Made by a program: the position numbers and the translations under genes
Notes under the pieces: generated by a model
What the model was told of the DNA's origin: nothing
Seen by the model: only the letters and a program-made list of their open reading frames with translations
Databases searched by the model: none
Assembly: GCA_038087875.1 (NCBI GenBank)
Contig: CM075984.1
Span: forward strand, 14,074,001-14,138,000
Length of the DNA: 64,000 nucleotides
Direction of reading: 5' to 3'
Source of the DNA: Malacoraja senta
Lineage: Eukaryota
In this document: in pieces, positions 1 through 64,000 of the stretch
Layout: every line of letters begins with the position of its first letter
How positions within the stretch are numbered: the stretch's first letter is position 1

Positions 1-3000
1 AGTGAACTGTTTTTCTGGACATTGGGCAGCTTTATAGGTGTAGAACCAAGCACCAGCTTAAGCAGAGATAGAAGATAGAAAGGCAGCATTAGGACAGCTT
101 TGATAGCCTGAGTGGGCTGACACTGCAAGTCAAGATGTCCTCTGGAGATGAACAGTACTGCTTACAAAATGAGGAAAGTCTTCACACCTTGAGACTTCAA
201 AGTTTGAAAAAAATCTTTCAATAATTTATTAATTCGGAAACAATTTTGCAAAAGTAGCTGTAATAAAACATTCAATAAGGCCGTGGGGACATTTAAGGAA
301 TATTGTGGCTGTGTGATTTATCTTTTTGTTTCCTCTCCATTCAAAACTTATGGAGGTGGAACAAAGGAAAGAAAAGTCAAATTACTCATTTCCCCCTTGC
401 AGTTTTGTCTGTACCCTCATGCTATATATAATCCCTTAGCTGAAAAAGAGCAGCATACTAGAATGGCTGTAAGGTGTAAAGATAATAGGGTAACGTTCTT
501 AGTTTGCAAGCTTATGGACCTCCCTGCTGCTCTTCTCCTTTGCAATTCATTACAACCTCCCTAAAATGCATCACAGTTTGGATTTCTGCCCACAACCTGG
601 TCTTCATCCCCTTTTTCTCCCACACAATATGATTTATTTCTGAAGTTCAACTCATAAATGTAGATGTAATCATAGATTTTTTTTTTCTCATTTCAATAAA
701 TGAAAAACAGCTAAATGTTCATGCAAATACTATACAAGAGCCTAATCTCAGAAACAGATTACGTTATAAGAGCCCCTCTAACTGATTGGAGAAAATCTGT
801 CTTTGGTCTCATAATTCAGGTTTTCATTATGTGTGTAGAAATGATCAAAACCTTGCTGTGAATCATTTATGTCATTGGGTGATTCATAGTGTTGTGCACT
901 TGGAAACCATTACTCTAACAACTAAGTTTAAAACTAGGTCAGTGCAGTTTCTGTTTTGTAGTTAGTAATTTTCAAGATTGGAAGTAGAGCTATGTTCATT
1001 ATTTTTGCAGACAAAAGAGTGTATGTGAAATGTCAGTTAATTCGGTTCAGTACTTGCAAAACATAAAACCACATAACTTTTTCCCTGCAAATTATGTTGA
1101 ACTTTGACACTTTGCAATGATTGAGTTAGAAATGAACAAAATGTTTTGTGTGCATTTGGTAAGACTCCACACATCATTTGGGCAAGGAGACAAATACTGG
1201 CTGTAAAATCAGATGGCTGCCTATCCCTTTCAGAGATTTCTATCCAGAACTACATGATCTTCACTTACTGTTCCAGTAAAACCTCCAACCTCTCTGCCCT
1301 CTGCTGCATTGTCTCCCTCTTTCGCTATCAGCAGTGTCGTAGGTCGGTCAGCTTTGTGGGTGAGAAAAAAAGCCTATTCATTAGTTCGACAGCTTGATTT
1401 TGCATATGTTCCCATGGTTCTGTCTTATTAACTGTTTCAAAATCCCTCAGTACACTCAGGATGTTATTTTAATGTTATTGTCACAATCTTCAACAGCATA
1501 GGCCTGATTCATTTAAAATACCAGGCCCTTTTAGCCACAAATAGAAGGCAAACATTGAAGTACTTGCATTCCTGATAATTGCATTAAACGGCAAGCTTTT
1601 TTAAGGAAGCAAGTTATTGGATCCCACTCCTAATCTATTAATTAAGCTGAAGGGGAGTCCCAATATGAAATGATGCCTACCCATTCCCTCCAGAGATGCT
1701 GCCTGACCTACTTCAGCACCTATGTCAGGTTCCATCAGCTGTAATTCCTTGTGCTCTACAAACTAATGCATTGTTAATTGTAATTCTAAACTTTTATCAA
1801 TTTAAATATGATTTTAAGAGTGAACTGGGAGAGTGCCAGCTTCCATGTCCATCTGATTTTCTGATGTGCTGCCTGGAAGCTGACGATACATTGGGACTGA
1901 GCACACGACATGAATGCTGGGACCAATTTTTTAGAATCTGTGTGCGTGTGTTTTGACTCAAGCCGTCGGGGAGGGTAATTATCCAATCAAGAATTTGATG
2001 AAAATTCATCCTGAATAGTGAGTGATCTGTCAAATACACTGAATCAAGGAATCAAACTCTTCCTTAAAAAAAATGTGTTACTGAAGATAAAAAACATTTG
2101 TCAAAAAACACCCTGAATTGGAAAGTAGCAGTAAAGGTGAAACAATGTAAATGTACAGTGACCAAGTAATTAGGTCGTTATTTTGACATTTTGTGTACTT
2201 GAGTTCTGCTCCAATGTGGGCGTTAAGCAAATCCTTAAAATCTGCAAAGCTTCTATTGGTAACTGCCAAATATCAATGGTGTCCTTGCCTGGATATTGGC
2301 AGATAATAGCAGGCTTTCATTATCTGTTTAGATTGATTTTAAGATAGAAAAAATGTATCTGTTTTCACATCACCAAGAAAGACAAAATCCTAATTGCTTG
2401 TATTATTCCCCATTTAGTACGCATCAAAACCATTTTATTCCACCACCAAGAAACACCATTCTTTAAATATCAGCTTATTGTCATTTATTTCTTGGTGTAT
2501 TTTTTCAGCATCTCATTAATCCAACATACCTTTTCTCAGCTGCTAGGAAACTCCTGCTGCCTGGTAGATCTGTGCTTAGCATGTCCTTTTAGTCTAAAGC
2601 AGATGGTTCTTATGGGTTGCGTGTGCTACATTTATGCTTCCTGTAAGCCTTCTCATATACCCTCTCATCTGTCCTTGCTTGAATGTATCAGTGTTGTCTT
2701 AATGACACAGAATACCTTACTCAACACTGAAAATTGTTTGAATGCAGATTAGGATTTGTCCTCTATTTTGGATGAATCTTGTGATTTACTTAAATTCCAT
2801 TGTGTATTTTTTCAAAAAAATATCCCTAGTTTTCAAATATTCCAATCATATTAACAGAGTGCGTCAACACTCTGCTATGTTAATATTTTCAGTTACTTCA
2901 ACCATTTCCTTTTACTGTCTACGGAGCTCCCTAAAATTATCTTATGTTTAATAGTTCTATCTATTCTAGTGTTACAGGCAAGGGTTTTCTCTCCTAAAGA

Positions 3001-3689
3001 TCATAAGACAGTGAATCTACGCATCTCTTCACAAACCCGAATATGCCGCCTCTGGTTGAAAAGAACTGGAGATGACAGCAATGGGGCAATCTTTATAGAC
3101 ACAGTAAGTGAAGATCACACAGATCTGACCTGAAACCTCTTAAAGGAACAGGTTTATCTGATTTTTCCCAGTTACGTATCTCACTTCACCTATGGTAGAT
3201 GGAGTCTAAACTTTCAGAAAATTGTTATTGCACTGAAAGGTGAGTAATCCACCTTCAACATGGAAGTTGATTACAACCTTGCGTGGTGATGAAATGCTGA
3301 ATATGATCAGCTCCGAATGTCCAGCCAAGACATTGCATTAAATTGTTTCTGACCTCCTGCCTCCCCAATGCCCAGTCAAATGATGTTAGCTCTAGGTGTT
3401 GTTAATTTTGGTCATTTATTAATAAAGAAGTTATCAGAGATATGTGGAAAATAGCGGTCTTGATGGAATTTGAGTAATGTTGATTCTAATGCCTTACTCT
3501 TCTGTATTATGTTTGGAGACTGTTGTAAAGATCGTTCTCTCCTGCAGTGTGTTTGGGACAGTTCAAAGTGTTACAACAACGCAGGGTCACCTGGGAGTCA
3601 ACACCACACCGGCAGCTTTTGGAGGTACATAATTTCTTTCGCTTGGACAATATTTTAATTTGACAAACTTTAGAATAAGAACCAGCACA

Positions 3690-3935
3690 ATATTGCAGGC
3701 GATAGTGCTGTAATCTCACACTCCAGTGACCAAGGTTCAACCCTAACCTACAGGTGGTGTATGTGAGGAGTTTACACATTCTTCCTGTGACAACATGAGT
3801 TTCCTCCAGGTGTTCTGCTTTCTTCTTGCATCTCACAAACTTGCAGATTGGTCAATCAATTGGCCATTGTGTAGGTAGTTGATAAAATTGATGAGATTTG
3901 GGTGAAAACTGGTTGTAAGGAAAATTATTAGGGAG
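3690..3935 (+). mobile_element. Degenerate HE1-like V-SINE (others at ~8860-9165, ~27015-27245, ~31770-32010)
   Basis: V-domain similarity (gtttacacattcttcctgtgacaacatgagtttcctccagg). Confidence 0.65.
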
Positions 3936-4469
3936 TGGGATTAGGGTCATAAGGTTGTACAATGCAGAAATAGGCCCTTCAGCCCAACTCATCCTTGCCA
4001 AGTTCCCCTTCGGGTTATTCTGAATTGGCGTGATTCGATGGGTTGACCAACCTTCTTGGGGGGGTGGAATGGAAATATGTTTTTTTGCCGTTAAGCACAA
4101 GAGACTAAGTTGAGACTAATGATTGAGTTGAGTTTAATGATAGTGCTGAGACTAATGATTTTGAAAGCTTACTTTGAGCGAAGAAGCCACTGGATTTTGC
4201 CTCTCATTCTTCCCTCCCTTTTGGTATATCTCACCATAACTTTTAGTGATCAATGAGTGGTTTTATACCACATGATGTCACCAAATGAAACCAAATATTA
4301 CTGTGCTCTTTCCAGTATAACCTTTACTTTCACCCTGATGGTTTTTGTGTTATAATACAACCTAAACTGGGGCCATTCAAATCAAAGATGTTTGCCTCAG
4401 CACATTGAATTTCCATTCTGACAGTAAACTATTTTTCACTTCATTGCTGCTTGCGATTGTATAAAGGCA

Positions 4470-6660
4470 TGAAGTAGGCACAGGAGCAGCCAGCCCACTT
4501 GGCCCCTCGAACCTGCTGCTCCATTCATTACGATCATGGCTGAACTGATTGCAGTCTCAAATCCACAATCCTGCCAGCTCCAGAAACATTTCTCATCCTC
4601 CTTATCAATAATTTATCTACCCCTGCTTTAAAAAATATTCACACTCTGCATCCACTGCCTTTTGAGCACCACACATTTCTTCACCATGTGAGATAAAAGT
4701 GTTCATATTTCCATCTTAAATGGATGAATCCTTATTTTTAAATTGTGACCCCACCTGCTTTCAGATTTCTTCAAAAGGAATCATCCTCTCCACATCCACC
4801 CTGTCAATTCCCTTCAGGACTTAGTATTTTGTTCTAGTCATCTCTTGCCCTTCTAAACTCCAGCTAATTCAAGCCTATTCTATACAACCTTTTCTCATAC
4901 CCAAGTGTTAGTCTAACAAACGTTCTTTCAACAGCTTCCAGTATGATTCACAGTCGTACAGCATGGAAACAGGCCCTTCAGCCCAACTTGGTCCTGTCAA
5001 CCAAGATGCTGAATCTACACTAGTGCCACCGGCCTGTGTTTGGCCCATGTCCCTCTAAACCCTTCGTATCCACGTACATGTCCAAAGGCCTTTTATATGT
5101 TGTTATATGAATCCTTAAATAAATAAGGAGACCAATATAGTACATAGTTCTCCAAATATGGTTGCACCATTGCCCCATATAATTGAAGTCCACTTTCTCA
5201 AAAGTTTTGTATTCAGTGGTCCTTGTAACAATTGTTAACATTTTGTTAGCTTTCCTAATTGTACTTGAGCCCTAATACTTTGTGATTCACTTAAACTTTC
5301 CATAACCCCTGTAGCCTCCTTGTTCACAATGCACTTGTCAGAATAACTGTTATCAGCAAATTTAGTGCCTTTGTTTAAGTCATTTGTATAAATTGTCAGA
5401 AGTCGAGGTCACAGTACTGGTCCCAGTGGCACACTACTGCATGCATCTCGCCAACGAGTAAAGATCCATTTATGCCTGCTGTTTTTTTCTTGTTAGTGAG
5501 CTAATCTTCTGTCTATGCTGATAAGTTATCTCCTTCACCGTGAACTTTTTTTTGCTGTAGCATTTGATGCCATATCTTATCAAGTACTTTCTGTAAACAC
5601 TTGTACATGCATTAGCTCCTCTTTATTCACAGCCCATTCTCAGAGCTCCAGTAAATTGCTCAAACTTGAATTTTCCTTTCATTAAACTAATTTGGCATTG
5701 CAAGATTGGAGAATGTCAAATGTCATTCCTTTATTCAGGAAGGAAGAAAGGCAGAATTCAGGAAACTACAGGCTGGGAGTAGGTAAAATGCTAGAAGTTA
5801 ATATATCCAATAATGTATATATTAACTTCTAGCATTTTACCTACTCCCAGCCTGTAGTTTCCTGAATTCTGCCTTTCTTCCTTCCTGAATAAAGGAATGA
5901 CATTTGACATTCTCCAATCTTCTGGAACCTTCACTGAATCTCAGAGATTCTTGTAAATGAAAATCAACACTCTCGCCAACCACTTTCATCTGAAGCCAGA
6001 GATTTTCTCAGCTTCCAGCTCTAAGAGTTTGCTCATTAACACTTCCCTCATGATTGTAACTTTCCTGAATTTTTCCTTCCCTTCCAGTTCTATGCTCTAT
6101 AGTGAAGAGCAATGTAAAATACTTGTTGCCATTTTTCCATGTTCCATTGTTAATTCCTTAGACTCTTTAATTTATTTATTTCTGATTAAAATATCTATAG
6201 AAATTCTTGCTGTTTTTCTAGTTTTATTGTTTTCTAATTCATTCATTACGTTGTAATATTCAATCAAGCCTTCTGACATTTCACCTTGTGTAATTGTATG
6301 CCCTTTCGTTAATTTATAATATTATCTTTAACATTTCCGTCAGCCACAGATATTAGGCCTTTTTCTTTGGAATGCATTTAGTATATTTGAAAGATTCACT
6401 TAAAGGTAAATTCTTAACCTAATTTGCTGGTTCACTCCGTTTCCATGCCCTCGTATCTACCGTTAGTTTAAGCCTAAAATACTTGTCTTGGGCCCATTCT
6501 TCTCCCCCTTAAACAATATAAAATTCAATCATGTTATAATCACTATAACTTTTTTAATATCTGATTGTACAATGCCAGGACCATTGTCATCTGCCCTGTG
6601 GTTGGCATCAGAACATACCATTCTACAATAAAAACTATCCTGAAAACACTCCAAGAATTC
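4470..6660 (-). mobile_element. Old, heavily diverged CR1 LINE, interrupted by a younger LINE/SINE tail (~4950-5100) and a fold-back inversion
   Basis: Residual similarity to the CR1 3' end (ggcccctcgaacctgct...gatcatggctga) and RT region (tcagcaaattt, cccagtggcacactact). Confidence 0.65.
5702..5921. repeat. Perfect inverted repeat, 105-bp arms, 10-nt spacer
   Basis: 5702-5806 is the exact reverse complement of 5817-5921 (checked base by base). Confidence 0.97.
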
Positions 6661-7580
6661 TGTAATAAAAAGGAACAGCAGATGCAGATTCATACCAAAG
6701 ATGGACACAAAATGCTGGAGTAACTCAGTAGGTCGGGCAGCATCTCTGGAGAAAGTGATAACTGATGTTTTAGGTCGGGACTCTTCTTCAGATCTGAAGA
6801 ACGGTCTTGAGCCAAAGATCACCTATCCATGTTCTCTAGAGATGCTGTCTGACACGCTAGGTTACTCCAGCACTTTGTGTCTATCCATGAATTCTAGGTT
6901 TTTGGATTTTATATGGAATAAAACAGTTTTTCAAGTTTGCATACACATCACTATCGCATGGATAAACATTGTTCTACTAACATGGATACCATTCATTGCA
7001 TAATTTAGAAAAAAATGGTGCCTGATAATAAATTACAACAAATTAATCAGATGCAAATGATTTTGTTGTAATTTATTATCAAACATCCTTAAATTATGCT
7101 TTATAATGCTAACCACAATCACTCCAGGATTTCATCATGTGATCTGGGCTGACCTTCAAATGCAGTCATTTCATGTTATAAAGCCGTACACTACCCCAAA
7201 ATGCTTCTTTATGGAAATAGTATATGTACAATTTGGTGGCAAGTTTATCTATTCAAAATGATTGTGTTTGTGAAAATTGTAGAGCCACAGGCTTTTAGAT
7301 TTTTACAGATTACTCCCAATAGTTTAGGTAAACAGAATTGTATTGTGCCCACTAGATAACATCCACACACTTGGTCTTATTACTTTATATGATTTTTTAG
7401 TGATATGCGATTTCAAGTAGATGGAGCAGTGCAGTTGCATGATGTCACTGGCTAAATAGAAAGTGCTCTTGATTCATGGCAAAATGAGCATTTGTCCTTG
7501 ATGCTGTTTGTGATCCGACATTTCAAATCATTCATTTGCTTCTAAACTTAATTGAGCCTTTCCACCTTGCGCTTTTTCAG

Positions 7581-7664
7581 CAGCAACCAATCCTTTTGTA
7601 ATTGCTCCTGTTTTGCCACCACCTGCTGCCACAAACCCGTTCCAGACCAATGGGAGAACTGCAG
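7581..7664 (+). CDS. AGFG1: AGFG1 (HRB/RIP) internal coding exon, (A)ATNPFVIAPVLPPPAATNPFQTNGRTA
   Basis: Acceptor ttttcag|, donor G|gtatgg, 84 nt, phase 1-1. Two NPF motifs; matches recalled human AGFG1 'STNPFV...STNPFQTNARGA'. Confidence 0.9.
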
Positions 7665-9597
7665 GTATGGATAATGAGCCTTTGTGGAGATGACAGAAAC
7701 CATTAGTGTCCATGGTGTGAACATGTGTAAACTGAAGTCTTTGCACTACTTTGGACAAAGAATTTAGTGCAAATAGGTCTAGGTAAAGGTCCCACTGTTT
7801 CATCATTTCTTAAGTGGACTTAATAGTCTTGAAATCTGAGTTGCAACAAACATCAGCAACAGTCTTATTTGTAACTATCACTCATGGCGCAAGCAATATT
7901 TCTGTCTCAGAACCAGCAACCTGTACTACTACAGAGTGTCATGAGGCAACAGATCCTGTGAATTTATCTTATTTTTACTGTATTTCATGAACGGCCTTGA
8001 CCTTATTTTTTGGAAGTTGAAATGTGTTTTCAACTGAAGCTAGTGAAAGTGATTTGCAAGCAATCGATTGAAAAAGATTCCTTGTAATTTGTTTGAAGCT
8101 ATCCCAAGTTACAAAATCTGTGGCCCAAATTTAGAACAAAAGGTGCAGTGGTATTTAGATTAATTATCGGATAAATGTATGGAGGTCCCAGGATGAGAAT
8201 GGAGACAGATAATTTAGGTGGGAAAGAAAGAGAATTGGATTGGGAGGAGCAATTGAAAATTGTTTTTCACAAGCAACATACCTGGTGGTCTCTGTGAACA
8301 TTGTTTCTTTGATTTTGTTTTTGTTTTGTTTTCTGAGCTTTGTGAGCAGTATGTGTGTATGGGAAAGCTGAAAGTATAACTTTTTTAATTGCCTAACTTT
8401 GTTGAGCTTGTCCATCGCTTTTATAAAGGGGCTCTGTAGCTGTTGGGTGCAACAGGGTTTAGATTCAATTACGATGAAAAAATGGTGAATTGCTCCCAAG
8501 TGAGTATATATACACGTGTGATACTGGTGTTTGAAGAGGAACCTGCAGGGGGTGATGTTCCCAAGTGTCTGCTTTTCTTAAAGATTGTGAAGCTGGTTCT
8601 GGTAATATTAAAAAGCGAAGATATAAATAGAGTGGTAAATTTCCAGATGTTGGCAAAGGAGATAGATTCAAATCTGCATAGGCAAGACATATTGTAGAGA
8701 TTTGCAATATGCTAAACATTGTGGTAATTAAGAATTGAACAGATATTAGAGTGGCTGGACAACTACTGTTAGCTTAGTCAGATAGCCAGATAGGTTGTAA
8801 TTTTCACTAATACAGAATTTCAGTATTCCAGTACTTACGTCATTCAGCCAGAGCATCTAAAAATGTATCCTGACCTTATATTCTATCCATATGGAGTTTG
8901 CATGTTTTCCTTGTGGCCACAGGGCTTTATCCGAGTTCATCAGTTGACCACTTCCTCCCGTCCCCTTCCACTGCATTCTAAAGATTAATTGACAGCTGCA
9001 TATTGCCCCTAGTGCGTAGGTGAGTGATAGAATCTGGGTGGAAATTATAACAATGTGAAGAGAATAAAGTTGGATTAGATTAATGTAGGATTAGCGTAAA
9101 AGGGTGATTGATGGTCGGCGTGGACTCGATGGGCCAAAAGGGCTTGTTTCCGTGCTGTATCACTTTTTTAAAGTGATCTTAAAGATTTGTACACATTTCC
9201 AGTCAGATACGTTGGGTGTTGATGAGCAATGGTAACTTTGGCTGGATTTTTGCTTCTCTGGTCCAGACCAGCCATTGTGGAGGGTACAACCAAATTAGAT
9301 CTTGGATAGTTAAATCAAGACAGGAACATTGAATGGCTCTAATATGCTAGCATTTCCACCTTCCTTGTTACTGAAAATGTATTTGAAAGCTTGCAATAAT
9401 AATTGATTCAAGGTCACTTCAAGACTCTCAGCAATCAAATGTTTAATTCTCATGCACTGCCGCAGAAGAATCATTGCATGTGACTTTGCTGTATCTCTTC
9501 ACAACATTATGCTTGCCACTGCTTTTTAATCCCTTAAATCTTTTGTACATGAAGAACATCTGCAAGATCAAAAAAATTATTTAAATTGCAGTTCGTC

Positions 9598-11505
9598 AAT
9601 GCCAGCAATAAAACCGAAAGATTCAACACATCTTTTAAAATTCCCTTTTAAAATAGCTACAGAAAAATTTAAATACTTGGGAATCGAAATTACTAGAACA
9701 TATCAAGGTATGTTTAAGGCAAATTTTGATCCCCTACTTAATAAATTAAACACACTAATTAAATTCTGGAAAACGCTCCCGATGTCTTTAATAGGCCGAA
9801 TAAATGCAATAAAAATGATCTTTCTACCACAAATTTTATACCTATTTCAATCGATTCCTATATACTTACCAAAGAAGTTTTTTTTAAAAACTGCTCAGAT
9901 ATCACTAATTTTATATGGGACTATAAATCACATAGAATACAAAAAACTCACTTGAATAAACCTAAAGTATTAGGGGGTTTAGCACTACCTAATTTTATGT
10001 ATTATTATTGGTCAGTAAATATTAAAAATATGATTCAACTGATGGATAACTCCGCCCAGCAAGTGGACTGGATTGTAATGGAGAAAGAGGATTGCTCCTC
10101 TGGAAACATTGGAGCGATCCTCCTCTCACCAATGAAACTGAATAATATAAATTATAATAAGAACCCAATTATTCATAGCACAATCCGAATTTGGAATTTA
10201 TCACTTTTATCACCCATAGTTAATAACCCTTCGTTTAATCCCTCTATTATAGATAAAGCTTTTACACATTGGGATAGACGGAATTAAAACGTTCGGTGAC
10301 TTGTATGAAACTGGAAAATTACTTTCATTTCAACAATTACAAATAAAATATAAACTCGGAAATAATCAATATTTTAAATATTTTCAAATATGCGACTATT
10401 TGAAAAAATATACAAAAGATCATTATAATAACCCAGCAGATGTATTGGATGAGGCAATGCAGATAAAAGCTGAATCAGCAAACTTAATATCATATTTGTA
10501 TAATATTATCTTAAATGTAGAAATACCATCTACAGAGGGTATCAGAAGAGACTGGGAACAAGAGTTAGCTATTAAAATTTCAAACGAAAGTTGGAATGAA
10601 CACTTATTAAACGTGCATAAATGTTCGATTAATGTAAGACACACTTTAATACAATTTAAAATTTTACATAGATTATATTATTCCAAAACTAAAATCCATA
10701 AAATTTTCCCAAATGTATCATCCATTTGTGATAAATGTCAATCCCAAGAAGCTACTATAGCGCACTCATTTGTTTTCTGTACAAAAGTTCAAAAATTTTG
10801 GAATTAAATTTTCGAAATCTTTACAAAATTATTTAAAATAAAACTGATACCCAAAGCAGAATGGATTATCTTCAGAATAACAGAAGATGGTCCAGAACTA
10901 AATGTGTTTCAAAAGAAACTAATAGACTATGGGTTAATAACTGGAAAAAAGCTAATCCTAAAATTTTGGAAGAAGGCTCCAATACCAACTATAAACATGT
11001 GGATTTCAAATATGTTCGAAACATTACACCTAGAAGAGATAAGACTCCTCCTGGCAGGTAAACCAGATCACTTCCACCTGACGTGGTCTGCATTTATAGA
11101 ATTATTACAAATATAGGGTGCAAAGGTACCTTAAAAAAAAATTGAGGTCAGGTAATGGGGGATGATAGTTGGAGAGTTGGTATGTCCCATTTGCGTAATG
11201 CTCATAAAAACTATTTGTTTCTCTCTTTTTCCTCTTTCTCTTTCTCCTTCTTTTCTAGGGTCTATTTCTTAACTCTTTTTCTTTTGTTTTTAATTTTGTT
11301 CTTATAGGGTCTTCGTTCTTTCTTGTTGTCACATTTTCTACACTCTCACTTTTTCCTTCACTTTCTTCTTTCTTTCAATCTCATCCTTTCCTTTTACTAG
11401 TGTAAAAAACAAACGGAGTACATTAATTGTAAGAAGATATAAGTGACGAGTACTAATGTATGTGGTTGTAATGTAATGTACTTCTAATAAATAAAAAATA
11501 AAAAC
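9598..11505 (+). mobile_element. 5'-truncated L1-clade LINE (ORF2 C-terminal half, 3' UTR, A-rich tail)
   Basis: FKYLGI, SLIGRINAIKMIFLP, GGLALPNF..YYW, CDKC...H.F..C knuckle; AATAAA/A-tail at ~11486-11505. Confidence 0.92.
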
Positions 11506-11837
11506 AATATTTTTTTTTTTAAAAACCTTTGACAGCCAGTTAAACCATGGGCTCAAGCCCTCTGCATGCTGACAAATTTGTCCAGACATTCTGAACCATT
11601 TGCAAAAACGTTAAAGCATCAATTTAAATCTAAGTTACTATTTTTTAAATGAGAAATTTAAGAAACAAGCACAAAAATAATAAACTCAATTTAAACCTCA
11701 TATGCTCCATGTTGCTGCACATCTGACCTGACACAACTTAAGCTGGCAAGTTCTCCAGCAAGGTAGTGGCGAATTGCAGGAGGTTTGCTTTCCAGCTGTG
11801 GTTTCCCAAGAGAATCCCAGCATCAATTTTTTTTGTG

Positions 11838-12163
11838 TAGAGTTACAGGGCTGAAACAGGCCCTTCGGCCCATTGAGTTCGCCCTAACCAACGATCCCCA
11901 TACACTGGTACTACCCTACACACGGGACAATTTACAATTTTTACCAAAGCTAATTAACCTACAAACCTGTACGTCTTTGGCGTGTGTGAGGAAACTGGAA
12001 CACCTGGAGAAAACCCGCGGTCACAGGGAGAACGTCCAAACTCCATACAGATAGCATCTGTAGTCATTTGTAGTCATCCGTAGGCAAGCACCCATGTCAG
12101 GATCGAAACCCGGGTCTCTGGTGCTGTAAGGCAGCAACTCCAGTGCTGCGCCACCATGCCACC
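11838..12163 (-). mobile_element. HE1-like tRNA-derived V-SINE
   Basis: A/B-box head (GGTGGCGCAGC...GGTTTCGATCC), V domain (gttctccctgtgaccgcggg) and LINE-derived tail. Confidence 0.85.
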
Positions 12164-12261
12164 TCGAATGGGAAAACCCTAGAGTGGCAACAAGTGCTGC
12201 AATCCCAAACCTGATGAAACTTGGGGTATTTGCCAACAGTTGAGTACTGAGTGTCTGGGAT

Positions 12262-12578
12262 TTGATTTAGTTTTGAGATACAATTTGGAAACAGGCCCTT
12301 CGGCCCACCGAGTCCACATCGACCATCCATCCCTCATTCACACTAGTTCTATGTTATCCAATTGCGTCCACTCCCTACACATTGGGGGCAATTTACAGAG
12401 GCCAGGTAACCTACAAATCTGCACGTCTTTGGCATATGGGGGAGGAAACTGCATCACCTGGAAGAAGCCCACACGGTACACAGTGAGAACATGCAAACTT
12501 CACACAGATACCACCTGAGGTCAGGATGAAACCCGCTGTGAAGCAGCAGCTCTAACTGCTGAGCCTCACTGCTGCCCC
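12262..12578 (-). mobile_element. HE1-like V-SINE
   Basis: Same tripartite structure as 11838-12163. Confidence 0.8.
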
Positions 12579-12631
12579 TTCTGTACAAGTTCTACCCAGT
12601 TGTGTTGAGTACTTGCTGTGAAATGTAATTG

Positions 12632-15600
12632 ATAGATACATAGAAAATAGGTGCAGGAGTAGGCCATTCGGCCCTTCGAGCCTGCACCGCCATTCAATAT
12701 GATCATGGCTGATCATCCAACTCAGTATCCCGTACCTGCCTTCTCTCCATACCCCCTGATCCCTTTAGCCACAAAGGCCACATCTAACTCCCTCTTAAAT
12801 ATAGCCAATGAACTGGCCTCAACTACCCTCTGTGGCAGAGAGTTCCAGAAATTCACCACTCTCTGTGTGAAAAAGTTTTTTCTCATCTCGGTCTTAAAGG
12901 ATTTCCCCCTTATCCTTAAGCTGTGACCCCTTGTCCTGGACTTCCCCAACATCGGGAACAATCTTCCTGCATCTAGCCTGTCCAACCCCATAAGAATTTT
13001 GTAAGTTTCTATAAGATCCCCTCTCAATCTCCTAAATTCTAGCGAGTATAAGCCGAGTCTATCCAGTCTTTCTTCATATGAAAGTCCTGACATCCCAGGA
13101 ATCAGTCTGGTGAACCTTCTCTGCACTCCCTCTATGGCTATAATGTCCTTCCTCAGATTTGGAGACCAAAACTGTTAGCAATACCCCAGGTGTGGTCTCA
13201 CCAAGACCCTGTACAACTGCAGTAGAACCTCCCTGCTCCTATACTCAAATCCTTTTGCTATGAAAGCTAACATACCATTCGCTTTCTTCACTGCCTGCTG
13301 CACCTGCATGCCTACTTTCAATGACTGGTGTACCATGACACCCAGGTCTCGCTGCATCTCCCCTTTTCCTAATCGGCCACCATTTAGATAATAGTCTGCT
13401 TTCCTGTTTTTGCCACCAAAGTGGATAACCTCACATTTATCCACATTATACTGCATCTGCCAAACATTTGCCCACTCACCCAGCCTATCCAAGTCACCTT
13501 GCAGTCTTCTAGCATCCTCCTCACAGCTAACACTGCCCCCCCAGCTTAGTGTAATCCGCAAACTTGGAGATGTTGCCTTCAATTCCCTCATCCAGTTCAT
13601 TAATATAAATTGTAAATAGCTGGGGTCCCAGCACTGAGCCTTGCGGTACCCCACTAGTCACTGCCTGCCATTCTGAAAAGGATCCGTTTACTCCTACTCT
13701 TTGCTTCCTGTTTGCCAGCCAGTTCTCTATCCACCTCAATATTGAACCCCCAATACCGTGTGCTTTAAGTTTGTATATTAATCTCTTATGTGGGACCTTG
13801 TCGAAAGCCTTCTGAAAGTCCAGATACAACACATCCACTGGTTTCCCCTATCCACTCTACTAGTTACATCCTCGAAAAATTCTATAAGATTCGTCAGACA
13901 TGATTTACCTTTTGTAAATCCATGCTGACTTTGTCCAATGATTTCACCACTTTCCAAATGTGCTGCTATCCCATCTTTAATAACTGACTCTAGCAGTTTC
14001 CCCACTACCGATGTTAGACTAACTGGTCTGTAATTCCCCGTTTTCTCTCTCCCTCCCTTCTTAAAAAGTGGGGTTACGTTTGCTACCCTCCAATCCTCAG
14101 GAACTACTCCAGAATCTAAAGAGTTTTGAAAAATTATCACTAATGCATCCACTATTTCTGGAGCTACTTCCTTAAGTCCTCTGGGATGCAGTCAATCTGG
14201 CCCTGGTGATTTATCGGCCTTTAATCCATTCAATTTACCCAACACCACTTCCCGACTAACCTGGATTTCACTCAGTTCCTCCACCTCCTTTGACCCGCGG
14301 TCCCCTGCTATTTCCGGCAGATTATTTATGTCTTCCTTAGTGAAGACGGAACCAAAGTAGTTATTCAATTGGTCCGCCATATCCTTGTTCCCCATGATCA
14401 ATTCACCTGTTTCTGACTGCAAGGGACCTACATTTGTTTTAACTAATCTCTTTCTCTTCACATATCTATAAAAACTTTTGCAGTCAGTTTTTATGTTCCC
14501 TGCCAGTTTTCTTTCATAATCTATTTTTCCTTTCCTAATTAAGCCCTTTGTCCTCCTCTGCTGGTCTCTGAATTTCTCCCAGTCCTCTGGTATGCTGCTT
14601 TTTCTGGCTAATTTGTACGCATCATCTTTTGCTTTGATACTATCCCTGATTTCCCTTGTTATCCACGGATGCACTACCTTCCCTGATTTATTCTTTTGCC
14701 AAACTGGGATGAACAATTTTTGTAGTTCATCCATGCAGTCTTTAAATGCCTTCCATTGCATATCCACCGTCAACCCTTTTAGAAATAATTGCCAGTCAAT
14801 CTTGGCCAATTCATGTCTCATACCCTCAAAGTTACCTTTCTTTAAGTTCAGAACCATTGTTTCTGAATTAACAATGTCACTCTCCATCCTAATGAAGAAC
14901 TCAACCATATTATGGTCACTCTTGCCCAAGGGGGCACACACAACAAGACTGCTAACTAACCCTTCCTCATTACTCAATACCCAGTCTAGAATAGCCTGCT
15001 CTCTCGTTGGTTCCTCTACATGTTGGTTTAGATAACTATCCCGCATACATTCCAAGAAATCCTCTTCCTCAGCACCCCTGCCAATTTGATTCACCCAATC
15101 TATATGTAGATTGAAGTCACCCATTATAACTGTTTTGCCTTTGTTGCACGCATTTCTAATTTCCTGTTTGATGCCATCCCCCAACTTCACTACTACTGTT
15201 AGGTGGCCTGTACACAACACCCACCGGCATTTTCTGCCCCTTAGTGTTTCGCAGCTCTACCCATACCGATACCACATCCTCCAAGCTAATGTCCTTCCTT
15301 TCCACTGCGTTAATCTCCTCTCTAACCAGCAATGCTACCCCACCTCCTTTTTCTTTCTCTCTATCCCTCCTGAATATTGAATATCCCTGGATGTTCAGCT
15401 CCCAGCCTTGGTCACCCTGGAGCCATGTCTCCGTGATCCCAACTATATCATAATCATTAATAGCTATCTGCACGTTCAACTCATCCACCTTATTACGAAT
15501 GCTCCTTGCATTGAGACACAAAGCCTTCAGGCTTGTTTTTACAACGCTCTTACCCCTTTTACAATTATATTGAAAAGTGGCCCTTTTTGATTTTTGTCCT

Positions 15601-16970
15601 GGATTTGTCTGCCTGCCACTTTTACTTTTCACCTTGCTACCTATTGCTTCCGCCCGCATTTTACACCCCTCTGTTTCTCTGCTCACCCATTTAAGAACCC
15701 CACCACCTCTTATTCTCTGTTTATTATTGTTTTCTTCTTTCCCCCCTACATGTTGGGTCTGAGTGCTTTCCTTCTCTGCCTCCTGCCTCACACACTGTCT
15801 AATAGCTTTCTCTATTTGAGTCCCTCCCCCCAACCGTTCTTGTTTAAAGTCTCCCCAGTAGCCTTTGCAAATCTCCCCGCCAGGATATTGGTCCCCTCAG
15901 GTTCAAGTGCAACCCATCTTTTTTGTACAGGTTGCACCTTCCACAAAAGAGGTCCCAATGATCCAGAAATTTGAATCCCTGCCCTCTGCACCAGTCCTTC
16001 AGCCACGCATTTATCCTCCACCTCGCTCCATTCCTACTCTCACTGTCGCGTGGCACAGGCAGTAATCCCGAGATTGTTACCTTTGCTGTCCTCCTTAACT
16101 CCCCTCCTAACCCTCTAAATTCTCCTTTCAGGAACTCTTCTCTTTTTTTACCTATGTCATTGGTACCTATATGTACCACGACCTCGGGCTCCTCTCCCTC
16201 CCCTTTCAGGATATCTTGGACACGTTGAGACACATCACAGACCCTGGCACCAGGGAGGCAAACTACCATCCGGTCTCCCGACTGCGTCCACAGAATCGCC
16301 TGTCTGACCGCCTAACTATAGAGTCCCCTATTACTAATGCCCTCCTCTTCTTTTCCTTACCCTTCTGAGCAACAGGACCGGTCTCTGTACCGGAGGCCCG
16401 GTCGCTGTCGCTACCCCCAGGTAAGCTGTCCCCCCCAACAGTACTCAAACAGGAGTACTTATTGTCAAGGTGTACAGCCACCGGGGTACTCTAGTCCCTG
16501 CCTGTGCCCCTTGCCTCCCAACCGTGACCCACTTGCCTGCCTCCTGTGGTCTTGGAGTGACCACCTCCCTGTAACTCCTCTCAATGACTTCCTCGCTCTC
16601 CCTGACCAGACGGAGGTCATCGAGCTGCTGCTCCAGGTTCCTAATACGGTCCCTTAGGAGCCCCATCTTGATGCAACTGGCGCAGATGTGGACGTCTGTA
16701 AGGCTGTCAGATTCCTTGATCTCCCACATCTGACATCCAGAACAACAAACTGCCCTGGCCCTCATACTCCCCTTACCTAGGATACAATACAAAACAAACT
16801 GCTACAATACAATCAGCAGGGATCTGACTCCCAATCAGCTGCGCCCTCTTGTCTGCTTCCACCAATCAGCGGCTTCCACTTGTTTTTGAAGTGCGAGTGG
16901 AACTTGGAACGTTACAGATTTCGGCTCCTCCTCCCTCTGCGACCGACCTCTCCAACGGCTCTCGGGCCTC
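12632..16970 (-). mobile_element. Near full-length CR1 LINE with frameshifted ORF1 (Zn-finger + SGNH esterase) and ORF2 (APE + RT)
   Basis: ORF1: CSGCQMW, LVIGDSIVR, VHIGTNDIG, DGLHLN. ORF2: [49 protein letters not shown]. (TTCTATG)-type 3' tail. Confidence 0.95.
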
Positions 16971-17109
16971 TGTTGTTATCGTTATCCGTACTTGCCCACA
17001 GTCGTGTGATCACAATCCCTCTGCTGTGTCTAAGTCAAAAGAGTTTGTTATGAAGATCGTGTGTCCTTTAAAATGAGTGTTTTACATTTTCTCTTTCTCT
17101 GTTTGATAG

Positions 17110-17265
17110 TAAGTTTTGGAACAGCATCGATGAGCATGCCTACACTGTTTGCCACCCCAGCCGGATACAGTCTACCCACCAGTTTCAGTGGTGGGTTTCA
17201 GCAGCCTGTGTTATCTGCTCCAGGGGCCTTTCCTCAACATTCAGCCTTTCCACCACATCCCACTG
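17110..17265 (+). CDS. AGFG1: AGFG1 coding exon, VSFGTASMSMPTLFATPAGYSLPTSFSGGFQQP...HPT
   Basis: Polypyrimidine tract plus gatag| acceptor, G|gtaat donor, 156 nt, phase 1-1. Near-identical to AGFG1 'FGTASMSMPT...YSLPTSFSGSFQQP'. Confidence 0.93.
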
Positions 17266-17364
17266 GTAATATGGACACAGCCTCTCAGTAATCTCCACTT
17301 TCATAATTTCCCCTCTTGGAAGCTCCATTTACACTAAAACTCTTGCCTTTTTTCCCCCGTTTAG

Positions 17365-17450
17365 GTGCAGGATTTAGTTCATTTGGGCAACCAAAGCCAA
17401 TGGTGATGCCATATAGTCAACAAATGGGAGTGTCTACTAATCCATTTCTG
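17365..17450 (+). CDS. AGFG1: AGFG1 penultimate coding exon, GAGFSSFGQPKPMVMPYSQQMGVSTNPFL
   Basis: tttag| acceptor, |gtaat donor, 86 nt, phase 1-0. Matches 'GAGFAAFGQTKP...GVSSNPFM'. Confidence 0.93.
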
Positions 17451-17969
17451 GTAATATTCAAAAATGTTTTCATATTAGTTTTTCTGGTCATGAACTTCCC
17501 TGTTCCCTTTTAAACCCCACCCAACACTAAATGTGTCCACAATAAGTTAAATGTCCTCTAAAGTGAAGAGCTAAATGTCACCTTAGTCTGGTCCGAAAAT
17601 GTGAATTTCAATAGTTTTACAAAGTCTGTAAAGGATCTTGTCAGGCAGTTATCCAGTACATAGGAACAGGCTCTTCAGCCCACCATGCCTGTGCTGAACA
17701 TGATGCCAAAATAAATCAACCACCTCTGCCTGCTCATAATTCATATCCCTCCATTCCCTGCATATCCATGTCTATCTAAATGTTCCCACCTTTCTCTGTG
17801 TAAAAGAAAAAGAATAGACTGTGCAAATCTTTAAACTTTGCTTCTCTTACCTTAAACCTAAGCCCTCTAGTCTTTGTCATTTCCCCCTTGGGGGAAAAAA
17901 AAGGCTCTGACTGATTTTAGTCAGAAGTTATTAAATAAACGTGCTAAATCAATTTTAACCTATGATGTG

Positions 17970-18510
17970 TGTGAGATTCAAAAATCACAAACGCTTTTAG
18001 AGACAAAGTCAGCAAAGAAGCTTTTTATTCAAATCATATTCTGCAGAATAGGTGCCTCTCCTTTGATGTCCCCTAGAGGCACACCGAGGATCGGGATGAC
18101 TTCCATCTTTATACATTTCATGGGTATCATTGTCACACCCTCATCCCTCCCCATTGTGCTTCTTCCAATCATAACATAAAGCCCACATTCCCACGAGAAC
18201 GTCCTGGAACGTCCACCTGACGTCAAAGACACCTCCCATATCATGCATCGCATGTGCATTTAAATGAGACATCTTGTCATAGTGGGTGTGTGTACATATT
18301 CATGTAAGTTCATTGCCCATGCGCACTGAGTGTTTCTTCTGACCCTTACCCTAGTTCTATGCTGGGCTGTTGCTATCTTCTCTGTTCTCATCCTTGAAAA
18401 AGTCACCATCTGTACTTGTCCTTCACTCCCCCTATCCTCCCTACTATACTCCCTACTATACAAAGGGTTCTTGTCTAAATCAACTTATACCTATTAACCC
18501 CTTTCTCACA
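17970..18510 (-). repeat. 3' LTR of the ERV
   Basis: Direct repeat of 23628-24168. TATAAA and AATAAA on the - strand; preceded on the - strand by purine-rich AAAAGTAAAAGTGTGGAT (PPT-like). Confidence 0.95.
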
Positions 18511-18608
18511 ATCCACACTTTTACTTTTGCTACTGCAATCTTTGATTTAGACTATCTGCCCCTTCTCTAATGCTAGCAGCAGAATCTTCGCCTCTCCCTA
18601 TCTTCCTC

Positions 18609-19340
18609 TCATTCGATAGACAGGGAGGTGAGACCTGCTAGGGCTCTCGACACTGACCCATCAGGAGCAGTGTTGTTGGAGATGAAGGTGCAACATTGTT
18701 CCCCAAACATTACACACACCCCTTCCTTCTCAGCCAGTAGCATGTCTAAGGCCATGCGATTTTGCCAGGCCATTAGGCTGGTATCTGTCAGTTGTTCCGC
18801 TAATCCTTCAACCGCATCTCGAGTGTAATTTATAAAGCGTTGTTGATTGTAGTATAGGTAGTTGATCCAGTCCACATTTTTATTAAGTGTGGACCACCAG
18901 AAGAGTATGGACTCAAAGCCCGCAGCTATCTGGTTTCTGGCTTTGAATTCATCGGGTACCCCTCTTGGCACCCCTATCGCATCTATATATATGTGTGTGT
19001 CAAAGGGGCTGTCCTTCGGCTCTTTGTATTGTTGTTGCTAGCCGGGAATAGGTAATGATAACTCTGGCAGGTCGCATCCTTTGGTAGGATGGGATTTGTG
19101 AATAGCTGTAGTATACATGACATAGCCCCAGGTGTCCTATCCCAATTCAAGGGAAATGGTTCTGGAACCAGCTGAGGCTTAGCTCCGGCGCAGGCGTAGC
19201 AATTGGTGTGTTGCATACTCCTGGCCGTGTACATCATCCAGGCAAGCCAGGTGTTGGCTCCCTTCCCTCCTGTAGGTATTCCCTCCTCATATAATTGCCT
19301 TAATTCTGTTTCTCCTGCTACTATCATTATCTTCAAATCC
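18609..19340 (-). pseudogene. Retroviral env remnant (PABLB/HERV-R(b)-like): partial SU plus TM ectodomain, frameshifted, no membrane anchor
   Basis: YIDAIGVPRGVPDEFKARNQIAAGFES, ISD-like QNRMALDMLLA, CX6CC (CVMFGEQCC), SU motif WLAWMMY...CYACA...PFPLNW. Stop after LTSLSIE. Confidence 0.9.
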
Positions 19341-19456
19341 TTAGGCTCATTCTCCCTGTTCTATCTGCACATCCTTCCACTTTCCTGCATTTGAACACTC
19401 TGTATGTTTACATAGTTGGTTAACCACCCAACACACGACCCACCAACACGAAATCT

Positions 19457-19850
19457 TCATTTTTCCCGCGGGTTCTTGTTAAATATTAAAGTCAATGGTT
19501 CCTCTCCTTTGCGCACAGTACACGGGCTGATATTGTTTGGTGGGGCCTCCACAGGACCCTTAAATCGGCTTGCGTGTGTCCACCCTTTTTCTTTTGTTCG
19601 TACTGCTGTCTCGGTGATTAGTAACACCAGGTAGGGTCCAGTCCACTTAGGTTGCAGCTTTTCTTCCTTCCATGATGTTACAAGATCCCAGTCCCCCGCT
19701 TTCACAGAATGGATTGGAAAGTCGAGATGGGGACTCTGTGCCAGCAGCCCCTTGGTTCTTAATTCTGTAATAGAACGAGATACTCCCAGTAAATAGTTCC
19801 TTAGGAATACATCATTCCCTTGTATTTGTTGGGACCCCTTCTATCGTTCC
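19457..19850 (-). pseudogene. Retroviral integrase C-terminal domain remnant
   Basis: GDW.LV..W...LQPKWTGPYLVLLITETAVR...GWTHASRFK (GPY/F motif). Confidence 0.88.
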
Positions 19851-19869
19851 TAAATAATAAAGACCTAAC

Positions 19870-20795
19870 TTGTTCAACCTTTCTCTGTGTCTTAGTTGCT
19901 GAAACCCAGTCAACATTCTAATTGATCTCCTCTATACTCTCTCTATTTTGTTGACCTTTTCCTATAATTATGCCTACCAAAATTATACACCATACTCCAC
20001 AATTGACCTCACCAATACCTTGTACAATTTAACATTACAACCCAACTTCTATACACAATGCTCTGATTTATAAAGGCCAACACACCAAAATCTTTCTTTA
20101 CCATCCTATCTTCATGAAATTCCACCTTCAGGGAACCATGCACAGTTATTCCTAGATCCCTCTATTCAACTTCATTCCTCAATTCACAATCATTTACCAT
20201 GTACATTCAATTTTGATTTGTCCTGCCAAGATGTATCATCTCATACTTATCAACATTAAACCCATCTGTCATGTTTCAACCCATTCTTCCAAATGACCTA
20301 AATCTCTCTGTACACTTTTTAAAATCTACTTCATTATTCACAACACCACCTATCTTAGTATCATCTACATACTTATTAATCTATTTTACCACACCAACAT
20401 CCAGATTATTGATTCACATGACAAACAACAGTGGACCCAACACACATCCCTGAGGTACCCCTCTAGTCACTGACCTCCAACCTGACAAACATCCATCCAC
20501 CATTGCTCTCTGACATCTCCCATACAGCCACTTTTTAATCCATCTTGCTATTCCTTACTAACCCTTCTTAACCAACCTTATTTCCTTATTGAACCTTGTC
20601 AAAGGCCTTACTGAAGTTCATCTAGACAACATCCATCACTTTACCCTCATCAATTTCCCTAATAACCTTTTCAAAAAATTCAAGATTAGTCAAACATCAC
20701 AATCACAAATCCATGCTAATTCTTCCTAATCCTACCCTATTCTTATACATTGTCTTAAGTATGCTTTCCATTATTTTGCCCACCACTGATGTCAA
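19870..20795 (-). mobile_element. CR1 LINE RT fragment embedded in the ERV
   Basis: Translates WRSVTRGVPQGCVLGPLLFV*INNLD...INKYVDDTKIGGVV, with stops. Confidence 0.85.
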
Positions 20796-21109
20796 ACAAC
20801 GTTCTTGTTCAAACTCTACTCTTTTCTCACATCTCTTGTCCTCCTGTTCACTTACCTCAGGGCTATTATCTATTCATACCTGAGGGACAGCCCTCAGGTA
20901 TTATTGAAATGGTACCAGGTATATCAACCTTCTACCTGAACATCGGTCGGTTGTTTAGAAAACTCATACATACACCTTGTCTTCAGGTTTAAAGGGTCCT
21001 TCCTCCTGGTCCACCTCCAACAGCTTTTACTTTTCCTGTTCATAAATAGACTTGTATATCATAATTAACTGTTCCAAACTCGGTCTCTTGTAGGGACCTC
21101 TCCATTGTG

Positions 21110-21400
21110 CCACCTGCTCGGTTAGTTTGCATGCAACATCTCTTCAGTGCCAATGGCAGGGCATCGATCCAACTCAACTTTGTAATTAAACAAATCTTAT
21201 TTATATTAACCTTCAATGTTCCATTTATTCTTTCCACCATGCCTGTGACTGCAGGTGTTACATACCCAAATGTGTATTTTACTCTAAGGGTCTCTATCGC
21301 CAACTTAGCTACTCCCTAAATGAAAACAATCTGTTGTCAAAGCTGATTTCTGTAGGTCTACCAAACCTCTTAATTACCTTATTCATCATAAACGACACTA
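21110..21400 (-). pseudogene. Retroviral integrase core remnant
   Basis: GMVERINGTLK...KLSWIDALPLAL, the region around the catalytic Glu of DD35E. Confidence 0.82.
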
Positions 21401-21699
21401 CAGGGCTTATACCTAATCTAGTCTGAACTATATCCTGCCTTTTCCCGAGGTTATCATACTCTGTCCTACATTCTGAAGTATTTTTTTTTTTAAATCTCTC
21501 TCTCTCTCTTACATCGCTTGTTACTTATGGAACAATACCAACAAATCCTCCTTTAAATCCCTTTCTCTCTTGGAGACCCCAGTCCTGTTAGGGCTTATAT
21601 CCAGATTAATTTCACTCCTGATAGGACTTTTTGATGAAACGTACCCCAAAGACATTCATTATTGGCATGTAATTCTCTGGCCCTGCTTGGTTCCGTCAT

Positions 21700-22600
21700 A
21701 GGACTCACTTAGGTCCATTGTTTATTGACAACACCTCCTCCTGCTGGTTTGCAAGTCTTTTTCCTATCTTTGCGATATTTCTCGACCGCAGAGACCAACT
21801 GTTCGCTGAATCTGCTTGACTTTAAGAAGAATGACATCCACCACAGTGGTTCATAATATAATGTTCATCAATCAACTCTCCACCTTTTCAGCTGGTTTTC
21901 CAGATAGGCTGCTGGATTACATTGTCTGAGGGCCTGCCATGCCCTCTGCCTGTTCATAATATAATGTTCATCAATCAACTCTCCACCTTTTCAGCTGGTT
22001 TTCCAGATAGGCTATTTGCCTTTCCTTCTGTATCTCCCCTTGTTCCTTGGGGTTCCTCTTAAGTGGGTAACATTGTCTGAGGGTCTGCCATACCCTCTGC
22101 CTGACTGTGTCAAACAGTATGCCATTGCTTGTTACATTGTTCGCATCAGTTTATACCATCCATCTTCAGTAGTTCTGTCACTTTAGTGGTTCCTATCACT
22201 TTTACCAACAGTGCCTTCAAATCTTCCATGATCAATAATCGTCCCACGTTCTCCTCCTCCAAAGCCCTAATCCATTTCCTCCCCCATCAGGGATATAGGG
22301 TGAGGTATTTTTTAGCCCTTTCAGTTTATGGGTGCCCCAAGGGATAATCCGTGTCTGTCCTTCTCTTTTCTCTTTAAAGCAGTCTCATCACTTTATCCCA
22401 ATGCTTCCAACTTTAATCCTTTCTGGTATGCCTTCTTTCTAATTCTAAACTCAATTTCTTGCTTCTCAAATATTCTAGCCTCCTTGCAAAAATCTTCCAC
22501 TGACTCCTCCTGCTTTATTACTTTCACGCCTGTCGTTTTTCTACTTCTGTTATCTTCTAACTGCCTCTCTCTCCTTTCTTTCTAAACTTGAATGTTTACC
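21700..22600 (-). pseudogene. Degenerate gag remnant
   Basis: Located after the leader; broken frames read KWIRALEEE.VGRLL...DLKALL, FDTVRQRVWQTLR and AYLENQLKRWR. Confidence 0.55.
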
Positions 22601-23604
22601 AATTAACTTATTTCCAATTATTTCAATCCATATTCACCACTATTTTAAATGTCCAATTCCTAGCACTAGTAACAATTTTCCAAATTATCTTTACTGACTA
22701 GAAATCTAAAAGAACATCAGAAAAACCAAAAGCTGGTTTCACAACTTCCCCTTCTTACGAGGATACAAACAATTAATCGTTATCTTACAGCTGTTCGTCG
22801 TCTTTCACCATGACCTGATTTATTTAAAGGAACATACACCTACCTACAGTGAACATTTTTGATTTTAATAAAACTTACTTACTCTTACAATGTGGTCTAC
22901 AAATACAATAAACAAAATAATTATCACATATATAAACTTCCTCTTTCATTCCAAACCGTTTTTTACACACAAATCACATTCGTTCCATTCTTACTTCAAA
23001 TAAATGCAACATCTTTTACATGTATTAAAACTCAATATAACAGAATCAAATCATTTTTGTCTTCCAATTCCCTGGGTATTTCTCTGCCCCCAGAGGCTCA
23101 ATCATTTTTGTCCTCCAATTCCCTGGGTATTTCTCTGCCCCCAGAGGCTCAGCATTCGCCCCAACGGACTATCAGGCAGAATGCTGGGGTCGGGCTTACC
23201 GCCCTTCCCCTCCCTGGTGGGCTTTCCGTTCTCATGGCCCATCCTCCCGATCGGAATTTCCCCCCGATCTTTTTCCCGCCTTTCCTGCCTTGCCCGTACA
23301 GACCCCTGAATTCTTCAGAGCGGTATCCACAAGGTCTTATCAATCGCCCGAGTAGTACTTAATAGTCAGTTTTCTTACCCGGGTCCTGTGCACAAGAATC
23401 ACTCGATTTGGCTCCCTCGCGATTTTCCCACCGATCTTCCTCCCGATCGGATTTCCAACTACTCCCACTTCTTTGCTGAGTCTCTGTTCAGGGATACCAC
23501 TCGCCCAAACCACTGACAGCAATCTAGGGGTCTAGGACCGCTGAAAACAACGGGGTGCACCGTCCCTTCTTCCGTATACCGCCGTCAGCCAGCCGGAGTG
23601 GGGG

Positions 23605-23622
23605 TCCCGAGACGAGCCCCCA
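23605..23622 (-). promoter_or_regulatory. Primer-binding site, tRNA-Pro type
   Basis: TGGGGGCTCGTCTCGGGA versus canonical Pro PBS TGGGGGCTCGTCCGGGAT; the first 12 nt are identical. Confidence 0.88.
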
Positions 23623-23627
23623 AAAAT

Positions 23628-24168
23628 TGTGAGATTCAAAAATCACAAACGCTTTTAGAGACAAAGTCAGCAAAGAAGCTTTTTATTCAAATCATATTCT
23701 GCAGAATAGGTGCCTCTCCTTTGATGTCCCCTAGAGGCACACCGAGGATCGGGATGACTTCCATCTTTATACATTTCATGGGTATCATTGTCACACCCTC
23801 ATCCCTCCCCATTGTGCTTCTTCCAATCATAACATAAAGCCCACATTCCCACGAGAACGTCCTGGAACGTCCGCCTGACGTCAAAGACACCTCCCATATC
23901 ATGCATCGCATGTGCATTTAAATGAGACATCTTGTCATAGTGGGTGTGTGTACATATTCATGTAAGTTCATTGCCCATGCGCACTGAGTGTTTCTTCTGA
24001 CCCTTACCCTAGTTCTATGCTGGGCTGTTGCTATCTTCTCTGTTCTCATCCTTGAAAAAGTCACCATCTGTACTTGTCCTTCACTCCCCCTATCCTCCCT
24101 ACTATACTCCCTACTATACAAAGGGTTCTTGTCTAAATCAACTTATACCTATTAACCCCTTTCTCACA
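23628..24168 (-). repeat. 5' LTR of the ERV
   Basis: Followed on the - strand by the PBS. Only one substitution versus the 3' LTR noticed by eye. Confidence 0.95.
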
Positions 24169-24278
24169 ATGTGTTATTGCAGAAAGCAGTATGACCTGTG
24201 CAACTTGTGTGGTAACAGAGAGAACATGTGGAAAAGTTGAACACTTTATGAATATAATTTTACAGTCAAATTGTGCAG

Positions 24279-25348
24279 CATAGAAACATAGAAAATAGGT
24301 GCAGGAGTAGGCCATTCGGACCTTCGAGCCTGCACCACCATTCAATATGATCATGGCTGATCATCCAACTCAGTATCCTGTACCTGCCTTCTCTCCATAC
24401 CCCCTGATCCCTTTAGCCACAAGGGCCACATCTAACTCCCTCTTAAATATAGCCAATGAACTGGCCTCAACTACCTTCTGTGGCAGAGCATTCCACAGAT
24501 TCACCACTCTCTGTGTAAAAAATGATTTTCTCATCTCGGTCCTAAAAGACTTCCCCCTTGTCCTTAAACTGTGACCCTTTGTTCTGGACTTCCCCAACAT
24601 CGGGAATAATCTTCCTGCATCTAGCCTGTCCAACCCCTTAAGAATTTTGTAAGTTTCTATAAGATCCCCCCTCAATCTTCTAAATTCTAGCGAGTACAAG
24701 CCGAGTCTATCTAGTCTTTCTTCATATGAAAGTCCTGCCATCCCAGGAATCAGTCTGGTGAACCTTCTCTGTACTCCCTCTATGGCAAGAATGTCATTCC
24801 TCAGATTAGGAGACCAAAACTGTACGCAATACTCCAGGTGTGGTCTCACCAAGACCCTGTACAACTGCAGTAGAACCACCCTGATCTTATACTCAAATCC
24901 TTTTGCTATGAATGCTAACATACCATTCGCTTTCTTCACTACCTGCTGCACCTGCATGCCTACTTTCAATGACTAGTGTACCATGACACCCAGGTCTCGC
25001 TGCATCTCCCCTTTTCCTAATCGGCCACCATTCAGATAATAGTCTACTTTCCTGTTTTTGCCACCAAAGTGGATAACCTCACATTTATCCACATTATACT
25101 GCATCTGCCATGCATTTGCTCACTCACCCAACCTATCCAAGTCACCTTGCAGCCTCCTAGCATCCTCCTCACAGCTAACACTTCCCCCCAGCTTCGTGTC
25201 ATCCACAAACTTGGAGATGTTGCATTCAATTCCCTCATCCAGATCATTAATATATATTGTAAATAGCTGGGGTCCCAGCACTGAGCCTTGCGGTACCCCA
25301 GTAGTCACTGCCTGCCGTTGTGAAAAGGACCCGTTTACTCCTACTCTT
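24279..25348 (-). mobile_element. 5'-truncated CR1 LINE (RT C-terminus + 3' tail); duplicate at ~38851-39920
   Basis: [27 protein letters not shown]; (CATAGAAA)n tail. Confidence 0.93.
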
Positions 25349-25619
25349 AATGTGAATATATTTTTAATGATAATAACTGAGGGAGCAGAAAAGGCTGTTT
25401 TGCAGAAGCCCCATTGCTGCTTTGAGGCAGAAAGGTGGTGATGTATTGGACAATGGATCAAGTCATACATGGATGTCCTTGGAAGACAAAGGGCCAATTT
25501 TAGCTTAGTTAGTATAGCTTTGGAAAAGGTGTATTGAATTCTGAATCTTGCAGTTCATTTTTATATAAACTTTAATGCAATTATCACTGTCCCTTTTTTC
25601 TCTTTCCCCCTCCCTGTAG

Positions 25620-25679
25620 GCTGGAGCTCCAATGGGGCAGTTTCCAACAGGAAATTCCTCAACCAACCCATTCTTATAG
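25620..25679 (+). CDS. AGFG1: AGFG1 terminal coding exon, AGAPMGQFPTGNSSTNPFL*
   Basis: Strong pyrimidine tract plus tgtag| acceptor. Matches the AGFG1 C-terminus 'TGAPTGQFPTGSSSTNPFL*'. Confidence 0.95.
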   Translation, partial: AGAPMGQFPTGNSSTNPFL

Positions 25680-26300
25680 CCCAAATGGTTGCCATCAGGA
25701 GTGCGGTGTCGGTGTGTGACGTCTCCAGACCTCTTGCACAGTTTTGTTGCTCACTGATCTTAGCTTTAAACACGGGAGTCTCTGAAGCTTGTATTTTGTA
25801 TAAATGGGATAATATATGCAGAAAAAGGACTCCCACTCATGTCCTTAATATAACTGTTACTTGGCACGAAGGTTCAAGATGTAATCATATCATGTATATT
25901 GAAATGGGCTGATGTTAAGTTATTGCAAATCCTACCTTTCATTGCTGTGCAGTACTGTACATATTTTTCTTGGAAATTTAGCTATTTGTGCACATTGGTA
26001 TTTGTAATTTAACACACACGTTGAATGTGAAATGTTACTGAACAAAAGGGATTGTGAGATTGCTGAATCTACAAGGTTGAAATTGCTGCAACAACATTTG
26101 CCTTTTAAGTTCTGGTTTTGAACTAAACCAGAAGTTTTATCAATTTGGTGACTTAAAATATAGTGGATTTTCTTTCTCCGAGGAAAATTCTCTTATTTAT
26201 AATCTGAGCATGTAGGGAACTGTACCTCTGCCTAATAAAGGAGATCATGTTTTGCTACAGTTTGCAATTGACAAAATAAATACTGTATTAGTAAGAATGT
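25680..26300 (+). terminator. AGFG1: AGFG1 3' UTR with AATAAA signals at 26234-26239 and 26275-26280
   Basis: AU-rich non-repetitive sequence after the stop codon, with two canonical hexamers. The cleavage site is not determined. Confidence 0.65.
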
Positions 26301-26429
26301 TCATGGAAATTTATTTTAAATGTGATTCTTGTGATATTGCATTGCCATTCATTACATATGAAATCAAAGAAATTACAATGCAGGAGGAAGCCATTCATCT
26401 CTGCAGTTGAATTGATTGAATACATTGAT

Positions 26430-26737
26430 TGAAAGGTACAACATGGAAACAGGCCCTTTGGCCCACCGAGTTTACACCAACCATCTATCTCACTTTCACA
26501 CTAGTTCTGTGTCAACCCACTGTCTCATCCACTTCAAACACACTCGGGGCAATTTACAAAGGCCACTTAATCTACAAACCTGAACATTTTTAGGATGTGG
26601 GAGGAAATCGGAACACCTGGAGGAAATCCAAGCAATCACAGGAAGAATGTGCAAACTCCACACAGACTGCACCCGAGGTCAGGAACAACCCTGGTCTCTG
26701 GCACTGCGTGGCAGCAGCTCTACCAACCGTGCCAGCC
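26430..26737 (-). mobile_element. HE1-like V-SINE (duplicate at ~41002-41309)
   Basis: Same tripartite structure. Confidence 0.8.
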
Positions 26738-27659
26738 TATTGTATTTAAGATTCTATCTAGATTCTAAATTTCAGAACATATTTAATTTGTTATGAGATG
26801 TTCTGTTATTATCAGAGGAGTTGAAAGCTATTGCATGTTGAGTTTTGTCATGATTGTCTCTGATTCAAAAGATAAGTAGTAAGCCATTCTATGTTTCAAA
26901 AAATAATTGTACAAAAACATTCGACCAACCTCTGTTTTGGACCTGAGATCATCCAATTCACTGCCACTGGGTGACATTGGCTGAGAGAATATTGAAACTG
27001 ATCTTTTTTTTAAATCACCTGCTTGTTCCCCATGGATTTGCCCCTTCCTATCTTGTCCATCTCCCCAGCCAAACGCCCCATTGGTGCAGTTGGTGTGTTT
27101 ATCGGCTGTTGTAAATCACCCCTAATGTAGGTGGATGATGGAAGAATCGGGGACAAAATATTGATGAGGGGGAAAGACAGGATTATTGTCGATGGTTGCT
27201 TGATGGTCGGGATGGGCTGAAGGGTCTGTTTCCGTGCTGCACGATGTTGAATTCTATAAAGTTGGAGTAAATGGGGAGCAGGTGGAAAGGAGTCCGTACC
27301 CAACATAAGGAAGAGAGTTTGGAAGTTGTTCATCTTGGCCTAAAGCACAGAACTGTGTCAGACATCTTTGACATAACTATTTAATCAATGGCTTATTATC
27401 CACTAAAGCAACGTGAGGCCCCCCTCCAGCAAAATGCAGGATGAATGGTAGCGTATAATTTTTCTCCCAATCACTGCTCATTGTCCAAAAGATGCTATCC
27501 CCCATCCACAATAATACCGACTATGAAGGAAACCCATGATGCTCGATTCACATTGATTTTTCAAAATAAGCAAATGTCTTTCCTTTCATTTCAATTAATT
27601 TGATGCTCTCCTCCCCACTGTAGAATATCTTGCAATTGGTGAAAAATAAAAAAAATGTT

Positions 27660-28465
27660 CTGAATCAGAATCAGATTTTATTCGCCAAGTATGTTTTGCA
27701 ACATACGAGGAATTTCACTGTAGGAGTCTGAAGAAGGGTTTCGGCCCGAAACGTTGCCTATTTCCTTCGCTCCATAGATGCTGCTGCACCCGCTGAGTTT
27801 CTCCAGCATTTTTATGTGTACTGAGGAATTTCACTGGCCAGGCCAGTCATACAATTAGAAGCAACAGACTCAAAAACACATTTTAACATGAACATCCAGC
27901 ACAGTGACTCCTACACATTCCTCACTGTGATGGAAGGCGAAATAAAGTTCAAGTACTTCCCTTATGTTCTTCCTTGGTCGGGGGCCTCGAGCCCCCATTA
28001 ACGGGATGATCTTGACTCCCGTAGCCGGTGGCGTATGGGCCCTCCGCGTCGAGGCGTTCAGCTCCTGCATCGGGGGGTTGTCAGCTCCCCGCGCCGGGTT
28101 ATCAAACCTCGCGTAGGGGCTGGTCGAACCTTCTGCGGCTTTGGAGCTCCTGACTAGCCTCTCCCGAGACTGCGAGACCTTGATGGTAAGTCCACAGGCC
28201 GCGGTGGAAGCGATCCCAGGCAAGGGATCCGCTCCGATGTTGAGTCCGCGCCCCGCGGTGGGGCTCACGACAGTCCGAGGCGGCTTCCAGCTCCAGCGAT
28301 GGTAGGCCGCAGAGCCCAGAGAATGTGATCCGAAAAATGACCACATCTCCGGGAAGGTAAGAACCTGAAAAAAAAGTTTCCCCTGATCCCCCCCCCCCAC
28401 ATAAAACAAACAAAGTACATTAAATCAAACTTTTAACAAACACTAAAAATAACAAAACAATGAAA
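27660..28465 (-). mobile_element. CpG-rich non-autonomous retroelement with AATAAA + (ATTCTG)n tail, just downstream of the SLC19A3 stop (duplicate at 42232-43035)
   Basis: Sharp GC/CpG-rich block ending on the - strand in cttggcgaataaaatctgattctgatt, a Rex1-style 3' end. Family assignment is uncertain. Confidence 0.65.
27721..27822 (+). mobile_element. 102-bp Penelope-derived insert with minimal hammerhead core and 14-bp TSD (duplicate at ~42293-42394)
   Basis: GAGGAATTTCACTG at 27707-27720 and 27823-27836; core CTGAAGA-A-GGGTTTCGGCCC-GAAAC-GTT. Confidence 0.85.
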
Positions 28466-28501
28466 AAATCGCTACTGCATTTTGGGGACAAAGAGCATTC
28501 T

Positions 28502-28669
28502 TCAGAGCTGCGCTGTAATTTCAGTATCATTTCTGGCCGGCGAAGTATTTTCAATGATTCCAGAACCAACGTGTCTCTTTCCTTTCCTTCTGGTTTGGAC
28601 AAAACTGTGGATTCCTCTGACAAGGAAAATTCCTGCAATTACTGCAAAGTAGGTCGCATAAATAAGAAA
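28502..28669 (-). other. SLC19A3: Duplicate of the SLC19A3-like terminal exon, in the first copy of the duplicated block
   Basis: Same sequence as 43072-43239 at offset 14570. Confidence 0.85.
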
Positions 28670-29099
28670 CTGCAAAAATTAAAAATATATATAAATTATT
28701 GTAAGATAATTAGTGCAATATTCACAGGCATCATCACAAAATGGTTGCTGGGACTAATTGCAAAAAAATATAGAACTGCACATATTTTCTGCTACATAAT
28801 GTTAAAGAAAGAATATTACTTTAAAGCAGTTAATTTATTATCTCCTCCCATTTGCTGGTTGATGGGTGCTCTCAGCAAGTCTTTAGCATCTTCATTGCCT
28901 GTACATGTTCCTAAGACTGGTGGAAGTAGATGTCCTATTGTATTATTCAACTAGTTTCAGATGCCAATGTGCTACAACATGCCACAAACTCAATCTGGTA
29001 ATCTTTCGAGCAGCCTTCTTGTGTTTCTGCCTTGTTTAAATATATTCTTGGTCAAAGTGTTATAAGCTGTGCCAGTTTGCTTTTGGATCCTTCATTCAA

Positions 29100-29785
29100 A
29101 TCATTGGCATATTATGAATTGCAGGGACCCAAGTACTGATCCCTATGGCACTCCACCGGTCTCTGCCTGATATGTGGAAAGAGACTCAATTATTCCTGCC
29201 CTCTGTTTTCTGTCTGTTAACCATTTCTCAATCCATGTCAATACATAATCCCCATTCCAAGTTTTTTTAGTTTTGCACATTAACCTCTTAAGTAGAACTT
29301 ACGAAAAACTTTCCAAAAGTCCAAATATATTACATCCGAAAGTACACCCTTATCTATCCTCCTGGATACGTTTTCAAAAACTCCATTGAGAATAAACCCA
29401 TGCCGACTTTGTCCAATTCCTTTAATGCTTTCCAATTGTCTGGTTATTATATCTCTGTTAGATTCGGCACCTTTATCCACTATTGATGTTAGGCTTATAG
29501 CTCAGTAATTTCCTACATTTTAGTTAATAGGGAGGTTACATTTGTCAACTTCCTATCTGTAGAAATTGCTCCAGTACCTCAAAAGATTTGAGAGCTGTTC
29601 TCCAATGTATCCACTGTTTCCAGCTGCTCCCTGGAATACTCTCGGATGCAGATTCTCAAGTGTTGGACATTTGCTAGCATTTACCCCCATTACCCCACTA
29701 TTTCTTTACTATTACTGTTTCCCTTCAGTTCTGCCTCTCTAGACCCTGACCTTGGTGTTCTCCTTTGTGAAGACAGAACTATGCT
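29100..29785 (-). mobile_element. Old CR1 RT fragment (duplicate at ~43670-44350)
   Basis: IGQSRHGF...DVIYLDFWK.F remnant. Confidence 0.7.
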
Positions 29786-30284
29786 ATGTGTCTAGGAAGG
29801 AACTGCAGTTGCTGGTTGTCAGAGAGAGGAGAACGTCTTCAAAGCAGGCATACCTTGAGATTTTCACAGTGGAGCCGACAAAATGTGTAGGAGGAACTTC
29901 CTGGAGAAGGGTATCGATCCGAAACATCACCTTTTCCTTTTCTCCAGAGATGCTGCCTGACCAGCTGAGTTACTCCGGCATTGTGCGTCTATCTATGGTA
30001 TGTGCCTAATGTTCTGCTCCTTGGTCATAATTTTTTATTGTAAATAACCCCGTTTCTGGGTAATAGCTGGGCCTATATTTGTATTCACTTCCATTTCCTC
30101 TGCACATTTTTATTGAAGATTTCACATTTACTTTTTATGGTCACCACAAGCTTTCCCTCATCTTCATCTTCCACTGAAAGTTTGCTGAATTCTAAATGTT
30201 CTCCAACCTTCTGGCTTGTAGCCTTTTCTGGCATATTAATGCCCCCCGCCATCCCTTGTATTGAAACAATCCCTAATTTCCTTT

Positions 30285-30690
30285 TCAAAAAAACAAAAAG
30301 CTGGAACAACTCAGTGGGTCTGGCACTCTGTGGAGGGAATGAGCAGATGACATTTTGTGTCAGGACCCTTCCTCTGACTGATGGAGTAAGGGGGAGAAAG
30401 CTGGAAAAGAGAGGTGGGGGAGGGGCAAAGCCTGGAAAGTGATGGGTGGATACAGGTGAGGGGGTCAGGGGGTGACTGGGAAATGGGTGGAGTAAGTGAC
30501 AAAGTCTGGAGTGGAAAGAAGACAAAAGAGTGTCAGAGGAGTAGTGGAATGTAAAGCATGGGAGGAAAATGAGTGGAAGGAAATGGGGGAGGGGATAAAG
30601 GGGAAACATGTGACAGGGTGGGAGATAAACACAGGGAGGAGGGGTGACAAGGATGGTGGAACAAATGTGTTGGCACTGGAGTGGGGGTAA
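30285..30690 (-). mobile_element. Penelope-like 3' end (terminal repeat + purine-rich tract); duplicate at ~44852-45257
   Basis: Reverse complement of the architecture at 47040-47390. Confidence 0.65.
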
Positions 30691-30874
30691 GGGGAAAGAG
30701 GGAGGTAGGGGAATATCCCTGAATCTCATATATCCCTTTGATATCCCCTCTTTTATTGACCAAAATGAGAAATTTGCAGATTTCCTTTCCTAGTGGTGAG
30801 CTGAATGGGTTTAAAGCTATCATGATGGTTTCATTATGTTAGCTGCGTTAATTTTTTGGGGGATCTGGAGAAGT

Positions 30875-31172
30875 AGTTTAGTTTCATTTAGAGATACAGT
30901 GCAGAAACAGGCCCTTCAGCTGACCGTGTCCGCGCCGACTAGCGATCCCCGTACACTAGCCTTATCCTACACACTAGGAACAATTTATACCAAAGCTGAT
31001 TAAACTAATAACCTGTATGTCTTTGGAGTGTGGGAAGAAACCGAAGCACCCGGAGAAAACCCACACAGTCACTGGGAGAACGTACAAACTGTACAGACAG
31101 AATACGTGGTCAGGATCGAACCCGGGTCTCAGGCGCTGTGAGGCAGCAACTCTACCACCGTGCCACCGTGCC
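30875..31172 (-). mobile_element. HE1-like V-SINE (duplicate at ~45442-45739)
   Basis: GGCACGGTGGTAGAGTTGCTGCCTCACAGCGCC...GGTTCGATCC head. Confidence 0.85.
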
Positions 31173-31356
31173 ATCCAGTGATTAAGCAAATAAGTTAAAA
31201 TTTACCGAAACTTGTAATAGGATTTGAACTTCTGTGCCCCACTGAAGAATTGCAGCCTCTGGAGTATTTATCTAGTTAACATAACCATTAAACATTACCA
31301 TTGCTTTAATAAGTATACATGTATGTGTGTATAAACATATAATATGTATAAATAAC

Positions 31357-31498
31357 CTGGGTAATAATGTCCAAACCGAGGCCTCTTGAATCAACCACAA
31401 TGATGGTCAGGAGGGATTGAAGTATCATAGCCATCGCGGTATTTACTCCAAATATGAGAGCATAATGTCCCTTCTTGAGGTTAACTGCAATTTGAAAC
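31357..31498 (-). other. SLC19A3: Duplicate of SLC19A3-like coding exon 4, in the first copy of the duplicated block
   Basis: Same sequence as 45924-46065 at offset 14567. Confidence 0.85.
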
Positions 31499-32402
31499 CT
31501 GGATTCGGAGAAAATCTTGTTATACTCAAATTTCTCAGCATTTTACGGAAAGATTTACAAAGTCATTGTACTTATTTAAACAAAGACTGAAGTTAACACT
31601 ATACATGAGATTACTTGTTTTAACAAAAAAAAAACTCATTCATTTCTGGGCTAAACATGTATCTAACCTCATGGTATTCTCCCCACCGGCCTTCACATCC
31701 AATACATCATTCTTTGACATTTCCGTCACCTTCAATGTTATCCCATCTTCCCATCCCCACTCTTTACAGATTTGTTGCCTTTCAGCACCAGAGACCCGGG
31801 TTCAATCCTGACTATGGGTGCTGTCTGTACAGAGTTTGTGACTGTGACCGCGTGGATTTTCTCGAGGTTTCCTCCCGCATTCCAAAGATTTGCAGATTAG
31901 CTTCTGTAAGTTGTCCCTAGAGTTAGGATAGAACTAGTGTACAGGATGCTTATTGGTTGGCATGGACTTGGTGGGCTGAAGGGCCAGTTTCCATATTGTA
32001 TCTCTAAGCTAAACCGCTCACACCTTAACTCTTTTGGTACACACATCCCCTCCCGCCCAAACTACCCCTTTCCCAGGTATTTTCCCTACAACTGCAGGAG
32101 ATGCAGCTCCTGTCCTTACATCTCCCTCATATCCATCCAGAGACCCCTGCAGTCCTTCCAGATGTGACAGGTTCACGTGCACCTCCTCGAACCGCATCTA
32201 CTCTATCCGGTGTTCCTGACATACCTCGTACATCGGCGACACCACGCTTAGACTCAGCATCCATTTCGTCAAACACTAGCACTCAATCTGCCAAGGTCAA
32301 TGGATTTCCCAGTTGGTAACCATCTTCATTCCTCATCACATTCCCATACTGACCTGTCTGTCTTGGGCTTCCTCATTGCCACGTGCAAACTGGAGGAGCA
32401 GC

Positions 32403-32602
32403 NNNNNNNNNNNNNNNNNNNNNNNNNNNNNNNNNNNNNNNNNNNNNNNNNNNNNNNNNNNNNNNNNNNNNNNNNNNNNNNNNNNNNNNNNNNNNNNNNN
32501 NNNNNNNNNNNNNNNNNNNNNNNNNNNNNNNNNNNNNNNNNNNNNNNNNNNNNNNNNNNNNNNNNNNNNNNNNNNNNNNNNNNNNNNNNNNNNNNNNNNN
32601 NN
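32403..32602. other. Assembly gap, 200 N
   Basis: Run of N. Confidence 1.
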
Positions 32603-35600
32603 CAATCATATTCTGCAGAATAGGTGCCTCTCCTTTGATGTCCCCTAGAGGCACACCGAGGATCGGGATGACTTCCATCTTTATACATTTCATGGGTATC
32701 ATTGTCACACCCTCATCCCTCCCCATTGTGCTTCTTCCAATCATAACATAAAGCCCACATTCCCACGAGAACGTCCTGGAACGTCCACCTGACGTCAAAG
32801 ACCACCTCCCATATCATGCATCGCATGTGCATTTAAATGAGACATCTTGTCATAGTGGGTGTGTGTACATATTCATGTAAGTTCATTGCCCATGCGCACT
32901 GAGTGTTTCTTCTGACCCTTACCCTAGTTCTATGCTGGGCTGTTGCTATCTTCTCTGTTCTCATCCTTGAAAAAGTCACCATCTGTACTTGTCCTTCACT
33001 CCCCCTATCCTCCCTACTATACTCCATACTATACAAAGGGTTCTTGTCTAAATCAACTTATACCTATTAACCCCTTTCTCACAATCCACACTTTTACTTT
33101 TGCTACTGCAATCTTTGATTTAGACTATCTGCCCCTTCTCTAATGCTAGCAGCAGAATCTTCGCCTCTCCCTATCTTCCTCTCATTCGATAGACAGGGAG
33201 GTGAGACCTGCTAGGGCTCTCGACACTGACCCATCAGGAGCAGTGTTGTTGGAGATGAAGGTGCAACATTGTTCCCCAAACATTACACACACCCCTCCCT
33301 TCTCAGCCAGTAGCATGTCTAAGGCCATGCGATTTTGCCAGGCCATTAGGCTGGTATCTGTCAGTTGTTCCGCTAATCCTTCAACCGCATCTCGAGTGTA
33401 ATTTATAAAGCGTTGTTGATTGTAGTATAGGTAGTTGATCCAGTCCACATTTTTATTAAGTGTGGACCACCAGAAGAGTATGGACTCAAAGCCCGCAGCT
33501 ATCTGGTTTCTGGCTTTGAATTCATCGGGTACCCCTCTTGGCACCCCTATCGCATCTATATATATGTGTGTGTCGAAGGGGCTGTCCTTCGGCTCTTTGT
33601 ATTGTTGTTGCTAGCCGGGAATAGGTAATGATAACTCTGGCAGGTCGCATCCTTTGGTAGGATGGGATTTGTGAATAGCTGTAGTATACATGACATAGCC
33701 CCAGGTGTCCTATCCCCAATTCAAGGGAAATGGTTCTGGAACCAGCTGAGGCTTAGCTCCGGCGCAGGCGTAGCAATTGGTGTGTTGCATACTCCTGGCC
33801 GTGTACATCATCCAGGCAAGCCAGGTGTTGGCTCCCTTCCCTCCTTTAGGTATTCCCTCCTCATATAATTGCCTTAATTCTGTTTCTCCTGCTACTATCA
33901 TTATCTTCAAATCCTTAGGCTCATTCTCCCTGTTCTATCTGCACATCCTTCCACTTTCCTGCATTTGAACACTCTGTATGTTTACATAGTTGGTTAACCA
34001 CCCAACACACGACCCACCAACACGAAATCTTCATTTTTCCCGCGGGTTCTTGTTAAATATTAAAGTCAATGGTTCCTCTCCTTTGCGCACAGTACACGGG
34101 CTGATATTGTTTGGTGGGGCCTCCACAGGACCCTTAAATCGGCTTGCGTGTGTCCACCCTTTTTCTTTTGTTCGTACTGCTGTCTCGGTGATTAGTAACA
34201 CCAGGTAGGGTCCAGTCCACTTAGGTTGCAGCTTTTCTTCCTTCCATGATGTTACAAGATCCCAGTCCCCCGCTTTCACAGAATGGATTGGAAAGTCGAG
34301 ATGGGGACTCTGTGCCAGCAGCCCATTGGTTCTTAATTCTGTAATAGAACGAGATACTCCCAGTAAATAGTTCCTTAGGAATACATCATTCCCTTGTATT
34401 TGTTGGGACCCCTTCTATCGTTCCTAAATAATAAAGACCTAACTTGTTCAACCTTTCTCTGTGTCTTAGTTGCTGAAACCCAGTCAACATTCTAATTGAT
34501 CTCCTCTATACTCTCTCTATTTTGTTGACCTTTTCCTATAATTATGCCTACCAAAATTATACACCATACTCCACAATTGACCTCACCAATACCTTGTACA
34601 ATTTAACATTACAACCCAACTTCTATACACAATGCTCTGATTTATAAAGGCCAACACACCAAAATCTTTCTTTACCATCCTATCTTCATGAAATTCCACC
34701 TTCAGGGAACCATGCACAGTTATTCCTAGATCCCTCTATTCAACTTCATTCCTCAATTCACAATCATTTACCATGTACATTCAATTTTGATTTGTCCTGC
34801 CAAGATGTATCATCTCATACTTATCAACATTAAACCCATCTGTCATGTTTCAACCCATTCTTCCAAATGACCTAAATCTCTCTGTACACTTTTTAAAATC
34901 TACTTCATTATTCACAACACCACCTATCTTAGTATCATCTACATACTTATTAATCTATTTTACCACACCAACATCCAGATTATTGATTCACATGACAAAC
35001 AACAGTGGACCCAACACACATCCCTGAGGTACCCTCTAGTCACTGACCTCCAACCTGACAAACATCCATCCACCATTGCTCTCTGACATCTCCCATACAG
35101 CCACTTTTTAATCCATCTTGCTATTCCTTACTAACCCTTCTTAACCAACCTTATTTCCTTATTGAACCTTGTCAAAGGCCTTACTGAAGTTCATCTAGAC
35201 AACATCCATCACTTTACCCTCATCAATTTCCCTAATAACCTTTTCAAAAAATTCAAGATTAGTCAAACATCACAATCACAAATCCATGCTAATTCTTCCT
35301 AATCCTACCCTATTCTTATACATTGTCTTAAGTATGCTTTCCATTATTTTGCCCACCACTGATGTCAAACAACGTTCTTGTTCAAACTCTACTCTTTTCT
35401 CACATCTCTTGTCCTCCTGTTCACTTACCTCAGGGCTATTATCTATTCATACCTGAGGGACAGCCCTCAGGTATTATTGAAATGGTACCAGGTATATCAA
35501 CCTTCTACCTGAACATCGGTCGGTAGTTTAGAAAACTCATACATACACCTTGTCTTCAGGTTTAAAGGGTCCTTCCTCCTGGTCCACCTCCAACAGCTTT

Positions 35601-38600
35601 TATTTTTCCTGTTCATAAATAGACTTGTATATCATAATTAACTGTTCCAAACTCGGTCTCTTGTAGGGACCTCTCCATTGTGCCACCTGCTCGGTTAGTT
35701 TGCATGCAACATCTCTTCAGTGCCAATGGCAGGGCATCGATCCAACTCAACTTTGTAATTAAACAAATCTTATTTATATTAACCTTCAATGTTCCATTTA
35801 TTCTTTCCACCATGCCTGTGACTGCAGGTGTTACATACCCAAATGTGTATTTTACTCTAAGGGTCTGTATCGCCAACTTAGCTACTCCCTAAATGAAAAC
35901 AATCTGTTGTCAAAGCTGATTTCTGTAGGTCTACCAAACCTCTTAATTACCTTATTCATCATAAACGACACTACAGGGCTTATACCTAATCTAGTCTGAA
36001 CTATATCCTGCCTTTTCCCGAGGTTATCATACTCTGTCCTACATTCTGAAGTATTTTTTTTTTTTAATCTCTCTCTCTCTCTTACATCGCTTGTTACTTA
36101 TGGAACAATACCAACAAATCCTCCTTTAAATCCCTTTCTCTCTTGGAGACCCCAGTCCTGTTAGGGCTTATATCCAGATTAATTTCACTCCTGATAGGAC
36201 TTTTTGATGAAACGTACCCCAAAGACATTCATTATTGGCATGTAATTCTCTGGCCCTGCTTGGTTCCGTCATAGGACTCACTTAGGTCCATTGTTTATTG
36301 ACAACACCTCCTCCTGCTGGTTTGCAAGTCTTTTTCCTATCTTTGCGATATTTCTCGACCGCAGAGACCAACTGTTCGCTGAATCTGCTTGACTTTAAGA
36401 AGAATGACATCCACCACAGTGGTTCATAATATAATGTTCATCAATCAACTCTCCACCTTTTCAGCTGGTTTTCCAGATAGGCTGCTGGATTACATTGTCT
36501 GAGGGCCTGCCATGCCCTCTGCCTGTTCATAATATAATGTTCATCAATCAACTCTCCACCTTTTCAGCTGGTTTTCCAGATAGGCTATTTGCCTTTCCTT
36601 CTGTATCTCCCCTTGTTCCTTGGGGTTCCTCTTAAGTGGGTAACATTGTCTGAGGGTCTGCCATACCCTCTGCCTGACTGTGTCAAACAGTATGCCATTG
36701 CTTGTTACATTGTTCGCATCAGTTTATACCATCCATCTTCAGTAGTTCTGTCACTTTAGTGGTTCCTATCACTTTTACCAACAGTGGCCTTCAAATCTTC
36801 CATGATCAATAATCGTCCACGTTCTCCTCCTCCAAAGCCCTAATCCATTTCCTCCCCCATCAGGGATATAGGGTGAGGTATTTTTTAGCCCTTTCAGTTT
36901 ATGGGTGCCCCAAGGGATAATCCGTGTCTGTCCTTCTCTTTTCTCTTTAAAGCAGTCTCATCACTTTATCCCAATGCTTCCAACTTTAATCCTTTCTGGT
37001 ATGCCTTCTTTCTAATTCTAAACTCAATTTCTTGCTTCTCAAATATTCTAGCCTCCTTGCAAAAATCTTCCACTAACTCCTCCTGCTTTATTACTTTCAC
37101 GCCTGTCGTTTTTCTACTTCTGTTATCTTCTAACTGCCTCTCTCTCCTTTCTTTCTAAACTTGAATGTTTACCAATTAACTTATTTCCAATTATTTCAAT
37201 CCATATTCACCACTATTTTAAATGTCCAATTCCTAGCACTAGTAACAATTTTCCAAATTATCTTTACTGACTAGAAATCTAAAAGAACATCAGAAAAACC
37301 AAAAGCTGGTTTCACAACTTCCCCTTCTTACGAGGATACAAACAATTAATCGTTATCTTACAGCTGTTCGTCGTCTTTCACCATGACCTGATTTATTTAA
37401 AGGAACATACACCTACCTACAGTGAACATTTTTGATTTTAATAAAACTTACTTACTTACTCTTACAATGTGGTCTACAAATACAATAAACAAAATAATTA
37501 TCACATATATAAACTTCCTCTTTCATTCCAAACCGTTTTTTACACACAAATCACATTCGTTCCATTCTTACTTCAAATAAATGCAACATCTTTTACATGT
37601 ATTAAAACTCAATATAACAGAATCAAATCATTTTTGTCTTCCAATTCCCTGGGTATTTCTCTGCCCCCAGAGGCTCAATCATTTTTGTCCTCCAATTCCC
37701 TGGGTATTTCTCTGCCCCCAGAGGCTCAGCATTCGCCCCAACGGACTATCAGGCAGAATGCTGGGGTCGGGCTTACCGCCCTTCCCCTCCCTGGTGGGCT
37801 TTCCGTTCTCATGGCCCATCCTCCCGATCGGAATTTCCCCCCGATCTTTTTCCCACCTTTCCTGCCTTGCCCGTACAGACCCCTGAATTCTTCAGGGCGG
37901 TATCCACAAGGTCTTATCAATCGCCCGAGTAGTACTTAATAGTCAGTTTTCTTACCCGGGTCCTGTGCACAAGAATCACTCGATTTGGCTCCCTCGCGAT
38001 TTTCCCACCGATCTTCCTCCCGATCGGATTTCCAACTACTCCCACTTCTTTGCTGAGTCTCTGTTCAGGGATACCACTCGCCCAAACCGCTGACGGCAAT
38101 CTAGGGGTCTAGGACCGCTGAAAACAACGGGGTGCACCGTCCCTTCTTCCGTATACCGCCGTCAGCCAGCCGGAGTGGGGGTCCCGAGACGAGCCCCCAA
38201 AAATTGTGAGATTCAAAAATCACAAACGCTTTTAGAGACAAAGTCAGCAAAGAAGCTTTTTATTCAAATCATATTCTGCAGAATAGGTGCCTCTCCTTTG
38301 ATGTCCCCTAGAGGCACACCGAGGATCGGGATGACTTCCATCTTTATACATTTCATGGGTATCATTGTCACACCCTCATCCCTCCCCATTGTGCTTCTTC
38401 CAATCATAACATAAAGCCCACATTCCACGAGAACGTCCTGGAACGTCCGCCTGACGTCAAAGACACCTCCCATATCATGCATCGCATGTGCATTTAAATG
38501 AGACATCTTGTCATAGTGGGTGTGTGTACATATTCATGTAAGTTCATTGCCCATGCGCACTGAGTGTTTCTTCTGACCCTTACCCTAGTTCTATGCTGGG

Positions 38601-38742
38601 CTGTTGCTATCTTCTCTGTTCTCATCCTTGAAAAAGTCACCATCTGTACTTGTCCTTCACTCCCCCTATCCTCCTACTATACTCCCTACTATACAAAGGG
38701 TTCTTGTCTAAATCAACTTATACCTATTAACCCTTTCTCACA
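32603..38742 (-). mobile_element. Second copy of the ERV (3' LTR cut by the gap; 5' LTR 38205-38742), inside the duplicated block
   Basis: Colinear and near-identical to 18031-24168, with the same downstream flank ATGTGTTATTGC. Confidence 0.9.
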
Positions 38743-40191
38743 ATGTGTTATTGCAGAAAGCAGTATGACCTGTGCAACTTGTGTGGTAACAGAGAACATG
38801 TGGAAAAGTTGAACACTTTATGAATATAATTTTACAGTAAAATTGTGCAGCATAGAAACATAGAAAATAGGTGCAGGAGTAGGCCATTCGGCCCTTCGAG
38901 CCTGCACCACCATTCAATATGATCATGGCTGATCATCCAACTCAGTATCCTGTACCTGCCTTCTCTCCATACCCCCTGATCCCTTTAGCCACAAGGGCCA
39001 CATCTAACTCCCTCTTAAATATAGCCAATGAACTGGCCTCAACTACCTTCTGTGGCAGAGCATTCCCACAGATTCACCACTCTCTGTGTAAAAAATGATT
39101 TTCTCATCTCGGTCCTAAAAGACTTCCCCCTTGTCCTTAAACTGTGACCCTTTGTTCTGGACTTCCCCAACATCGGGAATAATCTTCCTGCATCTAGCCT
39201 GTCCAACCCCTTAAGAATTTTGTAAGTTTCTATAAGATCCCCCCTCAATCTTCTAAATTCTAGCGAGTACAAGCCGAGTCTATCTAGTCTTTCTTCATAT
39301 GAAAGTCCTGCCATCCCAGGAATCAGTCTGGTGAACCTTCTCTGTACTCCCTCTATGGCAAGAATGTCATTCCTCAGATTAGGAGACCAAACTGTACGCA
39401 ATACTCCAGGTGTGGTCTCACCAAGACCCTGTACAACTGCAGTAGAACCACCCTGCTCTTATACTCAAATCCTTTTGCTATGAATGCTAACATACCATTC
39501 GCTTTCTTCACTACCTGCTGCACCTGCATGCCTACTTTCAATGACTAGTGTACCATGACACCCAGGTCTCGCTGCATCTCCCCTTTTCCTAATCGGCCAC
39601 CATTCAGATAATAGTCTACTTTCCTGTTTTTGCTACCAAAGTGGATAACCTCACATTTATCCACATTATACTGCATCTGCCATGCATTTGCTCACTCACC
39701 CAACCTATCCAAGTCACCTTGCAGCCTCCTAGCATCCTCCTCACAGCTAACACTTCCCCCCAGCTTCGTGTCATCCACAAACTTGGAGATGTTGCATTCA
39801 ATTCCCTCATCCAGATCATTAATATATATTGTAAATAGCTGGGGTCCCAGCACTGAGCCTTGCGGTACCCCAGTAGTCACTGCCTGCCGTTGTGAAAAGG
39901 ACCCGTTTACTCCTACTCTTAATGTGAATATATTTTTAATGATAATAACTGAGGGAGCAGAAAAGGCTGTTTTGCAGAAGCCCCATTGCTGCTTTGAGGC
40001 AGAAAGGTGGTGATGTATTGGACAATGGATCAAGTCATACATGGATGTCCTTGGAAGACAAAGGGCCAATTTTAGCTTAGTTAGTATAGCTTTGGAAAAG
40101 GTGTATTGAATTCTGAATCTTGCAGTTCATTTTTATATAAACTTTAATGCAATTATCACTGTCCCTTTTTTCTCTTTCCCCCTCCCTGTAG

Positions 40192-40251
40192 GCTGGAGCT
40201 CCAATGGGGCAGTTTCCAACAGGAAATTCCTCAACCAACCCATTCTTATAG
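40192..40251 (+). other. AGFG1: Second copy of the AGFG1 terminal exon, inside the duplicated block
   Basis: Identical to 25620-25679 at offset 14572. Confidence 0.85.
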
Positions 40252-43071
40252 CCCAAATGGTTGCCATCAGGAGTGCGGTGTCGGTGTGTGACGTCTCCAG
40301 ACCTCTTGCACAGTTTTGTTGCTCACTGATCTTAGCTTTAAACACGGGAGTCTCTGAAGCTTGTATTTTGTATAAATGGGATAATATATGCAGAAAAAGG
40401 ACTCCCACTCATGTCCTTAATATAACTGTTACTTGGCACGAAGGTTCAAGATGTAATCATATCATGTATATTGAAATGGGCTGATGTTAAGTTATTGCAA
40501 ATCCTACCTTTCATTGCTGTGCAGTACTGTACATATTTTTCTTGGAAATTTAGCTATTTGTGCACATTGGTATTTGTAATTTAACACACACGTTGAATGT
40601 GAAATGTTACTGAACAAAAGGGATTGTGAGATTGCTGAATCTACAAGGTTGAAATTGCTGCAACAACATTTGCCTTTTAAGTTCTGGTTTTGAACTAAAC
40701 CAGAAGTTTTATCAATTTGGTGACTTAAAATATAGTGGATTTTCTTTCTCCGAGGAAAATTCTCTTATTTATAATCTGAGCATGTAGGGAACTGTACCTC
40801 TGCCTAATAAAGGAGATCATGTTTTGCTACAGTTTGCAATTGACAAAATAAATACTGTATTAGTAAGAATGTTCATGGAAATTTATTTTAAATGTGATTA
40901 TTGTGATATTGCATTGCCATTCATTACATATGAAATCAAAGAAATTACAATGCAGGAGGAAGCCATTCATCTCTGCAGTTGAATTGATTGAATACATTGA
41001 TTGAAAGGTACAACATGGAAACAGGCCCTTTGGCCCACCGAGTTTACACCAACCATCTATCTCACTTTCACACTAGTTCTGTGTCAACCCACTGTCTCAT
41101 CCACTTCAAACACACTCGGGGCAATTTACAAAGGCCACTTAATCTACAAACCTGAACATTTTTAGGATGTGGGAGGAAATCGGAACACCTGGAGGAAATC
41201 CAAGCAATCACAGGAAGAATGTGCAAACTCCACACAGACTGCACCCGAGGTCAGGAACAACCCTGGTCTCTGGCACTGCGTGGCAGCAGCTCTACCAACC
41301 GTGCCAGCCTATTGTATTTAAGATTCTATCTAGATTCTAAATTTCAGAACATATTTAATTTGTTATGAGATGTTCTGTTATTATCAGAGGAGTTGAAAGC
41401 TATTGCATGTTGAGTTTTGTCATGATTGTCTCTGATTCAAAAGATAAGTAGTAAGCCATTCTATGTTTCAAAAAATAATTGTACAAAAACATTCGACCAA
41501 CCTCTGTTTTGGACCTGAGATCATCCAATTCACTGCCACTGGGTGACATTGGCTGAGAGAATATTGAAACTGATCTTTTTTTTAAATCACCTGCTTGTTC
41601 CCCATGGATTTGCCCCTTCCTATCTTGTCCATCTCCCCAGCCAAACGCCCCATTGGTGCAGTTGGTGTGTTTATCGGCTGTTGTAAATCACCCCTAATGT
41701 AGGTGGATGATGGAAGAATCGGGGACAAAATATTGATGAGGGGGAAAGACAGGATTATTGTCGATGGTTGCTTGATGGTCGGGATGGGCTGAAGGGTCTG
41801 TTTCCGTGCTGCACGATGTTGAATTCTATAAAGTTGGAGTAAATGGGGAGCAGGTGGAAAGGAGTCCGTACCCAACATAAGGAAGAGAGTTTGGAAGTTG
41901 TTCATCTTGGCCTAAAGCACAGAACTGTGTCAGACATCTTTGACATAACTATTTAATCAATGGCTTATTATCCACTAAAGCAACGTGAGGCCCCCCTCCA
42001 GCAAAATGCAGGATGAATGGTAGCGTATAATTTTTCTCCCAATCACTGCTCATTGTCCAAAAGATGCTATCCCCCATCCACAATAATACCGACTATGAAG
42101 GAAACCCATGATGCTCGATTCACATTGATTTTTCAAAATAAGCAAATGTCTTTCCTTTCATTTCAATTAATTTGATGCTCTCCTCCCCACTGTAGAATAT
42201 CTTGCAATTGGTGAAAAATAAAAAAAATGTTCTGAATCAGAATCAGATTTTATTCGCCAAGTATGTTTTGCAACATACGAGGAATTTCACTGTAGGAGTC
42301 TGAAGAAGGGTTTCGGCCCGAAACGTTGCCTATTTCCTTCGCTCCATAGATGCTGCTGCACCCGCTGAGTTTCTCCAGCATTTTTATGTGTACTGAGGAA
42401 TTTCACTGGCCAGGCCAGTCATACAATTAGAAGCAACAGACTCAAAAACACATTTTAACATGAACATCCAGCACAGTGACTCCTACACATTCCTCACTGT
42501 GATGGAAGGCGAAATAAAGTTCAAGTACTTCCCTTATGTTCTTCCTTGGTCGGGGGCCTCGAGCCCCCATTAACGGGATGATCTTGACTCCCGTAGCCGG
42601 TGGCGTATGGGCCCTCCGCGTCGAGGCGTTCAGCTCCTGCATCGGGGGGTTGTCAGCTCCCCGCGCCGGGTTATCAAACCTCGCGTAGGGGCTGGTCGAA
42701 CCTTCTGCGGCTTTGGAGCTCCCGACTAGCCTCTCCCGAGACTGCGAGCCCTTGATGGTAAGTCCACAGGCCGCGGTGGAAGCGATCCCAGGCAAGGGAT
42801 CCGCTCCGATGTTGAGTCCGCGCCCCGCGGTGGGGCTCACGACAGTCCGAGGCGGCTTCCAGCTCCAGCGATGGTAGGCCGCAGAGCCCAGAGAATGTGA
42901 TCCGAAAAATGACCACATCTCCGGGAAGGTAAGAACCTGAAAAAAAAGTTTCCCCTGATCCCCCCCCCACATAAAACAAACAAAGTACATTAAATCAAAC
43001 TTTTAACAAACACTAAAAATAACAAAACAATGAAAAAATCGCTACTGCATTTTGGGGACAAAGAGCATTCT

Positions 43072-43239
43072 TCAGAGCTGCGCTGTAATTTCAGTATCAT
43101 TTCTGGCCGGCGAAGTATTTTCAATGATTCCAGAACCAACGTGTCTCTTTCCTTTCCTTCTGGTTTGGACAAAACTGTGGATTCCTCTGACAAGGAAAAT
43201 TCCTGCAATTACTGCAAAGTAGGTCGCATAAATAAGAAA
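43072..43239 (-). CDS. SLC19A3: SLC19A3-like terminal coding exon (FLIYATYFAVIAGIFLVRG...ITAQL*)
   Basis: tttttgcag| acceptor; TM12 motif 'FLVYGSYFAVIAGIFL'; TGA at 43072-43074. The five exons sum to 1470 nt (489 aa + stop). Confidence 0.92.
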   Translation of the reverse strand, partial: FLIYATYFAVIAGIFLVRGIHSFVQTRRKGKRHVGSGIIENTSPARNDTEITAQL

Positions 43240-45923
43240 CTGCAAAAATTAAAAATATATATAAATTATTGTAAGATAATTAGTGCAATATTCACAGGCA
43301 TCATCACAAAATGGTTGCTGGGACTAATTGCAAAAAAATATAGAACACATATTTTCTGCTACATAATGTTAAAGAAAGAATATTACTTTAAAGCAGTTAA
43401 TTTATTATCTCCTCCCATTTGCTGGTTGATGGGTGCTCTCAGCAAGTCTTTAGCATCTTCATTGCCTGTACATGTTCCTAAGACTGGTGGAAGTAGATGT
43501 CCTATTGTATTATTCAACTAGTTTCAGATGCCAATGTGCTACAACATGCCACAAACTCAATCTGGTAATCTTTCGAGCAGCCTTCTTGTGTTTCTGCCTT
43601 GTTTAAATATATTCTTGGTCAAAGTGTTATAAGCTGTGCCAGTTTGCTTTTGGATCCTTCATTCAAATCATTGGCATATTATGAATTGCAGGGACCCAAG
43701 TACTGATCCCTATGGCACTCCACCGGTCTCTGCCTGATATGTGGAAAGAGACTCAATTATTCCTGCCCTCTGTTTTCTGTCTGTTAACCATTTCTCAATC
43801 CATGTCAATACATAATCCCCATTCCAAGTTTTTTTAGTTTTGCACATTAACCTCTTAAGTAGAACTTACGAAAAACTTTCCAAAAGTCCAAATATATTAC
43901 ATCCGAAAGTACACCCTTATCTATCCTCCTGGATACGTTTTCAAAAACTCCATTGAGAATAAACCCATGCCGACTTTGTCCAATTCCTTTAATGCTTTCC
44001 AATTGTCTGGTTATTATATCTCTGTTAGATTCGGCACCTTTATCCACTATTGATGTTAGGCTTATAGCTCAGTAATTTCCTACATTTTAGTTAATAGGGA
44101 GGTTACATTTGTCAACTTCCTATCTGTAGAAATTGCTCCAGTACCTCAAAAGATTTGAGAGCTGTTCTCCAATGTATCCACTGTTTCCAGCTGCTCCCTG
44201 GAATACTCTTGGATGCAGATTCTCAAGTGTTGGACATTTGCTAGCATTTACCCCCATTACCCCACTATTTCTTTACTATTACTGTTTCCCTTCAGTTCTG
44301 CCTCTCTAGACCCTGACCTTGGTGTTCTCCTTTGTGAAGACAGAACTATGCTATGTGTCTAGGAAGGAACTGCAGTTGCTGGTTGTCAGAGAGAGGAGAA
44401 CGTCTTCAAAGCAGGCATACCTTGAGATTTTCACAGTGGAGCCGACAAAATGTGTAGGAGGAACTTCCTGGAGAAGGGTATCGATCCGAAACATCACCTT
44501 TTCCTTTTCTCCAGAGATGCTGCCTGACCAGCTGAGTTACTCCGGCATTGTGCGTCTATCTATGGTATGTGCCTAATGTTCTGCTCCTTGGTCATAATTT
44601 TTTATTGTAAATAACCCCGTTTCTGGGTAATAGCTGGGCCTATATTTGTATTCACTTCCATTTCCTCTGCACATTTTTATTGAAGATTTCACATTTACTT
44701 TTTATGGTCACCACAAGCTTTCCCTCATCTTCATCTTCCACTGAAAGTTTGCTGAATTCTAAATGTTCTCCAACCTTCTGGCTTGTAGCCTTTTCTGGCA
44801 TATTAATGCCCCCCGCCATCCCTCGTATTGAAACAATCCCTAATTTCCTTTTCAAAAAAACAAAAAGCTGGAACAACTCAGTGGGTCTGGCACTCTGTGG
44901 AGGGAATGAGCAGATGACATTTTGTGTCAGGACCCTTCCTCTGACTGATGGAGTAAGGGGGAGAAAGCTGGAAAAGAGAGGTGGGGGAGGGGCAAAGCCT
45001 GGAAAGTGATGGGTGGATACAGGTGAGGGGGTCAGGGGGTGACTGGGAAATGGGTGGAGTAAGTGACAAAGTCTGGAGTGGAAAGAAGACAAAAGAGTGT
45101 CAGAGGAGTAGTGGAATGTAAAGCATGGGAGGAAAATGAGTGGAAGGAAATGGGGGAGGGGATAAAGGGGAAACATGTGACAGGGTGGGAGATAAACACA
45201 GGGAGGAGGGGTGACAAGGATGGTGGAACAAATGTGTTGGCACTGGAGTGGGGGTAAGGGGAAAGAGGGAGGTAGGGGAATATCCCTGAATCTCATATAT
45301 CCCTTTGATATCTCCTCTTTTATTGACCAAAATGAGAAATTTGCAGATTTCCTTTCCTAGTGGTGAGCTGAATGGGTTTAAAGCTATCATGATGGTTTCA
45401 TTATGTTAGCTGCGTTAATTTTTTTGGGGATCTGGAGAAGTAGTTTAGTTTCATTTAGAGATACAGTGCAGAAACAGGCCCTTCAGCTGACCGTGTCCGC
45501 GCCGACTAGCGATCCCCGTACACTAGCCTTATCCTACACACTAGGAACAATTTATACCAAAGCTGATTAAACTAATAACCTGTATGTCTTTGGAGTGTGG
45601 GAAGAAACCGAAGCACCCGGAGAAAACCCACACAGTCACTGGGAGAACGTACAAACTGTACAGACAGAATACGTGGTCAGGATCGAACCCGGGTCTCAGG
45701 CGCTGTGAGGCAGCAACTCTACCACCGTGCCACCGTGCCATCCAGTGATTAAGCAAATAAGTTAAAATTTACCGAAACTTGTAATAGGATTTGAACTTCT
45801 GTGCCCCACTGAAGAATTGCAGCCTCTGGAGTATTTATCTAGTTAACATAACCATTAAACATTACCATTGCTTTAATAAGTATACATGTATGTGTGTATA
45901 AACATATAATATGTATAAATAAC

Positions 45924-46065
45924 CTGGGTAATAATGTCCAAACCGAGGCCTCTTGAATCAACCACAATGATGGTCAGGAGGGATTGAAGTATCATAGCCA
46001 TCGCGGTATTTACTCCAAATATGAGAGCATAATGTCCCTTCTTGAGGTTAACTGCAATTTGAAAC
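45924..46065 (-). CDS. SLC19A3: SLC19A3-like coding exon 4 (FQIAVNLKKGHYALIFGVNT...VVDSRGLGLDIITQ)
   Basis: tccag| acceptor, CAG|gttatt donor, 142 nt. Matches 'FQIAVNL..RYALVFGINT...VVDQRGL'. Confidence 0.92.
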
Positions 46066-46584
46066 CTGGATTCGGAGAAAATCTTGTTATACTCAAATTT
46101 CTCAGCATTTTACGGAAAGATTTACAAAGTCATTGTACTTATTTAAACAAAGACTGAAGTTAACACTATACATGAGATTACTTGTTTTAACAAAAAAAAA
46201 ACTCATTCATTTCTGGGCTAAACATGTATCTAACCTCATGGTATTCTCCCCACCAGCCTTCACATCCAATACATCATTCTTTGACATTTCCGTCACCTTC
46301 AATGTTATCCCATCTTCCCATCCCCACTCTTTACAGATTTGTTGCCTTTCAGCACCAGAGACCCGGGTTCAATCCTGACTATGGGTGCTGTCTGTACAGA
46401 GTTTGTGACTGTGACCGCGTGGATTTTCTCGAGGTTTCCTCCCGCATTCCAAAGATTTGCAGATTAGCTTCTGTAAGTTGTCCCTAGAGTTAGGATAGAA
46501 CTAGTGTACAGGATGCTTATTGGTTGGCATGGACTTGGTGGGCTGAAGGGCCAGTTTCCATATTGTATCTCTAAGCTAAACCGC

Positions 46585-47392
46585 TCACACCTTAACTCTT
46601 TTGGTACACACATCCCCTCCCGCCCAAACTACCCCCTTCCCAGGTATTTTCCCTACAACTGCAGGAGATGCAGCTCCTGTCCTTACATCTCCCTCATATC
46701 CATCCAGAGACCCCTGCAGTCCTTCCAGATGTGACAGGTTCACGTGCACCTCCTCGAACCGCATCTACTCTATCCGGTGTTCCTGACATACCTCGTACAT
46801 CGGCAACACCACGCTTAGACTCAGCATCCATTTCGTCAAACACTAGCACTCAATCTGCCAAGGTCAATGGATTTCCCAGTTGGTAACCATCTTCATTCCT
46901 CATCACATTCCCATACTGACCTGTCTGTCTTGGGCTTCCTCATTGCCACGTGCAAACTGGAGGAGCAGCCCCTCATATTCCACATAGGTAACTTACAACC
47001 CAACAGTATGAACATTGAATTCTCCAATTTTAGGCAACTTACTAACCCCCCTCCCACACCTTCTTCCCCGCCCCCCCCCCCCTCTTCCCTGTGCCCCACC
47101 TGGACTGTTACATCACATACCTTTAGTCTTTTCATCTCTGGTCTTTGCCCAACCATCTACCTATCTAACCCCTCCCCTTCACCTGTGTACACCTTGTCCT
47201 TGTCAGGTTTGTCCTGCCCTTCCCCCCTTCCATCTTTCTTCCCCACCTCCCACTACGATCAGTCTGCAAAAAGAAGGGTTCCGACCCGAAATGTCGTCTA
47301 TCCATGTTCTCCAGAGGCAGTGCCTGACTCTCTGAGTTACTCCAGCACTTTGTGTCTTTTTTTGTAAACCAGCATCCGCAGTTCCTTGTTTT
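46585..47392 (+). mobile_element. Penelope-like element 3' part: GIY-YIG endonuclease remnant, pyrimidine-rich tract, hammerhead-containing terminal repeat (partial copy 32018-32402)
   Basis: FTCTSSN.IY.IRCS and CKLEEQ.LIF.IG.LQPNSMNIEFSNF, followed by gaagggttccgacccgaaatgtc...gagttactccagcac. Confidence 0.85.
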
Positions 47393-48108
47393 TACATGTA
47401 TCTACCCTCGTCTATTTAGAGAGATTTACTGTACAAGTGAGATCTCATTTCTGTCAATTCCTGAAACACAACTGCAAAATATCGAAATGGTTTGTTTTCC
47501 CATTACTTCATGTGAGATTTCAATCAAAATCTATCTCTTGTTGTAGAGTTGAACTGTTCTCAGATGATAATATTGGAGGTACCTTTACAAACCATAAAAG
47601 ATCACAAGTGCTGGGCAATAAATGTGGCTTTGTCAGGAATATCCATGTTCTCTGAAGTTTAAAAAAACAACTTATGCCATGGTCTGACATGGGCTAGGTA
47701 ATTAATGGGTAAATTCAACAGAATTAAATCCAGCATTTAAAATTAAATCCAGCAGAGGATGGATTTAAAATAAACCACTGAGAAAGTAAAAACCAAGCCT
47801 TTTGTATGTTTTTTCCTTTAGATCAGAAAAATCCAACATTCAGATAATGTTCAGCATTTTGCTCATAACCATAATCACAGTCTGAAAAGTGGTTCCGATC
47901 CGAAACGTCACCCATCCTTTCTCTTCAAAAATGTTGCCTCTGCCTTTCCCGCTGAGTTACTCCAGCACTTTGTATCTATCACAATTCTGCAGTTCAGTGG
48001 AAGTCATTACGTTAGACTTATCTTACAAATATTGTAACTATTTTGGTTAGTTCTGTACTTTCATTAAAAACAGCTGGGCAACGGTAAAGTTTACTGTTTC
48101 ATACTTGC

Positions 48109-48301
48109 ATCGTAATGGTAATCAGCAGCATGTAACAGCTCTTGAATACGCTGTAGCAAACATAACAAACCCAGATATTTTTGGTTAAAGCCATGGCATA
48201 TGAAACTCCGCTGTTCACCACTGAAAAGATGCCGAGTGCCAGTTCACCCCAGACTGCCCAGTCCAGCTCTGTATGCCCAATGGCAAAGGCACAGGTAGCA
48301 C
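48109..48301 (-). CDS. SLC19A3: SLC19A3-like coding exon 3 (GATCAFAIGHTELDWAVWGELALGIFS...FKSCYMLLITIT), GC donor
   Basis: ttcttcag| acceptor; 193 nt; donor AT|gcaagt. The frame joins the next exon as AT|G = Met. Confidence 0.88.
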
Positions 48302-49197
48302 CTGAAGAATAGAATGAGGAGAATCATCAATGTCAACAATCTTGACCCAGGCCAGCTGAGTAACCTACATGGAGTCTACATGATCCGTTCACCCCTTTAA
48401 TGAACAGTAATGTATTTGCCATAAACAATGTTTCCTTTTAAATCAGAAGCTCTGAAATCTGTCGGACAACACTCTCTGTCATTGAATCAAAGAGTCTTAC
48501 AACGTGGAAACTTGCCCACACTGGCCATGTCCCATCTACGAGTCCCATCTGCCTGCATTCGGCCCATATCCCTCTAAACCTGTCCTGTCCATGTACCTGT
48601 CTAAATGTTTCTTAAAAGTAACTCTGCTTCAAGTTCTGGTGAACTTCCCCAAAGACTCATTGTGGCTTCATTGACCATGAAGAGGTAATTAATTGCCAGA
48701 TAGATGAGCCCAGCAAAAAATTGTTAAATCTGCCAGTAGCAATAGACCTTACAGTCAGATAAGTTTCAATAAAGTAAAAATGATTAGCCTTCAGTTGAAA
48801 GCTCCGATTCACAGCTCTGATGTCTGAGGTACACTATGTCAGACGTAGATACAAGACAGGGTCAAGACATTTGTAACTGAAGACTGAGTATCATCCAAAG
48901 ACTGGGAGTGTCCCACTCTTGCCAATGATCCTGTTATTTATTTTTCTGTGACTGCATGAACAAAAACAAAGGAGGTTGTTTAACAAAGGTTGGGTGAACT
49001 TTTTGTAACTGTTGGCACCAGACATGTGGCGACTCTTGTGTACTGCCTGTACTGGGCGAGGTATGCTGTGTGATTTTACTGGGTTGTATGCAAAACAAAG
49101 CATTTCACTGTACCTATGTACATGCAACAATAAAGTATCATTGACTCATTGAAGCCCATTCAAACCTGCAGAGCATTCTTGTCAACATCCCAACATC

Positions 49198-49296
49198 TCT
49201 TCAATTGCCGGTGAAACTCTGTTGACTTCAGCCACATCTTTCCTGTGAAAAGTCATACTTCTCTTAAACGTTGGCAAGAGAAGGTCGGTTAGGAAG
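49198..49296 (-). pseudogene. Diverged ~100-bp relic of SLC19A3 exon-2 sequence inside intron 2
   Basis: Translates FLTDLLLPTFKRSMTFHRKDVAEVNRVSPAIE, versus FLTALFLPTSKRSKIFHREDVAEVHRMSPAIE at ~49965-50062. Confidence 0.8.
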
Positions 49297-49364
49297 CTAT
49301 TCTCTCGACACCCCCTACCCCCCTCCCCACCCCCACTTGTCCCTTCCCAATTTTTCTGTCATCT

Positions 49365-49569
49365 TAGAAACATAGAAACATAGAAAATAGGTGCAGGAGT
49401 AGGCCATTTGGCCCTTCGAGCCTGCACCGCCATTCAATATGATCATGGCTGATCATCCAACAGTATCCTGTACCTGCCTTCTCTCCATACCCCCTGATCC
49501 CTTTAGCCACAAGGGCCACATCTAACTCCCTCTTAAATATAGCCAATGAACTGGCCTCAACTACCTTCT
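49365..49569 (-). mobile_element. Short CR1 3' end in SLC19A3 intron 2
   Basis: (CATAGAAA)n tail and near identity to the ends of the 12632 and 24279 copies. Confidence 0.9.
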
Positions 49570-49664
49570 TTCCTTTCCTACTCCCACATGTTTACATCTG
49601 CACCAGCAGTAAGGATGTTGCATCAACGGATTTCTCTTTTGCTGATGAAAGCTTCTCGACTTAC

Positions 49665-50460
49665 CCATGAGGTTGGAGATGGTTTCTGCACCGCCATTGT
49701 ACACTGTAACATTCCCTGTTGGCTCAATGTGTTCCCAGAGCACCTGGATGTAACTTGCAACTTGGTTAAAGCCAGCCGTGGCCAATGCCCACCAAAGGCA
49801 CCAGCAGAGCAGCTGTGGAGATGAGTAGCATTCTTTGAAGTCAGACCACAGCTGGAGGAACACATTTGAAGCATTGTTATGATCTGTTATCATTGCCAGT
49901 CCATCAACTGTCTGATCACCCGGGTTGTCCTGGGATCTAGTCTTTCCACGCTTTCGTCGGCCATCTTCAATTGCCGGTGACATCCTGTGGACTTCAGCCA
50001 CATCCTCCCTGTGGAAAATCTTACTTCTCTTGGACGTTGGCAAGAAGAGGGCGGTCAGGAAGGCCACGGACACCGAAGCGAGCGAAATCACATTGAGACA
50101 GAAATACGAGGCGTTCCACACAGAGATTAAAACTTGTCCCAGAGTTGAGCCGAGAGTGTGTCCAACCAATATGACAGTCCGACAGTAACCAGTCACCTTC
50201 TGATAGTGCTCAGAGCTAATGGCACTGTAGATGTACGAAAAATAAGCTACATTGGTGGCAGCCACCAAACCATAGTCAAAGAGAAGATATTTCATGGCCA
50301 AAACCCCTCGGCTTAAAATTAATATTGTGCACTGAATAATTAAGGCAAAACCATGAAGAACTATGACAGGTTTGTGCCTTAAATAATCTGTGAGCAAGAA
50401 GGTGGGAATTAACAGTACCAAACACGAGTATGTCCATATTGGCAATATTTCATTCATAGC
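49665..50460 (-). CDS. SLC19A3: SLC19A3-like coding exon 2 (AMNEILPIWTYS...YNGGAETISNLM)
   Basis: tttcag| acceptor, G|gtaagt donor, 796 nt open. SLC19/reduced-folate-carrier motifs TDYLRHKPV, EHYQKVTGYCR and WCLWWALATAGFNQV. Confidence 0.92.
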
Positions 50461-51659
50461 CTGAAAGTAAGTAGGAAAATGTATAAGGATACTTCCAAAA
50501 TAAACAGATTATAAATAAAACTAATAATCCTAGAAATACAAAAATACAATAAGTATGCAGATTATATTTGGGATTATATAATATCCAGTGGTCATTTCTT
50601 TAATTGAAGAAGGGTTTCGGCCCGAAACGTTGCCTATTTCTTTCGCTCCATAGATGCTGCTGCACCCGTTGAGTTTCTCCAGCACTTTTGTCTACCTTCA
50701 ATTTTCCAGCATCTGCAGTTCCTTCTTAAAAACATAATTACTTTAATTGCAGTTTTCTGGGATTCTCAAAAATATTTTTTTGTTATTTGATACGAGGTTT
50801 ATTAGGTTCAGATGTAAATGTAGCAGAGTTGACAAATTGTGAGCAAGTTGATAGAAAATATTAAATAATCTTTTGTGATGAAAATATTAAATAATCTTTT
50901 GTGATGGAGAAGGTTTGAATCAGAAGCTTGTTTGGTGGTCAGATCGGATTGGAAGGTACAAACAGTTTGACTGTCTCTCCATTTGGAAAAGGAAAATGAG
51001 GTGTGGACTCAGTTGCACACACTTAGTGCCGTAGACTTAGGGACCTTTCAAGTTAGAGAAGCTGTGCTGGTGTTCTCAGTGCAGCTGGGCTTCTATATTA
51101 GTTGAATAGAAGTAAGACAATGGGGAGAAGTACAACAAGCTGGAGTAACTCAGCGGGTTAGACAGCATCTCTGGAGAAAAGGAATGGGTGACATTTCGGG
51201 TCGACAATGGGGCCGCCGCCACTGTCACCATCATGCGTGACATGGAAAACTCTCAAGCACAAAATATATTTCTAAAGGACTAAAAATAATATTCCTATTC
51301 ATGAAGATCTGCACTAAATCCTTAAACATCTAATTTTAAAAGGAAGTTACTCCAATTCTAGGAAAAAATCATTGAATGTTGCAAATAATAGATGGAGTAC
51401 ATTGTTCAATATAGTTCATGCTGTCAAAAAAAAGACACAAACTGCTGGAGTAACTGCGGGTCAGGCGGCTTCTCTGGAGAATGTGGACACCAAGTTCTGA
51501 ATTAACTCAGCAGGTCAGGCAGCATCTCTGGAGAAAAGGGATGGGTTCCGACCCGAAACGTCACCTTTTTGTTCCAGAGATGTTGGCTGACCCATTGAGT
51601 TACTCCAGCACTTTGTGTCTATCGTCAGTATAAACCTTCCTTCCTACACATTTTGTCAA

Positions 51660-52255
51660 GATAAAAACCTTTCTCTCAATGTCAGCAAGACAAAGGAGAT
51701 AGTGATCGACTTCAGGAAGCACACACCCCAGTTTGCATTGACGGCACCGAAATAGAGGTGGTTGAAAACTTAAAATTCCAAGGAGTCAATATCACCAACA
51801 ACTTCTCCTGGACCACCCATATTGAAGCAACGACCAAGAAAGCACACCAACGCCTCTACTTCCTTAGAAGGCTTTCAGAAGTTTGGCATGTCTCCTACAA
51901 TTCTCACCAACTTCTACAGATGCACCATAGAAAGCATTTTATCAGGCTGCATCGCAGCTTGGTTTGGGAACAGCTCCATCCAAGACCGCAAGAAATTGCA
52001 GCGAATTGTGGACGCAGCCCAGACCATCACACAAACCAACCTTCTATTGACTCCATTTATACCTCACGCTGCCTCGGCAAGGCCAGCAGCATAGTCAAGG
52101 ATGCACCCTGGCCACTCCTTCTTTTCCCCTCGCCCATCAGGCAAAAGGTATAGAAATGTGAAAACGCACACCTCCAGATTCAGGGACAGTTACTTCCCAG
52201 CTGAATCAGGCAACTGAATCATCCAACCAACAACTAGAGAGTGGTCCTGAACTAG
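51660..52255 (+). mobile_element. Rex1/Babar-type LINE RT C-terminal fragment
   Basis: LSLNVSKTKEIVIDFRK, KKAHQRLYFLRRL, LTNFYRCTIESILSGCI.AWFG. Confidence 0.82.
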
Positions 52256-52393
52256 TTACAGTTTGGCACTACCTAATGACCATTGCTATATATCCCCCTA
52301 TCTCAACTCTATATTAATTTATTACTTCTTGAGTGCTTATTTTAGTACAACAAAATATAACTTTGCAGATTAGAAGTTCCATCCAACACATAC

Positions 52394-52564
52394 CTGGTGA
52401 ACAGTTATGTTTTTGTCAGGTCCAACTAGATAAGCCAAAAAAAAAGAATCTATTGGCCTCATCACAGAGAAAAATCCAAAGGCACACAAAATCAGTGTAG
52501 GATACATCCATTCATTGGGTTTTCCTCTCTTCCAGCAGTCTGCAGCTTGGTAGCAGGATGACAT
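52394..52564 (-). CDS. SLC19A3: SLC19A3-like thiamine transporter, coding exon 1 (MSSCYQ...WMYPTLILCAFGFFSVMRPIDSFFLAYLVGPDKNITVHQ)
   Basis: ATG at 52564, donor CAG|gtatgt, 171 nt. Matches SLC19A3 '[23 protein letters not shown]...GPDKNLT'. AGFG1 neighbours SLC19A3 in other vertebrates. Confidence 0.88.
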
Positions 52565-52784
52565 GTTGCTGAACACTTGTTGTTGGACAAAGTAAAAGCA
52601 TTTACAGGTTTCCAGCTACACTCTGAGCCTTTGCTCATAAAAACATGAACGTTCAACCTTGTCTTAGATTAGATTCCTAAACTCATTTGTATTTACACAA
52701 TTTGAGGTAAATAAGTTACTGAATGCTTAACTCTTGGCACAGGAAGGACAAATTCAAGATCTTTGTATAAACATCCAGTACATC

Positions 52785-53415
52785 TTGTTCATCAGTCTAT
52801 CAAAGTAAACATGCAGGTACAGCAGGCAGTGAAGAAAGCGAATGGCATGTTGGCCTTTATAACAAGAGGAGTCGAATATAGAAGCAAAGAGGTCCTTCTG
52901 CAGTTGTACAGAGCCCTAGTGAGACCACACCTGGTGTATTGTGTGCAGTTTTGGTCCACTAATTTGAGGAAGGACATTCTTGCTATTGAGGGAGTGCAGC
53001 GTAGGTTTACAAGGTTAATTCCCGGGATGGCGGGACTGTCATATGCAGAGAGAATGGAGCAGTTGGACATACTAGAGGCAGGATACATGTTCCTGATGTT
53101 GGGGGAGTCCAGAACCAGGGGCCACAGTTTAAGAATAAGGAGTAAGCCATTTAGAACGGAGACGAGGAAACACTTTTTCTCACAGAGAGTGGTGAGTCTG
53201 TGGAATTCTCTGCCTCAGAGGGCGGTGGAGGCAGGTTCTCTGGATACTTTCAACAGAGAGCTAGATAGGGCTCTTAAAAATAGCGGAGTCAGGGGACATC
53301 TGGAGAAGGCAGGAACGGGGTACTGATTGGGGATGATCAGCCATGATCACATTGAATGGCGGTGCTGGCTCGAAGGGCCTACTCCTGCACCGATTGTCTA
53401 TTGTCTACTGTCCAT
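52785..53415 (+). mobile_element. CR1 3' fragment
   Basis: KKANGMLAFI, LVRPHL.YC, SRTRGHSLRI; (ATTGTCT)n tail. Confidence 0.9.
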
Positions 53416-53729
53416 TATTCTAGAAGAGATGGAGATACTTTGAGAGCAGAGTAGACATTGCTGGGTGGAACTCCCTCTACCACAGCACTGTGGAAGAACC
53501 TTCAGCAGAGGAGCAGCAACGGGTGAAGAAGGCAGCTCACCACCACCTTGTCAACGGCAATGAATTCTGCCCAGGCCCTGAAAAAGGAATCACTGAAACT
53601 TTTGTCGGGTCAGCGTTGTTTAGTTCCTAGCGAAAATATATCCTCATACTGCCCGTTGGCAAGATGTTTGAATTAGGGGGCTTGGTTCTCTGTGTGTGTG
53701 TTGGAAAAAACCCTTGTATGAGCACATAA

Positions 53730-54295
53730 GAGAGAGGAAAGTGGGGGAGCTTGAGGGGAGAGAAGGGAGTGAGCCTCGATGGAGGGGTTAATGGGAGAGA
53801 GGAGGCAGAGCATTCAGTGGGGGCATTGGAAGGGGAGAGCACTCAGTGGTGGAGGGGTGGGGGTTGATGGAGCACTCAATGGGGGAGACTACTCAATGAG
53901 GGTGTGTGGAGGGTGGTAGAGAGCCCTCCGTGAAGGAAATGAGAGTAGGGGGCACTTAGTAGGGGAATGGAGGAGGGCGACAGCACTCAATGGGGGAATG
54001 GAGGGGGATCAGAGAGGACGGTGGGGAAGTGGTGGGGGGGGGGAACTTTCAGTAGTGGAAGCGTACTGGAGAGTCCACTTAGAGGGGGGAGTGGAGGGGG
54101 AAGAGCATTCAATGGGGGAGTGGTGGGGGGGGGGAGTGGCGGGGGGCGGCATTCGATGAGGGGGTGTGGAGGGGAGAGCGGAGAGAGGACTCAGTGGGGG
54201 AGTGGAGGGGGAGAGTTCACTCAGTGGGAGGAGAGGAGGGGGGAGATAGCCGTCAACGGGGGTGTAGAATGGGGAGAGGTCTGAGAGTGGAGCAG
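53730..54295. repeat. Degenerate G-rich minisatellite (gagcactcartggggggagtggagggg-like)
   Basis: Recurrent cactcagtgg/cattcaatgg units with many G-runs. Confidence 0.75.
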
Positions 54296-54898
54296 AGCCA
54301 CCACATTAACCATCCGCTCTGCCTCTTCCGACTTCACCATTGATGGACACAAACTGCTGGAGTAACTCAGCGTGTCAGACAGCATCTCTGGAGAAAAGGA
54401 ATAGATGACGTTTTGGGTGGAGATCCTCCTTCAGACTGTTGAAGAATGTGTAAGTGACTAGTGTAGGCAGTGCTGCCCTCCCAGGGCTCACCCACAGCAC
54501 CCTGGTCAGGAAGAACGGGGAAAGGCACTCGCACACCACCAGTTGAAGCAACTTGGTCCTGTCCCACTCCCCCACTCTGGACACCTCGGGATGCGGATCC
54601 GTGATCCCTCTGCTGGTTTTCCCGAATGATCATTCCCAACAAGCAACTAGTCCAAAGTCCTTCCCTTCCAGTGGCGTGAACCTGTGGCAAATGTGAAAGA
54701 TGCTCGTTATTCTTGAGACCACATGGGGAATGGTGCCTTGTACCAGTTGATCAGCGGCGTTTAGTTGTCTGTCGGTGGCCAATCCAGTGAAGACATGAGG
54801 CTCGCGGTGAACTTCACTGCTTCTGATTCAAATACTGGTGAGGCAACCTTTGTAGGAGGTATTAGGGATCAATGCAGGGCATGGAGTTTGTCACTCAG

Positions 54899-55660
54899 AC
54901 CTTGGTGGCGCAGCTGGTCTCACAGTTGAACCTGACCGCGGGTACTGTCTGTGTGGAGTCTGCATGTTCTCCCTGTGACTCATGGGTTTCCTCCGGGTGG
55001 TCCACTTCCTCCCACATCCCAAAGACGTGCGGATTTGTTGATTTGTAGATTAATTGCCCCAATTCTGTCTGGAGTAGTTGAGAAGTAGGGTGGCACAGTG
55101 GCACAATGACAGATTTGCTGCCTTACAGCGCCAGAGACACGGGTTCGATCCTGACTATGGGTGCTGTCTGTACGGAGTTTGGACCTTCTCCCTTGTGACC
55201 ACGTGGGTTCTCACCAGGTGTTCCGGTTTCCTCCCACATTCCAAAGATGTGCATGTTTGTAGGTCAATTGGCTTCTGTAAATTGTCCCTCGTGTGTGTAG
55301 GATAGAACTAATGCGAATGGTGATCGTTGGTCATCGTGAACCCGGTGGGCCGAATATATAAGCTGAAGGCAGTACAACACAGTTTCACAACTAGTATCAC
55401 TAAAACCGTGCCAGAGACCTGGGTGCAATTCAGACCTCCAGTGTTCTCTGTAATGGGCTTGCACTGCATGTTCTCCCTCTCACTGCATGGGTTTCTCTGG
55501 TTCACCAGTTTCTACCCACTGCCCAAAGGCGAATGTGTTGTCTGCTTAATTGGTCATGGTAAATTGCCCCTGGAGTGGAAATGAGTGGTAAAATCTAGGG
55601 CAAGAATAAAATGGGATTAGTGTTAATGGTTGCTTGATGGTTGGTGAAGACTCAGTTGCT
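54899..55660 (+). mobile_element. Cluster of three HE1-like V-SINEs
   Basis: Repeated heads and V domains at ~54899, ~55087 and ~55405. Confidence 0.78.
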
Positions 55661-55937
55661 TGTCGATCTACTGGGAGCTGTTAACTAGAATCCTCTAATC
55701 AGTAGCCCCAGAAGTCCAGGAAGCCGTGTGGTTGAGTGGGAGTTCCCTGGTGCGGAGCCTTGAGGTAATATGGGCCTTGGGCCTTGGGCAAGGCAGTAAC
55801 TCACGGTGCCTCATTTCATTACTCCTTTGCGATGGCTCAGTTTTCCCACAAGGAGTGACCCCAGCAATGCACCATGGTGTTCGTTACTTGGATCCCAATA
55901 TAATGACACTGAATGGCATTTCAATATAATACCTCTT

Positions 55938-56422
55938 CCAAGATAATGGCGCATCTGAGAACGAGGAGGAACCCGCGCCGGCGTGAGGGTAGGGAACCCA
56001 TGCTGCCAGGAGAAAGGAGGGCCAACGAGAGTGGGGAGGGCCAACGAGAGCGGGGAGGGTCAACGAGAGTGGCGAGGGCCAACGAGAGCGGGGAGGGTCA
56101 ACGAGAGTGGGGAGGGCCAATGAGAGTGGCGAGGGCCAACGAGAGCGGAGAGGGCCGTTGAGAGCAACCCGGCAGGAGGGTGCCGAGATGGGACAGGGCC
56201 CGGCGGGGGGGGGGGGGGTGTCTGCTGCTTCGTTTGGCGGGTGGGCCAGGTTCGCCGCTGCGAGGAAATGTAGACTGATGAACCTTTGTAACTTTGTTGG
56301 CGCCAGAAATGTGGCGACTCTTTGAGTACTCTGCCTGAGTGATTTTACTGGGTTGTATGCAAAAACAATACCTCTCACTGCACCTGGGTACGTGACAATA
56401 AAGTATCAGTGAATCATTGAAC
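55938..56422 (+). mobile_element. GC-rich non-autonomous retroelement containing a 19-bp minisatellite; a related 3' end lies at ~49000-49152
   Basis: Shared 3' block gtaact..gttggcgccagaaatgtggcgactc...gattttactgggttgtatgcaaaa...acaataaagtatc. Confidence 0.65.
56018..56156. repeat. 19-bp minisatellite, 7 copies (AGGGCCAACGAGAGYGGSG)
   Basis: Read directly from the sequence. Confidence 0.9.
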
Positions 56423-56510
56423 TGAAGCATCGAATGGCAATGGTTATCAACCTTGCGATGCCAGAGACTGAAAATGGTATAAAAAGGATTTATGAGAATG
56501 TTACCAGCAC

Positions 56511-57383
56511 TAGACAATAGGTAATAGACAATAGGCAATAGACAATAGGTGCAGGAATAGGCCGTTCGGCCCTTCCAGCCAGCACCGCCATTCAATGTGA
56601 TCAGGGCTGATCATCTCCAACCAGTAACCCGTTCCTGCCTCTCCCTATATCCCCTGACTCCGTTATCTTTAAGAACCCTATCTAGCTCTCTTGAGAGTAT
56701 CCAGAGAACCTGCCTCCACCGCCCTCTGAGGCAGAGAATTCCACAGACTCACAACCCTCTGTGAGAAAAAGTGTTTCCTCGTATCCGTTCTAAATGGCTT
56801 ACCCCTTATTCTTAAACTGTGGCCCCTGGTTCTGGACTCCCCCAACATCAGGAACATGTTTCCTGCCTCTAGCATGTCCAAACCCTTAACAATCTTATAT
56901 GTTTCAATAAGAATCCCTCTCATCGTTCTAAACTCCAGAGTGTACAAGCCCACCCGTTCCATTCTCTCAGCATATGACAGTCCCGCCATCCTGGGAATTA
57001 ACCTTGTAAACCTCCGCTGCACTCCCTCAATAGCAAGAATGTCCTTCCTCAAATTAGGGGACCAAAACTGCACACAATACTCCAATTGTGGTCTCAGTAG
57101 GGCCCCGTACAACTGCAGAAGGACCTCTTTGCTCCTATACTCGACTCTTCTTGTTATAAAGGCCAACATGCCATTCGCTTTCTCCACTGCCTGCTGTACC
57201 TGCATGCTTACTTTCATAGACTGATGAACAAGGACCCCCAGATCCCGTTGTACTTCCCCTTTTCCCAACTTGATGCCATTTAGATAGTAATCTGCCTTCC
57301 TGTTTTTGATACCAAAGTGGATAACCTCACATTTATCCACATTAAACTTCATCTGCCATGCATCTGGCCACTCACCCAACTTG
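56511..57383 (-). mobile_element. CR1 3' fragment
   Basis: WQMKFNVDKCEVIHFG...RGHSLRIRG; (TAGACAA)n tail. Confidence 0.92.
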
Positions 57384-57507
57384 TTTGATTCATAAATAAG
57401 AGTTGGATAGGAAAGTTTGATTCATAAATAAGAGCTGGATAGGCTGGTCAGGAGTAGATTTATAGTCAGAAATGCAACAATAGGATTTCATAGAATTCAA
57501 AGCTTAA

Positions 57508-57822
57508 AGGGCCTGTCCCACTGTACGAGGTAATTCAAGAGCTCTCCTGAGTTTAAAAAAAAATCAAACTCGTGGTAAGCACGTAGAATGTACGTAGCAG
57601 GTACGTCGGAGCTCGGGACGTCTCTTAGCGGCTCGTAACGCTAACGGCAGGTACTCGGGAAACGCGGTAAGCTCGTGAAGACTCGTGAAGATTTTTCAAC
57701 GTTGAAAAATGTCCACGAGAGCCCCGAGTACCTACGAGCAGCTATTACCGTAATTCTCTGAGTTCGAATCAGGACAAACTCGGGAGAACTCTTGAATTAG
57801 CCCATACAGTGGGACAGGCCCT
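57508..57822. mobile_element. PIF/Harbinger-type MITE
   Basis: TIRs AGGGCCTGTCCCACTGTA / TACAGTGGGACAGGCCCT; TAA on both sides; CpG-rich. Confidence 0.88.
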
Positions 57823-58240
57823 TAAGAAAGGTTTATTCCCTGGATATGGGAGGCTGAGGGTGACTGTATAAAGGGTTATAGATACTTTTCCTCGGCTTGG
57901 AGAAAGTAAAACTAGAATGCATAGGTTTAAGGTGAGAGGGGAAAGTTTTAAAAGGTATCCACGGGTGTATATATGGAACAAGCTTTATAGAAGGGCCTCG
58001 ACCCAAAACGTCACTCATTCCTTCTCTCCAGAAATGCTGCCTGCCTGTGTAACTCCAGCATTTTGTGTCTACCTTCGATTTAAACCAGCATCTGCAGTTC
58101 TTTCCTACATATTTTGTCTGCTCCACTGAGAAACCTCCTCAAGATTTGTCTGCTTTGAAGAAGTGCTCCTCCTCTCTCCGACGAGAGTTCAGCAACATCC
58201 TCTCTCACTGCTCCCCCTCTGTGATTCCTCCTGCCCTCAA

Positions 58241-58275
58241 GTCTGAAGAAGGGTCTCGACCCGAAACGTCACCCA
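58241..58275 (+). ncRNA. Minimal type I hammerhead ribozyme motif (Penelope-type)
   Basis: CUGAAGA-A-GGGUC(UC)GACCC-GAAAC-GUC: both conserved boxes, stem II, a palindromic ACGU and a GUC triplet. Activity untested; stem I is very short. Confidence 0.6.
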
Positions 58276-60699
58276 TACCTTCTCTCCAGATATGCTGCCT
58301 GTCCTGTTTAGTTACTCCAGCATTTTGTGTCTACCCAAGCTTTATTCAATGGTGTTTTAGAAAATAGGTGCAGGAGAAGGCCATTCGGCCCTTCGAGCCA
58401 GCACCGGCAGTTTTAGGCAATGGATTTTGACATCATATGATTTTAAGGATGAGATACTAAAACTACAACACATTTGAACTCCTGCCTCTGCGATCAGCTC
58501 AGTCAGTACAGATTTCAGATCCAGAATTAGAATATGAGCTCAGCTGCCTGTAATTCAAATACCAGATCACTGATCCTTACAGCTGCCAGTAATTTAATAC
58601 CAAAACTGTTAATTTTTAAACATGGGAACCCCAGGTAATATTATTTTGTACCTTAAACATGATAGACAAATGTTTATCAAAGATTAAGAACCAGGAAAGC
58701 TGTCTGTTTTTTCCTCTTGGATGGAATGTGTATTTAGGAACAAATCAGGATAACAGTCAACTTAAAAACGTTCAAAATTAACTTGTATTTGCACTTTCCC
58801 TTGTCCTGATGAAAACTCTTTGACCTGAAACATTAACTCATGGATGGGGTGGGAGATTGCAACCTTCACGTGGTCTGCCCTGTTTTTCGACGAATGCAAT
58901 CAACCCAATCAAGTTCACAATCAAGTAAGATCAAATAGAACAAGTTGTCCTACAACTTTAAGCTGTGCATGCCATACACAAGAAGAAGTAGAAGCTCATG
59001 GATGCTACTATGTACCTGAGCATAGGACCTGAGCATTTCCAGTATCTTCTGTTTGCACATTGGGATGTAAGTTATTCAATGCCCTGCATTATGATCCAGA
59101 CTCATGCATTCAAATTCTTAAGCACTGGGGTGTTTCAGTTCAGTTAATTAAGTAAACCGAAAATCAAAACAGCTAGTGTTATTAATGGTGACTACAAAAT
59201 GTAACTAACATTTACCCATCTGTTTAACTAATGTTCTTCAGGGAAGGAAATCTGTCATCCTTACCTATTATGATCTAAACCTGACTCCAAATCCACCAAC
59301 ATTTGCCTTCAAAATGATCTGAAGGATCAGCTTCCCCCTCCCACTGTTTTTTTTATTTGCATATATTTTAGTTTAGTTTAGGTATACAGCAGGGAAACAG
59401 GCCCTTCGGCCCACCGAGTCCGCGCTGACCAGCGATCTCCACACACAAACACTATCCTACACACACTAGGGGCAATTTACAATTTGTACCGAATCCAAAG
59501 ATTGTACGAAGATTGTAAATTGTCCCTAATATGTAAGTTAATGCTAGTGTAGGGGTGATCACTGGTCGGCATGGACTCGGTGAGCCCAAGGGCCTGTTTC
59601 CATGCTATATCTCTAAAGTCTGAAGTAAAGTCTATATTGTATTGATGTAATTTTACCTGCCTCTACCACTTGCTCTGGCACCTTATTCCATGTACACAGC
59701 ACCCTCTGTGTGAAAAAGTTGTCCCTCAAGTCCCTTTTAAATCTTTCCTCTCTCACCATAAACCTATAGCCTCTAGTTTCAGACTTCTCTACCCTGGGGT
59801 AAGATGGTGGTTATTCACCTTCTCTAACCTCCACATGATTTTATATACGTACCCCTATAAAGTCATCCCTCATCCTCCTACGATCCAGAGATAAATGGCC
59901 CGGCCTATCCAGCCTCTCCCTATAACTCAAACTCTCCAGACCAAGTAACCTGCATCCTTTCTTGATTAGTACGGATGTCAGAAGTTATGGCGAGAAGGCA
60001 GGAGAATGGGGCTAGGAGGGAGAGATAGATCACCAATGATTGAATGGCAGAGTAGACTTGATTAGATTAGATTAGATTAGATTCCATTATTTGTCATTCA
60101 GACCTTTCGGTCTGAACGAAATTTCGTTGCCTGCAGTCATACATATAATAATAAATAACAAAACACACAATAAACACAAATTAACATCCACCATTGATGG
60201 GCCGAATGGTCTAATTCTGCTCCTATCACATGACCTTATGACCTTTCCGGTCTCTGGCATTGGTTTGTCAATAAATATTGCCATTAGGTGCCATTATATT
60301 GATGGAGGAAGAGCTTTGCAAGATTGGGCTGTGGGGATTCAGAAGGCATTCAAACAGGTTAAAGCTCACCAAAATGTATTATTCACTGCCATAGAACAGA
60401 TCGCCATAACATTCCTTCTGAGGACCATTTTGCAGAGTTGTGCGTAAGTGGAGAGCAATGCGGCAAATCCATGCTCTTTATCCTCATAAATCTTCTTTAC
60501 ACCCTTTTCAGTTCAATGACATCTTTCCCAATGCAGTACTCCAAATGTGCCCTTACCAACGTCTTGTACAGCTGTAACATGACATCCTACTCCTGTACTC
60601 AGTCTGAAGAAGGGTCTTGGCTCGAAACATAAAACAATACACCTCTAAATAAAAATATAGAAATCCTCTAATATTAAAAATGCATTAACACATTAATTA

Positions 60700-61038
60700 T
60701 AAAATAATGAGAGGAATAGATCAGGTAGATGCGCAGAGTCTCTTGCCCAGAGTAGGGGAATCAAGAACCAAGGTGAAGGGAAAAAGATTTAATAGGAATC
60801 TGAGGGATAACTTTTATGGTGGGTGTATGGAACAAGCTGCCAGAGGAGGTAGTTGAAGCAGGGACCATCGCAACGTTTAAGAAACAGTTTGACAGGTACA
60901 TGGATAGGACAGGTTTGGAGGGATATGGACCAAACACAGGCAGGTGGGACTGGTGTAGCTGGGACATGTTGGCCCGTGTGGGCAAGTTTGGCCGAAGGGC
61001 CTGTTTCCATTGTATGATTCTATGACACTCTATGACTA
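60700..61038 (+). mobile_element. CR1-type 3' fragment
   Basis: VGVWNKLPEEVVEAGTIATFKKQFDRYMD...GYG followed by a 3' tail. Confidence 0.8.
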
Positions 61039-61229
61039 TAACACATGAAAATGCATTTTTTTATTTCAAAATTAAAATTATTCTGAATAAAAAATATATA
61101 CCAAATAAAAACTGTGCAAAAGCTCTTCATTCATTCTCAGTGTCTAGACGTTCAATACTGTCATACTCAGAATTGTGTGCATCTGTCTTTAAACAAAACA
61201 CCATTGCCATCAAGTGACCCCGTGTGATA

Positions 61230-61560
61230 TCCCTTCCTTTGTTTGAGGGGTGTCCCCACCGGACTCTGACCCTCAATGATTAGCAGAAGCAGAACCTTAA
61301 ACAGTGGTCCTCGCCCATGGAACCCTGCACCAAGCCTCAGCACATACTCCTGCAGGTTGGAATGGGCCAGTTGGCAACATTTCCCGATCGACATCTTGCT
61401 GTGTTGGGCAGACCAAAGAGCATTTTTCACCAAGTTGATGGAATTCTAGCAGCGCTTGTTGTCATTCTCCAAGTGTGTCCCTGGGAACTGCCTGTAAATC
61501 AGAGGGTCCTCTGTCACCCAGCTGCTCGGGATGAACCGTGACAAGGACCCTTGCATCCTT
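61230..61560 (-). mobile_element. Tx1/L1-clade LINE ORF2 C-terminal fragment
   Basis: FIPSSWVT...FPGTH...INLVKNALWSA...CCQLAHSNLQEYVLR. Confidence 0.7.
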
Positions 61561-61799
61561 CTCTGACCCTCTTTGCAAATCCCCACTCTTTTAAAATGAA
61601 ATAACATCACCTAACAATGTACGTCTGCTGAAATTTAAAAAGAGTGGTTGCTTTTTAATTCGCAAGCTGCCTCTGTATTATAAAGATCTATCTCAATTGG
61701 AACAGCGCAAAGAAGGGACCATTTCATCCAAATTTGGCAGCTATCCTCAGAGCACAGAGACCTGGGTTCGATACTGACTATAGGTGCTGTCTGTACAGA

Positions 61800-62345
61800 G
61801 ACAGTGTGATGGAGACAGAGAAAACAAGAAAGGGGAGAGAGGTGTCCGAATTAATTTAACGGAAGTTAGTGGCAAAGTTAATTAAATCCACGAGTTCTGG
61901 AGGCAGCCCCAATGCAGCGGACAAACAGGTGGAGGATGGTACCAGTGTGGGTTTGGAATAAGGACTAAACAAAAGGCAGGCTTAGCTGGGGCTCATATGA
62001 GTCCCCGTGGCTACACCTTTAACTTGAAGAAAGCGAGAGTATTGAATAGACGTTTTTGAAGGTGAGGACAGGTTCTGCCAGGTGGATCAGAGTATTAGTA
62101 GAGGGAAATTGATTGGATCACTGTTCAAGGAAGAAGGTAGGAGCTTGAAGCCTTCCTGGTGGGGGTTGGAGGTGTAAAGCGACTGGACGTCCATGGTAAG
62201 GATAGGCAATGGGGGCCTAGCAATGGCAAATTATTGAAGCGTTGAAGGGCGTGTGAGGTTGGAAGGGGCTGGACAAGGGTGGATAGGATGGAGACGCTGT
62301 ATTTGGAGATGAGTTCCGTGGGGCAGGAACAGGCAGAAACAATCC
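61800..62345 (-). mobile_element. Degenerate Penelope-like RT fragment
   Basis: Reverse translation gives FLQVKGVATGTHMSPS*ACL and LINFATNF. Confidence 0.7.
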
Positions 62346-62390
62346 TTGTGTGCGAAGCACCATTTTGCACTAAGTGCACTTGTAGAGTTA

Positions 62391-63142
62391 TGGGCCTGTC
62401 CCACTTAGGCGACTTTTTAGGTGACTGCAGGAGACTATGCAGTCGCCACATGTTCGCGGGTGGTTTGCCGGGTAGTTGCCTTCATGGTCATGAGGAGTTC
62501 CCGCATTCTGGAAACCAGTCGCGGCCTCATTATGGTCGCCACAAAATGTTCAACATGTTGAAAAATTAGCGGCAACTAGAATGAAGCCGCCATGGAGAGT
62601 AGCGAGAATTCTCGTGCCGTGGTACATAGGTGCAGTGGTAGTGGGTCACCAGGAGGTCATAGGTTGTCGTAAATTGTAGCCGGTGCTGACCGGTAAATTT
62701 TGTTGGCTCATTGGGAAAAAAAACCCCATAAGCACTAGTTTTCGGAACCAAGGATAACCGACCGGTAATGTTAAATGTCCGCCGAGCTTCACAGCCGTGT
62801 ATCTCTGGCTTCTTAAATATTGTCTACACTCCTTCTCCCCACTCTCCCCCCTCTTTTAAAGGACTTATGTGACCCTTCCCGTACACTGTGCTTTCACCGT
62901 CTTAATTACAGCACCAACCTTCCTTTTCATTGTGGCGTGTGTCTGTATCACCTTGGCTTTGCACCGTGTGAATTTCACTCAGACAGCGCTCCCCCCGCTT
63001 GCCGTGTCCCCCGCCTGCATAACGGACTGGTGAAGGAAGCGATGTGTGTGTGTGTGTGTGTTCCACTCTGACAGTCGCCGTTCCAGTGGGCTGAAAAATC
63101 GCCGGCAGTCGCCTGAAAAATCACCGAAGTGGGACAGGCCCA
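62391..63142. mobile_element. PIF/Harbinger-type non-autonomous DNA transposon
   Basis: TIRs TGGGCCTGTCCCACTT / AAGTGGGACAGGCCCA; flanks TTA and TAA. Confidence 0.85.
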
Positions 63143-63580
63143 TAAAGGACAGAAAAGTTAAGGATCAGAAATTCTATGATCTGGCTCAATGATTATTCAA
63201 ACTGCATGATTGTCCATGGAGGCTAAACATGGAGATTTATCGAGTAAGTCACAATCTGAGTTTGTTCTTCTGGGTTCTTTATGTGACTAACCTGTGACCA
63301 CACAGAGAGGTCCTTATGTATTTGCAGGGCAGTTTAAATACATAAATAGTAAAATATTTTGAATGTAAGCATGTTTTAAAGTGTTCCTGGTGCATCTTGG
63401 TATTTTATTAATATTCCTGCAAATGGGCTGTGTTGCAAGGACTTTTAAAGAAAATACAATATCCATTAACTCTGCTGAAATTATGTAAAGTCAAGAATCA
63501 AGTTAATGGTAAGTTACTGGTGATGGTAAGTTAAGTAAAAAATAATGCTACCTCTTTAAACGTTAAGGATATTAGGTTCT

Positions 63581-64000
63581 GACTTCCGGTGGCGTCATGT
63601 TGGACTAACAGACGTGCACCTAGCTCCACTCCCGAAAAACTTCACGATTTATCGTGTAAAACGGATCCAGAAATCGGGATTGTTTTTAAAAACCTTACCG
63701 GAGCTTCTGGTTACCGCGCTGATGACGTCATCGTTAAACGCGATGTTTTAAACGGTGGTTTGAAGCCCTTTAAATGAGTAAATTGCCTCCAGCTGTGAGC
63801 CCTCAGAGAGCAGTGAATAAGCTGCTGAAAAAGTCTGAAGCAGAAGTTACCTCTGAAGTCTCTGAAGTGGCTGCAGAAATGGATACAAGATCTAAGAAAG
63901 ACTTTGATGACTTGAAGAAATCAATGAAAAATTTGAAAGATGAGATTTCGGATAATAGGGTGGAAGATAAGAAGGAAATGAAGGAAAATACGGCAAAAAT
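63581..64000 (+). mobile_element. 5' end of a probable L1-clade LINE: CpG-rich 5' UTR and ORF1 start (ATG 63774, open to the window end)
   Basis: Abrupt start at GACTTCCGGT, CpG-rich ~190 nt, then MSKLPP...MDTRSKKDFDDLKKSMKNLKDEISD (coiled-coil-like). No diagnostic domain within the window. Confidence 0.6.

Follow-up and report, generated by a model that had tools for sequence, protein, structure and literature searches.

The window analysed in this work, a stretch of 64,000 nt, carries on its minus strand, from position 52564 down to 43072, a genuine SLC19A3-like gene of five exons. The complete 489-aa frame claimed in the original prediction was borne out, since the coordinates, the sum of the five exons (1470 nt, i.e. 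489 codons and TGA) and the closing junction agree. The coding part of exon 1 (52394-52564) begins with ATG at 52564-52562, contributes 57 codons comprising TM1 with the RPIDSF motif (human E32 corresponds to D39) and ends at the donor CAG/GTATGT (exon-intron borders are marked by a slash). Exon 2 (49665-50460, 796 nt), between the acceptor TTTCAG/ and the donor ATGG/GTAAGT, encodes TM2-TM8 and contributes the larger part of what was the thiamine pocket (L63, W66, Q100-C101, K114, L117, D119, Y120 and N127) as well as the S and E residues at human positions 297 and 320. Each of these two exons alone matches the Pfam profile PF01770 (E=1.5e-11 for exon 1 and E=3e-88 for exon 2). Exon 3 (48109-48301, 193 nt) encodes TM9-TM10 and ends in phase 2 at ...ACGAT. 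Exon 4 (45924-46065, 142 nt), equal in size to exon 4 of the canonical Pristis gene, encodes TM11 with the conserved VVDSRGLGLD motif between the acceptor CCAG/G and the donor CAG/GTTATT. The coding part of exon 5 (43072-43239, acceptor TTTGCAG/) provides TM12 and the C-terminal tail in 55 codons followed by TGA (43074-43072).

Intron 3 starts with a non-canonical GC donor on the minus strand at 48107-48108 (AT/GCAAGTATGA, in the context AT/GCAAGT) and ends with the acceptor CCAG/ before 46065. Both sites are required, since the frame closes only when they are used. The resulting exon 3/4 junction reads ITITM-FQIAVNLKK, as in the sawfish P0004 and Amblyraja P0363 proteins. The same GC donor was found in Leucoraja, Rhinoraja and Pristis, whereas GTGAGT occupies this place in the canonical paralogues. 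The GC-AG intron is used in the sawfish and Amblyraja RefSeq models, and the sawfish NCBI protein was reproduced exactly. Reading through the GC donor yields Q-V-stop and a product of 389 aa, which accounts for the 389-aa RefSeq models in Leucoraja and Rhinoraja; in the latter exon 4 is deleted.

The description of the gene as intact has to be qualified, as exons 4 and 5 are present twice in the window. The segment 32604-46969 has a second copy at 18032-32402 (99.66 % identity), separated from the first only by a run of N at 32403-32602, and the exact duplicates of exons 4 and 5 at 31357-31498 and 28502-28669, respectively, result from it. Since Leucoraja and Rhinoraja have only one copy of this region, the 18032-32402 segment is probably a false duplication of the assembly beside the N gap. 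Such a 14.4-kb near-identical duplication, flanking a gap and doubling exons 4-5, could raise the suspicion that the apparent gene itself is an artefact of assembly or annotation joining exons of different copies. This is very improbable, however, as exons 1-5 all lie within one gap-free stretch (43072-52564), the exons are colinear with those of Leucoraja (exons 1-3 and 5 also with Rhinoraja) and a product of identical length, 489 aa, is annotated in Amblyraja. Intron 2 contains a degenerate copy of a part of exon 2 (49198-49296, minus strand, 99 bp, 85 % identity to exon-2 nt 399-497), which lies outside the coding model; two other skates have it in the corresponding position, and sawfish lacks it.

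The Amblyraja orthologue P0363, 95 % identical to the window protein, matches PF01770 (Folate_carrier) over positions 2-412 of 412 with E=6e-153. A structural model, suggested as a check along with the original prediction, was obtained with AF2 for this orthologue (pLDDT 81.4, pTM 0.79). It showed the 12-helix SLC19/MFS fold, including TM11-12 encoded by exons 4-5, and its best PDB match was SLC19A3 8z7r (TM 0.95, rmsd 1.7 Å), followed by SLC19A2 and SLC19A1.

In the maximum likelihood tree of the SLC19 family with chondrichthyans included, the window gene was placed in a divergent elasmobranch clade (100/99) comprising sharks, sawfish, stingray and skates. This clade is separate from, and sister to, the clade of canonical elasmobranch SLC19A3 (98/95; joint node 99/97), and the single SLC19A3 copy of the chimaera branches outside both. 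The duplication thus dates to the elasmobranch stem. The identification of the gene as a diverged paralogue rather than the canonical THTR2 orthologue, proposed initially from the sequence alone, was well supported by the tree and by the coexisting canonical skate proteins P0127, P0358 and P0364, which carry E32, W94, E110, E120 and N297; canonical orthology of the window gene is thereby ruled out. A search of the flanking sequence for a canonical tandem paralogue had been suggested as a check. Such a paralogue lies upstream in tandem in Leucoraja (7.4 kb away) and Pristis (16.8 kb), with all thiamine-site residues kept and the divergent gene directly downstream, but no canonical SLC19A3 copy was found within the 64,000-nt window. 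Since canonical copies coexist with the divergent gene in skates and stand upstream of it in Leucoraja and Pristis, the possibility that the residues seen here are simply typical of a single-copy shark SLC19A3 was excluded. The SLC19A3 neighbourhood is thus conserved. In Rhinoraja a convergent gene encoding an ArfGap domain lies downstream; in the human genome AGFG1 adjoins SLC19A3.

To read the substitutions in the pocket, exons 1 and 2 were aligned by HMMER with the human SLC19A3 chains 8z7r/8s4u. The replacements E32>D, F56>L, T93W94>QC, E110>L, F112>D and E120>N, listed originally from a manual alignment, all reappeared, as did the retained W59, Y113 and E320, and P33S, Q86H, Q107K, Y151H and V319A were added to them. 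The retention of N297, claimed on the basis of the GFNQ motif, was a mistake: the Asn of GFNQ is N293, and human N297 belongs to VLNYVQ, whose counterpart in the window protein is VASYIQ, with Ser in place of this Asn. The correction strengthens the case for altered specificity. All members of the divergent clade have lost Glu110, Trp94 and Asn297 and have Asp in place of Glu32, and the batoid members additionally lack Glu120 and have gained Lys107. Position 110, where Glu hydrogen-bonds the aminopyrimidine ring, is Leu in the window protein and L/F/S/V across the clade; position 297, where Asn contacts the thiazolium and closes the outer gate, is Ser in the window protein and S/T/Y across the clade. 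The hydrophobic methyl pocket (Thr93/Trp94/Leu97/Met106/Val109) was not kept: Thr93-Trp94 is replaced by Gln-Cys, with Leu97 and Met106 preserved and Leu at position 109 as in the canonical shark copies. The change of Glu32 to Asp is conservative, and Leu in place of Phe56 is likewise seen in canonical shark copies. The gating and coupling residues Trp59, Tyr113, Asp75, Gln300, Glu320 and Lys380 are all present. Among sites otherwise invariant, clade-wide replacements affected 4 of the 8 pocket positions against 10 of 178 positions elsewhere (Fisher p=0.0012); when only the window protein was considered, the corresponding figures, 4/8 and 39/177, did not differ significantly (p=0.086).

The dN/dS ratio, another check suggested at the outset, was 0.25-0.43 among three skates, well under 1 (p<=5.5e-4 versus neutrality), and 0.34 for the divergent gene in comparison with sawfish (0.24 for exons 4-5). 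Over one and the same species pair the canonical copy gave 0.15-0.20, approximately half of the 0.29-0.30 of the divergent gene. The divergent gene has been under purifying selection since the duplication, at about twice the dN/dS of the canonical copy. Within skates the ratio was significantly below 1 for exons 1-3, and exons 4-5, with too few substitutions, were indistinguishable from neutrality (p 0.06-0.28). In Logan contigs the only ones with skate exon 2 were colinear with genomic DNA, giving no evidence of transcripts or splicing, and no transcript-like ORF across exons 3-5 was found.

These data bear on the alternative that in skates only a relic of the gene is left, decaying or truncated, and either unexpressed or giving a 389-aa, 10-helix product unable to finish the transport cycle, with the altered pocket reflecting relaxed constraint. 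The RefSeq models of Leucoraja and Rhinoraja ending at 389 aa, the deletion of exon 4 in the latter, the weak exon side of the GC donor, the lack of transcripts among the Logan contigs and the doubled dN/dS would all fit such a relic. The former pocket positions 93, 94, 110, 112, 120, 293 and 297 vary between members of the clade, a pattern that also fits loss of constraint on a disused site. Nevertheless, this alternative is considered unlikely in view of the constraint on exons 1-3 among skates, the open exons 4 and 5, flanked by good splice sites both in the window and in Leucoraja, their inclusion in the annotated Amblyraja product and their omega of 0.24 versus sawfish. Moreover, batoids inherited the GC donor from their common ancestor, full-length RefSeq models make use of it, and the clade itself has survived since sharks and rays diverged.

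The favoured reading, to which we assign a probability of about 0.68, is that SLC19A3 was duplicated in tandem in elasmobranchs alone and that the locus is the skate (Rajiformes) orthologue of the extra copy, which would still be a carrier but now for a solute other than thiamine. Since the side chains that hold thiamine are lost, another solute is probably carried. The altered specificity is inferred from mutational data on the human protein and from the way changes shared by the whole clade cluster in the pocket. In human SLC19A3, E110Q caused a 7-fold loss and E110K abolished binding, and N297A lowered the affinity for thiamine approximately 250-fold (PMC11447181); pyridoxine engages the same residues as thiamine (PMC11686366). 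The divergent protein is expected to function still as an alternating-access carrier with a less acidic N-domain cavity, devoid of the Glu and Asn that hydrogen-bond the aminopyrimidine and thiazolium rings. Because of their absence thiamine or pyridoxine would no longer be bound with high affinity and a different solute would be transported, leaving high-affinity thiamine uptake to the adjacent canonical paralogue.

Alternatively, the protein might be a sub-functionalised, tissue-specific THTR2 performing lower-affinity or pH-shifted transport of thiamine or pyridoxine, and binding would then need no more than Asp32, Trp59, Tyr113 and Glu320. Part of the aromatic clamp survives, and in human SLC19A3 replacing one clamp residue at a time by Ala does not impair binding (PMC11447181); Glu320, Lys380, Asp75 and Gln300 are also preserved, and the closest relatives in sequence and fold are thiamine transporters. 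However, Glu110 and Asn297, whose losses are the most damaging in the human protein, are missing from all members of the clade, the methyl pocket has likewise lost Trp94 and Thr93, and a canonical copy with all those residues is present in the same genomes, which makes this possibility improbable. A bolder version of the change in substrate, offered tentatively and itself rather doubtful, is that the clade has left cationic vitamins altogether and carries a neutral or anionic solute, e.g. a phosphorylated vitamer. The loss of Glu110 and Glu120 and the gain of Lys107 would turn the cavity neutral to positive; if so, the clade would constitute a natural charge-reversal experiment within the SLC19 family. 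The Arg or Lys found in sawfish and stingray at the position of the folate-carrier determinant fits such a shift in charge.

Until now, it is through human point mutants that the specificity residues of SLC19 (Glu110, Asn297, Glu120/Arg133) have been studied. Here a clade that arose on the elasmobranch stem and is under purifying selection has substituted precisely these residues next to a sister copy that retains them, and the two copies provide a natural comparison pair for specificity shifts in this drug-relevant family. The orthologues are named automatically by RefSeq as 'thiamine transporter 2-like' (e.g. Amblyraja radiata XP_032886899.1, 489 aa, 95 % identical), a name that probably overstates the role of the protein. 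Both the 389-aa annotations of two skates and the doubling of exons 4-5 in the present assembly deserve correction.

In comparison with known systems, the reduced folate carrier SLC19A1 shares the family and fold at about 34 % identity. Glu120 versus Arg133 is one determinant of thiamine/folate specificity (PMC9794768). Folate specificity of the SLC19A1 type, which involves Arg133 and Gln377 (SLC19A3 positions 120 and 384), was rejected, as the window protein has Asn and Met there and, with Leu at the Glu123 position, also lacks the equivalent of this pterin contact; the sawfish and stingray divergent paralogues have Arg/Lys at 120 but Met at 384. Vertebrate slc19a3b is likewise an SLC19A3-type paralogue that has left the thiamine consensus (Gln/His110, Asn112, Asn113, Asn93). 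It forms an older, separate clade to which bony fishes also belong (100/99) and keeps Glu32, Asn297 and Glu120; the window gene lies outside this clade and does not match its Gln110/Asn112/Asn113 signature, so membership was ruled out.

Human SLC19A3 (THTR2; 8z7r, 8s4u, 8z7x) is about 50 % identical to the window protein, has the same 12-TM fold as modelled for the Amblyraja orthologue and shares Trp59, Leu97, Met106, Tyr113, Asp75, Gln300, Glu320 and Lys380. It differs by Glu110Leu, Asn297Ser, Trp94Cys, Thr93Gln, Glu120Asn and Gln107Lys, and further by Glu32Asp, Pro33Ser, Gln86His and Val319Ala, so that the key polar contacts with thiamine and pyridoxine are missing from the window protein and its cavity is predicted to be less acidic. 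The orthologues in Amblyraja radiata (95 % identity), Leucoraja erinacea (XP_055501612.1, 94 %), Pristis pectinata (73 %) and Hypanus sabinus (68 %) all have D32, S33, H86, S297, A319 and a non-acidic residue 110; human position 120 is Arg/Lys in sawfish and stingray versus Asn in skates, and position 94 is Gly versus Cys/Asn, respectively. The canonical elasmobranch SLC19A3 genes (Amblyraja P0358, Pristis P0122, Heptranchias P0008) form the sister clade, one tandem duplication away, and adjoin the divergent gene in the same orientation wherever both were located (Leucoraja, Pristis). They have, like the window gene, five coding exons, with exons 1, 3 and 4 of the same sizes (171/193/142 nt), but unlike it they possess the full thiamine site and a GT donor at intron 3.

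The SLC19A3-like gene on the minus strand of the window (43072-52564) was assembled from stop-to-stop frames and splice contexts as five exons: exon 1 (52564-52394), with the ATG start and a CAG/GT donor, exons 2, 3 and 4 (50460-49665, 48301-48109 and 46065-45924), each placed by its frame and splice contexts, and exon 5 (43239-43072), which includes the TGA. The exons sum to 1470 nt, i.e. 489 codons and a stop, exactly the length of the complete 489-aa frame in the original prediction. Intron 3 begins with GC (AT/GCAAGTATGA) and ends with CCAG/, and the frame closes in no other way. GC-AG splicing gives the junction ...ITITM-FQIAVNLKK..., the GC donor is common to the divergent copies of Leucoraja, Rhinoraja and the sawfish Pristis, and the sawfish locus spliced through it reproduced the 503-aa NCBI protein P0004 with every residue identical; the GC reading of the donor was therefore taken as right. 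The Amblyraja radiata protein P0363 (RefSeq XP_032886899.1, 489 aa) has the same exon 3-4 junction as the window product.

A model with a GT donor (CAA/GTATGA) joined to 'IAVNL' was also tried. It places AA, not AG, before exon 4, which suggested a broken acceptor and a pseudogene, and it was dropped since the GC donor and the CCAG acceptor yield 489 codons with the junction of P0004 and P0363. The view of the GC donor as a skate-specific lesion was ruled out because this donor is shared with the sawfish, whose model is full-length. The window product is 95.3 % identical to P0363 (23 residue differences) and differs from the Leucoraja divergent protein P0002 at 22 of 389 covered residues (94.3 % identity). 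The exon references and the 95 %-identical P0363, as a stand-in for the spliced window protein, were used in the profile and structure work.

Intron 2 contains a degenerate 99-bp copy of an exon 2 segment (49198-49296, minus strand; 85 % identical), which reads ...LPTFKRSMTFHRKDVAEVNRVSPAIEE. It occupies the orthologous position in the Leucoraja (L001 14883-14981) and Rhinoraja (L002 14530-14614) loci and was not found in intron 2 of the sawfish.

The whole window is rich in repeats, and no second protein-coding gene was seen in it. The segment 18032-32402 is a tandem 99.66 % copy (14.4 kb) of 32604-46969, separated from it by only a run of Ns (32403-32602), so that exons 4 and 5 are each present twice, as exact duplicates. 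Leucoraja and Rhinoraja carry one copy of this region, and the second copy probably represents a false haplotype duplication beside the gap. A repeat of about 1 kb occurs four times (12632-13701, 24280-25348, 38852-39920 and 56538-57380), with 94 % identity among the first three copies and 79 % to the fourth. ORF fragments of LINE endonuclease and reverse transcriptase (Pfam PF14529, PF03372) are also present (14192-15833, minus strand).

The best database matches of the gene were proteins named 'thiamine transporter 2-like' in skates, sawfish and stingray; two kinds of shark protein came next. RefSeq annotations of related species already contain the divergent gene under an automatic name; in a literature search combining SLC19A3 with sharks and skates, SLC19A3 was mentioned in none of the 15 top-ranked papers. 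A maximum-likelihood tree was built from 48 SLC19A3-type proteins, with invertebrate homologues as the root. The window protein grouped in it (100/99) with the copies from Leucoraja, Rhinoraja, Pristis, Hypanus, Heptranchias, Heterodontus, Hemiscyllium and Chiloscyllium. The sister group of this clade (99/97) is the canonical elasmobranch SLC19A3 clade (98/95); the one chimaera gene branches outside the pair, and vertebrate slc19a3b forms a separate clade. Such a topology indicates that the duplication giving rise to the divergent and canonical copies dates to the elasmobranch stem. The proposal that the gene is a diverged paralogue and not the canonical THTR2 orthologue is well supported, as the SLC19 phylogeny puts the window protein outside the canonical clade. 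Over approximately 85 residues (TM4-TM6) the divergent Heptranchias perlo protein P0006, annotated as 'isoform X2', does not differ from the canonical P0008 of this species, which points either to gene conversion between the tandem copies or to a gene model that is chimeric.

The tandem canonical paralogue to be sought in the flanking sequence was located upstream in both Leucoraja and Pristis. In Leucoraja, 7.4 kb lie between the end of the canonical gene (protein P0127) and the divergent gene downstream of it, both in the same orientation, and in Pristis the two are separated by 16.8 kb. The canonical exons measure 171, 826, 193, 142 and 171 nt, with sizes shared by the two copies for exons 1, 3 and 4, whereas the intron 3 donor is GT in the canonical copies and GC in the divergent ones. 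The canonical copy was not detected in the window by tblastn or by blastn against the Leucoraja upstream region, and nothing SLC19-like was present between 52.6 and 64 kb. Beyond about 60.3 kb the window is no longer colinear with the intergenic region of Leucoraja and Rhinoraja; M. senta probably carries an extra insertion at 60300-64000, which would place the upstream canonical paralogue outside the window.

In Leucoraja erinacea the canonical exon 4 is 82 nt long instead of 142 nt (L005 11338-11419, L001 ~873-1050), having been shortened following an insertion with the direct repeat GCTCTACTTCTGA on either side, and it lacks the conserved VVDSRGLGLD segment. The same 82-nt exon is present in the spliced Logan transcript L008 (SRR24105891). 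The idea that the canonical copy is broken in all skates was ruled out, since both Amblyraja and Rhinoraja have an intact canonical protein.

The RefSeq models of the divergent gene in Leucoraja and Rhinoraja comprise 389 aa, with the GC donor read through into Q-V-stop. In the Leucoraja gene both exon 4 and exon 5 are intact, with good splice sites. The Rhinoraja model is short because exon 4 is physically deleted: in Rhinoraja longicauda (L002 ~17484-17503) about 1.9 kb with this exon, equivalent to 46335-44473 of the window, has given way to some 18 bp of N-free sequence between SINE-like repeats. No expression of the divergent copy was found in Logan contigs, where the skate exon 2 contigs L006 and L007 are unspliced and colinear with genomic DNA; no transcript-like ORF over exons 3-5 was found, and a search for C-terminal fragments gave no skate fragment. 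By contrast, L008 is a spliced transcript of the canonical Leucoraja copy.

For exons 1-3 of the window, Leucoraja and Rhinoraja divergent copies dN/dS was 0.25-0.43, significantly below neutrality (binomial p from 6.6e-6 to 5.5e-4); exons 4-5 held too few substitutions within skates for a selection test (p 0.06-0.28). Against the sawfish the overall ratio was 0.34, with exons 4-5 at 0.24. In the Leucoraja-Pristis pair the ratio was 0.30 for the divergent copy (0.29 without the cytoplasmic loop) and 0.20 for the canonical copy (0.15 without the loop). These ratios indicate that the divergent gene is constrained, about half as tightly as its canonical neighbour. The AlphaFold model of P0363 (pLDDT 81.4) has twelve transmembrane helices, with confident TM11-12 encoded by exons 4-5, and superimposes on apo SLC19A3 (8z7r) with a TM score of 0.95 and an rmsd of 1.7 Å.

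Residue numbering was fixed by HMMER alignments of window exons 1 and 2 with the human SLC19A3 chains 8z7r and 8s4u. The predicted replacements E32>D, F56>L, T93-W94>Q-C, E110>L, F112>D and E120>N were all confirmed, as was the retention of W59, Y113 and E320. The original observation was right except for N297, said to be kept in GFNQ: the Asn of this motif is N293, and human N297 lies in VLNYVQ, which is VASYIQ in the window protein, so that N297 is replaced by Ser. The substitutions matter because the human structures assign specific roles to these residues. Glu110 forms a hydrogen bond with the aminopyrimidine ring, and its mutation lowers the affinity 7-fold (E110Q) or abolishes binding altogether (E110K); the thiazolium ring is held by Asn297, which also aids closure of the outer gate and whose mutation N297A lowers the affinity ~250-fold; the methyl pocket consists of Thr93, Trp94, Leu97, Met106 and Val109; and Glu32 and Glu320 make further polar contacts (PMC11447181). 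Pyridoxine relies on the same N-domain residues as thiamine (PMC11686366).

The canonical chondrichthyan copies have all retained E32, P33, Q86, W94, E110, E120, N297 and V319 (human SLC19A3 numbering). All divergent copies have D32, S33, A37, H86 and A319; their residue 110 is non-acidic (L/F/S/V), their residue 94 is C/N/G/L/Y/M and never Trp, and their residue 297 is S/T/Y. Batoid divergent copies additionally have K107 and H151, and those of skates D112. Y113, E54, D75, Q300, E320, K380 and M384 are kept across the divergent copies, as is W59 except in orectolobiforms; L97 is kept in batoids and is I/T/F in sharks. Among 186 positions conserved at ≥95 % in 25 canonical sequences, 14 were replaced in every divergent member: 4 of 8 conserved pocket positions versus 10 of 178 others (Fisher p=0.0012), and several of the latter flank pocket residues (positions 31, 33, 37, 98 and 319). 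Taken by itself, the window protein, assessed earlier on 185 positions from 23 sequences, showed a weaker and non-significant enrichment (4/8 versus 39/177, p=0.086).

It is a sound inference that the divergent copy would have an altered specificity. The former pocket positions vary between lineages of the divergent clade, which fits either lineage-specific retuning or a loss of constraint on a site no longer used. Position 120, a specificity determinant according to work on SLC19A1, is Glu in thiamine carriers and Arg (Arg133) in the folate carrier (PMC9794768). It is non-acidic in batoid divergent copies, being Arg in sawfish, Lys in stingray and Asn in skates, and the window protein has neither the state of the thiamine carriers nor that of SLC19A1.
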